In this document: positions 1-64,000 of the stretch, in pieces
Numbering within the stretch: position 1 is the first letter of the stretch
Layout of the letters: every line of letters begins with the position of its first letter
From: Candidatus Eiseniibacteriota bacterium
Lineage (GTDB): Bacteria; Eisenbacteria; RBG-16-71-46
Assembly: GCA_963717505.1 (NCBI GenBank)
Contig: OY970342.1
Coordinates: 2,656,001-2,720,000 of the forward strand
Direction of reading: 5' to 3'
Length of the DNA stretch: 64,000 nucleotides
Program-made: the position numbers and the translations under genes
Notes under the pieces: generated by a model
What the model was told of the DNA's origin: nothing
Databases searched by the model: none
The model's input: only the letters and a program-made list of their open reading frames with translations

Positions 1-2
1 GG

Positions 3-647
3 GTGGTGATGGACACCGCGATGCGCGAGGTCGCGCGCAGCCGCCGCAGCCTGTCGCCTTCGGCGTGCGATCCGGACGCCCGGCGCGTGGCCGACTTCGC
101 CACCGAGCTGCCGGCCGGCCAGTACACCGTTGGGCTCTCCGTCGGGGATCGCGAGGGAGGGCGCGGGATCTACCGTTCGGACGCCGTGCTGTGGCCGGCG
201 CGTCCGCTGATCGCGCTCAGCGACCTGGTGGTCTCGTGCGGCGTGCCGTTCATCGAGCCTTCGGGATCGGGCTACGCGGTGCGGCCGGAACTCAATCATG
301 GCGGGCGCGTGGGTCCGAAGGACCGGCTCACCGCTTACTTCGAGATCTACCATCTGCGTGCCGGCGACGACGGCCTCGCGCGCTTCGAGTACGTGTACAC
401 CGTGGCTTCGGCCGAGAAGGACGAGCGCATCTGGATCAAACGCATGTTCGCGCCGCGCCGCGATCCCGATCCGATCGTCACCAGCCGCGAGGAGCAGCAG
501 CTGGGTCCGTTGCGCCGTCAGTTCGTGAGCGTGCCGATCGAGTCGTTGCCCGCGGGCCGCTACACCCTCGAAGTCCGAGTGCGGGACCTGGTCGCCCAGG
601 CCGAAGCGGTGACGCGCACGCGTTTCGTCAAGACCGACGTCAACTGA
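3..647 (+). CDS. C-terminal part of a GWxTD-domain-type protein (5' truncated by window edge)
   Basis: Open frame from the window start. C-terminal Ig-like segment (AYFEIYHL...[14 protein letters not shown]) resembles GWxTD-family proteins; the GWxTD motif itself is not in the window. Confidence 0.55.
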
Positions 648-1505
648 TCGGCGGCCCGAACGAGCCGGTCCACTCGAGCATCGCGGGGTGGATGCGGCCG
701 TTGCTCGCGACGATGCGCCGGCCGAACAGGTCGAGGTCGTTCCCCGCGAAGTCGGTGACGCGCCCTCCGGCCTCGCGGACGATCAAGGCCCCGGCGGCCA
801 TGTCCCACGCGTTCAGGTGGGCCTCCCAGAAGCCGTCGAATCGACCGCACGCGAGGTAGCAGAGGTTGAGCGCCGCCGAGCCGTCGCGGCGCACGCCCTG
901 GGCGCGGACCAGGAACGCCTGGAACAGCGGCAAGATGGTTTCCGGATGTTCGCGCACCGAGTAGGGAAAACCGGTGACGAGCAGCGCGTCCTCGAGTCGA
1001 GCGATCCCCGAGACCGAGATCATCGCGCCGTTCAGCGTGGCGCCGGTGTCGAGCGCGGCCGCGAACATCTCGTCGCGCATCGGGTCGTAGACCGCGCCCG
1101 CGACCACGGCGCCGTCGCGCTCGGCGGCGACCGAGACGCAGAAGAAGGGATAGTTGTGGGCGAAGTTGGTGGTGCCGTCGAGCGGATCCAGGATCCAGCG
1201 GACGCCGCCGGGCGCCGCGTCCCCGGTCGCTTGCTCGGGACCGACGGCGTCGTGCGCACCCGACTCCTCGGCGAGCACCCGTGCCCGGGGAACCGCTCGC
1301 GAATGCGTTCGAGCAGGAGCGCTTCGGAGCGACGGTCGTACACGGTCACCAGATCGATCCGACCCTTGCGCTCCGGCGCATGCACGCGGCCATAACCCTC
1401 GAGCAGGATCGACGCCGGCCTCACGCGCAAAGCCGATCGCCGCGTCGCGCAACGCCGCGGGCGAGGGCGTTGTCGAATCGGAGTTCGGCGCGCGGCCCGC
1501 CGGGG

Positions 1506-1509
<4 letters not shown>
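640..1509 (-). CDS. suhB: Inositol monophosphatase family protein (frameshifted in this assembly)
   Basis: Motifs DLVTx[36 protein letters not shown] and WDMAAG. ATG at 1509 overlaps the upstream TGA (ATGA). Indels near 1280-1420. Confidence 0.9.
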
Positions 1510-4590
<3,081 letters not shown>

Positions 4591-4725
4591 GGGTGCGCGC
4601 CTCCTTGCGTGCCGGGTGCCAGCGAATTCGGACGCTAGCACGGTCGTCCATGGCCCCCAAGTCCGTGAAGCGAACACCCGTCGCCGTGGTGGGTTTGCCG
4701 CGGTCACGCGGGCTCCCTAGACTGC

Positions 4726-6408
4726 GTGGCCCCCCATGAACCGAGTCTCGATCGGATTCCCGTGCACCGCTCCTGCGCGATCCGCGCGTCCGCGCGCGTC
4801 GACGTGACGCAGGCGACGCGTCGTTGGCTGCTTGCGGCAGGGCTCGCGCTCGCCGCGGCCGGGTGCGGTCCCAAGAGGCCCGAGGCGACGACTGCGATCT
4901 GGCTGTTCGGGTCGGTGGCGCCGCGTTTCGACCCGACCGGGGCGCCGGAGTTTCGCCGATGGGCGATCGAGCGCCTACTGACCCGCGGTCTGGTCGAGGA
5001 AGACAGCGCCGGCCGGGTGGTGCCGGTCGCCGCGCAGGCGATCGAAGTCTCGCCCGACAGCCTGACCTACACGTTTCATCTGAGGCCCGGGCTGTGCTTC
5101 ACCGACGGCGCCGAGTGTCGAAGCCGAGACTTCGTCCGTTCGATGACCCAAGGCCTCGAACGCCGCGATCACCAGACCTGGGCCTGGGCGCTGGCCGCGG
5201 TCCAGGGCATGGACCGTTTCCGCGCCGGTCGTTCGCTGCCCGAGTTGGGCCTCGCCACACCGGACGACAACACTCTGGTGATCCGTCTCGCGCGGCGCGA
5301 CCGAACATTGCTCGCGCGTCTTGCCGTCCCGGGCGTCACCTGGGCGTGGAGTCACGCGAACGGTCGTGAGTGGACGGCGGCTCACGGTCTCGGACCCTAT
5401 CGCGTGCTGGATGCGGAATCCGGCCGGCGCTTGCGCCTGGTTCGCGCATCGGGGGTCGGCCGCGGCGTGAAGAAGTCCGCTCGAAGCTCGGAAGTCGAGA
5501 CCACCTGGACGACGCGATTCCTCGCGGGGGCTGGTACGCTGGCCGACACGCTGGTGCTGCGTTTCGCACCGTCCGCCGCGCGCGCCCGCTCGCTCATTCG
5601 CGACTCCTACGCGGATTGGGTTTGGCCGCTGCCTCCCGGGCTCGCGAACGAGACGCTGCCCGCGAGCTACCGCCTACGGACCGAACCCGCTGTACCTCGC
5701 CGATCGCTCGAGCTGGTCCTGCGCGCGGACGTGCCGCCGACCACGCGACGCGAAGCCCGTCGCGCCCTGTCGCATGGATTGTCCCGCGGCGAGATCGTGC
5801 GACTCCTGGGGCCGGGAGCCGATCGAAGATTGGGTTGGGTGATCGGGGGAGGCCCGGCCGTGTTTCCCGCGCTCGATCGCGTGCAAGCCCAGGAGTGGAT
5901 GGACCGCGGCAAGTTCACTCGATCGTTCCGGGTGACCATGGCCTACCGGAGCGACGGCCCCGGGGTCGCGGTCGCACGGGCAATGCAGGAGGAGTGGGCC
6001 CAGAGCTCGATCTACGTCGAGCCACGCCCCATGTCGGCTGCGAGGTTCGAAGACGAAGCGCTGACTGGACGTGCCCAGCTCGTGCTGGTCGAGCACCAAC
6101 CGTTGCTGGGGGAGACCGAGGCCGAATTGGCCCAACTGGTGATGCCGGCTCAGGGCCCGGCGGTTGGCGCCTTCCGAACCGGCTGGCGAACGCGCGACTT
6201 CGATCGCGCGCTCGATTCCGAGGCCGGGATCCAGATCGATGCTCTCGAACGGCGGCTGGCCGAGGAGATGGTGGTCCTGCCGCTGGCCCGGCTCGACTGG
6301 ACCTGGGCCGAGCGGGCTTCCGGGCCGAAAATGACTGTCCATCCTCGTTTTGGACCGTCGTGCGTCCTGCCCAAGACGCCCACGGCCAGGGCGGACTCGA
6401 AGCCCTGA
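4726..6408 (+). CDS. Family-5 (OppA/DppA-like) solute-binding lipoprotein, divergent
   Basis: Lipobox LAAAGC and SBP_bac_5 N-terminal pattern GLVEED...SPDSLTYTFHLRPGLCFTDG. True start may lie somewhat downstream. Confidence 0.7.
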   Translation: MAPHEPSLDRIPVHRSCAIRASARVDVTQATRRWLLAAGLALAAAGCGPKRPEATTAIWLFGSVAPRFDPTGAPEFRRWAIERLLTRGLVEEDSAGRVVPVAAQAIEVSPDSLTYTFHLRPGLCFTDGAECRSRDFVRSMTQGLERRDHQTWAWALAAVQGMDRFRAGRSLPELGLATPDDNTLVIRLARRDRTLLARLAVPGVTWAWSHANGREWTAAHGLGPYRVLDAESGRRLRLVRASGVGRGVKKSARSSEVETTWTTRFLAGAGTLADTLVLRFAPSAARARSLIRDSYADWVWPLPPGLANETLPASYRLRTEPAVPRRSLELVLRADVPPTTRREARRALSHGLSRGEIVRLLGPGADRRLGWVIGGGPAVFPALDRVQAQEWMDRGKFTRSFRVTMAYRSDGPGVAVARAMQEEWAQSSIYVEPRPMSAARFEDEALTGRAQLVLVEHQPLLGETEAELAQLVMPAQGPAVGAFRTGWRTRDFDRALDSEAGIQIDALERRLAEEMVVLPLARLDWTWAERASGPKMTVHPRFGPSCVLPKTPTARADSKP

Positions 6409-6461
6409 GCGGCGGTCGGCCGGGAACGGCGCGGGCCACCGCACGGGGTTCGCTTCAGTCG

Positions 6462-6490
6462 TTGACCGACCGGCGCGCCTGACCTAAAGT
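6462..6490 (+). promoter_or_regulatory. sigma70-type promoter upstream of the C25 protease
   Basis: TTGACC-N17-TAAAGT in the intergenic region. Confidence 0.55.
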
Positions 6491-6628
6491 TAACGCTGCT
6501 CGACCCCTTCCGGGCCCTGTCGACAACCCTAGAGAACACGCAGCGATTCGAACGGCCCTGCGCACCTGCGCTTACCGCCTCGATCCCCCTGCGCCATCCA
6601 CGCTGCCCTCGAGAATGAGGTCCCTCCC

Positions 6629-9600
6629 ATGACTCGATGCATCGCGGCCGCGCCGTTTTTGTTGCTGGCTGTGCTTTCGGTGCTGCCTACGCCGTCCCTG
6701 GCCGCCTCCGGCTCGACGCTCGAGCGGGAGTTCCGATTTGCTGGTGACGCCGTCACGTTGGCGTCAGTCCAAGGTCGCACCGAGGTCGTGGTCCGTGGCG
6801 CCATGCCCACGTTCGAGACCGGACAGCCCGATCTGCCCTGGACCGGAGAGATGGTCGAGCTGCCGGACGGCGCCCGGGTCACCGGAATCGAGGTTCTCGA
6901 GATCGAAACCGAGCCGCTGGGCGAAGGCGTGCGGCTGCCGAGTGCGCAGCGGGTGACGCCGGGGCTCGGCCCCACCGAACGAACGCCTGAAGATCCGGTC
7001 GCGTTTTCGCGTCCGGGCTTCCAACCCGATTCGCCGGTCCAGCTCGGCGTCCAGGGATTCCAGCAAGGCAAGAGCATGGCGTCGCTCCGCATTTGCCCGG
7101 TTCGCTGGGATGCCGCTTCCGGCCGGCTCGAGCGTGTGAACCGGATTCGCGTCCGACTGATTCTCGGAACGGCGGACGGCGTACCGCTGCGCCGCCAGCG
7201 CGATGCCGGCGACAACCTCGGTGCTGCTCGGCGCGCGGTCGCGGCCGCCGCCCAGTCGGTCAGTCCCGATCCGCGCGGCTTCCAGCCGACACTGCTGCCG
7301 TCGGTGCTCGGGAGCCCGGTCGAATACTTGATCATCACCGACGACGCCCTCGCGCCCGAATTCCAGCGCCTGGCGGACTGGAAGACCCAAAAAGGCAGTC
7401 CCGCCGTCGTGCGCACGATAAGCCTGCTCAAGCAGGAATACCCGCACGGCGCCGACGACTCCGATCGCATTCGCCAGTTCATCCGCGACGCCTACGTGCG
7501 CTGGGGCACCAAGTGGGTGCTGCTCGGCGGCGACGTGCACATCGTTCCGACGCGTTTCGCGCGCACGGTGTTCTACGGCAACGAGAACATTCCCTGCGAC
7601 ATGTACTTCTCGTGTCTCGACGGCAACTGGAATGCCGACGGCGACAGCCTGTTTGGCGAGGGTTACGCGAGCCCGGAGGACCTCGGGGACAACGTCGACC
7701 TGTTGCCCGAGGTGTACGTCGGCCGGGCCACGGTGGCCTCGCTCGAAGAAGCCGCGCTGTTCGTGAACAAGACCCTGCAATACGAAAAGACCCCGGTCGG
7801 TGACTACGAGAACACGGTGCTGTTCTTCGCCGAGGTCCTGTTCCCGCAGAACTGGACGCCGGGTCAGCTCATCACCATGGATGGCGCGCAACTGGCGGAA
7901 GAGTGCCTGCCCTCGCTGCGCGATCACGAGGGCATCCGCTACGTGCGGCTGTACGAGAACAACACCGACCCGCTCTACGAGCCCGGCGCCTACCCGGAGA
8001 CCAAGCAGGCGGTGATCGATTCGCTCGACCGTGGCTACAACGTGGCCGTGCACATCGGGCACGGCTATCGCAACGTGATGGCGGTCGGCCACGGCGAGAA
8101 CCTGGACAACGGCAACGCGCTGGCGCTGACCAACGGCAATCGCCTGTTCAATCTGTACGCGACCAACTGCACCTCGAACGCGATCGACTTCCCGTGCATC
8201 GGCGAAGCGTTCCTGCTGGCGCCGAATGGCGGCGCGGTCACCAACGTCGGTTCGACGCGGCTCGACTTCCCCTCGGCCGGCCGTGCGTATCAGAAGGAGT
8301 ACTTCCGACTGGTGTACGAGGACAGCATCACGGCGGTCGGCGAGGCCCAGGCCAAGCAGAAGCTGCCGTTCGTGGTCTACTCCAACACCGACAACGTGAA
8401 TCGATGGACCCAGTTCACGCTGCTCCTGCTCGGCGATCCGGAGCTGCGGATCTTCACGGCCCTGCCGCGGACGTTGGACGTGCTCCACCCCGGCTCCACG
8501 TTCCTCGGTGACTCGATCCTCGCGATCACCGTCCAGTCGGGCGGCGATCCGGTGGCCGGCGCCACGGTCGTCGCCTACAAGGCCGGCGACGAGTATCGGC
8601 GCGGCACCACCAACGCGTCCGGTGTGTGCAACCTGTTGTTCCGCCCCGACTCGGTCGGCAGCGTGACCCTGACTGTGACCGCGTACGACGCACGGCCCTA
8701 TCAGGCGACGATCGCGATCAGTCCTTCGTTCCAACCGGTGATGGCGGAGCGACTGCCGGTGCTCGACGACGATTCGGTCGGCGGCACCATCGGCAACGCC
8801 GACGGCAAGTTGGACGCCGGCGAGACCGTCGGCATCGTGATGCAGGTCAAGAACGCCGGCTGGGCCACGGGCTCGGGAATCACCGGCACCCTTTCGACCA
8901 CCGAGCCGTCGGTCAGCATTCTGCAGTCGACCGTTTCCTATGGAACGATCGCGTCCGGCGCGACCACCAACGTTTCCAGCGCCTACCGCATCTCGATTCC
9001 GTCGACGTTCGCCGACGAACGCGAGATTCGCTTCAAGCTGCTGTTCGCCGACGGCTCGGGCCGGCGGTGGGACGAAGGCTTCTCGCTGGTCAGCCATGCG
9101 CGCGTGCTGCGACATCTGTCGCACACCGTGCTGGACCCGTCCGGGAACGGCAACGGCATCGCCGAAGCCGGGGAGACGGTGGATTTCATCGTCCGCCTGC
9201 TCAATTCGGGCACGGGTGGTGCTGCTGCGGTATCGGCGACCCTGCGGTCCGAAGATGGGCTCGCGAGCGTGACCGACAGCACGGCGTCCTGGGGGAGCAT
9301 CACTCCCGGCCAGGAGAAAAACGGCGACGCCTTCGTGTTCCACATGACCAGCGGGGGCGCCAAATTCCGGCTTCGAGTCACCGACGCCGCGGGTCAGGTG
9401 TTCAATCAAGTCCTCGACCTGGTGCCCCCGGCCGCCCCCTTGTCGGCCGGAGGCTCGGGATCCGCGACCAGCATCACGCTCTACTGGTCCAAGTCGCCCG
9501 AGCCCGATCTGCAGGGCTACCACATCGACCGCTCGAGCAACGTGGGCGGCCCGTTCTCGCGGCTGACCTCGATTCCGACCGAGCGCATCGCCTACTACGT

Positions 9601-11392
9601 CGACGAGGGCCTGGCGACCCTGACCCGTTACTACTACCGGGTGACCGCCGTGGATTCCTCGGGGAATGCCTCGCCAGCTTCAGCGGTGTTCGCGGTGAGC
9701 ACGAATCCTCCGACCCACGCCTTCTTCCCGATTCCGATCCCGACCGCCTCGGCTTCGTCGGTCGCGATCGAGCACATTTGGTCCGGCTACCCGCTCAGCA
9801 TCGTGGCCGGCACCGGACGGAGCGAGATGGGCTCGGGCAGCGTGCTGTTCGGCTGGAACCCTGACGGATCGGCGCCGATCGATGCCGACGGTTCGATCGC
9901 GACCAGCGGGGACCTGACCGATCGCGGCCTGACCTACACCGCGCCGCCGTCGGTCGGCGACCTCGACGACAACGGTGAAGTCGAGATGGTGGCTTCTTCG
10001 TGGGACTCGATGCTGACCTTCGTGTTCCAACGGGACGGCAGCGTGCGACCGGGTTGGCCGGTGACCACCGACACACCGGTGTGGTCGTCCGCGGCGCTCG
10101 GGGATCTCGATGGCGACGGCGACTTCGAGGTCGTGTTCGGATCGAACGGCCAGAACATCTACGCGTTCAACCACAACGGCACCGAAGTGCGCGACGGCGA
10201 CGCCAATCCCGCGACGGTCGGCGTATGGCGGCGGGCGGACACCGGATTCAACTACGGCACGCCTTCGCTCGCCGATCTCGATGGCGACGGCAAGGCCGAG
10301 GTCATCATCGGTTCCTCGAACGGCTGGATCTACGCCCAACGTTGGAATGGCACCCCGGCCCCCGGCTGGAACCAGTACCGCGGCGGCGCCGGCGTGCACA
10401 TCTACGGCTCGCTCGCGGTCGGCTATCTGGACGGACCGTCCGACACCGAGCTCGACATCGTCGTGCCGATCCAGCGTGACAACAAGATGGATTCGCTGCT
10501 GGTCCTCCGCGCGAACGGGCAGAACCGCCCCGGCTGGCCGCAAAAGGCCGAGATCGGCGGCGGCTCGCTGCCACCGTCACCCGCGCTCGCCGACATGAAC
10601 AACGATGGCTTCCTCGACATCGTCCATGCCGGGACCGACGGCTTGATCTACGCGTTCAACCGGAACGGAACGCCGATCCTGCCGCTGCACGGCACGCGCT
10701 TCAGCTCGCTGACTCGGACCTCGACCACGTTCTCGACCGAGGCGAGTCCGGTGATCGCCGACATCAACGGCGATGGGCTGAACGACATCGTGATCGGCGA
10801 CGAGTTGGGCTTCCTGACCGCGGTCAGCGCGGACGGCACGATCTTGGCGGGATTCCCGATCCAGCTCGGCGGCGAGATCAAAGCCACCGCGGGCTTGTGC
10901 GACTGCGATGCCGACGGCATGACCGAGATCGTGGTGCCGGGATTGGACGAGATGGTCTACATGTGGGACTACGACTTCCCGTTCTCGCCGGCGGGCAAGC
11001 CGCCGTGGCCGCAGTTCCACCACGACGCGCGGCGCACGGGGTTGGTGACGACGCCGCAGTGGACCGGAGTCGAGGATCCGCCGCCGCCGTCGCCGTCTCC
11101 GGTTCGCACCCTCGAGTTCGCGCCGCCGTCGCCGAACCCGGCGCCGTACGACACGCGCATCTCGTGGGCGGTGCCGGCTTCCGCGGTCGGGACCGAATAC
11201 TCGATCGACATCTACGACCTGACCGGCCGGCGCGTGCGCGAGCTGGCGCGCGGCCCGGCTGCCGCCGGACGCCACGCGATCCAGTGGAACCTGCGCGACG
11301 ACGACCAGCGTCCGATCGAGAGCGGCGTCTACTTCATTCGCTTCCGCTTGGGACGGGAGGTGCGCTCGCACCGGATCGCCGTGCTGCGCTAA
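6629..11392 (+). CDS. Secreted C25 (gingipain-like) cysteine peptidase with propeptide, Ig/FN3 domains, FG-GAP repeats and FlgD-Ig C-terminal domain
   Basis: Signal peptide; EYLIIT, WVLLGGD and DxxPEVYVGR; catalytic-like HIGHG and ATNCTS; LLGDPEL; repeated DLDGDG/DINGDG FG-GAP motifs; C-terminus YDLTGRRVRELARG...WNLRD...SGVYFIRF. Confidence 0.88.
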   Translation: MTRCIAAAPFLLLAVLSVLPTPSLAASGSTLEREFRFAGDAVTLASVQGRTEVVVRGAMPTFETGQPDLPWTGEMVELPDGARVTGIEVLEIETEPLGEGVRLPSAQRVTPGLGPTERTPEDPVAFSRPGFQPDSPVQLGVQGFQQGKSMASLRICPVRWDAASGRLERVNRIRVRLILGTADGVPLRRQRDAGDNLGAARRAVAAAAQSVSPDPRGFQPTLLPSVLGSPVEYLIITDDALAPEFQRLADWKTQKGSPAVVRTISLLKQEYPHGADDSDRIRQFIRDAYVRWGTKWVLLGGDVHIVPTRFARTVFYGNENIPCDMYFSCLDGNWNADGDSLFGEGYASPEDLGDNVDLLPEVYVGRATVASLEEAALFVNKTLQYEKTPVGDYENTVLFFAEVLFPQNWTPGQLITMDGAQLAEECLPSLRDHEGIRYVRLYENNTDPLYEPGAYPETKQAVIDSLDRGYNVAVHIGHGYRNVMAVGHGENLDNGNALALTNGNRLFNLYATNCTSNAIDFPCIGEAFLLAPNGGAVTNVGSTRLDFPSAGRAYQKEYFRLVYEDSITAVGEAQAKQKLPFVVYSNTDNVNRWTQFTLLLLGDPELRIFTALPRTLDVLHPGSTFLGDSILAITVQSGGDPVAGATVVAYKAGDEYRRGTTNASGVCNLLFRPDSVGSVTLTVTAYDARPYQATIAISPSFQPVMAERLPVLDDDSVGGTIGNADGKLDAGETVGIVMQVKNAGWATGSGITGTLSTTEPSVSILQSTVSYGTIASGATTNVSSAYRISIPSTFADEREIRFKLLFADGSGRRWDEGFSLVSHARVLRHLSHTVLDPSGNGNGIAEAGETVDFIVRLLNSGTGGAAAVSATLRSEDGLASVTDSTASWGSITPGQEKNGDAFVFHMTSGGAKFRLRVTDAAGQVFNQVLDLVPPAAPLSAGGSGSATSITLYWSKSPEPDLQGYHIDRSSNVGGPFSRLTSIPTERIAYYVDEGLATLTRYYYRVTAVDSSGNASPASAVFAVSTNPPTHAFFPIPIPTASASSVAIEHIWSGYPLSIVAGTGRSEMGSGSVLFGWNPDGSAPIDADGSIATSGDLTDRGLTYTAPPSVGDLDDNGEVEMVASSWDSMLTFVFQRDGSVRPGWPVTTDTPVWSSAALGDLDGDGDFEVVFGSNGQNIYAFNHNGTEVRDGDANPATVGVWRRADTGFNYGTPSLADLDGDGKAEVIIGSSNGWIYAQRWNGTPAPGWNQYRGGAGVHIYGSLAVGYLDGPSDTELDIVVPIQRDNKMDSLLVLRANGQNRPGWPQKAEIGGGSLPPSPALADMNNDGFLDIVHAGTDGLIYAFNRNGTPILPLHGTRFSSLTRTSTTFSTEASPVIADINGDGLNDIVIGDELGFLTAVSADGTILAGFPIQLGGEIKATAGLCDCDADGMTEIVVPGLDEMVYMWDYDFPFSPAGKPPWPQFHHDARRTGLVTTPQWTGVEDPPPPSPSPVRTLEFAPPSPNPAPYDTRISWAVPASAVGTEYSIDIYDLTGRRVRELARGPAAAGRHAIQWNLRDDDQRPIESGVYFIRFRLGREVRSHRIAVLR

Positions 11393-11403
11393 TCTCGCGC
11401 GGC

Positions 11404-12884
11404 ATGAGCGTTCGCGTCCGCTTCGCTCCGAGTCCGACCGGCTACCTGCACGTCGGCGGCGCGCGCACCGCCTGTACAACTAGCTGTTCGCGCGCGGCCA
11501 GGGCGGCATGTTCGTCCTGCGCATCGAGGACACCGACGCGGCGCGCTCGACCGACGAGTCGGTCGCCGCGATCCTCGACAGCATGCGCTGGCTCGGGCTC
11601 ACCTGGGACGAGGGCCCCGACGTCGGCGGGCCGCATGGCCCCTACTTCCAGTCGCAGCGACGGGCGCTCTATCGGCAGCACGCCGACCAGCTGGTGGCGG
11701 CGGGTCGCGCTTATCCCTGCTACTGCACGCCCGAAGAGCTGGAAGCGCGTCGAACCGCGCAGCTCGCGCGCGGCGAGGCGCCGCGCTACGACGGTCGCTG
11801 CCGCGCGCGCGAGCGCCGGCGGAGCGCGCCGCGCGCGCCGCCGAGGGGCGGCCGGCCGCGCTTCGCTTCGCGCTCGAGGCGACGGGCGAGACCGCGTGGG
11901 AGGACATCGATCCGCGGCCGGGTCGCGTTCCAGAACGAAGTGCTCGACGACTTCGTGCTGCTGCGCTCCGACGGCCTGCCGACCTACAACTTCGCCTGCG
12001 TCGTCGACGACCACGACGATGGAGATCACCCACGTGGTCCGTGGCGACGACCACATCTCGAACACGCCGCGCCAGCTGCTGCTGTATCGCGGCCTTCGGC
12101 TGGAGCCGCCCGTTGTTCGCGCACGTGCCGATGATCCTCGGCGCCGACGGCACGCGGCTCTCCAAGCGCCACGGCGCCACCTCGGTCGCCTCGTTCGCGC
12201 GAGCTGGGCTACCTGCCCGAGGCACTCGACAACTTCCTGGCGCTGCTCGGCTGGTCGTACGACGGCACGACCGAGCTGTTCTCGCTCGCCGAGCTGGCGC
12301 AGAAGTTTCGGCTCGAGCGGGTCGGATCGAACCCGGCGGTGTTCAACCCGAGAAGCTCGAGTGGATGAACGGCCAGCACCTGAAGCGGCTGCCCGAGGAC
12401 GAGCGCGTGCGGCTCGTCGACCGAACACCTGACGGCGCGCGGCTACGACCTGGCGGGCACGCGACTCCGGAATGGATCGCGACGCTGGTGCGCGCGATCG
12501 GCGATCGGCTCAAGACGCTCGAGGACGCCGAGCGCTACGGCACTTTCGCGCTGCAGGAGCCGCTCGAGATCGACGAGACGGCATGGGCGGTAGTGCGCGA
12601 GAAGCCGCAGGTCGCGGAGCGGCTCGAGGCGCTGGCGGAGCAGGTGGAAGCCGATCGCGAGTTCTCCCTCGCGAGCCTCGAGCGCGAGACGCGTTCGCTC
12701 GCGACCGCAGCTCGGAATCAAGGCCGGCGAGCTGATCGGCATCGCGCGGGTCGCGCTGACCGGCCGCAAGGTGAGCCCCGGGATCTTCGAGGTGATGTGG
12801 CTGTTGGGAAGGGAACGCGCCGTCCGGCGTTTGCGGGAAGCCGCGTCACGCTGGCGGCAGGAGTCTCCGCTCGCGAGCGTGTAA
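11404..12884 (+). CDS. gltX: Glutamate--tRNA ligase (frameshifted in this assembly)
   Basis: [69 protein letters not shown] and [11 protein letters not shown] at 12882-12884. Confidence 0.93.
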
Positions 12885-12987
12885 CGGGGGAGGGCGGTTC
12901 GGCCGTTCGGCCCGTATCCGCGGTTCCGGACCGCATCGTCCTTGCTCGAATCGCGGCGCCGCTGGTAGCGTGGCGCGCCGTTTTCGC

Positions 12988-13061
12988 TGCCCGGTGGTGT
13001 AACGGTAGCACGACTGGCTCTGGACCAGTTAGTCGAGGTTCGAATCCTTGCCGGGCAGCCA
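12988..13061 (+). tRNA. tRNA-Gln(CTG)
   Basis: Acceptor stem TGCCCGG/CCGGGCA, anticodon arm ACTGG-CTCTGGA-CCAGT, GTTCGAATC T-loop and encoded CCA. Confidence 0.95.
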
Positions 13062-13096
13062 CTCCACGAAGTCTCGCGCATCGAAACGCGCGAAAC

Positions 13097-13125
13097 TTGA
13101 CCGTCGGCGCAGCGTTTTCTAGATT
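13097..13125 (+). promoter_or_regulatory. sigma70-type promoter of tRNA-Glu
   Basis: TTGACC-N17-TAGATT followed by a GC-rich discriminator-like sequence. Confidence 0.6.
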
Positions 13126-13161
13126 CGCCGGCCTTCGGCGCGACCGCTGGGTCGCGCACGT

Positions 13162-13270
13162 GGCGCTATCGTCTAGGGGTCTAGGACAGGTGGTTCTCAG
13201 CCATCAGACCGGGGTTCGAATCCCCGTTCTCAGCCATCAGACCGGGGTTCGAATCCCCGTAGCGCTACCA
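13162..13270 (+). tRNA. tRNA-Glu(CTC) containing a 33-bp internal tandem duplication
   Basis: GGCGCTA...TAGCGCT-ACCA acceptor and anticodon arm GGTGG-TTCTCAG-CCATC. The segment from anticodon loop to T-arm occurs twice. Confidence 0.88.
13194..13259 (+). repeat. Perfect 2x33-bp tandem repeat TTCTCAGCCATCAGACCGGGGTTCGAATCCCCG
   Basis: 13194-13226 is identical to 13227-13259. Confidence 0.95.
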
Positions 13271-13538
13271 ACGTTGCAACGATTTGCTGCGCTGTAAACG
13301 CCTCCGGCGCCCCTCAACACGGTCTCAATGACGCCCAGCCGGTTCCGGGTGCGTCTGCTATGGGAGCGACCCTCCGCTTCAGACCGCAAGGCCCTTCACT
13401 TGCGCTCGAGCGAGCCGGACGTGGTGCGCTTCCCGGGGTGGAGACCTGCAGGAATGACTTCTCGACCGGGCAAGTCTAGACTTCGTCATCGATGCAAGGG
13501 GACGAGTTTTTTCAAGACCTTACCGATGGAGGAGCACG

Positions 13539-13979
13539 GTGAAGATCGTTCAAGCTGCTCTCGGTGTACTCCTTTTGCTTGCTCTACCGGGTTGCGAGAA
13601 GGGCGACACGGGACCCATGGGGCCGGCTGGACCTCCCGGGCCACCGGGCCCCAGCGTGATTCTTGGCTATGCATCCGTGTCCTCAGGAGGCGCCGATCCC
13701 ACTCCCTTTGTGGGCAACTGGGGTGGGCCATCGATCACCAAGGTGACGTGCGAGAGGACCGCGCCCGGGAACTACGTCGTGCACTTCACGGGGGCAGGTT
13801 TCCTCAACGAAACGTACACTGCAATCAGCACGTCGACGACCAATGCCTCCGGCCATGAGGTCTATGGATTCGCCTTCTTCGCTTCGGACACGACCTTCGA
13901 CGCGAATGTGAACGTGTGGGAAGCAGGCAGGACAGGCGTGACCGTCGACGGGAGCTTCTCGCTGGTCGTGCTCAAGTAG
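13539..13979 (+). CDS. Small lipoprotein with a short collagen-like (Gly-X-Y) segment
   Basis: GGAGGAG RBS, GTG start, lipobox LPGC, GDTGPMGPAGPPGPPGP, then a beta-rich domain. Confidence 0.75.
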   Translation: MKIVQAALGVLLLLALPGCEKGDTGPMGPAGPPGPPGPSVILGYASVSSGGADPTPFVGNWGGPSITKVTCERTAPGNYVVHFTGAGFLNETYTAISTSTTNASGHEVYGFAFFASDTTFDANVNVWEAGRTGVTVDGSFSLVVLK

Positions 13980-14094
13980 TCAGGGGAGATCCTCACTACA
14001 AGGTCAGAGCGCGACGCGGTAGACGTGAGTCGCGCGAATGCTTGTTCCGTTTCGGAGTAGGCCCCCGAAATACCGGCCCCGGAGTCGGAAGAGC

Positions 14095-14109
14095 CAACGT
14101 GGTAGCGCT
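14095..14109 (-). repeat. Inverted copy of the tRNA-Glu 3' end and flank
   Basis: Reverse complement AGCGCTACCA-CGTTG versus AGCGCTACCAACGTTG at 13261-13276 (one-base gap). Confidence 0.6.
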
Positions 14110-14178
14110 GGAGGCTACGCGCTGACCCGTGCACCTAGTCATGCGGCGAGTGCGTGACGGAGAGCATCCATCTCGCGG

Positions 14179-14226
14179 AGCCATGAGGCGATCGGGTTCG
14201 TCCCCGCTCCCCGAAGGGCTACCAAC
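14179..14226 (+). repeat. Degenerate copy of the tRNA-Glu 3' half (att relic)
   Basis: AGCCAT..GGGTTCG..TCCCCGAAGGGCTACCAAC; the last 19 nt match TCCCCGTAGCGCTACCAAC at 17/19. Confidence 0.65.
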
Positions 14227-14860
14227 TTGGTGATCGGCGCGCGACTGGCGGCCGGCCGCTACGACCCGCCCGACGACCGCTCCTGACGACCAGCAGCGCG
14301 CCGGCTCCGGTCGGCGCGAGCGCCTCCGTGACGCGCTCGTCGGCGCTGACCAACTCGCGCAACGGGGCCACCTGGTCGGCGTGCGAGAGTACGTTATCGA
14401 CGACCAGCAGTCCGCCGGGTGCGAGCACGCGGACGAGGTCAGCCCAGTAGCCCGCGTAGGCCGGCCGCTCTGCGTCGAGAAAAATTAGCCCCCACTCGTC
14501 GTCAGCGGAGGCGGCTAGCGTTCGCGCCGCGTCGTCGGTGCGCAGCTGGGCATGGCCGTCCAGACCCGCGGCGGCGAGGTTTTCCCGCGCCTGCCGCGTG
14601 CGTGCAGGGTCGATCTCGACGGACACGAGCACTGAGCCAACGGCCCTGGCGGCATCGGCGAGCCACACAGTGGAGTAGCCGTTCGACGTGCCGAGCTCGA
14701 GAATCCGGTCAGGTTGCAGGGAGCGCACGAGCACGGCGAGCAGCGCCGCCGTGTCGGGCTCGACGTTACGCAGGCGGTCGAGCCGGTCCTCCTTCGCCGC
14801 ATCGTGGTCGCGCCCGTGGCGATAGAGGTCGCCGAGGAAACGCTGAAGCTGCGTGTCCAT
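14219..14860 (-). CDS. SAM-dependent O-methyltransferase (YrrM/CCoAOMT-like)
   Basis: ILELGTSNGYSTVWLA, VSVEID, IFLDAERPAY and PGGLLVVDNV. Confidence 0.88.
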   Translation of the reverse strand: MDTQLQRFLGDLYRHGRDHDAAKEDRLDRLRNVEPDTAALLAVLVRSLQPDRILELGTSNGYSTVWLADAARAVGSVLVSVEIDPARTRQARENLAAAGLDGHAQLRTDDAARTLAASADDEWGLIFLDAERPAYAGYWADLVRVLAPGGLLVVDNVLSHADQVAPLRELVSADERVTEALAPTGAGALLVVRSGRRAGRSGRPPVARRSPSW

Positions 14861-14905
14861 CCGTCCCTCCGAGTCAGTTGCCCAGGTTGTTGTCAGCCAG
14901 GTTGG

Positions 14906-15718
14906 CTAATGCGGCGCCGCCAACCGCGCCTCGTCCAATCTGCCCGGAAAGTAGGCAACATTGTGGAAGGCCTCGCGAGCAAGAGCCTCCGCCACGTATC
15001 GCGCCGTGGCAGCATCAGGCCCCAGAACGATGACGCGTGTGTTGTGGTCTTCCATGGGCAGCCGCCCATCGTCCTTGGCTCGCTTGAGCTCCCCGACATC
15101 CTTCCCCTCGAGCACCAGGCTGCGCGGGATGTTGCGCGCCCCCGATATCGTCCCCTTATTGAACTCGTCCGCCTCCCGCACGTCGAGAAGAACTGCGGTG
15201 CGGTCTTGGGCCAGGACATACCGGAGTCCCGCAGAATCGATCTCGCATACGCCACCGAGCGCCCGCCACACGGGTATGCCAAGTTGGTACCGTCTCACGT
15301 TGGTGAATCCAGCACCGAGAAGCTCCTCCGCCAGACGCTTGCTTTTCCCGCAGAACGGCCCGTTGCAGTAGAGCACCAGTGGTGCTGTTTTGTCGCCCTT
15401 GAGGACCCGGCCAATCTCCGCCACGTCCGAGACATACATGGACATCGGGACCCCCGCCTTGGCCGCCACGTTGCGGGCACCTGGAATGTGGCTGACCGCG
15501 TACTCGAGGAAGGGCCGCGTATCCAACACCGTGGCAGTTCCCTCCGCAAGAATGTGACGCAGCTCCTCCGTGGACACTTCTGAAGTGCGCTGGTTGGATT
15601 CGCCAAGCACCGCCTGATGAATGGTCTTCGCTTCTTCGGCGTGCGCTGTGAGCGCGACGGCCGCCAGCAAGGCGACCACGCGAGTCGTTAGTTTCAAGCC
15701 CGATCCCGGGTTGCTCAT
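14906..15718 (-). CDS. Exported tandem rhodanese-like domain protein
   Basis: AAGGAGGAG RBS and ATG at 15718, signal peptide, LDTRPFLEYAVSHIPGARNV, LYCNGPFCGKS. The second domain (LDVREADEF..GTISGARNIP) has no evident active-site Cys. Confidence 0.82.
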   Translation of the reverse strand: MSNPGSGLKLTTRVVALLAAVALTAHAEEAKTIHQAVLGESNQRTSEVSTEELRHILAEGTATVLDTRPFLEYAVSHIPGARNVAAKAGVPMSMYVSDVAEIGRVLKGDKTAPLVLYCNGPFCGKSKRLAEELLGAGFTNVRRYQLGIPVWRALGGVCEIDSAGLRYVLAQDRTAVLLDVREADEFNKGTISGARNIPRSLVLEGKDVGELKRAKDDGRLPMEDHNTRVIVLGPDAATARYVAEALAREAFHNVAYFPGRLDEARLAAPH

Positions 15719-15789
15719 ACGCTCCTCCTTGTCCTGATGGCCGACCGACAAAGAACGGCTGATGCCCGAGGCGCACGGCCTCGGTCTTC

Positions 15790-17688
15790 TTAAGGGGACG
15801 GGTCCAACCGCGAGGGACTCATGAACAGGTCGTCCCACAAGTGAACGCCCAGCACCGCAAGCAGGGACAACGCGTGATTTGCCGTGCGGGCGCGGTGTTG
15901 TTCGAATATCGCCGTGACGAACGGTGGGTCGAAATAACCGCGCCGCCGAACCTCCTCTGCGGAGAGTAGATCAGCCACGAACTCGGGTGGGTTGCGCAGC
16001 CACTGACTGTAAGGGATGGACAAGGGGTGCTTGGTGCGCCACAGGATTTCCGGCGGCAGGTCGTTGCGCAGGGCGTGCCGGAGGATGAACTTCTCCTGGC
16101 GCCCACGCATCTTGAGGGCAGGCGGAATTTGCGCGCACATTTCCACTAGCTCGTGATCGAGAAATGGCACGCGCACCTCGAGGCTGTGAGCCATGGACAT
16201 CGAATCGAGGTACCGGTTGATGAAATTGGGCAAGCGGATGCGAGTCTCGACATAGAGGAGCTGCGAGAAGGGGTGCCACCGCTTGAAGCTGTCGGGGAGC
16301 GTCAGCATGTCATCGCCATCCACCTGTGTCGCCAAAGTCTCCCGCAATTCGCCTGACAACAGGCGCGCATCGAAACCCAAGTTCGTCGTGTCGATCATCT
16401 GCCGGTAGCGCGCCAGGTTCAGGTCGGCGGGGCCGTTCAGGATGCGAGCCGCCCGCGGCCACCGCTGCCTGACCATCGGAACCCGGCTCAGCCATGAGCG
16501 GATGCCGGGCGGAAGCCGGGTCAAGAAGTGCAGCAACTCGTGATTCCGGAACCAAGCGTAGCCGCCGAACAATTCGTCGGAGCCTTCGCCGCTCAGCACG
16601 ACCTTGACGTGGCGCGCGCTCAGCTCGGCGAGAATCGACCGCGCGATCGCGAAGCCGACCGCCTGCGGATCCTCGCCGTGCCAAACCGCGAAGCGAACTC
16701 GCTCGAAGTCTCGCGTCGTGCACTCCACGCGGTGATCGACGAGTCGGTACTTCGGGAAGTCGCTCAGGATGCGATTCTGACGGAGCTCATCGAACCGAGG
16801 GTTCTCGAACCCGAGGCTGAACGTGTGAACAGGTTGGGCCGTGGCGTCGCGCATCAGGCTTACGACCACACTCGAGTCGATGCCGGCGCTGAGCCAGGCG
16901 CCGACCGGGACGTCGCTGCGCAGGTGGAGGCGCACCGATTCCTCGAGCTTGTCGCGGAGCCGAGCCGCCCACTCGTCAGCGTTCAAGTGCGGCGCGCCGT
17001 CTCTCGCATCCGGGAAACTCAGGTCCCAGTACCGGTGAGTCGAAAAGGATCCAGGCTCGTATAGAACATAGTGGCCGGGCAGGACCTGACGGATCGAGGC
17101 AAACAGGGTGCGAGGCGCGAGGACGAAGCTGAACGTCATGAGATCGCGGAGCGCCGAGGGATCGAGCCGACGCTCCACACGATCGGAGGTCAGAATGGCC
17201 TTGAGCTCAGAGCCGAAGTACAGCCCTTCCGGGGTTTCGGCGTAGCAAAGGGGCTTGATGCCGAACCGGTCGCGCGCGAGCAGGAGGCGACGGCGGCGAG
17301 CGTCCCACAGAGCGAATCCGAACATGCCGCGAAGGCGAGTGAGGCAGTCGAGGCCGTGCTGCTCGTAGAGGTGGACGATGACTTCGATGTCGGAGCCGGT
17401 GCGAAACCGGTGGCCGGTGGATTCTAGTTCTGCGCGCAGCTCCTTGAAGTTGTAGATCTCTCCATTGCCCACCACCGTGACGGTATCGTCCTCATTGGAG
17501 ATCGGCTGATCGCCGGTCTCGAGGTCGATGATGCTCAGGCGGCGGATGCCCAAGCCGACGCCGGCCCCGACGTGAAAGCCCTCGCTGTCCGGGCCGCGGT
17601 GGCGCAGACTGTCGGTCATGCGCCGGAGCATGCTCTGGTCGACCGGACGCGCTGGATCGGAGTAGACGACGCCGCAAATCCCGCACAT
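15790..17688 (-). CDS. asnB: Asparagine synthase (glutamine-hydrolysing) family amidotransferase
   Basis: MCGICG Ntn terminus, HRGPD, NGEIYN, RDRFGIKPL, LSAGIDSS, SGEGSDELFGGY and EVRVPFLD. Confidence 0.9.
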   Translation of the reverse strand: MCGICGVVYSDPARPVDQSMLRRMTDSLRHRGPDSEGFHVGAGVGLGIRRLSIIDLETGDQPISNEDDTVTVVGNGEIYNFKELRAELESTGHRFRTGSDIEVIVHLYEQHGLDCLTRLRGMFGFALWDARRRRLLLARDRFGIKPLCYAETPEGLYFGSELKAILTSDRVERRLDPSALRDLMTFSFVLAPRTLFASIRQVLPGHYVLYEPGSFSTHRYWDLSFPDARDGAPHLNADEWAARLRDKLEESVRLHLRSDVPVGAWLSAGIDSSVVVSLMRDATAQPVHTFSLGFENPRFDELRQNRILSDFPKYRLVDHRVECTTRDFERVRFAVWHGEDPQAVGFAIARSILAELSARHVKVVLSGEGSDELFGGYAWFRNHELLHFLTRLPPGIRSWLSRVPMVRQRWPRAARILNGPADLNLARYRQMIDTTNLGFDARLLSGELRETLATQVDGDDMLTLPDSFKRWHPFSQLLYVETRIRLPNFINRYLDSMSMAHSLEVRVPFLDHELVEMCAQIPPALKMRGRQEKFILRHALRNDLPPEILWRTKHPLSIPYSQWLRNPPEFVADLLSAEEVRRRGYFDPPFVTAIFEQHRARTANHALSLLAVLGVHLWDDLFMSPSRLDPSP

Positions 17689-17714
17689 GGTTCCGCGAGT
17701 CTACACGGCCCACT

Positions 17715-17756
17715 AGCCATTGGGACCGGGACTTGAATCTCCGTAGCGCTACCAAC
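17715..17756 (+). repeat. Degenerate copy of the tRNA-Glu 3' half (attR-like)
   Basis: AGCCATTGGGACCGGGACTTGAATCTCCGTAGCGCTACCAAC aligns to 13232-13272 at about 35/42, with the last 16 nt exact. Confidence 0.88.
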
Positions 17757-18260
17757 TCAGCCGGTCGACTCCTGCCGCCCCTGGAACTGCGGCTCCGAGA
17801 GGAATCGCTCGATCTGCCGCCGGTGGCGGAGCACGTGGACGATGGCATGCTCGAGCGACTGTTCGAGATCGTAGGTCGGCCCCCATGGGGTCTCGATCTT
17901 CACCGCCATGATCTGCTCGTCCGTCATCTCCCAATGGCCTTCGAGCGTCTCGTCCGTGAACGCGAGCATCGCCCGAAGCCGGTCGAGACTCTGTGCCCGT
18001 GACATGGGCAGCACTTCGGGCCGTGTGGTGGGAACCCCGAACGCGTTTCGAATCCTGGTCGCATACCCGTAGCCGGCATTGACCACGTGATGCATCACGG
18101 TCTGGATCGACCGACAGGATTCGTCCTGCGTTTTCAGATCGCGGAGTCGTTCGAAGGCTGCTTCGTCGATGCCCTCGATGACCCGCACCAGATCCGCGGC
18201 CGCCCGCTCGTACTCGTCCATCATCGCGCCGACGCCGCCCTTGCGGTATTTCCTGGTCAT
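17757..18260 (-). CDS. DinB/DUF664 superfamily protein, copy 1
   Basis: SIQTVMHHVV ... EHAIVHVLRHRRQI His-triad pattern; GGAGGA RBS. Confidence 0.8.
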   Translation of the reverse strand: MTRKYRKGGVGAMMDEYERAAADLVRVIEGIDEAAFERLRDLKTQDESCRSIQTVMHHVVNAGYGYATRIRNAFGVPTTRPEVLPMSRAQSLDRLRAMLAFTDETLEGHWEMTDEQIMAVKIETPWGPTYDLEQSLEHAIVHVLRHRRQIERFLSEPQFQGRQESTG

Positions 18261-18313
18261 GGTTTCGAGTCCTCCCTAGAACTCCGAGCGCCGCGGTCCG
18301 TTCGCCGAATCCA

Positions 18314-19299
18314 CTACCAGTAGGCCCCGAACCGAAAGACCACATCCACGGCGGGACCGTTCGGCAGGAGGTCCTGGGTCATTGCGAGGAAAACAGGTGT
18401 GACCGCTCGCAAAGTGGAAGAGAGTGCCCAGGTCCAGGCCGAACTCGTTTGCGTCGAGCTCCGGAATTCCGGAGTCACGATAGTAGGGCGTCGCGAGGAG
18501 GAAGTTCGCGTAGGCGTGCCAGGGTCCGAGGAGCCGGGCACGGGCTCCTTGGGTGAGGAGGCCGAACGTCGTCCGCTGCCACTCGCCCAAATCGCCATTT
18601 CGTGGGGTGTATCCCACTCCGAAAGTTCCCTCGTAAGCGAATCGGCCCTCGGCGCCAAACTCACGGTGGAAGGTGGTCGTGAGATTCGCGGACGGAACGC
18701 CCTTGCGATATCCGGCCGGCTCGGATCCGGTCGGAAGCGTGACCGTGAGAACGCTCTGCCAGTGGCGATGGTGGCGTAACCCAGCGCCGACCCTCAAGTC
18801 CCCGAAGAAGCCCACCGCCTCTTCGTACTCGAAGTCTCCGCCCTTGAAATCGATCTGATAGCCGAAGGAGTTCTCCGGTCGCTTCCTGCGTCCGAGGACG
18901 CTCACTCCAAAGACGTCGTGATATGCGTTCAGGAAGTCGTCGAGTCGGCCGTCGCTCGCGAGGTTCCAGCTCGCTCCGGCCAGCACGAAACCACTCGAAC
19001 CGATTCTTCGAGCGACGAGAGCGCGCGTGGAGAGGATCTCGGCGTCCAGGACGAAGTCCATCGAAGGTGTGGCCGTGTACTCCGCGAGGCTCCCATAGTC
19101 GGTGGTGACCTGGACGTGCCAGACCCTATCTGGGGACGAGCCAGGGAAGGGTCGTGAGACCGGAGCGCATCTCGACGACGGGATTGAGGGGAGAGAGAGG
19201 CGGGAGTCCCTGAGCGGCCAAGGGGCTTCCGGTCGCGAGGACCGCAAGTGAAGCGATCCCTGCGACCCAGCGCGACGTGGTGCTCGTGAGTAGGTGCAA
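18314..19299 (-). pseudogene. Outer-membrane barrel-like protein (DUF3187-like) split by two frameshifts
   Basis: TTG at 19299 gives MHLLTSTTSRWVAGIASLAVLATGSPLAAQGLPPLSPLNPVV. It shifts near 19130 into LDDFLNAYHDVFG...GDLRVG...LTVTLPTG, then near 18400 into DVVFRFGAYW*. Confidence 0.55.
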
Positions 19300-19320
19300 G
19301 TCGACCTTTCGGGTGGAGCG

Positions 19321-19803
19321 CTACTGGAACTGGGGCTCCGACAGAAATCGTTCGATCTGCCGTCGGTGGCGGAGCACGTGGACGATGGCATGCTCGAGCG
19401 ACTGTTCGAGATCGTAGATTGGCCCCCATGGCGTCTCGATTCTCACCGCCATGATCTGCTCGTCGGTCATTTCCCAATGGCCTTCCAGCGTTTCGTCCGT
19501 GAACGCGAGCATCGCCCGAAGCCCGTCGAGACTCTGCGCCCGGGACATGGGTAGCACCTCCGGCCGTGGAGTTGGAACCCCGAACGCGTTTCGAATCCTG
19601 GTCGCATACCCGTAGCCGGCATTGACCACGTGATGCATGACGGTCTGGATCGATCGGCAGGATTCGTCCTGCGTTTTCGGATCGCGCAATCGGACGAATG
19701 CCGCTTCGTCGATGCTTTCGATCACGCGCACCAGCTCCGCGGCCGCCCGCTCGTACTCGTCCATCATCGCGCCCACGCCACCCTTGCGGTATTTCTTGGT
19801 CAT
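19321..19803 (-). CDS. DinB/DUF664 superfamily protein, copy 2
   Basis: Nine substitutions over 160 aa relative to copy 1; identical 17-bp upstream RBS region. Confidence 0.8.
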   Translation of the reverse strand: MTKKYRKGGVGAMMDEYERAAAELVRVIESIDEAAFVRLRDPKTQDESCRSIQTVMHHVVNAGYGYATRIRNAFGVPTPRPEVLPMSRAQSLDGLRAMLAFTDETLEGHWEMTDEQIMAVRIETPWGPIYDLEQSLEHAIVHVLRHRRQIERFLSEPQFQ

Positions 19804-19894
19804 GGTTTCGAGTCCTCCCTGAGGGAAGGTACCCTACCGGTTCTGGGAGGGACTTCGGTTGCGGGGCGACCCGCGTCGTGTTCGGAAAGGCTAC

Positions 19895-21430
19895 CTAGCG
19901 CGTCAGCACGAAGCTCCGTGCGTCGCGATCCGCGCCGGCACTGAGGCGCACGACGTAGGCGCCGGGTGGCAGACGCCGGCCCGATTCGCCGCGGCCATCC
20001 CACTCGACCTCGTGGCGTCCGGCGTCGAACACCCGGTCCACCGGGGTCGCCACGCGCCGCCCGGCGAGGTCGAGCACTTCGAGTCGGGCGGTGACCGAGC
20101 GGGCGCATTCGAACACGAATCGAATCGGGGCCGCTCCCGGATTGGGGCGGGGCGCCAGTAGTCGAACCTCACGCGCTCTCGGGGTCGAGAGTGGCACGTC
20201 GGTCACCGGGCAACCCACTCCAAGGGCTCCGATCAATCCACAGGGATCGGAGGGCGCGCACGGCGACCCCGGCTTCAGCGCGAGGTTGCGATGATCGGAA
20301 TCGCAGAACAGAGGATCTTCGGAGATGTTGCCGTCGATTCCCGTGAGATCGCCGCAGACGCCGCCGTAGTTCGAAGCCCCATTGCCCCATACGTCATTGC
20401 ATCGGACCTGAGCGAACACCTCGGTGCAGAAGATCCCCACTCCGCCGTTGCGCGCGACGATGTTGTTCTCGACGTGGAGCCCGCCGCCGAACGAGATCCC
20501 ACCGGCCTGGGGAGAGAGGATGCTGTTGAACGCGATGGTATTGCCGAGCACCTCCCCCGGACCGAATGCCTCGATCACGAATCCGCCAATGGCGTCGTTG
20601 TCGAAGAAGACGTTGCCGGCGATCGTGACCGCGTTCAGATAGGCATTGCTCTGGATGGCCGCAGCCCCATACGTGCCCCGGTTGCCTACGAACCGGCACT
20701 GTTCCACGAACAGGCCACCACCCCCCGAAATCGCACCGCCGTATCCGCCGCCATTGCCCTCGAACTCGCAATTCCGAACACTGACCCGAACGTCTTCTTC
20801 CGCGGCGATGGCGCCTCCAGATCCGCCCTCGAATCCCGCGGCCACATTGCCGTCGAATCGGCACTTGACCGCAGTCAGCGTTCCGGTTGCGGCCACGTAC
20901 ACCGCGCCGCCAGAGCAAAAATCGAAGGTGCCGCTGGTCGCGGAATTCTGCGCGAAGGTGCTGCTCTCGATCGTGGCGCTGCACAGCGGGTCGACGCGTA
21001 GCGCCCCACCGGAGCTGGAACCGGAATCGACGCGTGCCACGTTGTTGAAGAACCGGCAGCTGCGGATGGTGACTCCGGCGCCATCGCGAAGGTAGAGGGC
21101 GGCCCCGGTGGTCGCCCGCCCCGACCGAAACACCAGCCTCTCGAGCACGGTGGCCGACGTCACCCCGGCGCCGATTTCGAGGATGCGCGCGTTCGACGTG
21201 AGCACGGCAGCGTAGTTCTCACCCCGGATCGTGACATCCTTGCCGGCGAGGCTCAGCGATTCGTTGTAGGTGCCGTCGCGGATCAGGATCTCATCTCCGC
21301 TCGCCGCGGCCGTGATGGCGCCCTGGACGGTCGGATAGTCGTCAGGGACGACGAGCGTCGCGGCCGAGGCGCCGCGCACACAGACGAACACGAGTGACAA
21401 GATGGCCGAACGCAGGAGGATCGAGGTCAT
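19895..21430 (-). CDS. Secreted right-handed beta-helix (Pmp-like repeat) protein with FlgD-Ig C-terminal domain
   Basis: Signal peptide, VPDDYPTVQGAI, repeated FxxN...GGA(I/L), GNISEDPLFC; C-terminus PNP...LDLAGRRVAT...WDGRGESGRRLPPGAYVVRL. Confidence 0.85.
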   Translation of the reverse strand: MTSILLRSAILSLVFVCVRGASAATLVVPDDYPTVQGAITAAASGDEILIRDGTYNESLSLAGKDVTIRGENYAAVLTSNARILEIGAGVTSATVLERLVFRSGRATTGAALYLRDGAGVTIRSCRFFNNVARVDSGSSSGGALRVDPLCSATIESSTFAQNSATSGTFDFCSGGAVYVAATGTLTAVKCRFDGNVAAGFEGGSGGAIAAEEDVRVSVRNCEFEGNGGGYGGAISGGGGLFVEQCRFVGNRGTYGAAAIQSNAYLNAVTIAGNVFFDNDAIGGFVIEAFGPGEVLGNTIAFNSILSPQAGGISFGGGLHVENNIVARNGGVGIFCTEVFAQVRCNDVWGNGASNYGGVCGDLTGIDGNISEDPLFCDSDHRNLALKPGSPCAPSDPCGLIGALGVGCPVTDVPLSTPRAREVRLLAPRPNPGAAPIRFVFECARSVTARLEVLDLAGRRVATPVDRVFDAGRHEVEWDGRGESGRRLPPGAYVVRLSAGADRDARSFVLTR

Positions 21431-21574
21431 GGCGGTGCCCCTCGGGAGGTTTCGGCGACGGGATAACTATGATCCGGCGGTACCGAAGGAGCAAGACAAT
21501 TTGAGGTCGGTCTCGACGACGGTTTCGCGTCGGGCGGGAGGCGGTCACTGGGCGCCAGGGAGGCGCGGCGTCGG

Positions 21575-22060
21575 CTAGGGTGCCAGGATCTCGACAGCCA
21601 CCGGCGCCGAAGTGTGAACGTCGGCGCTCTCGGTGAAACCGCCCAGCACGTGATACTCGCCGGGCGGCAGGGGTTCCCCGGCACGAGAGGTTCCATCCCA
21701 CGAGAACCGACTCGTGCCGCTCTCGCCCGCAGCGAAGACAATGGTCCGGGCCTCTGCGGTGCACAACATGGCGTACGGGGCGACGACCGCGTCGTTCCCA
21801 TCTCGGACGACGTACGAGGCAATGCACCCCGAAGCGAAGTGCATCCGGATCGGACGATTCGTCGGGTTCTTGAAGCCGACCTCGACCTGCACGGTCTCGC
21901 CGGCTTGGAATCGGGCGGGCGTGACGATCACCCAGGTGATCATCGCCGCCGGATCCGCGAACCCCGAAGGGGCAACGATGACGCTGAACTGTCCGCCGCA
22001 ACCCGTGAGGAGCACGGGGATCAGTAGGGCGGCCACGCCAATCCGATGAAGGGACTTCAT
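21575..22060 (-). CDS. Lipoprotein with BsuPI-like/Ig-like domain
   Basis: Lipobox LTGC; FKNPTNRPIRMHFASGC...WDGTSRAGEPLPPGEY. Confidence 0.6.
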   Translation of the reverse strand: MKSLHRIGVAALLIPVLLTGCGGQFSVIVAPSGFADPAAMITWVIVTPARFQAGETVQVEVGFKNPTNRPIRMHFASGCIASYVVRDGNDAVVAPYAMLCTAEARTIVFAAGESGTSRFSWDGTSRAGEPLPPGEYHVLGGFTESADVHTSAPVAVEILAP

Positions 22061-22121
22061 ACGGCATCAATCGTACTACCCGCGTCCGTGGGGCCCGAGC
22101 GAAACCTGATACCGTCGGTTC

Positions 22122-22220
22122 TTGACCCGGTGCCTGTAGCCTCCCTAGACTCCGCCGGCGGTTGTCGGGACCACCTAACCTCAACTTCGGACAGGAGTTC
22201 GGCCCCCCGAACGCCGATAA
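22122..22220 (+). promoter_or_regulatory. Candidate promoters of the EPS operon (sigma70-like and sigma28 -10 box)
   Basis: TTGACC-N18-TAGACT at 22122-22151; GCCGATAA at 22213-22220. Confidence 0.4.
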
Positions 22221-22265
22221 CCGTGACTCCGCTCGGCGGATCCCGCGCCGCCGGATGCGGTCCCG

Positions 22266-24905
22266 ATGCGCTACCGTGACGTCGAGCCTTCCGGCGATCC
22301 CCGGACGGGCCGGATGGAACGAATGGGCCTTCAGAGAGCCAGACGAATACTGTTCCTGACCCTCGGGTACGCCGCCGTGGTCCAGGTGGCCTACCTCGGG
22401 GCGTTGCTCGTTCGCTTCGAAGGCGCAATCCCGCCCCAATACCTGCGCGGCTATGCCCAGATCGCGCCGGTGTTCACCGCGCTGTCGCTACTGGGATTCC
22501 TGCTCTCCGGCCTCTATCACGGGGTCTGGCGCTACGCGAGCACGGTCACGGCGTTCCAGGTGTTCAAGGGTGTCACGCTGTCGGCGGCGGCACTGGCGCT
22601 GATCATGTTCTTCACGCCGATCCTGCTGTTCCCGCGCAGCGTGATCGTGTTGGTCTGGCTGTGGGAGCTGGTTCTGCTCGGCGGCCTGCGCTTCGCGTGG
22701 CGGATTTCGAGCGAGCGCCTGCTCGAGCCCGAGCCGCGGCGCTACGTGCGCGTGCTCGTGGTCGGCGCCGACCATGCCGGGGTTCATCTGATCCAGGAGA
22801 TGCGACGCGGCGGCGAGGCGGGCGAGCGGCTGCGACCGATCGGGTTCGTCGACAACGACGCACGGCTGTCCGGCAGCACGATCGAAGGCGTCAAAGTGGT
22901 CGGAGCGATTGGCGACTTGCCTCGGCTCATCCCCGAGAAGCGCATCGAGATGGTGGTCATCTCCGATTCCGGCATACCCGGCCGGGTGGTGCGCGAGATC
23001 GCGAGTTACTGCGCCGAGGCCAACGTCGTGGTCAAGACGGTGCCGGCCTACTCGAGCCTCCAGCACGGCAAGAGCGCGTTGTCGCAGATCCGCGACGTGC
23101 GCATCGAGGACCTGCTGGGACGTGAGCCGGTCCATCTCGACCTGAACGAGGTCGGCCAGTTCCTGCGTGGCCAGCGCATTCTGGTCACCGGCGCCGGAGG
23201 ATCGATCGGGGCCGAGCTGGCCCGCCAGTCCGCCGCGGAGGAGCCCGCGGAGCTGGTGTTGCTCGACCACTCGGAGAACGGCCTCTACTACGTTCAGAAC
23301 GAGATCGCCGCACTGCACCCGGCCGTGCCGCTGCACGCCGTGGTCGCCGACATTCGCGACGCCGACGGCATGCGCCTCGCCTTCGAGCGCTATCGGCCGA
23401 CCGTGGTGTTCCACGCCGCCGCGCACAAGCACGTGCCGCTGCTCGAAGCCGCGCCGCGCGAAGCGGTGTTCAACAACGTGGTCGGCACGCGCAATCTGGT
23501 CGAGGCGGCCGAACGCGCCGGGGTCGGTAAGTTCGTGTTCATCTCGACCGACAAGGCAGTCAATCCGAGCAGCGTCATGGGGGCCTCGAAGCGGGTCGGC
23601 GAGATGATCCTGCAGGCACGCTCGCAACGCAGCAAGACGCGCTTCATGGCCGTGCGCTTCGGCAACGTCCTCGGCAGCGAAGGCTCGGTGGTCCCGCTGT
23701 TCCAGCGTCAGATCCAGCGCGGCGGTCCGATCACCGTGACCCATCCCGAGACCCGGCGCTACTTCATGACCATCCCCGAAGCGGTGCGCCTGGTGATCCA
23801 GGCCGGCGCGATCGGCAAGGGCGGCGAGGTCATGTTGCTCGACATGGGCGAGCAGGTGCGGATCGTGGACCTGGCGCGCCAGCTGATCCGCATGTCGGGC
23901 CTGCGCGAGGGGCACGACATCGAGATCGTGTTCACCGGCCTGCGCCCCGGCGAGAAGCTCTACGAAGAGCTGCACTCCGACGAAGAGCGCATGCGCATGA
24001 CGAGGCACCAGCGAATCCTGGCCTGGGATCTGGACGCGCGCGACGAGATCGTCCTTCGCCGCGAGCTCGACGACCTCGAGCGGGTCGCACGCAACGGCGA
24101 TTCCGCGGCGATCAAGGAAGCGCTCCACCGCATCGTTCCCGAGTACGTCGAGCGCGTCCACGATCCGCGCGAAGCCGTGCCCGCCACGCCGGTGGTGTCC
24201 CTGCCGGTCGCGGCCGCTTCGACGGTGGCCGGCGCGGAGCCGCCGCGTTGGAACAGTCTGCGCACGCTGATCGAGGGTGGCCTCGCGCTGGTTCTGATTG
24301 TGGTCTCGGTGCCTCTTTGGGGTTTGTTGTGGCTCGAGGCGCAGCGCGCGCAGCGGGGATCGTTCCTGGTGCACGAGCAACGCGTGGGCCGCACCCGGCG
24401 TGGTGCCGCGCGGCTCGAGGGCGGGTCGGGGGCGCCGGACGGAGTCGAGCGACGCTCCCGCGACCGGATGGGGGAGAGTCTGCACTGCATGCGCTTCCGC
24501 GATGACCTGGGCCGCATCAGCCGCTGGGTCTGGCGGCGGCGACTCGACCGTCTGCCGTTCCTGCTCAACGTGATTCGCGGCGAGATGGCGCTGGTCGGTC
24601 CCAACCCCGAAACCGAATCGGTCGTCGAGCGTTGGCTGTCGTTCCCCGACTACCCGCGCCGGTTCCGGGTGCTGCCCGGCGTCACCGGGCTCGCGCAGGT
24701 GTCGGGTTGCGGCGCCGACGACGACGAGAGCGTGAAGCGCCGCATTCAGTACGACCTCCACTACGTGGATCATCAGTCGTTGCTGCTCGATGTGCGTACG
24801 ATGTTCCGCACGATCGGCGTGCTCGCCGGGGCCCCGCGGCGCGAACCCGACTCGGGCCATGCGGTGGTGGAGTCGCCGGCGGCGCTCAAAGGAGTGACGC
24901 AGTGA
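22266..24905 (+). CDS. CapD/PglF-type NDP-sugar 4,6-dehydratase fused to a C-terminal monotopic phosphoglycosyltransferase-like (Bac_transf) domain
   Basis: Four N-terminal TM helices, IEDLLGREP, TGAGGSIG, HAAAHKHVPL, STDKAVNP, RFGNVLGS and GLRPGEKLYEEL. The C-terminal part has LLNVIRGEMALVGP, PGVTGLAQV and YDLHYV. Start may be the ATG at 22314. Confidence 0.9.
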   Translation: MRYRDVEPSGDPRTGRMERMGLQRARRILFLTLGYAAVVQVAYLGALLVRFEGAIPPQYLRGYAQIAPVFTALSLLGFLLSGLYHGVWRYASTVTAFQVFKGVTLSAAALALIMFFTPILLFPRSVIVLVWLWELVLLGGLRFAWRISSERLLEPEPRRYVRVLVVGADHAGVHLIQEMRRGGEAGERLRPIGFVDNDARLSGSTIEGVKVVGAIGDLPRLIPEKRIEMVVISDSGIPGRVVREIASYCAEANVVVKTVPAYSSLQHGKSALSQIRDVRIEDLLGREPVHLDLNEVGQFLRGQRILVTGAGGSIGAELARQSAAEEPAELVLLDHSENGLYYVQNEIAALHPAVPLHAVVADIRDADGMRLAFERYRPTVVFHAAAHKHVPLLEAAPREAVFNNVVGTRNLVEAAERAGVGKFVFISTDKAVNPSSVMGASKRVGEMILQARSQRSKTRFMAVRFGNVLGSEGSVVPLFQRQIQRGGPITVTHPETRRYFMTIPEAVRLVIQAGAIGKGGEVMLLDMGEQVRIVDLARQLIRMSGLREGHDIEIVFTGLRPGEKLYEELHSDEERMRMTRHQRILAWDLDARDEIVLRRELDDLERVARNGDSAAIKEALHRIVPEYVERVHDPREAVPATPVVSLPVAAASTVAGAEPPRWNSLRTLIEGGLALVLIVVSVPLWGLLWLEAQRAQRGSFLVHEQRVGRTRRGAARLEGGSGAPDGVERRSRDRMGESLHCMRFRDDLGRISRWVWRRRLDRLPFLLNVIRGEMALVGPNPETESVVERWLSFPDYPRRFRVLPGVTGLAQVSGCGADDDESVKRRIQYDLHYVDHQSLLLDVRTMFRTIGVLAGAPRREPDSGHAVVESPAALKGVTQ

Positions 24906-24954
24906 CCCCGCGTTCCTCGAGTCCGACCTCGGCGTCGCGTCCGAAGCGATAGGC

Positions 24955-27186
24955 ATGGACGACACCCAGGAAACCAGCCGAGTCGATCTGCAGCAGATGC
25001 TGCGCATCCTGTGGCGCAGGCGGTTGCTGTTGTTCGTGCCATGGATCTCGGCGCTGGCGATCGGGGCCGCGGCCGCGTTTCTGCTCCGCCCGGTCTACAT
25101 CAGCACCTCGACGCTGATTCACGAGCGACCACAAGCACTCGCCGGCCGCGCCGGCGATCCGTCGCTGCGCGCCAGTTCCGAGCAAGAAGCCGAGATCATG
25201 CGCGAGCTGGTCGCGAGCACGCCGTTTCTCACTTCGGTGGTCATGGAGAGCGGACTCGAGTCGGACCCGGAGATTCGTGACTGGGCCTCGGCGCTCGCCG
25301 ATCCCAGTTCGAGCGATGAAGAGGCCGCGCGCATCCGCACGTTCCTGGTCAACCACCTGCGGACGCGAGTCGGCGTGCGCCGCGGGCGTGGCGGCGTGTT
25401 CCACGTGTCCGCCGAGGAATCGACTCCCAAGCGCGCGCAGTGGATGGCGCGGTCGGTGGCGGATCAGCTGGTGAAGACGTCGAAACAGGCTCAGCTCGAA
25501 GCGGTCCGCGCCACTCAGGAATTCAGCACCGAGCAGCTCCGGACCTACAAGGATCAGCTCGAGGACAGCGAGCGGCGATTGGAGTCCTTCCGGCGCCGGT
25601 CGCAACCGCGGGGTCCCACGAACGCCACGATCACGCCGGCGACGCTGCCTCGCGCCCGGCTGCTGCTGGAACAGGCGCGGCAGGAGGTCGCGGAGGAAGA
25701 GCAACGCCTCCAGGCGCGCCGCCAGGGGATCGAAGCCCTGGCCGACGCCCCGGACCCCGACGTGCTGTCGACCGCCGAAACCCGCCTGCTCACCGATCAG
25801 CTCGCGGGCCTCGAGCGGCAGCTGGCGACCTCGCTGCTGAGCGGCGGCGAGACCGGCAGCGACGTCGGCGTGCGCCTGTCGATCGCGCGCAAGATCGCCG
25901 AGCTGGAAACCGAGCTGCAACGCGCCGCGGCCGCAGCACTCCCCGCGGCCGGCCCGGAACTGCGCGACCCGATCGTTCGGTACCGGGTGGCCGACGCCGA
26001 AGTACGGGCCAAGCAGGCGCGCCGCGATTACCTGACCGACGAGCTTCGACAATATGAAGCGGGTGCGGTGTCGCCGAGCCCGGATCGCGAACTCGAACTG
26101 TCGCGGCTGAGCCGCGAGGTCGAGGCCAATCGGGCGCTCTACAACTCGTTCCTGCAGCAGATCGCGGCGGCTCAGATCAGCGAGGCGTTCGAGACCGCCA
26201 AGGTCAGCGGGTCGTTCAACGTGCTCGAGGCCGCGAACCTGCCGTCCGCCCCCGGCAAGCCCAACCGGCCGCTGATTCTGATCCTGGCGTTCGCAATCGG
26301 CGGGCTGATCGGAATCGGTTCGGTGATGGTGGCCGAGCAGCAGGACCAATCGGTGAAGAACGCGGAAGAGATCGAGCGCCGGCTCGGATTGCCGGTGATT
26401 GGTGCGGTGCCGCGAGCGGCCGAGCTGGTCTCGGCACGGCGCGTGCCCAAGGGGCAGTCTCCGGGTCCGGCGCCGGTCGCGGTCTCGGAGGGTCTGCTGC
26501 AGAGGCTCAAGACGGAGAGCGTGCTCGGCCTCGAGTTCAAGCGCATCTACCTCAAGCTGGCTCGGGGCCGCGGCCGCAACCTGCCGCGCACCCTGCTGGT
26601 GACCAGCGCAACCCGCGCCGAAGGCAAGACGACGACCACAGCGTGTCTCGCGATCACACTGGCGCGCGAGCTACGCGAGAAGTTGCTGCTGGTGGACTTC
26701 GACCTGCGCCGTCCCGCGCTCCATCGTGCACTCGGGCTGCCGACCAGCAGCTGGGGTCTGGCGCAGATGCTCCAGCAACGGACGTTCGATGAGCGATTCG
26801 TGCGCTCCACCGTGTTGCCGACCCTCGATTTCCTGCCCGCTGGTCGCAGCGAGAAGAGCGCGGCGGATCTGATCGACGACTCGAATGTGGAGTGGTTCCT
26901 GCGCGAGGCCGGGACGCGATACTCGTACGTCCTCATGGACTCGGCGCCGAATCTTGCGGTTCCCGACCCGCTGATCCTGGGCCGGGCGGTTCAGGGTGTG
27001 CTCTACGTGATCAAGGCTGGGAGCACGATCCGCAAAGCCGCCGAATACGGAGTGCGCGTGCAACGGGAGGCCTGCGACAACGTCGTCGGCGTGCTGATGA
27101 ACGATCTGGGCGAGATCCTGCCGCACTATTACGGCTACCACGAGGCCTACGGCCAGGAAGACGACGAAGAGGCCTCGTACTCGTAG
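24955..27186 (+). CDS. Wzc-like polysaccharide co-polymerase / BY-kinase
   Basis: Two TM segments around a coiled-coil periplasmic region, SATRAEGKTT Walker A, LLVDFDLRRP, LMDSAP and a C-terminal Tyr cluster. Confidence 0.88.
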   Translation: MDDTQETSRVDLQQMLRILWRRRLLLFVPWISALAIGAAAAFLLRPVYISTSTLIHERPQALAGRAGDPSLRASSEQEAEIMRELVASTPFLTSVVMESGLESDPEIRDWASALADPSSSDEEAARIRTFLVNHLRTRVGVRRGRGGVFHVSAEESTPKRAQWMARSVADQLVKTSKQAQLEAVRATQEFSTEQLRTYKDQLEDSERRLESFRRRSQPRGPTNATITPATLPRARLLLEQARQEVAEEEQRLQARRQGIEALADAPDPDVLSTAETRLLTDQLAGLERQLATSLLSGGETGSDVGVRLSIARKIAELETELQRAAAAALPAAGPELRDPIVRYRVADAEVRAKQARRDYLTDELRQYEAGAVSPSPDRELELSRLSREVEANRALYNSFLQQIAAAQISEAFETAKVSGSFNVLEAANLPSAPGKPNRPLILILAFAIGGLIGIGSVMVAEQQDQSVKNAEEIERRLGLPVIGAVPRAAELVSARRVPKGQSPGPAPVAVSEGLLQRLKTESVLGLEFKRIYLKLARGRGRNLPRTLLVTSATRAEGKTTTTACLAITLARELREKLLLVDFDLRRPALHRALGLPTSSWGLAQMLQQRTFDERFVRSTVLPTLDFLPAGRSEKSAADLIDDSNVEWFLREAGTRYSYVLMDSAPNLAVPDPLILGRAVQGVLYVIKAGSTIRKAAEYGVRVQREACDNVVGVLMNDLGEILPHYYGYHEAYGQEDDEEASYS

Positions 27187-27251
27187 CGCCTCTCGCCGCG
27201 ACGCGGCGCTCCGCCCGCCTCATCCCGCTCGCGCCCCGGGCGCCACGGCGC

Positions 27252-27279
27252 TCACCTCGATCGCGCTTCCTGCCGATAG
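27252..27279 (+). promoter_or_regulatory. sigma28 (FliA/WhiG)-like promoter motif
   Basis: TCACC-N15-GCCGATAG in the intergenic region. Confidence 0.45.
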
Positions 27280-27365
27280 AACCGGAGGGGTCGTCTCCGG
27301 TCCCCAGACCGGGGCGGCCGCCGCTTTTTTCTCGGCGCCGACGGGAACTCGCATCGAGGGGCGCA

Positions 27366-28565
27366 ATGGGACCAGAGCAGCAGATCGACTCGACGAATGG
27401 CGCGATGCGCGTGATGCACGTGATCGAAGCCATGGGCCAGGGCGGAGCCGAAGCCATGATCGTCGAGCATGTGCGCCATGCGGGGCCCGGCGTCGAGTCG
27501 GTGGTGGTGGCCTTGCGCCGCGGGGGCGCAGCGCTCGACGCCGCGATCGCCGCCGGCGCTGCCGGCGTCGTGCTCGGCCGACCTGCCGGGCCCGCCGGAC
27601 GTCTGACCGCGATCGCGGGCCTCGTGCGCCTGGTGCGCGAGCGTGGGATTTCGATCATCAACGGCCATAACCCGACCGGCGCCCTGTCGGCGACGCTCGC
27701 GGCAGTGCGCACCGGAGTCCCGGTGGTGCGGACCGAACACGGATGCCACTTCGCGGGGCGGCATTCGCCGCCCTACCCGGTGCTCGAGGCCCTGGCCACC
27801 ATGGCGACGAGCCGCATCATTTGCACCTGCGATGCCGTGCGTGCCAGCCACGCGCCGCGATTTGGCTGGGCCAGCCGGCGTTTCGTCACGATCGCCAACG
27901 GGATTTCGAATGTGGGCGCGGTCCGGCCACGCGCGTTGGTCCGGAACGAGCTGGGACTGCTCGAGTCGGAACGAATGATCCTCGCGGTCGGAACCATGAC
28001 CCGGCCCAAAGCGCACACGGTCCTGGTCGAAGCCTTCCTGCGGGTGGCGCGACGCATGAGTGCCGCGCGGCTCGCGATCGTCGGCGAGGGCCCGCTCCGC
28101 CGCGCGCTCGAACATCACCTGGCCGACGCCGGGATCGCCGATCGCGTGCGCCTGCTCGGCGGGCGCGCGGACATTCCCGATCTGATCGGCGCCGCGGACG
28201 CGTTCGTGACCACCTCGGTGCGCGATGGCCTGTCGATCGCGCTGCTCGAGGCGATGCGCGGGGGCTGCCCGGTGGTGGCTTCGAACGCCGGCGGCAACGC
28301 CGAGGCGGTAGTCGACGGGGCTTCCGGCTGGCTGGTCGAGCCGCGCAACCCGGGTCAGACGGCGGAAGCGCTGCTCGAGCTGCTGGAGGATTCGGTCCGC
28401 GCCGCGGCGTTCGCCCGCGAGGGGCGGCGCCGCTGGAGCGAGCGATTCACCGCCGAGCGCATGGTGTCCGAGACCGAAGCGCTGTACCGCGCTGTCTTGC
28501 GTCGCCGGGGCGCGCGTGTGACCCAGGCGCCGGCGCGGGCTCCGTTGCGGGAACGCGCGTCGTGA
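27366..28565 (+). CDS. Glycosyltransferase family 4
   Basis: GGAEAM, TEHG, IANGI and DGLSIALLEAMRGGCPVVASNAGG; GAGGG RBS before ATG 27366. Confidence 0.88.
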   Translation: MGPEQQIDSTNGAMRVMHVIEAMGQGGAEAMIVEHVRHAGPGVESVVVALRRGGAALDAAIAAGAAGVVLGRPAGPAGRLTAIAGLVRLVRERGISIINGHNPTGALSATLAAVRTGVPVVRTEHGCHFAGRHSPPYPVLEALATMATSRIICTCDAVRASHAPRFGWASRRFVTIANGISNVGAVRPRALVRNELGLLESERMILAVGTMTRPKAHTVLVEAFLRVARRMSAARLAIVGEGPLRRALEHHLADAGIADRVRLLGGRADIPDLIGAADAFVTTSVRDGLSIALLEAMRGGCPVVASNAGGNAEAVVDGASGWLVEPRNPGQTAEALLELLEDSVRAAAFAREGRRRWSERFTAERMVSETEALYRAVLRRRGARVTQAPARAPLRERAS

Positions 28566-30715
28566 TTCGGGTCTGGGACGCGACCGAGCCGATCGACCCC
28601 GAGTTCGAAGGGGACTGGCGCCAGCGCGTCGGATCGAGTCCCCACGCGCATTTTGGCTTCGACCCGCGCTGGATCGCGAGTCGTCCCGCTCAGGGCGAGC
28701 CCACCACCGTCGTGCTCGCCGAGCGCGATGGCCGGAGCGGCGCCCTGGTCCTGCGACGGGCCGGCAGCCGCCTCGAGTGCGGATGGCCGTGGCGCTCGCA
28801 CGTGGTGTGCGACGGAATGTCGGACGGTTCGACCGGCGTCGATCAAGAGACCGCGCATTGGGCATTCTCGATCGCGACCCGGGTCGCCGGCATGCGTCGA
28901 TTGCGGATGTTCCTGCCCGTGGCGCCTCCGTTCGGAACGTCCTCCTTTGCGGTGGGCGCCACATGCATCCACGACCTCTCGGGGTCCGAGGACGAGCTGC
29001 TGGCGGCGATGGACCCGGCGAAGCAGCGCGCCCTGCGCAAAGCCGAGCGCCTCGGCTACGGGGTTCGCGAACCGCGGGACTGGGAGGATCTCCACGCGTT
29101 CGCGGCGCTCCAGCGAGTGACCGAGGCGCGCCGCCGTTCGGACGCAGTCGAGCCGCCGCGGACGCCCGGTCCGGGAGAAGCCTGGCGCGAGTGGGAACTC
29201 CCGTGGATGCGGCTGCTGGTGGCGGAGCGCAACGGCGTGATCGAGGGCGGATCGGGGTTCGGCGTGTTCGAAGGCGCGACCATGGACTATCGCGCCAACG
29301 CATCGAGCGATGAAGGTCGGCGCGACGGCGTAAACGTGTTGCTGGCATGGGAGGCGATCCGTTGGGCGCGGTCGCGCGGGTTCCGACGGATCAATTGGTG
29401 CGGCACCACACGCTTCAAGCAGGAGCTGGGTGCGGCGCCGATCCCGATGACGTGCTGGCTGGGGGGCGGACTCCAGTGGTCGCTGCCCAATCTCCTGGTC
29501 GCAGGCCACCACCGGGCCAAGGACCAGGCCGCGGCGGTCTGGGGGCAGCCTCGAACGCGGCGCGTGAAGAAGACCCATCCCGCGGTCGAGCCCGCCGACC
29601 CTGGGATCGCGTCTCCCGAGAGCCCCGAGGCCCGGTCCGCGACCCAAGAGCCCGCCGTCGCAGCGCGTGCGAGTTCCGAGACTCCGGGAGTGCTCGCAGC
29701 GTGGTCGACGCGCGAAGCGGCGCGGCCCGAGTTCGACGAAGCGTGGAATCGTGTGCTCCAGCGCTGCGCGCGCGCCAACTTCTCACTCGACCTCGACTAC
29801 CTGCGCTGGGATGCGCGCCAGGGTCTGCACTCGCGTGCCGTGTTGTTCGAACACGGGGGCCTGCGCGCGGTCGCCGTGTTGCGCGAGCGCCAGGGGGAAT
29901 TCGTCTGTGGCTGGCCGTGGCGCTGGCAGGCGGCGTTCGAGGACGAGCCGGGGCGGGCTCCGGTTCTCGGCTTCGATCGCGCGGAGTCGCAGAGTCTGTT
30001 CGCAGCGCTCCACCGCTTCGCCGCGGGTCGGCGCCTGCGTTGCTACCTGCCGTTGGCGCCGGCCGATGGCACGCACGCCTACGTCGCCGGCTCGACCGTC
30101 GTCCAGTCGCTCGAGCACTCGGATGAAGAGCTGCTGAACGCCATGCAGGAGTCCAAGCGACGCATGGTCCGCCGATCCGTGGCGGCCGGCTATCGTATCG
30201 AGGACGGCGATTCGCCCGAGCACCAGCGTGCCTTCGCCACCATCCAGAACGAGGCGATCGCGCGCCGCGGCGACGTGCCGTCCTCGCTCGCCGACCATCC
30301 GGCCTTCGGCGAAGCCTGGCGGGAATGGGAATTGCCGTGGATGTGGTTGCTGGTCGCGGTGCGCGAGGGAGAAGTCGAGTCCGGTCTCGGCGACGGCGTT
30401 CGGGCCGGCGGCGTCCTCGAGGGTCGGGCCGGCGCCAGCACGCTGCGCGCGCGCAAGGACGGCGCCTTCGCACTCGTGTGCTACGAAGAGCTGAGGCGTG
30501 GACGAGACCGCGGGCATCGCTGGCTCAACCACGGCGGCGACACGCCGTTCAAGCACGAGGTGGCCGGCCGGCTGGGCCGGATCATTCCGCTGCACTGCTG
30601 GCTGGGAGGTGGTTCGGCCTGGTCGTTCGCCAATGCTTCGGAATCGTGGGCGCGGCGCGTGAGCCCACGTTTGGCCACCTGGGCCCGCACGCTGTTCACG
30701 CGCGAAGCCGCGTGA
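28562..30715 (+). CDS. FemAB/GNAT-like protein made of two tandem homologous modules
   Basis: GTG overlaps the GT stop. Duplicated motifs CGWPWR, RRLRxxLP, DELLxAM..K.R..R, GEAWREWELPWM and FKxE. Confidence 0.7.
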   Translation: MIRVWDATEPIDPEFEGDWRQRVGSSPHAHFGFDPRWIASRPAQGEPTTVVLAERDGRSGALVLRRAGSRLECGWPWRSHVVCDGMSDGSTGVDQETAHWAFSIATRVAGMRRLRMFLPVAPPFGTSSFAVGATCIHDLSGSEDELLAAMDPAKQRALRKAERLGYGVREPRDWEDLHAFAALQRVTEARRRSDAVEPPRTPGPGEAWREWELPWMRLLVAERNGVIEGGSGFGVFEGATMDYRANASSDEGRRDGVNVLLAWEAIRWARSRGFRRINWCGTTRFKQELGAAPIPMTCWLGGGLQWSLPNLLVAGHHRAKDQAAAVWGQPRTRRVKKTHPAVEPADPGIASPESPEARSATQEPAVAARASSETPGVLAAWSTREAARPEFDEAWNRVLQRCARANFSLDLDYLRWDARQGLHSRAVLFEHGGLRAVAVLRERQGEFVCGWPWRWQAAFEDEPGRAPVLGFDRAESQSLFAALHRFAAGRRLRCYLPLAPADGTHAYVAGSTVVQSLEHSDEELLNAMQESKRRMVRRSVAAGYRIEDGDSPEHQRAFATIQNEAIARRGDVPSSLADHPAFGEAWREWELPWMWLLVAVREGEVESGLGDGVRAGGVLEGRAGASTLRARKDGAFALVCYEELRRGRDRGHRWLNHGGDTPFKHEVAGRLGRIIPLHCWLGGGSAWSFANASESWARRVSPRLATWARTLFTREAA

Positions 30716-30754
30716 GCGCTTGAAAACCTAGCCCGGACGCCGCAGGCTGCCCCC

Positions 30755-32908
30755 GTGGAACGTTGGACCAATCCCGCTCAGATGAGTCTGGTGCTCGCGA
30801 GCGCGCTGCTCGTGGGCGTGATCGGACTTCTGGCGCTGCTCCGGCGCGGCCATTGGCTCACGACGCTGGCGTTCTCGTCGGCCTTTCTCGCGATCGCGGC
30901 CTTCCAGGCGGGGACGCTGGCCATCCTGCTCGCGGACTCCGAGTCGGGGGCGCGCGCCTGGGCGGTCTATCTGGCGCGCAGCTCGGCGCTGGCCTCGTGG
31001 CTCTGGCTCTGCCTCAGCGTCGTGCTCGGCCGCGGCGATCCCTGGGTCGAAGTCAAGAACTCGGCGGCGTTCCTGGCGGTCGGGCTGGCCGGGTGTCTGG
31101 CCATGAGCCTGGTGGCCGCCTCGCCCCAGGTCGTGCGTGGAGTCCAGGGAACCGGCGGTGCGGCGGTGATCGAGCTCGGCACCATGGGCAAGATCTACCT
31201 GACCTACGTCGTCCTGGTCATGGTCGCCGTGCTCATGAATATCGAGCGAACGTTGCGCATGGCGACCGCCACCGGCCAGCGGCGACTGCGCCCGATGTTC
31301 CTCGCGGTCCTGGTCGGCGTGCTGACCCAGCTGCTCATCGTCTCCGCCGGCCTGCTGTACGGCGGACTCCAGGTCGGCTGGATGTCGGCGGCGGCTGCAC
31401 CGATGTTCGTCGCCGGTGTGGTCACCGCGATGGGGCTGGCGCGCTGGCGCCTGACCGACCTCAACGTGCCGGTCGCCCGCCCGGTGATCTACTACTCGAC
31501 GGTATCGCTGACGCTGGCGGCGGCCTTCCTGCTGACCATGGCGATCCTGTCGCGCGTCCTGCCGCTGCTGCCGCCGGGCGGCCGGCAGATTGCGAGCCTC
31601 GGTTTCTACGTTCTGGCGGGCGGCGGCGGATTGATCCTGCTGTTCAGCCCGCGCGCGAGCCGCGTCGTGCGCCGATTCGTCGACCGGAACTTCTACGCGA
31701 ACCGTTACGACTACCGCAGGGAATGGGAGCGGGTCAGCTCGTCGATCACCCCGACCGCGCGCCCGGAAGACATCGGCCGGCAGATCGAATCGCTGTGCCG
31801 CATGGTGTTCGATGCCGATCGCGTCGCCGTCTACTTGCTCGATGCGGGCGGCAGGAACTTCCGCCGCCTGGCCGGGCCGTCGGGCATGCCGCCCGCGATC
31901 GCGATGGCGAATCCGTTGGTGCGTCACCTCGAGCAGAACGCGGAACCGGTCGTGTTCCAGGAGGTGGCGCGCGATCTGGACCTGGTGCCTCTGGTCGCCG
32001 AGAACCGCGAGGCGATCCAGGCCTTGCGCGCCGCGGTCGTGGCGCCGCTCGCAGCCGGTGCGCAGCTGGTCGGGCTGCTGTGGCTGAGCGAAAAGCGCAG
32101 CGACGAGAACTATTCCAGCGAGGACATCGCGTTCCTGGGCACGATGGCCCGGCAGCTGGGCGCGGCCCTCGGATTTGCGTTGCAGGCGACCCAGATCGCC
32201 GAGGCCCGTCAGTTCGAGTCGGTGCACCGCTTGTCTACCCACGTCTTGCACGACATCAAGAATCACATCTCGGGCCTGTCGTTGATGCTCGAGAACGCGC
32301 GCAAACATCTGTCGAACCCCGATTTTCAGCGCGATGCTTTGATCGTGATCGAACGGACGGTCACGAATCTCCAGGGTCTCATGAGCCAGGTGGCCAGCGT
32401 CGCGCGCAAGCCCGAGGTCCGCCGGCATCCGACGCCGCTCCAGGAACTGTTGCGCGACGCCGCGGCGGCGGCCGGACTCGGGCTCGCCGGCCACAACGGC
32501 ATCCGGTTTCAGATCACGTGCGAGGTCGACGGCAACGTGCTCATGGACCGGGACCAGATGCTGCGGGTGGTCGCGAACCTGCTGACCAACGCGCGCGAAG
32601 CGTTGCCCGGGCCGGGCGCCATCGACCTCGAGGCTTCGCGAGGGCGGCGTTCCGCGGGCGACGACTGGCTGAATATCGCCGTGCGTGACACCGGACGTGG
32701 GATGAGCGAAGATTTCATTCGCAACTCCCTGTTCAAGCCGTTCACCACCACCAAGAACGCGGGCCTCGGCATCGGATTGGTGCAGTGCCGTGGCATCGTC
32801 GAAGCGCATGGCGGCACGATCACCGTCGCCAGCAGCCCAGGGAACGGCACGACATTCACCGTGTGCATTCCCATGACGGATTCCTCGCCCAGGCCGGCCG
32901 GAGCATGA
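30755..32908 (+). CDS. prsK: PEP-CTERM-system-type histidine kinase (multi-TM, GAF, HisKA, HATPase)
   Basis: FVDRNFYANRYDYRREW, HVLHDIKN..LSLMLENARKHLSNPDFQRD, NLLTNA, DTGRGMSEDFIRNSLFKPFTTTK and GLGIGL. Confidence 0.82.
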   Translation: MERWTNPAQMSLVLASALLVGVIGLLALLRRGHWLTTLAFSSAFLAIAAFQAGTLAILLADSESGARAWAVYLARSSALASWLWLCLSVVLGRGDPWVEVKNSAAFLAVGLAGCLAMSLVAASPQVVRGVQGTGGAAVIELGTMGKIYLTYVVLVMVAVLMNIERTLRMATATGQRRLRPMFLAVLVGVLTQLLIVSAGLLYGGLQVGWMSAAAAPMFVAGVVTAMGLARWRLTDLNVPVARPVIYYSTVSLTLAAAFLLTMAILSRVLPLLPPGGRQIASLGFYVLAGGGGLILLFSPRASRVVRRFVDRNFYANRYDYRREWERVSSSITPTARPEDIGRQIESLCRMVFDADRVAVYLLDAGGRNFRRLAGPSGMPPAIAMANPLVRHLEQNAEPVVFQEVARDLDLVPLVAENREAIQALRAAVVAPLAAGAQLVGLLWLSEKRSDENYSSEDIAFLGTMARQLGAALGFALQATQIAEARQFESVHRLSTHVLHDIKNHISGLSLMLENARKHLSNPDFQRDALIVIERTVTNLQGLMSQVASVARKPEVRRHPTPLQELLRDAAAAAGLGLAGHNGIRFQITCEVDGNVLMDRDQMLRVVANLLTNAREALPGPGAIDLEASRGRRSAGDDWLNIAVRDTGRGMSEDFIRNSLFKPFTTTKNAGLGIGLVQCRGIVEAHGGTITVASSPGNGTTFTVCIPMTDSSPRPAGA

Positions 32909-32912
32909 CCCA

Positions 32913-34325
32913 TTGTCGACGACCGAAACGCCGCTCGAAAAGATCCTGATCGTCGAGGACGAGGAGGCGATCCGGAACCAGCTGCGCTGGGGACTCTCCG
33001 AGGACTACGAGGTGCTGTCGGCGGCGACCGCGGACGAAGCCCGTCACCTGCTGCGCACCGAGCGGCCGAGCGTCGTAGCGCTCGACGTCACCTTGAACAC
33101 GCCGGGACGTCCGGCCGAAGAGGGTCTCGAGCTGCTCGAGGAGATCGTCGACCGTTTCCCGCAGACCAAGGTGGTCATGGTCACCGGCAATACCAGTCGC
33201 GAGAACGCCCTGCTCGCGCTGCAGCGCGGCGCGGTCGACTGGTACGGCAAGCCGATCGACCTGGGCGAGCTCAAGCTGATCCTCAAGCGCGCACTCCACA
33301 TCCGCGCCATCGAGCAGGCCGAGCAGCGGGTGCTCAGCCGCCGGCGCTATCACGAGCAGGTTGGCGAGTCGGAGCCGATGCAGCGCGTGTTCTCGATGAT
33401 CCAGCGCGTGGCGCCGACTGACGCCACGGTCCTGATCATCGGCGAGAACGGCACCGGCAAGGAGCTGATCGCCCACGCGGTCCACCAGGCCGGCCCGCGA
33501 CGCGACCACCCCTTCGTGCCGATCCACTGTGGCGCGATTCCCGAGACGCTGATCGAGAGCGAGTTGTTCGGCCACGAGCGGGGAGCGTTCACCGACGCCC
33601 ATCGCGCGCGCGAGGGCAAGTTCGAGCTGGCGGAGGGCGGGACGGTCTTCCTCGACGAGATCGGTGAGCTGCCGCCGCCGGTGCAGGTCAAGCTGCTGCG
33701 CTTCCTCCAGGATCACCGAGTCGAGCGGGTCGGTGGCCGCGAGTCGCGCGAGGTCGATGTCCGAGTGGTGGCGGCGACCAACCGCGATCTCGGGGCGGCG
33801 ATCGCCGACTCGTCGTTTCGGCAGGATCTCTACTACCGGCTCGGGGTGGTGACCATCAAGGCGCCGCCGCTTCGTGACCGCGGCGACGACGTGCGCATTC
33901 TGGCCGAGTACTTCCTCGAGTACTACGCCCGGCACCACAAGCGGAAGATCCGCGGCTTCACCCAGTCGGCCCTGCGCGCCTTGGCTGTTCATCCCTGGCC
34001 CGGCAACGTCCGCGAACTCGAGAACCGGGTCCAACGCGCCATCATTCTGGCGCAGGACGCGTTCCTGCGGCCCGAGGACCTCGAGCTGGAGGAGGCTCGA
34101 GTCGACGAGACATCGACGCTCCAGTCCGCCCGCGATCGCGCCGAGCGCGAGACGCTGATCCAGGCCCTGGTGCGCAACGCGGGCAACATCACGCGTGCGG
34201 CGCGCGACGTCGACGTCAGCCGGCCGACGTTCCACGACCTCCTGCGCCGGCACGGGATCGAGGCCAGCCGGTACCGGCGCTCGGGGACCGGCGAGGCGGT
34301 CGAAGAGACCGAGGACGAGGCGTGA
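32913..34325 (+). CDS. prsR: sigma54-dependent response regulator (PrsR/NtrC family)
   Basis: Receiver domain, GENGTGKE, ESELFGHERGAFTDA, FLDEIGE, WPGNVRELEN and a Fis HTH (VSRPTFHDLL). Confidence 0.82.
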   Translation: MSTTETPLEKILIVEDEEAIRNQLRWGLSEDYEVLSAATADEARHLLRTERPSVVALDVTLNTPGRPAEEGLELLEEIVDRFPQTKVVMVTGNTSRENALLALQRGAVDWYGKPIDLGELKLILKRALHIRAIEQAEQRVLSRRRYHEQVGESEPMQRVFSMIQRVAPTDATVLIIGENGTGKELIAHAVHQAGPRRDHPFVPIHCGAIPETLIESELFGHERGAFTDAHRAREGKFELAEGGTVFLDEIGELPPPVQVKLLRFLQDHRVERVGGRESREVDVRVVAATNRDLGAAIADSSFRQDLYYRLGVVTIKAPPLRDRGDDVRILAEYFLEYYARHHKRKIRGFTQSALRALAVHPWPGNVRELENRVQRAIILAQDAFLRPEDLELEEARVDETSTLQSARDRAERETLIQALVRNAGNITRAARDVDVSRPTFHDLLRRHGIEASRYRRSGTGEAVEETEDEA

Positions 34326-34380
34326 CCGCGGCCGCCCGGCCGGCCGCCCAACGAAACGCCCCGCGCCGGAACTCCGGGTC

Positions 34381-34428
34381 GGGGCGAATTCTGGGGCGAG
34401 TTTTAGGGCGAATCTTCGGGCCAATTCT
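34381..34428 (+). repeat. Four degenerate 12-bp tandem repeats
   Basis: GGGGCGAATTCT GGGGCGAGTTTT AGGGCGAATCTT CGGGCCAATTCT. Confidence 0.7.
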
Positions 34429-34579
34429 ATGGGGGGACATCGCTTTCAGAGTCGCGGGCCGCACGCGAACATCGTCCAACGCGCCCCCCCGTCACGTCGT
34501 GACCGAATGGATGTCCGCGACGCGCCGATCGATTCCAGCTTTTTCGGCTGGCTGAACGTCCTCTGAAATAATCCCGGAC

Positions 34580-35236
34580 ATGGACGAACCGCGCCCCACA
34601 CCCGCGTACTTCCTGGCCATCGCCGGCAACATCGGTGTCGGCAAGACCGAGCTCACCGTGCGACTCAGCGAGGAGCTGGGCTGGGACACCTACTTCGAGC
34701 CGGTGATCCAGAATCCCTACCTCGACCCGTTCTACGCCAACATGACCCGCTGGAGCTTCCACCTCCAGATCTACTTCCTGAGCGAGCGGTTCAAGGCGCA
34801 GGTCCAGGTCGGGGCTTCCGGGCGGCCGTTCATCCAGGACCGCACGATCTACGAGGACGCCGAGATCTTCGCGCGCACGCTGCACGACCAGGGCAGCATG
34901 ACCGAGGTCGACTACAAGAACTACCGGGCGCTGTTCGACATCCTCATGAGCTACCTGCGGCGGCCGGACATGATTCTGTATCTCAAGTCGAGTCCGGAAG
35001 AGCTGATGAAGCGGATCGCGCGCCGCGGGCGTCCGAGTGAGCAGTCCATCGGTTCCGACTACATTTCGCGGCTGAACCACGCGTACGACGATTGGATCCG
35101 CCGGGCGCGTGCCGAGACCGAGGTCCTCGAGATCGACACCGATCGCGTTCCGCTGCAGGGAGAAACCCCGGCGTTCCGAAAACTGGTGGACGAACTCAAG
35201 CGCCGGTACCCGCGCCAGTCCCAGCTCGGACTGTGA
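34580..35236 (+). CDS. Deoxynucleoside kinase (dCK/dGK family)
   Basis: AGNIGVGKT P-loop, EPV..NPYL..FY, LQIYFLSER, QDRTIYED and RIARRGR. Confidence 0.92.
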   Translation: MDEPRPTPAYFLAIAGNIGVGKTELTVRLSEELGWDTYFEPVIQNPYLDPFYANMTRWSFHLQIYFLSERFKAQVQVGASGRPFIQDRTIYEDAEIFARTLHDQGSMTEVDYKNYRALFDILMSYLRRPDMILYLKSSPEELMKRIARRGRPSEQSIGSDYISRLNHAYDDWIRRARAETEVLEIDTDRVPLQGETPAFRKLVDELKRRYPRQSQLGL

Positions 35237-35260
35237 ACGCGGCCGGAGAGGCCGCGAACG

Positions 35261-38038
35261 CTAGCGCTTGAGCGCTTCGAGCACCCCCGCGCAGCGACCG
35301 CACACTGCGCCCTCGCCGGCGCTCACGTCGCTCCGATAGGTCCAGCAGCGGTCGCACTTGGAGTAGCTCGTGCGCTGGACGCGAATCGCGAGCGCGCCGG
35401 CCGCCTCGGAGAGGTTGACGCGCGCCACCATCAGGAACGCGGGTAGCTCGTCGCCGTAGCCTCGCAGCCTAGCGGCCGTAGCGGGGTCGGCCTGGAGGTC
35501 GACCTCGGCCTCGCTCGTGGTTGCGAGCGTGCGCGCCGCGCGCAGGGGCTCGATCGCGGCGTTGACCTGGTCGCGAATGCCGGTCAGGAATCGCCACTCC
35601 GCGTCGTCCGGCGGCGTCCCCCGATCTTCGGCCCAGAGGGCGAGGTGGACGCTCGGCGCTTCGGCCTTGAGTCCCGGGTGATGCTGCCAGGCCTCCTCGG
35701 CGGTGAACGCGAGAGCCGGCGACGTCGCGAGCAGCAGGTCGTGCAGCGCGCGCCACAACACGGTCTGCGCCGAACGGCGGTCGGGATCGTCTGGGGCCAG
35801 CGAGTAGAGCCGATCCTTGGCGATGTCGAGGAAGACGGCGGACAGGTCCACCGTGCAGACGTCGAGGATGCCGGCGATCGCGCGATGGAATTCGAGGGCC
35901 GCCCAGGCCTTGCGCACCTGGACCAGCCGGACCCGAAGCGAGTCGTCGAGCGCCCGGTCGATCCGCGTCAGACGTTCGCGCGGCACGGCCCGGGAAGGGT
36001 CGTAGTCGTGAAGGTTGCCAAGCAGGAATCGAAACGTGTTTCGCACCTTGCGATACGCCTCGGCGGTGCGCTGCAGGATCTCGTCGCCGACCCGTACGTC
36101 GGTGCGCCAGTCCGTGGCCAACGCCCACCAGCGAACGATCTCGGCGCCGTACTTGCCGACCACGTCGATCGGCGAAACCACGTTGCCGAGGGACTTGTGC
36201 ATGGCGCGTCCCTGCGAATCGAGCACCCAGCCGTGGGTGAGCACGTCGGTGTACGGTGCCTTTCCGGTGAGTCCGACGCCGACCATGAGCGAGGAGTTGA
36301 ACCAGCCGCGGTGCTGATCGGGGCCCTCGTAGTAGACGACCCGTCCGCCTTCCCGCTCGGCGCGGCTCCAGACAACATCGAGCTCGGGGTGGGTCGCGCG
36401 GACCGCGCGATGCGTGGTCCCCGAGTCGAACCAGACATCGAGGATGTCGGTCTCTTTGCGGAACGGTCCGCGGCCGCCACAGTGGCGGCACGCGTAGCCG
36501 TCCGGCAGGAAGTGCTCGACCGGCTTCTCGTACCAGGCGTCGGAGCCGTCGGCGCGCGTGACTTCGGCGACCCGCGCCATCACCCGGTCGTCGAGGTCGG
36601 GCTGGTCGCAGCTCTCGCAATAGATCGCGGGGATGCCGACGCCCCAGGCGCGCTGGCGTGACAGGCACCAATCCGGCCGCAGTCGGACCGCATCGTGAAT
36701 GCGGTTGCGGGACGAGGGCGGATCCCAGCGCACCTCGTGGTCGATGCTCGCCAGCGCACGGTCGCGGTGGCCGTCGTGGTCGATGATCATGAACCACTGG
36801 TCGGTGGCGCGGAAGATCACCGGATTGCGGCAGCGCCAGCAGTGGGGATAGGGGTGGCTGATGGTCCCCGAGGCGAGCAGGCGTCCGCGCTCGCGGAGCC
36901 ACGGGATGATCTGGTCGTGGACCGTGAGCACGCTCTCCCCGACGAACGGCTCGGCGCCAGCGGTGAATCGGCCGGCGGCGTCGACCGGGCACTCGACGCC
37001 CAGGCCGTTGCGCTGGCCGACCAGGAAGTCTTCCTTGCCGTGACCCGGTGCCGTGTGAACGATGCCGGTGCCGTCTTCCATGCTCACGAACGGCGTCCCG
37101 TCCACGACCCGCGAGTCGCGACCCCACGGACCTTCGAAGATCAGACCCACCAGATCGGCGCCACGCAGCCGCTCGCGCACCGCGGGCGAGGACCAGCCAG
37201 CTGCCTGCGCCACCGACTCGAGTCGCGGTTCGGCGACCAGCCACATGCCACCGCCCGCCTCGACCACGACGTAGTTCGCCGTCGGATCGACCATCAACCC
37301 GAGGTTCGCAGGCAGGGTCCACGGCGTCGTCGTCCAGGCGACCGCGGCCACCCCGGCATGACGCGCCAATCGGCCGTTCGGGTCGCGGCGCAACGGAAAC
37401 GAGACGTGGATCGACGGCGAGGCGTCGTCCTGATACTCGATCTCGGCTTCGGCCAGCGCCGTGCGATCGGTCGGACACCAGTGGATCGACCGCTGGCCGC
37501 GCTGGACGAAACCCTTGGCCGCAAGACCGGCGAACGCTTCCACGATCGCGGCCTCGAAGCCCGAGTCCATCGTCAGGTAGGGCCGATCCCAGTCCCCCCA
37601 GCAGCCGAGCCGCTCGAATTCCTCGCGCTGGATCTGCACCCACTTCTTTGCGTATTCGCGGCAGTGCCGGCGCAACGTCAGCCGATCGGCGGCGGCATCG
37701 CGCACCTTGAGGTCGCGCCCGACCTGGACCTCGATCGGCATGCCGTGGTTGTCCCAACCGGGCACAAAGGGAGCGTCGTCGCCCAGCAGGGAATGAACCC
37801 GGATCGCGGCGTCCTTCCAGATCTTGTTGGCCGCGGTTCCCATGTGTAGATGGTTGTTGGAGTAGGGCGGGCCGTCGTGCAGCAGCCACACCGGGCGTCC
37901 GCGGCGGGCCTGGCGCAGCGCGGCGTAGGTCCCGAGCCGGCGCCATTCCTCGAGGCGCTCGACTTCGCGGCGCGTGAGGTCCGCCTTCATCGGGAAGTCG
38001 GTGCGCGGCAGGTTCAGGGTGTCGCGGTATCCCGCCAC
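35261..38038 (-). CDS. ileS: Isoleucine--tRNA ligase (type 1, C-terminal Zn finger)
   Basis: YRDTLNLPRTDFPMKA, LHDGPPY, PGWDNHGMPIE, WTTTPWT, GTGIVHTAPGHG, DWCLSRQR and CDRCW..CGRC. GAGGAG RBS before GTG 38038. Confidence 0.95.
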   Translation of the reverse strand: MAGYRDTLNLPRTDFPMKADLTRREVERLEEWRRLGTYAALRQARRGRPVWLLHDGPPYSNNHLHMGTAANKIWKDAAIRVHSLLGDDAPFVPGWDNHGMPIEVQVGRDLKVRDAAADRLTLRRHCREYAKKWVQIQREEFERLGCWGDWDRPYLTMDSGFEAAIVEAFAGLAAKGFVQRGQRSIHWCPTDRTALAEAEIEYQDDASPSIHVSFPLRRDPNGRLARHAGVAAVAWTTTPWTLPANLGLMVDPTANYVVVEAGGGMWLVAEPRLESVAQAAGWSSPAVRERLRGADLVGLIFEGPWGRDSRVVDGTPFVSMEDGTGIVHTAPGHGKEDFLVGQRNGLGVECPVDAAGRFTAGAEPFVGESVLTVHDQIIPWLRERGRLLASGTISHPYPHCWRCRNPVIFRATDQWFMIIDHDGHRDRALASIDHEVRWDPPSSRNRIHDAVRLRPDWCLSRQRAWGVGIPAIYCESCDQPDLDDRVMARVAEVTRADGSDAWYEKPVEHFLPDGYACRHCGGRGPFRKETDILDVWFDSGTTHRAVRATHPELDVVWSRAEREGGRVVYYEGPDQHRGWFNSSLMVGVGLTGKAPYTDVLTHGWVLDSQGRAMHKSLGNVVSPIDVVGKYGAEIVRWWALATDWRTDVRVGDEILQRTAEAYRKVRNTFRFLLGNLHDYDPSRAVPRERLTRIDRALDDSLRVRLVQVRKAWAALEFHRAIAGILDVCTVDLSAVFLDIAKDRLYSLAPDDPDRRSAQTVLWRALHDLLLATSPALAFTAEEAWQHHPGLKAEAPSVHLALWAEDRGTPPDDAEWRFLTGIRDQVNAAIEPLRAARTLATTSEAEVDLQADPATAARLRGYGDELPAFLMVARVNLSEAAGALAIRVQRTSYSKCDRCWTYRSDVSAGEGAVCGRCAGVLEALKR

Positions 38039-38205
38039 GACGGACTCCTCTAAGAGGGGATGGGGAAAGATCGGCGGGGCAACATGCCACTGGAAACCGG
38101 AAGGGGTCAAGCGCTGGAGGAGTTCGTGACGCCCCGGATGCGTCACGGCCAAACGGCCGCAATGACACCAGCCCTCCGGCACGCCCCAATTCGGCGCGCC
38201 CGACC

Positions 38206-38694
38206 CTACTGGTGGAGGATGAAACCGGAGCGCTGCACGCTCACGGTATCACGGAGTCCGCGGTGATCCTGGACGATGACCAGGCCCGAATTGAGGCACC
38301 GTCCGTCCGGCGTGAATTCGTACTGGTCCTGGGTGCCGGTGCCATTGTAGTAGACGATGCGCCTCGGCAGGTCCCACTTGGGGCCGACCACGCCGTTGTT
38401 GTGAATGTGGTAGTCGCAGTTCTGGTAGTCGAGATAGAAGCGGATGTTCTGGCTCTGCCCGGTCGCGATCGCCTTTTCGCGCGCCAGACGCATTTGGCCG
38501 GCGATGCTGGCGGCCGTGCCGATGAGGTTCTGGGTGGCGGCGTAGTTCAGGTACGAGGGAATGCTGAACGACATGATGATGCCCATGATGGCGAGGACGA
38601 CCATCAGCTCGAGCAGGGAGAAGCCTCGAGCCGACCGCTGACCCCTCGGGCTCGGCGCGGGGTTCAGGTCGACGGAACCTGGAGCGTGGCGCAC
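38206..38694 (-). CDS. GspH/FimT-like prepilin (pseudopilin)
   Basis: RG|FSLLELMVVLAIMGII type IV prepilin cleavage site and RLAREKAI; start approximate (GTG 38694). Confidence 0.85.
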   Translation of the reverse strand: MRHAPGSVDLNPAPSPRGQRSARGFSLLELMVVLAIMGIIMSFSIPSYLNYAATQNLIGTAASIAGQMRLAREKAIATGQSQNIRFYLDYQNCDYHIHNNGVVGPKWDLPRRIVYYNGTGTQDQYEFTPDGRCLNSGLVIVQDHRGLRDTVSVQRSGFILHQ

Positions 38695-38701
38695 CCCTGG
38701 G

Positions 38702-38729
38702 TTTTCGGCCGGGAATCCAGGCGTCTTGA
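38702..38729 (-). promoter_or_regulatory. sigma28-like promoter motif
   Basis: TCAAG-N15-GCCGAAAA on the minus strand, 7 nt upstream of the pilin GTG. Confidence 0.5.
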
Positions 38730-38777
38730 GGGCTCGGCCGGCTCCGGTGGGGTGATTCGCCGATTGGCGGATTCGTC

Positions 38778-41600
38778 CTACGGCAGGACGATCCAGCGCA
38801 CGGCCGGAAGTCCGGGAGTGCGCGGTCGTGCGAAGTAGACCCCCGGTTGCCATTCCCGAGTGATGGCGGGGGTTGCCCGTGCCCGCCACAGATCGCCTTC
38901 GCGTTCCAGCGCCAGCGTCGCCAGGCGACGACCGGCGAGGTCGTACAGGTCCACCGCGGGGTCGGCCACCGCGGCGGCACTCCAGCGGAGATCGAGCGCT
39001 CGCCCACGGATCAAGGGATTGGGCCCGGCATGTCCACGGACCGGCTCGGCATCGACCGCCTCGGGAGCGTCCAACAGTACCGTGCCGTCGGTTCTCGTGC
39101 GCACCATGAAGCGCGCGTCGAGTGCAGGATAGCCGACGAAGGCGACCGAGACATCGAGAGGCCCGCGCGGGAGGACCATGGGCTGGAGTGCGTCGCCGCC
39201 GATGCCGTCGTTGATCAGCGTGCCGGCGGCATCCCAACCGCGGTCCGGATGCCACCGCCGATATCGCGCTTCCACTCGACTCTCCACCGAGGCTTCGTAC
39301 GCCAGGTGCAGGGTTCCGTGTCGGTCGGCGGCAAACGACAGCCCCTGAATCGGCAGGCCGCGGGATTCGAGGATCGTGTCTCGCGGCGAGGGTCGATTCT
39401 CCTGGGTGCGGCGATGGTACCTGAGCAGGTGGCTCCCGGGACCACTCGTGACCCAGATGACGTGCAACGTACCGTTCTCGTCGGTGGTGGCGCACAGACT
39501 GCTCGGATCGCCGCCGCCCGGAGGCGCCAACTGCATGGCCGGCGCTATCCCCGAGTCCGGATGACTGCGAGCGAACCATAGGCTCGGCGCGTTGGGATGC
39601 GCCGGGGTGCGCTGGGACCAGATCGCATGGGCTACGCCCGTGGGCGAGACAGCCACCGCCGGGAGCGAAGGGTATGCGTCCGGCGGGCTGACCGGACGAG
39701 ACCGGCCGATCGGGGAGCGATAGGTGAACTGCATGAAATGGACGCGCGCGGTGTCGGTGTCTGCGCCGAGAAAGGCCAGGCTGAGGACGCCGCGATGGTC
39801 GGCGGCAATCGCGGGCGACGTCGCTTGAGCAGGGGTGTCACCGAGCAACCGCTCGGTGGTCCAGCCACCCGCGATCCGACTCCGGAAATAGAGACGGGAT
39901 CGACCGGCGCGAATGTCGGCCCATACCACCGCCAGGTCGCCGCCTGGAAGCACGGCGAGCGAGGGCTCGAAGGCCGCGGTCGGGGCGCTGCTGACCTGAA
40001 ACCGGTCGTGCCACCCGTCGGCGCTCGACATCAGCACGATCTGGGGCCGCCCGCCCCGCCACTCGCTGCGCACCACGTAAGAGACGCCCCGATCGTCGAC
40101 GCCGCTGGTGACGGCCGGACCGTAAGAGGGAATCGGAGCGAAGGCCCCGGGAGTATGGTCGAGCGCCGTTTGCCAGTAGGGGGCGCGCACCTGGAGCCGG
40201 AATCCCATCAGGTCCGCGGGCAACCGCACGATGTCGGAGATCGCCAACTGCGTGACGGCGTTGTTGAACGTGCGCAAGTGCGGCACGGTTTCGTCGTCGA
40301 CATGGGTGCGCTGGAGGGATCCGGGCAACGGGTCGCTGCCATCCCCGCGATTGACGCCGAGGCGCAGGTCGTGATCGCCGTCGCCTTCGACCACGAGCAG
40401 GGCCGGTTCGGGCTCGATGTTGACCGAGTTCCGCGGTGTGCGGGCCCCGAGCAGAATGTCGTCCACGTGGTAGACGATCAGCCCTTCCGATGGCAGGAAG
40501 CGGTCGAAGCGGGCGCCTCGTTGGCGGTTCTCGATCAGGAAGTGCTCGGGATTCTTCTCGCCTTCGAACCACAGGTCGACGATCTTCCCGGTCGCGGAGA
40601 GTGGCTCGAGCGTCATGGTCGTGTCGCGTAGGGGCCGGATCGTCTGGTCCCAGCCGAGGAACTGGATCGGCCAGGCTCCCAGGTGAGAGGGAGACTCGGG
40701 GGAGACGCCATTCGAGCCATAACTGCCGGTTGCCATCAACGACCAGTTGCCGGGGCCGGCATTGGCAGCGCCGCCCAGGGCCGAAGTGTCGTACAAGTCG
40801 GGCAGTCCGAGGGCGTGTCCGAACTCGTGACAATAGACGCCGATCTCCGACAGGGCTCCTGAGTTCAGCGCCGAAAACTCGGGCAGGATCGAGAATCGAC
40901 TGATCAGGACGTTGCGATCGGGAGCCCCCGGGATCGTCGACGGGGTGCCGATCGGCCCGCCGTTGCGCCAGCCGCCGGTCGACGACGTGATCGACCACAT
41001 CGCGTTGCGATCCCCCGTTGCCTCTCCGGGAGCGCCGGCATGGACCAGCCACAGGATGTCCACATAGCCATCGCGATCGCGATCGAAACGATTCCAGTCG
41101 ATGGAGAGGGGCGACATGAAGACGGCGTCGCGCACGGCGCCGTACGCGTTCTCCGGCGTGTTGTTGGTTCCGACCCCGTAGCTGTTCGAGCCGTAGTAGC
41201 TCCGCGTGTTGGGAAGGGTCACGATCGAGACCACTTCGGCGATCACGCGCAGTCTGCCGCGCGAGGCCCAATCGTAGTAGTCCCGAACCGACCCAGTGGG
41301 GAATGCTCCCGTGGTGTCGAACAGGCTCGCGTTGAAGTCGGCGACGTCGTAGGTCAGAGGCTCGTCGGCAAACGCGGCCAGGATCACCGGAACGCGATAG
41401 GTTCCCGAGACCGCGCTGGTCGGTAGGCCGACTGCTCGCTCCGGAAGCTGGAACAGCCCTTCGGAAAATGCCTCCGCCACCGTTTCGGGCAGGGGCCCCG
41501 TCGCGGGAGGCATTGTGGCCGACGCCGGGCGAGCCGCCGCGAACAAGACGGCCGCTCCCAGGGACCACTGGACCATGGAGCGAAAGGTAACGATAGACAT
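38778..41600 (-). CDS. Secreted M6 (immune inhibitor A-like) metalloprotease with C-terminal beta-propeller-like region and divergent T9SS/FlgD-like tail
   Basis: Signal peptide, GSVRDYY, FDRDRDGYVD, CHEFGHALGLPDLYD, WSLMATG, EHFLIENRQ and LYDLAGRRLA...PGVYFAR. Confidence 0.9.
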   Translation of the reverse strand: MSIVTFRSMVQWSLGAAVLFAAARPASATMPPATGPLPETVAEAFSEGLFQLPERAVGLPTSAVSGTYRVPVILAAFADEPLTYDVADFNASLFDTTGAFPTGSVRDYYDWASRGRLRVIAEVVSIVTLPNTRSYYGSNSYGVGTNNTPENAYGAVRDAVFMSPLSIDWNRFDRDRDGYVDILWLVHAGAPGEATGDRNAMWSITSSTGGWRNGGPIGTPSTIPGAPDRNVLISRFSILPEFSALNSGALSEIGVYCHEFGHALGLPDLYDTSALGGAANAGPGNWSLMATGSYGSNGVSPESPSHLGAWPIQFLGWDQTIRPLRDTTMTLEPLSATGKIVDLWFEGEKNPEHFLIENRQRGARFDRFLPSEGLIVYHVDDILLGARTPRNSVNIEPEPALLVVEGDGDHDLRLGVNRGDGSDPLPGSLQRTHVDDETVPHLRTFNNAVTQLAISDIVRLPADLMGFRLQVRAPYWQTALDHTPGAFAPIPSYGPAVTSGVDDRGVSYVVRSEWRGGRPQIVLMSSADGWHDRFQVSSAPTAAFEPSLAVLPGGDLAVVWADIRAGRSRLYFRSRIAGGWTTERLLGDTPAQATSPAIAADHRGVLSLAFLGADTDTARVHFMQFTYRSPIGRSRPVSPPDAYPSLPAVAVSPTGVAHAIWSQRTPAHPNAPSLWFARSHPDSGIAPAMQLAPPGGGDPSSLCATTDENGTLHVIWVTSGPGSHLLRYHRRTQENRPSPRDTILESRGLPIQGLSFAADRHGTLHLAYEASVESRVEARYRRWHPDRGWDAAGTLINDGIGGDALQPMVLPRGPLDVSVAFVGYPALDARFMVRTRTDGTVLLDAPEAVDAEPVRGHAGPNPLIRGRALDLRWSAAAVADPAVDLYDLAGRRLATLALEREGDLWRARATPAITREWQPGVYFARPRTPGLPAVRWIVLP

Positions 41601-41696
41601 TGGGGACTCGACCTCGTCGAGTCCGGTCAACGAGGCTGTGAATGTACCACGAATCGTGAAGGCGAGGTCCAGATTGGTTTTCGGCCGTTTGCCACT

Positions 41697-42581
41697 GTGC
41701 TAGCGTCCAATCGCGTGCGCTCACCCTCCGCCCGTTCGACTCATGCCGTGGTCTCCCTGGCGACCCTCGACCTTCGGGCTCGACCGGACCATCGCAGCGA
41801 ACTGCGCAGTCAGCTCCTAATGGGCGAGGTGGTCCGCGTCGTGCGGCGGACGGCAGGGGGGCAGTGGTGGCGGGTCCTCGCCCCGCCCGACCAATACCCC
41901 GGGTGGGTTCGAGCCTGGGGACTGGTTCCCTGCAGCGCGGCCAGGGCCAGGAAGTGGCAGTCGTTTGCCCGGGCCCGGGTGGTGGCTTCCCACGCCGAGG
42001 TGCTCGGGGAGCGGCGCGGTGGGAGCGTGCTGAGTCCGGTCTGTTGGTCGGGGTGGCTGATCGCGGGGCCCACGCGTGGCGGGTTCCGTCGGGTCGAACT
42101 GCCGGACGGCCGCCGGGGCTGGATTTCGAGCAGCGCCGTGGCCCTGGGCGGTCGCCCGCCCACGGTCTACCAGAGAATCCGCAGGCTCCTCGGCACCCCT
42201 TACCTCTGGGGTGGCAGGTCGACGCTGGGTATCGATTGCTCGGCGCTGGTCCAGCTCATCTGCGCCGAGCAGGGCCTGGCATTGCCGCGCGATGCTCGAG
42301 ATCAGTGGCGGGCCACCGAGCCGCTGGCACACGGAGCCTCACCAAGTGGCGGCGACCTGGTCTTCTTTGGGGCTCGGCGAGGACCTCCGGGACACGTGGG
42401 CCTGATGCTCGGCAGCGACTATTTCCTCCATTCCCGGGGAGCCGTGAGGATCAACTCGATCGATCCATCTAGTGCTTTGTGCGACAAAGAGTTGATGGCG
42501 CAGCTCCTGGCGGTGAGGCGGATGCGCCCAGGTGCACAGACGATCAATCGTGGGAGGCCGAAACGCGTCAGGCGCCCTTGA
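41697..42581 (+). CDS. SH3 + NlpC/P60 peptidase (YkfC/dipeptidyl-peptidase VI-like)
   Basis: SQLLMGE, VELPDGRRGWI, PYLWGGRSTLGIDCSALVQ, LPRDARDQ, GDLVFFG and GHVGL. Confidence 0.88.
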   Translation: MLASNRVRSPSARSTHAVVSLATLDLRARPDHRSELRSQLLMGEVVRVVRRTAGGQWWRVLAPPDQYPGWVRAWGLVPCSAARARKWQSFARARVVASHAEVLGERRGGSVLSPVCWSGWLIAGPTRGGFRRVELPDGRRGWISSSAVALGGRPPTVYQRIRRLLGTPYLWGGRSTLGIDCSALVQLICAEQGLALPRDARDQWRATEPLAHGASPSGGDLVFFGARRGPPGHVGLMLGSDYFLHSRGAVRINSIDPSSALCDKELMAQLLAVRRMRPGAQTINRGRPKRVRRP

Positions 42582-42607
42582 CAGGGGTCTCATCCCGTCC
42601 CTAACTT
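42578..42607 (+). promoter_or_regulatory. sigma70-type promoter upstream of the OMP gene
   Basis: TTGACA-N18-TAACTT. Confidence 0.5.
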
Positions 42608-42850
42608 CCCTTCGACGAATGCCAGGATCCGTCTAGTGGTCCTGGCTTTTTCCGTGTCACCGCATCTCGCGCTGCTCCATTGCACGGAGGCAATGGGGCT
42701 TTCGCTTTGGAGTTCGAGTTCGGCTGGAAGGAGGTGGGGGCCCGGCAGGAGACGGCGGTCCAGACGACAGCTCTGGGAACATCGCCCAATGGCGGCAGAG
42801 TGGTCGATTCCTCGTGAATTCATGAGCAAAGACAAGGAGGCCTTTTCGCA

Positions 42851-44143
42851 ATGAGTTCGCATTTGAAGCGCTTCGTGGCCGCTGCGGTCCTGCTGGTTCT
42901 GCCCGCGGTGGCGTCGGCCTCGTCCTCGCGCGTCGAGGGCATGGCGATTCCAGGCGATTACATCAAGGACTATGTCGGGATCTACACCTACATCTCCGGA
43001 ATCACCGGGGTCGGCAATCTGGTCTATGGCGAGCTGGGCGATCAGCGGTTCAACTCCAGCCAGGCGACCCCCAACCCGGTCACCTCAGACCGCCAGGTCG
43101 GCGCGGTGCTGGGCAATCTGTTCGACGGCCGGTTCGGGACCTGGGGCATCCATCTGCGTGAGCAGACCACGGCCCTCGGCCAAGCGGACGCGTTCGGCTC
43201 TCCGAACGTCGGCTCATTTGGCGCCGATCCCAACACGCACACCAATCAGTCCTTCGACATCATGTGGGGGCAGCGCTTCGGGACGACCAGCATCGGGGCC
43301 CGGATCGAGCGCTCGGACTTTTCGTACGAGGTTACGGTCCCCGGCGTCACGACCACGCTCAAGTTCGACAATCCTGCGTTCCCGGGTGCTCCGCCGATCA
43401 CGCCCAACCTGGCTCGCAATGTCCTTGGGTTCCAGGCCGGCGCTGGCTTCGAGTTGAGCCCGAGCAGCACGATCGAAGCATCGATTCTCTACCAGAACCG
43501 GGACTTCGAGACCTCGGCGACCGGTGGCACGACCAACGAATCCGACGGCTCGACCAGCTGGCAGGTTGCCGGACGCATGATGTGGGAGTGGCAGCCCAAC
43601 GTCATGGTGGTTCCGGTCATCAAGTTCCACAGCTTCAACCTGGGCACCTCGACCACTCCGCCGGGCACGTCGGCCGAGAATTCGCTGAATGGTTGGCAGG
43701 CGGGCGTTGCCGGCAACTGGACGATCGGATCGAATGACCTCTTTGTTCTCGGCATGACGTTCGCTCAGAACACCTTCGAGACCCAGGAGAACACGTTTGG
43801 TCTCGCGGGATCGTTCCCTGGCGTCGCGCTCGCCGCGGATCACAAAGTCAGCGAGACGATGATGCCGGTGCTGTTCGCGGCGCTCGAGACGCACCTCAAC
43901 TCCTGGCTGACCGCCCGGTTCGGTGCGACCAAGGGCGCGTTCACGACCATCAAGGCAGAGGATGCGACCCAGGAAGCCACGCTCAGCTATTCGCCGTTCT
44001 TCATGGAGCTGGGTCTGGGGATCAAGATCGGTACGCTGCAGTTCGACGGCGTGCTGAATCCCAACTTCCCGCAGACCCTGGGCACGTTCCAGACCCCTGG
44101 ATACGTGACGTTCCCGAAGGTCACGGCGACCTACGTGTTTTAG
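42851..44143 (+). CDS. Uncharacterised outer-membrane beta-barrel protein
   Basis: AAGGAGG RBS, signal peptide ending ASA, alternating amphipathic strands and C-terminal VTATYVF. Confidence 0.75.
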   Translation: MSSHLKRFVAAAVLLVLPAVASASSSRVEGMAIPGDYIKDYVGIYTYISGITGVGNLVYGELGDQRFNSSQATPNPVTSDRQVGAVLGNLFDGRFGTWGIHLREQTTALGQADAFGSPNVGSFGADPNTHTNQSFDIMWGQRFGTTSIGARIERSDFSYEVTVPGVTTTLKFDNPAFPGAPPITPNLARNVLGFQAGAGFELSPSSTIEASILYQNRDFETSATGGTTNESDGSTSWQVAGRMMWEWQPNVMVVPVIKFHSFNLGTSTTPPGTSAENSLNGWQAGVAGNWTIGSNDLFVLGMTFAQNTFETQENTFGLAGSFPGVALAADHKVSETMMPVLFAALETHLNSWLTARFGATKGAFTTIKAEDATQEATLSYSPFFMELGLGIKIGTLQFDGVLNPNFPQTLGTFQTPGYVTFPKVTATYVF

Positions 44144-44163
44144 TATCAATCGCTTGGAAGCTT

Positions 44164-44189
44164 GGGGCGCCGGCAACGGCGCCCCTTTT
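44164..44189 (+). terminator. Rho-independent terminator
   Basis: GGGGCGCCG-GCAA-CGGCGCCCC-TTTT. Confidence 0.85.
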
Positions 44190-44256
44190 CTATTCCTTCC
44201 GCGGCACTTTGGACTCCGAACGCGGTTCTCTGGAGCCAAACCGCGGGGCAAACCGC

Positions 44257-44285
44257 TTGACAGCCCTCGGCCTCGGTACTAGCGT
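44257..44285 (+). promoter_or_regulatory. sigma70-type promoter of the TonB-receptor operon
   Basis: TTGACA-N17-TAGCGT. Confidence 0.6.
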
Positions 44286-44375
44286 AACGACTCGGTAACA
44301 AACTCGATTCGTACTCCTCAAGCCAAGGAATGGCGGTCCCCCTGGGTGTGACGCACCGAGGGTGAAGGAGGCGAA

Positions 44376-44495
44376 ATGGATTTCCGCACCAAATCCTGGG
44401 CCGCTGTTCCCTCCCCCCAGGATCCGGTTCATCCCGTTCCTGATCGACACCGGTGCCGCCACCGCATCATGCGGGTGAGCACATTCAGGCCGTGA
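44376..44495 (+). CDS. Putative 39-aa leader peptide / small ORF
   Basis: AAGGAGG-cgaa-ATG; MDFRTKSWAAVPSPQDPVHPVPDRHRCRHRIMRVSTFRP*; ends just before the receptor RBS. Confidence 0.35.
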   Translation: MDFRTKSWAAVPSPQDPVHPVPDRHRCRHRIMRVSTFRP

Positions 44496-44512
44496 AAGAA
44501 GGAGACCAACCC

Positions 44513-47349
44513 ATGCTACGCAGTGCATCCGATGCCCTGCGCCGCGCCGCGGGGGTGTTGGCGGTTGTCTTGTTCGCCGTTCCCTCGTGGGCAGGCACGA
44601 CCGGCAAACTGTCGGGCAGGATCATCAACGAGAAGAAGGAGCCGCTGGCGGGCGTCAACATCCGCATCGAGGGTCAGCGACTGGGCGCGTTCTCGGATGC
44701 CGAAGGCAATTACTTCATCATCGGCATCCCCGGCGGCAACTATCTGGTGCATGCCAATCTGCTCGGTCATGCTCCGTTCACCGCCGAGAACGTCCAGATC
44801 ATGCCCGACTTCACCACCACCCTCGACATCACCATGCGCACCGAGGCGATCCAGCAGGCCGAGGTCCGGGTCGAGGCCGAGCGGCCGCTGCTCCAGAAGG
44901 ACGCGACCGGAACGACCCGGTTCATCTCGTCCGAGGAGCTGCAGAAGATGCCGACCCGCGGCTACCGCGACGCCGCCGCGCAGCAGACCGGAATCGTCAA
45001 CTTCCGTCGCAACATCGACACCGAGTCGCAGAACGCCAACACGCTGATCATCCGCGGCGGCCGCCCGAACGAGACCGCCTACTACGTGGACGGCTTCTCG
45101 CAGCAGGATCCGCTGACCGGAACCTCGAGCACCTCGATCAGCGACAATGCGATCGAGGAAGTCGTGGTGCTGACCGGCGGCTTCAACGCCGAGTACGGCC
45201 GGATCATGTCGGGTGCGGTCAACGTGATCACCCGGGAGGGCGCCAGCAAGTACTTCGGCGCGATCGAGGCGGTTTCCGACGTCCTGGCCGGTCCCTGGAT
45301 CGGCGCCGAGAGCACCGACTACAACGTCTACGACGTTTCGCTCGGCGGGCCGGTATGGCCCGGCAACGAGAACATCAGCTTCTACGTGTCCGGCGAGCGA
45401 CGCTGGCAGCAGGACCGCAATCCCTCGATGCTGGCCGACAACTTCGAGAGCGCGCTGGAAGGCCTCGGCCTGGACTCGAACATCAAACCGGTCAACCAGA
45501 CCGGGGGTTACACGTTCCAGGGCAAGCTGGGCTGGCAGATCAACGACGCGATGAACGTCAAGGTCGGCGGGCTCGGGTCCGAGGACGACTGGCGCGAGTA
45601 CAGCCACGCCTACCTCTACAACCTGGACCACTCACCCAAATACCATGACCGGAACGTCTCGTACTTCGGGACCTACAACCACGTCCTGAGCCCGAGCACG
45701 TTCTTCAATGTCGGCGCCAACTACTTCGAGACCACGCGCAAGCGCGGGGACGGCGTCCACTTCGACAACCTTGGGGGCTACTACCGGCTCTCGAATCCCC
45801 GGTTCGACGAGGACGTCCCGCTGTTCTTCGAGCCGGGCCACGTGTTCGACGACTACCTGCAGCGCAACTCGTCGTACTACGGGCATCCAGGGCGGCTTCA
45901 CGTCCCAGATCAATCGCCACAATCAGATCAAGTTGGGCGGCGACTTCCAGCGGCACACGCTCCGGTACTTCAACCACTTCTTCCCGGTCCAGCTGGGCGG
46001 CACGACGCCGAACCTTACCGACTGGGACGGCTACGGCTACGATCTGGTCGTCAATCCCGACGGCAGCATCCGGCTGGTGGAGAACGACGATGACGCCGCG
46101 GACGGACCGAAGCACCCGAAGTCCTGGTCGTTGTTCGCGCAGGACAAGTTCGAGCGCGAGGGCGTGATCGTCAACGGCGGCCTGCGCTTCGACTACATCG
46201 ACGTCGACACCGAGGCGCTGCTCAGCGAGGAGTTCCCGCTCGGCGACCCCGACGACGTCGACAATCTGCCCGACGTGCTCGAGGCCCAGGACCTCCAGGA
46301 CAACAAGACTTACGCGCGCTTGTCCCCACGTTTCGGCGTCGCGTTCCCGGTCGACGAGCGCACGTTGCTGCGGTTCAACTACGGCCAGTTCTACCAGCAG
46401 CCGAACCTCCAGGATCTCTACGTCTCGTACCGGTTCCTGGAGCACAAGGTGCGCACCGGCGGTTACTTCGTCGGCTTCGGCAATCCCGAACCTGAAGCCC
46501 GAGCAGACGACCGCGTACGAGTTCGGCATGGCGCGGCAGATCGGCGAGCGCTCGCGCCTCGACATCACCGCCTACTACAAGGACGTCAAGGACCTGGTCC
46601 AGATCACCAACATCCCGTCGTTCCCGAACTCGTTCTCGTCGTATCGCAACACCGACTTCGCGACCGTCAAGGGCATCGACGTCGGCTTCTCGATGCGGCG
46701 CACCAACCACATCACCGCCAGCGTCAACTACAGCCTGACCTACGCCCAGGGCACCGGTTCGGTGTCGAACACCCAGCGAACATCGCCTGGACCGTCGGCC
46801 GAACCGCCGAAGCAGACCGCACCGCTCGACTTCGACCAGCGGCACAAGGTCTCGTTCAATCTCGATTACTCGCTGATCGAGAACGAGGGCCCGACCTGGG
46901 GCAACTGGAGGCCGTTCGAGAACACGAGCGTGAACATGCTCTACAACGTGGGCAGCGGCACTCCGTACACGCCGACTGACGTCTACAACGAGGTCACGCT
47001 GGCGAATGTCAACTCGAATCCCTCGGGCCCGCTGAATTCGAAGTACGGACCGTGGACCTCATCGCTCGACCTCAAGGCGAGCAAGGGATTCCGGTTCGGC
47101 GGCTCGAACATGGAAGCCTTCATCTGGGCGCTCAACGTCTTCAACACCCGCAATCCGTTCCAGGTCTACACCTCATCCGGGGCGCCCGACGTCGTCGGAT
47201 TCCTCAACACCGAACCCGGGATGGAATACCTGCAGACTGCGTCGGCCGCAGGCAAGGACGGACTGGGTATGTACCAACTGGCGGAAAACAATCCGATTGT
47301 GGTCGCGAACCCGAGGCTCGTGCGGTTCGGCATCCGGGCGAGCTTCTAG
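44513..47349 (+). CDS. TonB-dependent receptor with N-terminal carboxypeptidase-regulatory-like domain (frameshifted)
   Basis: GTTGKLSGRI, plug IRGGRPNETAYYVDG and LTGGFNAEYG..SGAVNVIT, LSPRFGVAFP, FNYGQFYQQP and C-terminal PRLVRFGIRASF. Confidence 0.9.
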
Positions 47350-47381
47350 CGATGCGCGCGTTCGTGCGCAGGAGGACAGGA

Positions 47382-50300
47382 ATGGGTATGCGCCGTTACA
47401 CCCGAGTGCTCACCGCCGTGGCCCTTGCGGTCGCGGTGGGTGCCGGGAGCGTGGCCGCGGCGACGCCGAAGAAGGGCCGTGCAGGACGGGCCAGTGTCGC
47501 GCGCCCGAACCGCGTGGCGACCACGGACATTCCCGTCGCATCGACATCAATCAGATCAACATGTTCGTCACCAACCTCGGCTCGTTCGGCGTTCGATCTG
47601 TCTGCCGGCAATGCCGGGCTCTGTCTACCCGAACGGGCACCAACCAAGACCGCGGTGTTCGCCTCGGGCATGTGGCTGGGAGCCACGGTCAACGGCGACG
47701 ACCCGCGGACTGGTCGCCGAGTACTCGCAGGAGTTCGGCCCGGGGGCGATGGTCGGCGGAACGTTCGACGATCCGACTAAGCCCGAGTACATCGTCTACA
47801 AGGTCGTTCGCTTCACCGGCACCAGAAGACACGGCGCACGTCGAGCGCGTGCCCAATGTGCAGGCGTTCGAGGACGAGCTGGTCCACCACTCGTGGAGCG
47901 AGTACATGTCGGGCGCGGCCCGCACGGCGCGCCGTGGCGCACCTACCGCCTGCCCGACACCAGCACCCCGGCGCCCGACGATTCGGTCGACGTGCCCGGC
48001 CCGGACGTGGTCGGCGACATGATGCTGTGGTGCGTCTACAACGACGCCGAATCCGACCAACCACACCAACGATGCGGGGAACTCGACCCCGCTGGGGATC
48101 GAGATCCAGCAGACCACCTTCGCGTTCAACCGCCAGGGGGCGCTCGGCCTGACGCTGTTCATCAAGTACAAGCTGCATCAACAAGGGCGGCAACACCCTC
48201 GACAGACATGTACATCTCGCAGTGGTCGGATCCCGACCTCGGGGTGCGGCCGGGTTCACCGACGACCTGGTCGGCTGCGATACGATTCCGGACAACACCG
48301 GCAAGTCGAGTCGCTGGGCTACGTCTACAACTCGACCAACAACGATCAGCGGCTACGGCAGCGACCCACCGGCGCTGGGCTACGACTTCTTCCACGGCCC
48401 GATCATTCGCAATCGCACCGCGCCGTCGACACCCTGCGGGCTGGTCGTCGTTCAACAAGTACATCAACGGCACCGATCCGGCATCGTCGGATGAGACCTA
48501 CAACTACATGCAGGGTCTCACGATCGATGGCGATCCCACCGTGGACCCGTTCGGCAACACCACGTCGTTCACGGTCGCGGGAGATCCGGTCAGTCCCGGT
48601 CCGGGCCACTGGCTCGACACGAGCCCGGCCGACCGCCGCATGATGCTGTCGAGCGGCCCGTTCACCATGGCGCCGGGGGACTCCCAGGAGATCACGGTCG
48701 CAATCGTCATCGGGCAGGGCAGCAATCGCCTGTCCTCGATCTCGGCGCTGCGGTTCAACGACGAGTTCGCCCAGGACGCGTTCGACAAGAACTTCGATCT
48801 GCCGAGCCCGCCACCGCAGCCGCAAGTGGACGTTACGGTCGACGACAGCGAGGTGACGCTGATCGTGGGACGCGGCGTCGCGCGAGAACTACGACGAGCC
48901 CGGCTACACGTTCGAAGGCTACAACGTCTACCAGGGCTCGACGGTTGCCGGACCGTGGACGCTGATCGCGACCTACGACGAGATCAACAACACCCGCGGT
49001 CATCTACGATCAGGTGTTCGACCCCGAGACCGGGCAGCTGATTCCGCTGTTCCCGGTCGCGTTCGGCTCCGACCTCGGCGTGCGCTTCACGCACACCGGC
49101 CACGCGGACGCCGTGCGCGGCGGCCCTTTGTTCAACGGGACCGAGTACTTCTTCGCGGTGACCTCGTACAGCTACAACCCGACTGGCCTGCCCAAGGTGC
49201 TCGAGAACGCGCAGGCGGTGCTCCGGGTCGATGCCGCAGAGGCCGGCCTCTGGTACCGATCTGGCGAGCGCCTCGGCCGCTGACGTGGAGTATGTACAGA
49301 AGGACACGCTCAGGCCGCCGGCAACCGATGTGGTCACCGTCGAGGTGGTGAACCCCGAGCTGGTTACCGGGAACACCTACAAGGTGACCTTCGAGCCGCT
49401 GATCCCGCCGTTCTTCGGGCAGATCGGCACCGACACCGCGACGGTGGTCAACTCGTGGTCGCTGATCGACAGCACGACCAACACGGTCAAACTCTCGGGC
49501 CAGCTCAATCGTCGCGGCGACGACGACTACCAGGTGGTCGACGGCCTCCGGGTCAAGGTCACCGGCAAGTACTTCCCGCAGTTCCAGGACGGCGTCTACC
49601 TCGAACAACGTGACCACCAATCGCCGGGCGACTGACCGGCCGTCAACTCGGGGCTGCTCGGGCTTCTTCGGTGGCGCCGGAACGCGAACACTTCTTCGGC
49701 AGCACGCTCGATCCCGCCACCCAGCCCGACTCATTCGCGACCGTCGAGTTGCGGTTCAGCAGCACAGCGACCCAGAGCGCGTACCGTTTCTTCCGTTACC
49801 AGTTGAGCGACGGTGCGCGGCGCCTCAAGGCAGTGCGTACGCGTATGGCGGTTTCCACACCTGCAACTTCCAGGCGTGGGACATCGATCAACAACGTTCA
49901 GCTCGACGTGGCATTCGTCGAGAAGCTGCTGGTCGCGGCCGACGGAACGATCCTGCCCGACTCGTCCCAGGTCGCGCGAACCGACTCGACCTGGAACCCG
50001 AGCGAGGATCCGGACGGCGACCGCGAGTACCTGTTCGTGATCCGGCAGGCCCTACGCGGACGACCGAAGCGTCCGGAAATCGCGCTCGACGGCGCACTCG
50101 CCGACGGATCGCTGCCGCATGCTGTACGCGCTCGACCGCCCAGCCTCCGGACTGCCACCGACGTCATCGACGACGGGGACGCGTTCCAGTGGATCTGGGC
50201 CAACCCGGCGATCGCCCAACGACGTCTACGTGTTCGACACCGACGCGCTGGTCGCGCGGCAACTCGACGCTGGCCACCGGCGAACATGCAACAGCATCCG

Positions 50301-50604
50301 GGCGGTGCCCAATCCGTACTACAACCGTTCGTCCTACGAGCTGAACCCGTTCAACCGCGTGATCCGGTTCATGAACCTGCCCGAGGTGTGCACGGTCCGG
50401 ATCTTCAACCTGGCCGGGCAGTTGGTGCGCCGTCTCGAGAAGACGGACCCCAACACCTCGATCCTCAACTGGGACGTGCTCACCGAAAGCGGTCTGCCGG
50501 TGGGCAGCGGCGTCTACATCTTCCACGTTCAGGCTTCTGGAGGCGGCGAGTATCGATCGAAACTCGTCGTCTTCATGGAGAAAGAACGTCTGAATAGCTA
50601 TTGA
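47382..50604 (+). CDS. Large secreted protein with T9SS-type C-terminal sorting domain (heavily frameshifted)
   Basis: AGGAGG RBS and signal peptide. Fragments IDINQINMFVTN, WSDPDLG, DRRMMLSSGPFTMAPGDSQE, FEGYNVYQ and NGTEYFFAVTSY. Tail IRAVPNPYY...IRFMNLP..CTVRIFNLAGQLVR...WD..TESGLPVGSGVYIFHV. Confidence 0.75.
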
Positions 50605-50653
50605 GAGGGCCGGAACGATGACCGTGCACAGAGAAGCGAAAGGAGGCCGGACG

Positions 50654-51733
50654 ATGAACCGGCTCATGATTCGGACGCTCGGTCTCGCGGTCCTGCTCGT
50701 CCTCGCGGCGACGACCGCGTGGGCGGGCTCGGGGGAACGCAAGGGCACGAGCGGCGCCACGGAACTGCTGATTCCGGTCGGCGCCCGCGGCTCGGCCCTG
50801 GGCGGAACCGCGACCAGCAACGTCAGCGGGATCGAGGCGACCTTCTGGAATCCCGCGGGACTCGGGACGCTCGAAGGCACCGAGGCCCTGTTCACCCACA
50901 CCCAGTACATCGCCGACATGTCGGTCAACTACGCCGCGATTGCGGTCAAGTCCGGCGGCTTCGGCACCCTGGGATTCAGCGCCAAGGTGCTGTCGATCGG
51001 CGACATCATCGTGACCACGGAGCAGGCACCCGACGGCACCGGCGAGATCATGTCGCCGACCTTCGGCGTGTTCGGCGTGTCGTGGGGCCGTCAGTTCACG
51101 GACCGCGTGCAGTTCGGGGCCGGGGTCAACTACGTCAACGAATCGATCGGCAGCGCCAGGGCTTCGGGCGTCGCCTTCGATTTCGGCTTGCAGTACCTGA
51201 CCGGCTTCAGCGGTCTCCAGTTCGGCATCGTGATGAAAAACTTCGGCACCACCATGTCGTTCGATGGCGCCGACTTTGACAACACGCTGCAGCCGCCGAG
51301 CGGCGATCCATCTCAGGAGAACCGGACCTACCGTTCGACGTCGTCGTCGTTCGAGATGCCGTCGTACTTCACGTTGTCGGCGAACTACGACCTGCTGAAC
51401 GGGAACCAGCAGCGGCTCGCGATCCTGGGTGCGTTCTCGAACAACAATTTCTCGTTCGACGACCTGACCGGCGGACTCGAGTGGGTCTACCGCGACGACT
51501 ACGCACTTCGGGCCTCGTACTTCACCTCGTTCGGCAGCACCACCGATGCGAATGGCGAGGACGCCGGAGTCGAATTCGAGAGCGGCAACGATCTGTACTC
51601 GGGCTTCGCGCTCGGGGCCGGAGCCAAGTTCCGCGCCGGCGACACCGGCAAGATCGGGGTCGACCTGTCGTGGCGGCCGGTGACCGAGTTCTTCGAGGAC
51701 GTGGTCGAGTTCGGCTTCAGCCTGACGTTCTAG
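50654..51733 (+). CDS. PorV/PorQ family outer-membrane protein
   Basis: AGGAGG RBS, signal peptide, GTSGATELLIPVGARGSALGG..A.FWNPAGL, AFDFGLQY, KNFG and C-terminal FSLTF. Confidence 0.85.
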   Translation: MNRLMIRTLGLAVLLVLAATTAWAGSGERKGTSGATELLIPVGARGSALGGTATSNVSGIEATFWNPAGLGTLEGTEALFTHTQYIADMSVNYAAIAVKSGGFGTLGFSAKVLSIGDIIVTTEQAPDGTGEIMSPTFGVFGVSWGRQFTDRVQFGAGVNYVNESIGSARASGVAFDFGLQYLTGFSGLQFGIVMKNFGTTMSFDGADFDNTLQPPSGDPSQENRTYRSTSSSFEMPSYFTLSANYDLLNGNQQRLAILGAFSNNNFSFDDLTGGLEWVYRDDYALRASYFTSFGSTTDANGEDAGVEFESGNDLYSGFALGAGAKFRAGDTGKIGVDLSWRPVTEFFEDVVEFGFSLTF

Positions 51734-51764
51734 CCCGCGCCCCGCAGGCGGGGCTGGACGCGAG

Positions 51765-51793
51765 CGGCCCGCGGCGAACGCCGCGGGCCGTTT
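51765..51793. terminator. Hairpin between convergent porV-like and gdh genes
   Basis: CGGCCCGCGGC-GAAC-GCCGCGGGCCG-TTT. Confidence 0.65.
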
Positions 51794-51820
51794 CGTTGCC
51801 GCCGGGAGGGCGCGGCGGGT

Positions 51821-53096
51821 TCAGGCGTAGACGCCGCGCAGCATGATGACCTTGACCACGCGCTCGATCGCGACCATGAACGCCGCGACGCGCATGTTGA
51901 CCTTGTGCTCGATGTGACTTGCCGAGCACGTCGCGGAACGCGCGCACCATGTACTGCTCGAGGCGCTCGTTGACCTCTTCCTCGGGCCAGTAGAAGCCGC
52001 TGCGGTTCTGCACCCACTCGAAGTAGGAGACGGTGACCCCGCCCGAGTTGCACAGGATGTCGGGGATCACGAACACGCCCTTGCCGTCGAGGATGCGGTC
52101 GGCGTCCGGGGTGGTCGGCCCGTTGGCGCCTTCGGCGACGATCCGCGCCTTGACCCGGTCGGCGTTCTCGCTGGGTGATCTGGTTCTCGAGCGCGGCGGC
52201 ACCAGGATGTCGCAGTCGTACTCGACGATCGGTGTGGTCAGCGGCTGGCTGCCGGGGAAGCCCGACGACGCCGCGGCGGTCGGTGACGTAGCGGATCAGC
52301 GCCGGGACGTCGAGGCCCGTCGGGGTTGTGGATCGCGCCCGAGACGTCGGACACCGCCACGATCTTGGCGCCTTCGCGCGCCATCAGGTCGGCCGACGAC
52401 CGAGCCCACGTTGCCGAAGCCCTGGACCGCGACCCGCGCTCCGGCGAGCGGCACGCTTGAGATGGCGGCACGCCTCGCGCACGCAGAACAGCACGCCGCG
52501 CCCGGTCGCTTCGCGACGTCCGAGCGAGCCGCCCAGCTCGAGCGGCTTGCCGGTGACCACCGCGGTCTCGGTGCGCCGCTCGTGCATCGAGTAGGTGTCC
52601 ATGAACCACGCCATCACCTGTTCGTTGGTGTTGACGTCCGGAGCCGGGACGTCGCTCTCGGGACCGAACAGATCCGACAGGTCGGCCGCGTAGCGACGGG
52701 TCAGTCGTTCGAGTTCGCCCTTCGACAGTTTGCGCGGGATCGCACGCGATCCCGCCCTTGCCGCCGCCGAACGGGAATGTTGACCACCGCGCACTTCCAG
52801 GTCATCCACGCGGCCAGCGCCTCGACTTCCTCGAGCGTGACGTCCGGGTGATAGCGGATTCCGCCCTTGGCCGGACCACGCACGATCGAGTGCTGGACGC
52901 GGTAGCCGGTGAACACGCGGAACGTGCCGTCGTCCATCTGGATGGGCAGCGAGACGATGGTGGCACGCCGTGGCTTCTTGATGACTTCCTTGATGCCTTC
53001 CGGGAGGCTCAGGCGGGCCGCGGCTTCCTCGAACTGGCGCTCGGCGTTGGCGAGCGGGTTGAGTTCCTTCTGCTTGTTGACTCCCTCGACGTGCAC
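51821..53096 (-). CDS. gdhA: Glu/Leu/Phe/Val dehydrogenase, glutamate dehydrogenase type (frameshifted)
   Basis: [60 protein letters not shown] and [12 protein letters not shown]. Confidence 0.9.
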
Positions 53097-53223
53097 GTGA
53101 GGCTCCTGATCGGGGCGCGGTGCCGAGGCGCCGCGGCTGGAAGGACTTGGGCCCGGAGCGGGCGGATTCAGCGCCGGAGTATAGACACGCTCCCCAAGCC
53201 GGCCAACCTCGTGGTGACGAACG

Positions 53224-54006
53224 TCAGGGCCTTTGGCTGACGAGGTTCTTCGTCCGGTCTGGGCGTAGGGGCGAGTAGTAGAGGGCGCGCACCATGCCCC
53301 AGGTCGCCTTGCGCTCGGGGTTGGTCGCCAGCGCCGCGGTCGTGGTCGAACCGGCGACCACACCGGCCGCATCGACCGTCTCGTCCTCGATTCGTTCGAT
53401 GTACCAGCGCGTGCTGTCCGGCCGGAAGCCGCGGTCGAACAGCTCGTCGGGGATCAGCGCCGAGTCGCCGCGCACCGCGAAGATGCGGGTGATGCCGGTG
53501 ACCTCGAGGTCGGGCTGCTCGAGCCGCAGCGTGGTCTGGGCGGCGATCTCCTTGTGCCATTTTCGATTCTTGCCCGGCCGGCTGTCGGACTGCGCCGTCA
53601 TGTTGTCCTCGAAGGTCAACGAGATGCTGATCGGTGGTGGCTCGGTGGCGCTGCCGCGCACGAAGATGTTCTCGGAGATCTCCAGCTCTTCGTCGCGGTT
53701 GAGCGCGCGGTCGCGGAACGCGTTGCCGGCCTCGTCGGTGAGGCCGAAGGCGAACAGATAGTCCTCGGTGAACAGCTCGCGGTACACCTGGGGATCGCGA
53801 CTGTTCCAGCACCACTCGTAGAGGCGCACGATGCCGATCGGGGAGTCGGGCGCGGGCGGCGGCTGAACCACACCGGCCACGTCGGCCACCCTGGGGCTGA
53901 AGGGGTTGAAACAGCCGGCGCTCGAAAGGGCCAAGACGGTCGACAGCGCCGCCTGCCGCAGAAATCGTCCGCGGATCGTGGCCGCTCGTTCGCGAATCGG
54001 GCTCAT
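53224..54006 (-). CDS. Uncharacterised lipoprotein (possible NTF2/SnoaL-like fold)
   Basis: Lipobox SAGC-FNPFSP; Y.ELFTEDYLF.F; WYIERIED. Confidence 0.65.
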   Translation of the reverse strand: MSPIRERAATIRGRFLRQAALSTVLALSSAGCFNPFSPRVADVAGVVQPPPAPDSPIGIVRLYEWCWNSRDPQVYRELFTEDYLFAFGLTDEAGNAFRDRALNRDEELEISENIFVRGSATEPPPISISLTFEDNMTAQSDSRPGKNRKWHKEIAAQTTLRLEQPDLEVTGITRIFAVRGDSALIPDELFDRGFRPDSTRWYIERIEDETVDAAGVVAGSTTTAALATNPERKATWGMVRALYYSPLRPDRTKNLVSQRP

Positions 54007-54640
54007 CGGGATCCATCCAGCCGGCGTCGGCCGATACAGATTTCACCTTCGGCGACGATCGCCGTCGGATCCTCGCGGTCCTGCCAGCGAACGATCACCC
54101 AGCGCGTCGCGGACATGCGGATGAACTCGAGCGTAGCGAACCCCTTCGCAATCGGGATCTCGTCTCCCGACGTCAGCGTGGCGAATGCCTGATACTGGCG
54201 ATGCAGCACCTGCCGGTCCGTGCCCGTCTCGTCTTCGCCTTGGGTCGGGTCCGGATCCCATTCCATGGAGAACACCGAATTCGCGGGCACCTCCGACAGG
54301 GTGACGAACCCTGAGAAGAACTCCTCTTCGCGGATCCGGTTCCAGTCGGCGGGGATCGTGACGCCCGTTTGGTTGGCCCATTGTAGCGTCGTCGGATCGA
54401 AGAACCCATGGTAACCGCGATCGTCCGACAGCGTGTCGGCGAATCCGCCGATGTACGCCGTCACGCCGGAGGCTTTGTAGGAGATGGCCTGCGCCAGGGT
54501 CTCGAGGACGTCCTCCGGCGTTTCGTAGTTCGGGATCAGCGTGTCGCCGCTCGGGGGCTCGGGGTCGGCCGGCCGGAAGTAGCCGCAGCCGCTGGCCACG
54601 ACCGCGCCCAACGCCAGTCCGATCAGCCAGCGGCTCGCGT

Positions 54641-54653
<13 letters not shown>
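54003..54653 (-). CDS. Uncharacterised lipoprotein (possible NTF2/SnoaL-like fold)
   Basis: Lipobox ASGC-GYFRP; TPEDVLETL; WVIVRWQD; ATGA coupling to the next gene. Confidence 0.65.
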
Positions 54654-58949
<4,296 letters not shown>

Positions 58950-58953
<4 letters not shown>

Positions 58954-59462
58954 AGAAGGTTCAGGCGCTGCTGCTGCTCGGGGCCATGGTCCTGCTCCTG
59001 CGCTCGACCGCGCTCACCGCGCTCTCGGCGCGCGGCATCGTCGTCGACGTGCTGGCGTTCGCGACCGTGGTGTGGGCGCTGCGCTATGAAGCCGCCTGGG
59101 GCGCCTCGTTCGGTTTCGCCCTCGGGCTTGCCGCCGACCTCGACGCGGCTCACGGTCTGGGCCGGCACGCGTTGGCCCTGAGCCTGATCGGCTACGCTGC
59201 CGGGAGACTGGCGCGCACGCTGGTGCGCGACAGCCTGCGCACCCAGTACGTCATGCTGTTGCTCGCGACCGTGGTCCACCAGACGTGGTCGGTGGCATTC
59301 GATCTCGGCAGCATCAACGCGTGGCGATACCTGGGCGAACGCGTACTGCTGGCTGCGATCGTCACCCCGCCGCTGGGGGTCCTGCTCCTGTACGGCCTGC
59401 GCCAGATCCTCGGCCGACCGGTCTTTGGTCATGCGAGCCTCGAGTCCGAACCGTCGATTTAG
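58950..59462 (+). CDS. mreD: Rod shape-determining protein MreD
   Basis: Hydrophobic protein of about 170 aa with GFALGLAADL..GLGRHAL; ATGA overlap with mreC. Confidence 0.82.
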
Positions 59463-61305
59463 GCAGGCCCGCTACCCCGTCTTCGTTTCGGTGGTGGCCA
59501 TGGGCTTCAGCATCGTGTCGATCGGGCTCCTCCGACTGCAGGTCACCCACCACATCGAATACCGGGACCTGGCGAAGGAGAATCACGTCCGTCTCGAGGT
59601 GCTCCGCGCGCCGCGCGGATCGATCTACGACCGGAACGGCGTGCTGCTCGCCGACAGCGCGCCAAGGTTCTCGATCGTGTTCCGTCCGTTTCCGGCCGAG
59701 AGCGCGGCCATGACCCGCGTGACCCAGTCCGCGCAGTGGATCCGCGACGTGGCCGAGTTGGTACAGGTCGATACGGCGGAAGTGCGGGCGGGCGTGACGC
59801 TGGGCAATCGCTCGGGTCAGACCGTCGTGCTGCTGCGGACCGCACCGTTCGAGGTGCGCGCGGCCGTCGAGGAGATGCGGACGGAGCTGCCGGGGGTCGA
59901 GGTCCAGATCGAGCCGCTGCGCCGCTATCCGTATGGGACCGCTCGCGTCGCACCTGCTCGGCTACGCCGGGCAGATCAACGAGCGCGAGCTCGACGTGCG
60001 CCAGGGGCAGGGCTATCGGCCCGGGGACCTGATCGGGCGCACCGGCGTCGAGCGCGTACGAGGACCTGTTGCGCGGCCGCGACGGCGCCGAGTTCGTCGT
60101 GGTCAACGCCATGGGCGCCGGGTGTCGACCTTGAGCGAGGGGCCGCCACGCCTGCCGTTGCCTGGCCACGACCTGGTGCTGACGCTCGACCTGGAAGTCC
60201 AGCTGGCGCTCGAGGAGGTCATGTCGGGAGTCACGCGCGGCGCCGCGGTCGCGATCGACCCGCGCGACGGCGGCATTCTCGGTCTGGTCAGCCGGCCGGC
60301 GTTCGATCCCAACGAGTTCTCGCTCGGAATCACGAGCGAGCGCTGGCGCCTGCTCAACCGCGACGACAATCCCGCTGCTGAACCGGGCGATCCAGGGCGT
60401 CTACCCTCCGGGCTCGACGTTCAAGATCGTCAGCATGCTGGCGTCGCTGCGCAACGGCGTCGCCGAGCCGGCCACGCGTCTCGCGCCGTGCCACGGCGGC
60501 TACCAATTCGGCGCCCGCTGGTTCGGATGCTGGAAACGGGAGGGCCATGGCTCGCTCGACTTCGTCGGGGCGCTCGAGCATTCCTGTGACGTCTACTTCT
60601 ATCAGATCGGACCGAAGCTCGGGCTCGAGCGTCTCGAGGAAACGGCGCGCGCCTTCGGCCTCGGCGAGCGCACCGGCGTCGACCTGCCACAGGAGAAGCA
60701 GGGCCTGGTGCCGGACCAGGCGTGGTACGAGAAGAATTGGGGCAAGCGGTCGCACCAGGCGGTAATGCTCAACCTGGCCATCGGCCAGGGCGAGTTGCTG
60801 GTGACGCCGCTCCAGCTGGCGTTGATGGCGGCGACGGCGGGCAATCTCGGGCGCGTGGTTCGCCCGCACGTCGTCCACGAAGTGCGGGGTGTGCCCGAAT
60901 TCGTCAAGCCGCGTTCGGGTCGCGCCCGGGTCACCGCGAGCGCCGAGGACTGGGCGGCGCTGCGGCTCGGACTCGAAAACGTGGTCAGCTCGGGGACCGG
61001 ACGCGGGGCCCAGGTGCCGGGAATTCACGTCGCCGGCAAGACCGGCACGGCACAGAATCCGCACGGCCAGGATCACGCGCTGTTCGTCTGCTACGCACCG
61101 GCCGAAAACCCGACCATCGCCCTGGCGATCGTGGTCGAGAACGCGGGCATGGCGGGAGCGTGGCGGCGCCGATGGCCGGTCGGGCGCTCGGCAGGCTGTT
61201 CCTGTCGGACTCGCTCATGCCGCCTACTACCTGAAGCCGCGCCCGGTGGCGCGGCGCGACACCACACCCACCGCCACGGAATCCGGGGACTACATTGGCG
61301 ACTAG
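59431..61305 (+). CDS. mrdA: Penicillin-binding protein 2 (frameshifted)
   Basis: APRGSIYDRNG, RRYPYG, LTLDLEVQ, YPPGSTFK (SxxK), SCDVYFY and AGKTGTAQ. Confidence 0.9.
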
Positions 61306-62554
61306 AGCAGGAGGTTTTGGCCAGGCGCTGTCGCGCGTGCGTTTCCCGCCGCTCGATTGGGTCCTGGTGTGGTCTTCGATCGGGCTGATCGCCATCGGGC
61401 TCGCCATGGTCTACAGCGCGACCTCGGTGCCCGGCGTGCACCACGGGCTGTGGATCAAACAGCTGATGTGGGCGATCGGCGCTCTGGCCGCCACGTGGCT
61501 GGCGGCCAGCATCCCGTACCGGGTCTACGATTCGCTGGCCTATCCGCTCTACGTGATCTCGCTGATCCTGCTCGCGCTGGTGCTGGTGATCGGCACGAGC
61601 GCGTTCGGCGCCAAGCGCTGGCTCGACCTCGGACCGATGAACTTCCAGCCGTCCGAGTTGGCCAAGATCGCGACCGTGCTGGTGCTGGCGCGGCGCTTCG
61701 ACGACCCCAAGCTCGATCTGTCGCGCATCCGCGACTGGCTGCCGCCGTTGCTGATCGTGCTGGTCCCGTTCGGTTGGTCGCCCAAGGAGCCCGACCTCGG
61801 CACCTCGCTCGCGTTCCCGATCATGCTGATCGCCATGTACTTCTGGGCGGGAATGCCGGTGCCGCAACTGGTGCTCGGCCTCTCGCCGGTCCTCAACGTC
61901 GTCCTGTTCTGCGATCACCGGCTCGCTGTGGTGGTTCGGCGCCCTGCTCGCCGGGTTGCTCCTGCTGTTCCGGCCGCGGCTGCCTTCACTGCTCGCGGTG
62001 CTCGCTGCTCAACAGCGCGGTGTCGCGGTACGCCATGCCGCACCTGTGGAACGGACTGCACGACTACCAGAAGCGGCGCATCGAGACCTTCCTCAACCCC
62101 GGCCAGGACCCGCACGGCGCGGGCTACCAGATCATCCAGTCGCGAGATCGCGATCGGCTCGGGCGGTGTGACCGGCAAGGGCTATTTCGCGGGACCGCAG
62201 AAGGCGCTGGCGTTCCTGCCCATGCGACACACCGACTTCGTGTACTCGGTGGTGGGCGAGGAGCTCGGTCTGATCGGCGCGTTGACCGTGGTGATACTCT
62301 ACGCGCTGCTCATCATGCGCGGGCTATCGGGCTGCGCTCGTCGGCGCCGCAACGGGTTCGCGAGCCTGATGGCGGTGGGGCTCGTGACTGCGCTCTTCTA
62401 CCACATCATGGTGAACATGCTGATGACGATCGGCTGGGCGCCGGTCACCGGCTTGCCCTTGCCGCTGCTCTCGTACGGCGGAACCGCGCTGCTGGTCAAC
62501 GGCATCCAGATCGGCCTGCTGCAGAACGTCGCCCTGCGCCGCCAGGAGTTCTGA
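61295..62554 (+). CDS. rodA: Rod shape-determining protein RodA (frameshifted)
   Basis: GAKRWLDLG..FQPSELAK, EPDLGTS, YQKRRI, IAIGSGG, FLPMRHTDF and TGLPLPLLSYGG. Confidence 0.92.
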   Translation: MATRAGGFGQALSRVRFPPLDWVLVWSSIGLIAIGLAMVYSATSVPGVHHGLWIKQLMWAIGALAATWLAASIPYRVYDSLAYPLYVISLILLALVLVIGTSAFGAKRWLDLGPMNFQPSELAKIATVLVLARRFDDPKLDLSRIRDWLPPLLIVLVPFGWSPKEPDLGTSLAFPIMLIAMYFWAGMPVPQLVLGLSPVLNVVLFCDHRLAVVVRRPARRVAPAVPAAAAFTARGARCSTARCRGTPCRTCGTDCTTTRSGASRPSSTPARTRTARATRSSSREIAIGSGGVTGKGYFAGPQKALAFLPMRHTDFVYSVVGEELGLIGALTVVILYALLIMRGLSGCARRRRNGFASLMAVGLVTALFYHIMVNMLMTIGWAPVTGLPLPLLSYGGTALLVNGIQIGLLQNVALRRQEF

Positions 62555-62555
62555 C

Positions 62556-63390
62556 GTGTTCCCCGACATCGTCCATTGGGGGCCGCTGCACATCCGCTCG
62601 TACGGGCTGATGCTGGCGATCGCGTTCCTGGTCGGCACGCTGGCTCGGCCTGCGCGAGGCTCGCCGGCGTCGACTCGACGAGGACCACCTGGTCACCGTG
62701 ATCCTGGTCATCGCTGATCGCTTCGGTGCTCGGGGCCCGCGCGCTGTACGTGCTCGAGCACCTGCGACGAGTTCCGGCACGACTGGGGCCGCGTGCTCGC
62801 GGTCTGGCAGGGCGGGCTCACGCTCTACGGCGGCGTGGTCGCTGGAACCCTGGCCGGGCTGATCACCGCGCGGCGCCTGGGCCTGCCGATGTGGAAGACC
62901 GCGGACGCGCTGACCCCCTCGTTGGCGCTCGGCACCGCGTTCGGCCGGGTCGGCTGCTTCCTGAACGGGTGCTGCTACGGTCATCCGACGTCGACTGCCG
63001 TGGGGCGTGGTCTATCCGCCCGACTCGTTCCCCGCCCTCGAGTTCGGCGCCGCGCCGCTCCATCCCTCGCAGCTCTACAACGCGCTGTTCGGTCTCGCTC
63101 TGTTTGCCGTCCTATGGGCCACGCGGAGGCGCTTCACCACGCCCGGCGTCTTGTTCTGGACGTTTCTGGTCGCCTTCGCTCTCGGACGCATCGTGCTCGA
63201 TGGCTGGCGTGCCTATGAGCCGGGCGCGCTGCTGTTGTCGCTCGGAGGGGTGGAGATCACCGAGAGCCAGGTGATGAGCGCCGCGATGGCGCTGTTCGGC
63301 GTGTTGATGATCGCCCGCCGGCGGCGGGCGTCGAGTCCGACCGCCATGGCTTCGCTGCCGGAGACGCCCCCGCCGTCGGGAGCCGGGTGA
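62556..63390 (+). CDS. lgt: Prolipoprotein diacylglyceryl transferase (frameshifted)
   Basis: IRSYGLML, GARALYV, WQGGLTLYGG, GRVGCFLNGCCYG and LHPSQLY. Confidence 0.9.
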
Positions 63391-64000
63391 GCGATCCGGT
63401 TCGCCTCGCCGTTCTCGGCGATCCGCTGGAATACACGCTGTCGCCGGTGCTCCACCGCGCGGGCCTGGCCGCGGCCGGGCTCGACGGCGAATCCTCGGCC
63501 TTGCGCACCTCGGCTGCCGACTTGAGGGAGCGACTCGCGGAGCTGGCTCGATCCGGGTATCGCGGCGTCAACCTGACGCACCCGCACAAGCAGGCGGCCT
63601 GCGCCGCGGTCGATCGATGCAGCAACGCAGCGGTGCGGGCGCAATCGGTCAATACGATCGGATTCGAACCCGGCGCCTGGTGGGGCGACACCACGGACGG
63701 CATCGGTTGCATCGACCTGCTCGAGAGTCTCGATCGACGAGTGTCCGGAACGCGGGTCGTGCTGATCGGCGCCGGCGGAGCCGCGCGTGCCCTGGCCGTC
63801 GCGCTGGTCGACGCCGGGGCCCGGGTGAGTTTCCTGGCGCGGCGCCCCGATGCGCTCGCGGGTGGCGCAATCCCGGGCGTTTCGATCGTGGCGTTGGACG
63901 GCGACGCGGCCGATGCGAGCCTCGGCAACGCCGACGTGGTGATCAATGCCACGACCGTGTCGACGGCACGCGCGCCGGTCGATCCCGCGCGCCTGGCGCG
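63387..64000 (+). CDS. aroE: Shikimate dehydrogenase (3' truncated by window edge; absent from the ORF track)
   Basis: GTG at 63387: MSDPVRLAVLGDPLEYTLSPVLH...GVNLTHPHK...SVNTI...GDTTDG...IGAGGAARA...VINATT. Confidence 0.88.
   Translation, partial: MSDPVRLAVLGDPLEYTLSPVLHRAGLAAAGLDGESSALRTSAADLRERLAELARSGYRGVNLTHPHKQAACAAVDRCSNAAVRAQSVNTIGFEPGAWWGDTTDGIGCIDLLESLDRRVSGTRVVLIGAGGAARALAVALVDAGARVSFLARRPDALAGGAIPGVSIVALDGDAADASLGNADVVINATTVSTARAPVDPARLA

Follow-up and report, generated by a model that had tools for sequence, protein, structure and literature searches.

The interval between tRNA-Glu(CTC) and a capD-like gene is best explained, with a probability of roughly three in four, by a family-wide attB hotspot at this tRNA which holds the integrase-less, decayed remnants of at least one island. 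What was demonstrated here is that the direct repeat exists, that the tRNA is a hotspot, that no integrase is present and that the gene content is lineage-specific. There is no sign of an active capture machine, and the locus represents an ordinary kind of genome scar and not a new gene-capture system. The features of the locus are listed below; "the window" refers to the whole 64-kb stretch of DNA that was analysed.

12988..13061, plus strand: tRNA-Gln(CTG), intact, upstream neighbour of tRNA-Glu (ARAGORN; Rfam tRNA model, 62.9 bits)
13162..13270, plus strand: tRNA-Glu(CTC) gene, 76 nt with a 33-nt internal tandem duplication (ARAGORN, Rfam)
13194-13226 and 13227-13259, plus strand: two identical 33-nt units, tRNA positions 32-65
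13273..17714: island remnant 1, ~4.5 kb, without integrase (Pfam, G+C, absence in relatives)
13539-13979, plus strand: collagen-like lipoprotein ORF (Pfam; island remnant 1)
14179..14226, plus strand: relic A, candidate older att relic, strongly decayed (17/19 at 3' end, score 28)
14219-14860, minus strand: O-methyltransferase (Pfam; island remnant 1)
14906-15838, minus strand: tandem rhodanese (Pfam; island remnant 1)
15790-17688, minus strand: AsnB-type amidotransferase (Pfam; island remnant 1)
17715..17756, plus strand: relic B, displaced tRNA-Glu 3' half, attR-type direct repeat (35/42; Smith-Waterman, BLAST)
17757..22265, minus strand: further lineage-specific DNA, from relic B to capD (Pfam, G+C, absence in relatives)
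17757-18260, minus strand: DinB (Pfam)
18276-19391, minus strand: DUF3187-like barrel (Pfam)
19321-19803, minus strand: second DinB (Pfam)
19895-21430, minus strand: beta-helix/FlgD_ig protein (Pfam)
21575-22060, minus strand: BsuPI-like protein (Pfam)
22323..24905, plus strand: capD-like polysaccharide biosynthesis gene fused to a sugar transferase, conserved right-hand anchor (Pfam)

Content and Composition of the Interval

The insert starts at 13273, two bases past the CCA of tRNA-Glu(CTC) and thus directly 3' of the tRNA gene. On its right the capD start at 22323 agrees with that of relatives in alignment. An earlier note on this DNA had named O-methyltransferase, rhodanese, AsnB, DinB, DUF3187-like and second DinB genes from the sequence, and Pfam agrees with each of these; the methyltransferase ORF does end in TGG-TAG, as claimed. 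The average G+C content is 64.3% for 13273..17714 and 64.8% for 17757..22265 compared with 67.7% for the genome (5th–6th percentile), with island remnant 1 at the 5th percentile of 4.5-kb windows, a mild deviation. The GC3 of genes in the interval is 0.72–0.82 against 0.87–0.88 in the flanking core genes. No significant tRNA relic was found within 17757..22265, a segment which may represent an older island that has lost its far relic through decay.

The Displaced tRNA 3' Half

Relic B aligns with the 3' half of tRNA-Glu(CTC) with 35 matches, six mismatches and one gap in 42 columns, which bears out the earlier estimate of about 35/42. Its Smith-Waterman score of 46 compares with genome-wide background maxima of 30 (plus strand) and 29 (minus strand), and its ungapped 22-nt part gives a BLAST E-value of 0.002 against the whole genome. 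It lies 4.4 kb from tRNA-Glu in the same orientation and includes the two bases past CCA. However, the anticodon-loop part, corresponding to the crossover core, is largely mutated. The differences in 7 of the 42 columns, this core included, suggest that use of relic B by a cognate integrase would be doubtful; having drifted this far, the remnant is probably fixed in place.

A Hotspot in Related Genomes

The relatives compared are genomes of the family and order, none of them of the same genus. The gltX–tRNA-Gln–tRNA-Glu–capD arrangement is conserved among them, with the same order in the loci of 18 relatives. The gap from tRNA-Glu to capD ranges from 27 nt to 11.1 kb in the 15 relatives with both anchors on one contig, and capD orthologues of 54–70% identity come after tRNA-Glu in 15 relatives. 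The nine intervening genes of the present genome are absent from the intervals of 15 relatives, apart from weak beta-helix or C-terminal-domain matches, and a search of 88 family genomes revealed no orthologous block. The closest AsnB relatives elsewhere are ~35–42% identical over their full length, and none of 80 AsnB loci shares the methyltransferase or rhodanese neighbours.

A second, partial copy of the tRNA 3' half was identified in ~10 of 101 other genomes of the order; four additional cases, ambiguous due to contig ends or a low-identity match, are not counted. These copies start at tRNA positions 29–40, that is, in or beside the anticodon loop, in keeping with the anticodon-loop boundary previously proposed for the repeats. 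Both copies are on one contig in six genomes, where they enclose islets of 10.4, 6.4, 3.1, 1.9, 1.15, and 0.49 kb. The largest, in G010, is an element at the same tRNA with a PF00589 integrase, an HK97-type capsid gene and a methylase/Bpu10I pair, bounded by an exact 45–51-nt copy of the tRNA 3' half. This supports the earlier claims that the tRNA 3' half is a target of site-specific integration and that the interval is acquired DNA.

The islet of G010 is the only one of the six to possess a PF00589 integrase. That of G004 retains a 58-aa C-terminal integrase fragment adjoining the tRNA, which is 65–76% identical to the C-termini of 370–530-aa frames in other family genomes, two of these frames being PF00589 matches. 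The remaining four have neither integrase nor integrase fragment. Unrelated IS3-type transposases are present in two islets, and gene orientation within the islets is mixed. The islets of different genomes have no interior or arm sequence in common, only the att repeat, so that no cassette was seen twice, and none of the 101 genomes has three or more copies of the 3' half.

Recombinase Genes and the Origin of the Interval

The region had been described as integrase-free, and indeed no PF00589 match was detected in the 64-kb window, nor a recombinase domain in any large ORF (Pfam). The genome has six PF00589 matches, all outside the window, the nearest being ~307 kb from the tRNA. A tblastn search of 13273-22400 for an integrase remnant found none (best E 0.09). 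The nearest kin of the G010 integrase in this genome is only 48% identical and 764 kb away, the integrase type of the G004 islet has no homologue in the genome, and no further copy of the att segment was found elsewhere in it by BLAST. On the basis of the absent integrase the interval is classed as a decayed remnant and not as an intact island.

In the preferred reading, the 3' half of tRNA-Glu(CTC) would serve as attB for tyrosine-integrase elements across the bacterial family, with the crossover in or beside the anticodon loop. At least one element would have integrated here in this genome, rebuilding the tRNA from its own 3' half and displacing the original 3' half to 17715-17756. It would then have lost its integrase and most other genes by deletion, leaving as surviving cargo the 4.5 kb with the lipoprotein, O-methyltransferase, rhodanese and AsnB-type amidotransferase. 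The 4.5 kb of 17757-22265 is probably still older acquired DNA, and relic A might conceivably be an older scar carried in by the element. Against this explanation, no integrase pseudogene ties the cargo to a particular element, and neither the interior nor the arms of the islets in other genomes match the interval in sequence.

The Disrupted tRNA-Glu(CTC) Gene and the Assembly

The start of tRNA-Glu(CTC) had been correctly placed at 13162. The recurrence of its 3' half at 13227-13272, reported as an exact copy, is real, but the tRNA gene itself contains a perfect 33-nt tandem duplication, and the copy is its second unit. Each unit begins with the first anticodon-loop base and ends with the last base of the T stem, so that the gene is disrupted. 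As assembled, ARAGORN detects no tRNA-Glu anywhere in the window, nor at 13162..13270 in a whole-genome scan, and the Rfam tRNA model covers only 13168-13227 (32.9 bits, model positions 7–64 of 71). Once a unit is deleted computationally, ARAGORN recognises a tRNA-Glu(ctc) of 76 nt. Judged from its sequence, the gene as assembled is non-functional; it is intact in all 18 relatives' loci. The duplication (13194..13259) may be the last trace of a further element, almost wholly deleted so as to leave attL and attR abutting, or it may have arisen through slippage or assembly error. The deletion model works only if one end of the deletion coincided exactly with the att boundary, a requirement which counts against the best explanation.

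The most substantial competing reading, a real contender with odds somewhat short of even, is that both the duplication and the frameshifts in gltX arose as errors when long metagenome reads were assembled over a stretch that co-occurring relatives share, the tRNA-Glu(CTC) of the organism itself being normal. Completeness is only 86.7% despite a single-contig assembly. The gltX gene (11404-12900) is split over three frames, although its orthologues in G019, G009, and G017 (69–71% identity) align in one frame, while capD and the two genes downstream of it show no frameshift; as the adjacent gltX is frameshifted, the duplication could also be an artefact. Public Logan contigs ~95% identical to the gltX stretch have frame-restoring 1-nt indels where the orthologue alignment has them, and so the gltX-side part of the assembly may be unreliable; however, these divergent contigs may derive from another strain. 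All 53 high-quality genomes of the order gave a match to tRNA-Glu(CTC), the loss of which would be unusual given that GAG makes up 72% of Glu codons (644 long ORFs). A tRNA-Glu(TTC) gene was nevertheless detected in the genome by ARAGORN, and GAG could be read by this tRNA through wobble. Long-read errors are also typically 1-nt indels rather than 33-nt duplications, and the duplication is the sole perfect tandem repeat with a period of 20–120 nt in the 4.16-Mb genome. Its left edge matches the start of the att identity block in relatives, which suggests a biological origin.

Repeated Capture or Chance

The earlier note had interpreted the interval as an integron-like array, in which a recombinase encoded elsewhere repeatedly captures blocks of 0.5–3.5 kb at the tRNA and copies of the 3' half act as attC sites. 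Such a platform is now considered improbable. It would account for the lack of an integrase in the region, for the tyrosine recombinases encoded elsewhere in the genome and for the five of six same-contig islets which lack a PF00589 integrase and yet have near-perfect repeats. In five relatives (G094, G004, G011, G084, and G059) the near-perfect repeats that flank integrase-less islets could also be read as recent in-trans mobilisation, but a 40-nt repeat is too short to date, and they neither support nor exclude it. The statement that each relic sits at the 3' end of a minus-strand gene block holds for 14179 and 17715, a further point in favor of capture, but not for the tRNA-proximal copy, whose neighbor (13539-13979) is on the plus strand.

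An array would need several genuine repeats, and only relic B is significant. The 17/19 identity of relic A over its last 19 nt, as previously noted, was reproduced with a score of 28, which is below genome-wide significance: a score of at least 28 is reached by 15 of 69,374 plus-strand windows (seven of which are the tRNA and the two relics themselves) and by 12 of 69,374 on the minus strand. Under three alternative scoring schemes it is equalled or beaten at 8–25 plus-strand and 7–21 minus-strand loci. Its local P is ~0.01 for the 4.4 kb between tRNA and relic B and ~0.02 for 9 kb, and it scores 99 against 91 for the next-best chance match inside the 9 kb; its being genuine is given a little less than an even chance. 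As a test for accretion, relic A would supply a second repeat at a local P of ~0.01–0.02, and the 33-nt tandem copy could be a third. If genuine, however, relic A has decayed further than relic B although it lies nearer the tRNA, the reverse of what simple stepwise accretion there would predict. The letters of the two weaker traces (18300-18319 and 19317-19324) are as had been written, but their scores of 14 and 16 are noise, being reached by 35 and 12% of all windows, respectively. The first lies within the coding sequence of the DUF3187-like gene, and AGCGCTAC, the second, has 110 plus-strand occurrences in the genome.

The finding that only the relic at 17715 is clearly significant is one which the earlier note had itself equated with one ordinary decayed island. 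No genome of the 101 with three or more copies, no block common to different genomes and the mixed gene orientation in relatives' islets likewise argue against repeated capture, as does the mutated crossover core of relic B. The integrase fragment in one islet and the IS3-type transposases in two point to decay and secondary insertion rather than to clean cassettes. The att segment is not duplicated elsewhere in the genome, which also lacks close homologues of the two integrase types known at the site. Moreover, integrase-less att-flanked remnants beside tRNA or tmRNA genes have already been described as decayed islands or CIMEs (PMC3146451; PMC5704250).

Least credible is the view that the relics match the tRNA by chance and that the interval is ordinary DNA which evolves fast next to a polysaccharide gene cluster and was never entered by site-specific integration: relic A and the two traces score at background level or close to it and AsnB-type genes are often near capD-like genes (capD-like matches in 10 of 80 AsnB loci), but relic B scores 46 against a same-strand maximum of 30 in 4.16 Mb, in the same orientation and 4.4 kb from the tRNA, and relatives have like repeats at the same tRNA, one with an integrase. 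A chance origin of relic B is ruled out by the genome-wide scan.

Comparison with Known Systems

The resemblance to integrons, which lies in short gene blocks of one orientation each with a recombination-site-like sequence at its 3' end, is superficial. There is no adjacent intI (no tyrosine recombinase in the window) and no attI; the separators appear to be tRNA fragments, only one of them statistically real, and not attC-type imperfect palindromes. Neither the sizes of the blocks nor their genes resemble those of cassettes, and no block recurs in the 88 family genomes, the 80 AsnB loci or among the islets.

tRNA fragments have been treated as attR scars by van der Gulik et al. (2023; PMC9897764). 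In classical tRNA islands and prophages, as here, a direct repeat of the 3' part of the tRNA marks the far end of the insert. Reiter (1989) reportedly described such elements, in which a 3' fragment of the tRNA is displaced, and Williams (2002) is said to include the anticodon-loop region, where the identity block begins here, among the att sublocations. The interval is tRNA-adjacent, has a direct repeat at its far end, is absent from the relatives' sites and deviates in composition. Unlike the classical cases it lacks an integrase, and its tRNA gene is broken by a tandem copy of the att segment; no description of such a disruption was found in the portions of the tRNA-island literature available.

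Analogy suggests that the interval is best read as comparable to tandem ssrA islands and cis-mobilizable elements. For Streptococcus ICE and IME families, three steps have been set out, in which an element integrates, decays to a CIME and then undergoes accretion (Guedon et al., 2017; PMC5704250). The interval is similar to a CIME in having no integration or transfer genes and in being flanked by attL and attR, having presumably arisen by decay of an integrated element, and a later element might in principle add itself to the remnant. Pavlovic (2004) and Bellanger (2011) are said to be the primary papers on CIMEs and site-specific accretion. A partner element is, however, absent from this genome, and CIMEs by definition keep usable att sites (PMC5704250), whereas relic B has 7/42 differences, the crossover region included.

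The tandem ssrA islands of Dehalococcoides are bounded by direct repeats, and some are without an integration module; the authors regarded these as possibly cis-mobilizable or as by now fixed in the chromosome (McMurdie et al., 2011; PMC3146451). Both systems comprise lineage-specific DNA downstream of a small stable-RNA gene, bounded by repeats of its 3' end, and in both, going by the same text, older acquired DNA past the last repeat has lost its signatures (PMC3146451). The ssrA islands are described there as having a tmRNA target, a 20 bp repeat, the serine recombinase DsiB and up to several clear repeats per strain (PMC3146451), whereas the present locus has a tRNA anticodon-loop site, a tyrosine integrase in one intact element (G010) and one clearly significant distal repeat.

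Gene Content of the tRNA-Glu to capD Interval

Downstream of tRNA-Glu(CTC), a hotspot throughout the family, the region is an ordinary remnant of a decayed island that lacks an integrase, and the finding opens no new mechanism. The source genome (G000) consists of one contig of 4.16 Mb, in which the window corresponds to G000:C1:2656001-2720000. The following features were identified, and the gene names given in the earlier note, as well as its start position for tRNA-Glu(CTC), were borne out, the former by Pfam.

Features of the interval and its borders (proteins named from Pfam matches)
12988-13061, tRNA-Gln(CTG), the sole ARAGORN call in the window
13162, start of the tRNA-Glu(CTC) gene
13539-13979, plus strand, collagen-like repeat ORF (Pfam E = 0.011)
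14219-14860, minus strand, O-methyltransferase
14906-15838, minus strand, tandem rhodanese
15790-17688, minus strand, AsnB-type amidotransferase
17757-18260, minus strand, DinB
18276-19391, minus strand, DUF3187-like protein
19321-19803, minus strand, DinB
19895-21430, minus strand, beta-helix protein with FlgD_ig tail
21575-22060, minus strand, BsuPI-like protein
22323 onward, plus strand, capD-like gene fused to a sugar transferase (start aligned with relatives)

The two DinB genes flank the DUF3187-like barrel gene and form an ungapped direct repeat of 497 nt (17781-18277 and 19324-19820, 91.8% identical). The first DinB has a 7-residue C-terminal extension which reaches relic B, the partial copy of the tRNA 3' half at 17715-17756. 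The longest capD ORF begins at 22266, but alignment with 16 relatives places the start codon at 22323. A promoter-like element (TTGACA, ~17 nt, TAGAAT) is conserved in 13 relatives 250-300 nt upstream of capD; its counterpart here reads TTGACC...TAGACT (22122-22151).

A search of 40 genomes of relatives (including the unpublished G026, which contributes just one intact tRNA copy to the counts) identified an intact tRNA-Glu(CTC), following gltX and tRNA-Gln, in all 18 loci fetched. In 15 relatives a single contig carries both tRNA-Glu and capD, and the two are separated by 27 nt in G021, 0.4-4.0 kb in 13 and 11.1 kb in G008. The nine genes intervening in G000 were not found in these intervals at E <= 1e-5, with the exception of the beta-helix gene, for which short matches of 29-38% identity occur at three fetched loci, only that of G012 lying between tRNA-Glu and capD. 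The interval is a hypervariable slot between conserved anchors. In a DNA search of 88 family genomes only conserved-domain similarity was observed, always at other loci, with 65-76% identity over at most 700 nt for the N-terminal segments of rhodanese and AsnB, and 80-82% for a few DinB matches of up to 100 nt. Across 80 loci drawn from 185,579 species genomes, the best AsnB relatives share ~35-42% identity along their full length, and none of these loci has a methyltransferase or rhodanese neighbor; with no close AsnB relative and no neighbors in common, the 80 loci offered no donor for the cargo.

The G+C content of the two halves of the interval is 64.3 and 64.8%, compared with 67.7% for the genome (5th-6th percentile), and GC3 is below that of the flanking core genes. 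This mild deviation, together with the absence of the genes in relatives, indicates that the whole 9 kb is lineage-specific, mildly atypical DNA.

Significance of the tRNA Relics

The 40-nt tRNA 3' half was scanned by Smith-Waterman alignment (+2/-3/-5/-2) on both strands, with 69,374 windows per strand. Relic B scored 46, exceeding the best unrelated locus of the genome on the plus (30) and minus (29) strands. The 35 matches over 42 columns described in the earlier note were confirmed, and the similarity extends over two bases (AC) past the CCA. For relic A (14179-14226) the reported 17/19 match at the 3' end is present, and its score of 28 has a positional P of ~0.01 for the 4.4 kb from the tRNA to relic B. 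Genome-wide, however, this score is unremarkable: 15 plus-strand windows, of which seven belong to the tRNA and relics A and B, reach at least 28, as do 12 on the minus strand. Three further scoring schemes gave the same outcome, and within the 9 kb a chance match inside asnB scores 91 compared with 99 for relic A. It is somewhat likelier that relic A is a coincidence than a true copy.

The recurrence that had been described as exact is real, but it is the second unit of a tandem duplication within the tRNA gene and so represents a disruption of the gene rather than an independent relic. The two weaker traces have background scores: 14 at 18300-18319, inside the DUF3187-like coding sequence (reached by 35% of all windows), and 16 at 19317-19324 (12% of all windows). 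In all, one relic is solid, the other is doubtful and both traces are spurious. Assignment of the latter trace, AGCGCTAC, to the DinB duplication was rejected, as the 8-mer lies almost wholly outside the duplicated segments starting at 17781 and 19324.

No significant relic was detected in the 4.5 kb to the right of relic B. The motif GCGCTACC at 22268-22275 precedes the aligned capD start by 48 nt, a place occupied in G021 and G006 by the tRNA end or a relic. It was discarded as the oldest relic upstream of capD, its score of only 16 not being significant, and could at best point faintly to a very old one; the promoter-like element conserved in 13 relatives is located upstream of it. Weak candidates in the intervals of relatives (scores 20-24) were likewise rejected, being equally frequent on the control strand.

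tRNA-Glu(CTC) as an Attachment Site in the Order

With the intact 76-nt tRNA-Glu(CTC) as query against the 101 other genomes of the order, a match was obtained in 90, including 53 of 53 high-quality genomes; the 11 genomes without a match are 53-87% complete. A second partial copy starting at tRNA position 29-40 was found in approximately ten genomes, namely G010, G094, G004, G011, G084, G059, G006, G036, G081, and G103, and three copies were found in none of the 101. Four ambiguous cases were kept apart from this count: G056 and G099 probably have just one gene, interrupted where a contig stops, the match in G091 is only 78% identical, and G066 has two full copies in a bin with 6% contamination. 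Both copies are on one contig in six genomes, and the DNA enclosed by them (the islet) is as follows.

Islets between tRNA-Glu(CTC) and the second partial copy
G010, 10.4 kb: PF00589 integrase (70 bits) beside the distal copy, HK97-type capsid, C5 methylase and Bpu10I-like endonuclease
G094, 6.4 kb: AbiJ-domain protein, IS3-type transposase
G004, 3.1 kb: two Kelch-repeat genes, short ORF adjoining the tRNA
G011, 1.9 kb: glyoxalase-fold gene, unrelated IS3-type transposase
G084, 1.15 kb: no recognizable domain
G059, 0.49 kb: no recognizable domain

PF00589 was not found in five of the six islets, and the islets have no common sequence beyond the repeat, either among themselves or, islet ends included, with G000. 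The range from 10.4 kb with an integrase down to 0.5 kb is consistent with stepwise decay, and the islets look like a decay series of integrated elements, within which the 4.5-kb remnant here fits. This makes tRNA-Glu(CTC), with gltX/tRNA-Gln on one side and the capD polysaccharide cluster on the other, an integration hotspot across the family, which helps in annotating these mostly uncultured genomes and in interpreting contigs that break there.

The short ORF in G004 ends in 58 residues that share 65-76% identity with the C-termini of frames of 370-530 aa found in many genomes of the family. Matches to this fragment were obtained in 48 of 89 genomes, including G004 itself and not G000, and two of the matched frames are PF00589 matches; the fragment itself had no Pfam match and no blastp support from six integrases. 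The similarity supports a predicted integrase C-terminus at the end of this ORF.

The G010 element (locus L016, G010:C107, 1946-12344) appears intact and by its size could be a satellite or cryptic prophage; repeated GAAGGGAC-type motifs near both of its ends are candidate arm-type integrase sites. In G084 (L128) and G081 (L131), which represent two genera, the distal copies are preceded by similar 30-nt flanks (~25 nt with few changes), suggesting remnants of one element family. The IS3-type (rve) transposases are located 100-250 nt upstream of the distal copy in G011 (L017 2725-3624) and G094 (L129 5625-6782), and as they are only 27% identical over 88 residues they look like independent insertions.

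Search for Recombinases

The description of the gene array as integrase-free proved correct. Six PF00589 matches were found genome-wide, all outside the window, and Pfam detected no recombinase domain among the interval ORFs. A permissive tblastn search of 13273-22400, for which the queries were six integrases (that of G010 and five from G000), returned noise (best E 0.09). The tail of the methyltransferase was considered as an integrase remnant and rejected (blastp E = 0.097). No tRNA-Arg repeat was found near the G000 homolog of the G010 integrase, and the tRNA 3' 33-mer had no matches in viral contigs, where no phage attP was found.

Apparent Disruption of the tRNA-Glu(CTC) Gene

The tRNA-Glu(CTC) gene contains two adjacent, identical 33-nt units (13194-13226 and 13227-13259), the unit starting where the anticodon loop starts and ending where the T stem ends. 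The match of the Rfam tRNA model is limited to 13168-13227 (32.9 bits). ARAGORN made no call on the assembled form and called a normal 76-nt tRNA-Glu(ctc) when one unit was deleted in silico; the sole tRNA-Glu that it called genome-wide is a UUC-anticodon gene elsewhere in the genome. According to Tandem Repeats Finder this is the sole perfect tandem repeat of period 20-120 nt in the genome, two repeats being found at a level of at least 97%. Four odd ARAGORN calls (genome positions 280073, 506827, 2834057, and 3623405), of 91-98 nt or with undefined anticodon, were rejected as further disrupted tRNA genes, being false positives in coding-like DNA.

Three readings of the duplication were considered. 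An assembly error, with a normal tRNA-Glu(CTC) in the organism, has a considerable probability, if one short of even. It stays in play because of the gltX paralog upstream of both tRNAs (~11404-12900), which is spread over three frames with in-frame stops; gltX orthologs of three relatives align in a single frame (69-71% identity). In a frameshift test 23 of 25 query ORFs were clean and both flagged ORFs were gltX, and no frameshift was found in capD and two genes beyond it, the three other positions tested in the window, a local pattern which favors this reading. It is also favored by public (Logan) contigs ~95% identical over gltX, whose 1-nt indels coincide with the gaps of the ortholog alignment; within the island many contigs are 100% identical. 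The contigs over 11300-23000 are pieces of 150-560 nt at depth 2-5, and the best run for 12900-17800 covered only 21% of sampled words; among those listed, no contig or joint shows an empty site or a circle, which carries no weight for or against any reading. As a 33-nt pattern, the tandem junction had no matches in JGI metagenome contigs. The gltX sequence may be a real pseudogene beside a broken tRNA, or reflect locally poor assembly.

Alternatively, a further element would have been almost wholly deleted along with the last 11 nt of the rebuilt tRNA, attL and attR being left adjacent, as the zero-length end of the decay series; on its left side the duplication begins, to within a base, at the position where att identity begins in relatives. 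The third reading is slippage at the bases of the tRNA hairpins.

The apparent disruption is curious. GAG makes up 72% of the Glu codons in the genome. If the duplication is real, the tRNA reading the major Glu codon, for which all 53 high-quality genomes in the order have a match, was knocked out at the very site used for attachment, which would be a tangible price of acting as attB, and the organism would depend on tRNA-Glu(UUC). In the literature extracts, gathered with other aims, there was no account of a tRNA gene interrupted by a tandem duplicate of the att segment that it contains, and novelty is not claimed.

Origin of the Remnant and Comparison with Known Systems

Relic B forms a direct repeat with the tRNA at a hotspot, the integrase is missing and the cargo is lineage-specific. 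An element would have integrated through a crossover in or beside the anticodon loop, relic B being the presumptive displaced original 3' half of the tRNA, and the integrase would have been removed by deletion. Sublocation classes were reportedly described by Williams in 2002. The loop of relic B has changed from TTCTCAG to CACTAG in the aligned columns, and with its crossover region mutated the remnant is probably immobile. Relic A, if real, is more decayed than relic B, which is not predicted by proximal or distal stepwise accretion; such decay would be in keeping with an old scar that a composite element brought along, a route that appears in extracts of the literature on cis-mobilizable elements (CIMEs) (PMC5704250). 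The 4.5 kb to the right of relic B may be older acquired DNA, by analogy with Dehalococcoides, where this is suggested for DNA beyond the last repeat (PMC3146451).

Within the portions of the literature consulted, the closest described architecture is that of the tandem ssrA islands of Dehalococcoides, which are bounded by 3'-end repeats and of which some lack integration modules, these being considered by the authors as possible cis-mobilizable elements or as fixed remnants (PMC3146451). From similar extracts, streptococcal elements pass from integration through decay to a CIME and then accretion (PMC5704250), and tRNA fragments are commonly left behind as attR scars (PMC9897764).

It is improbable that the islets (0.5-6.4 kb in relatives, 4.5 kb here) form a cassette pool moved in cis or trans by G010-type elements, the window then showing a multi-cassette array and the 33-nt copy being the trace of a faulty excision by which the tRNA was inactivated. 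The integron-like array proposed in the earlier note is given about as little credence, and for membership of the integrons it falls short on intI/attI, attC sites and recurring cassettes.

The spacer between tRNA-Gln and tRNA-Glu is variable among relatives, ranging from 10 nt to 2.7 kb (L013, G008, 1716-4454), and in G004 (L028 1223-2397) it carries a CorA-type transporter gene.
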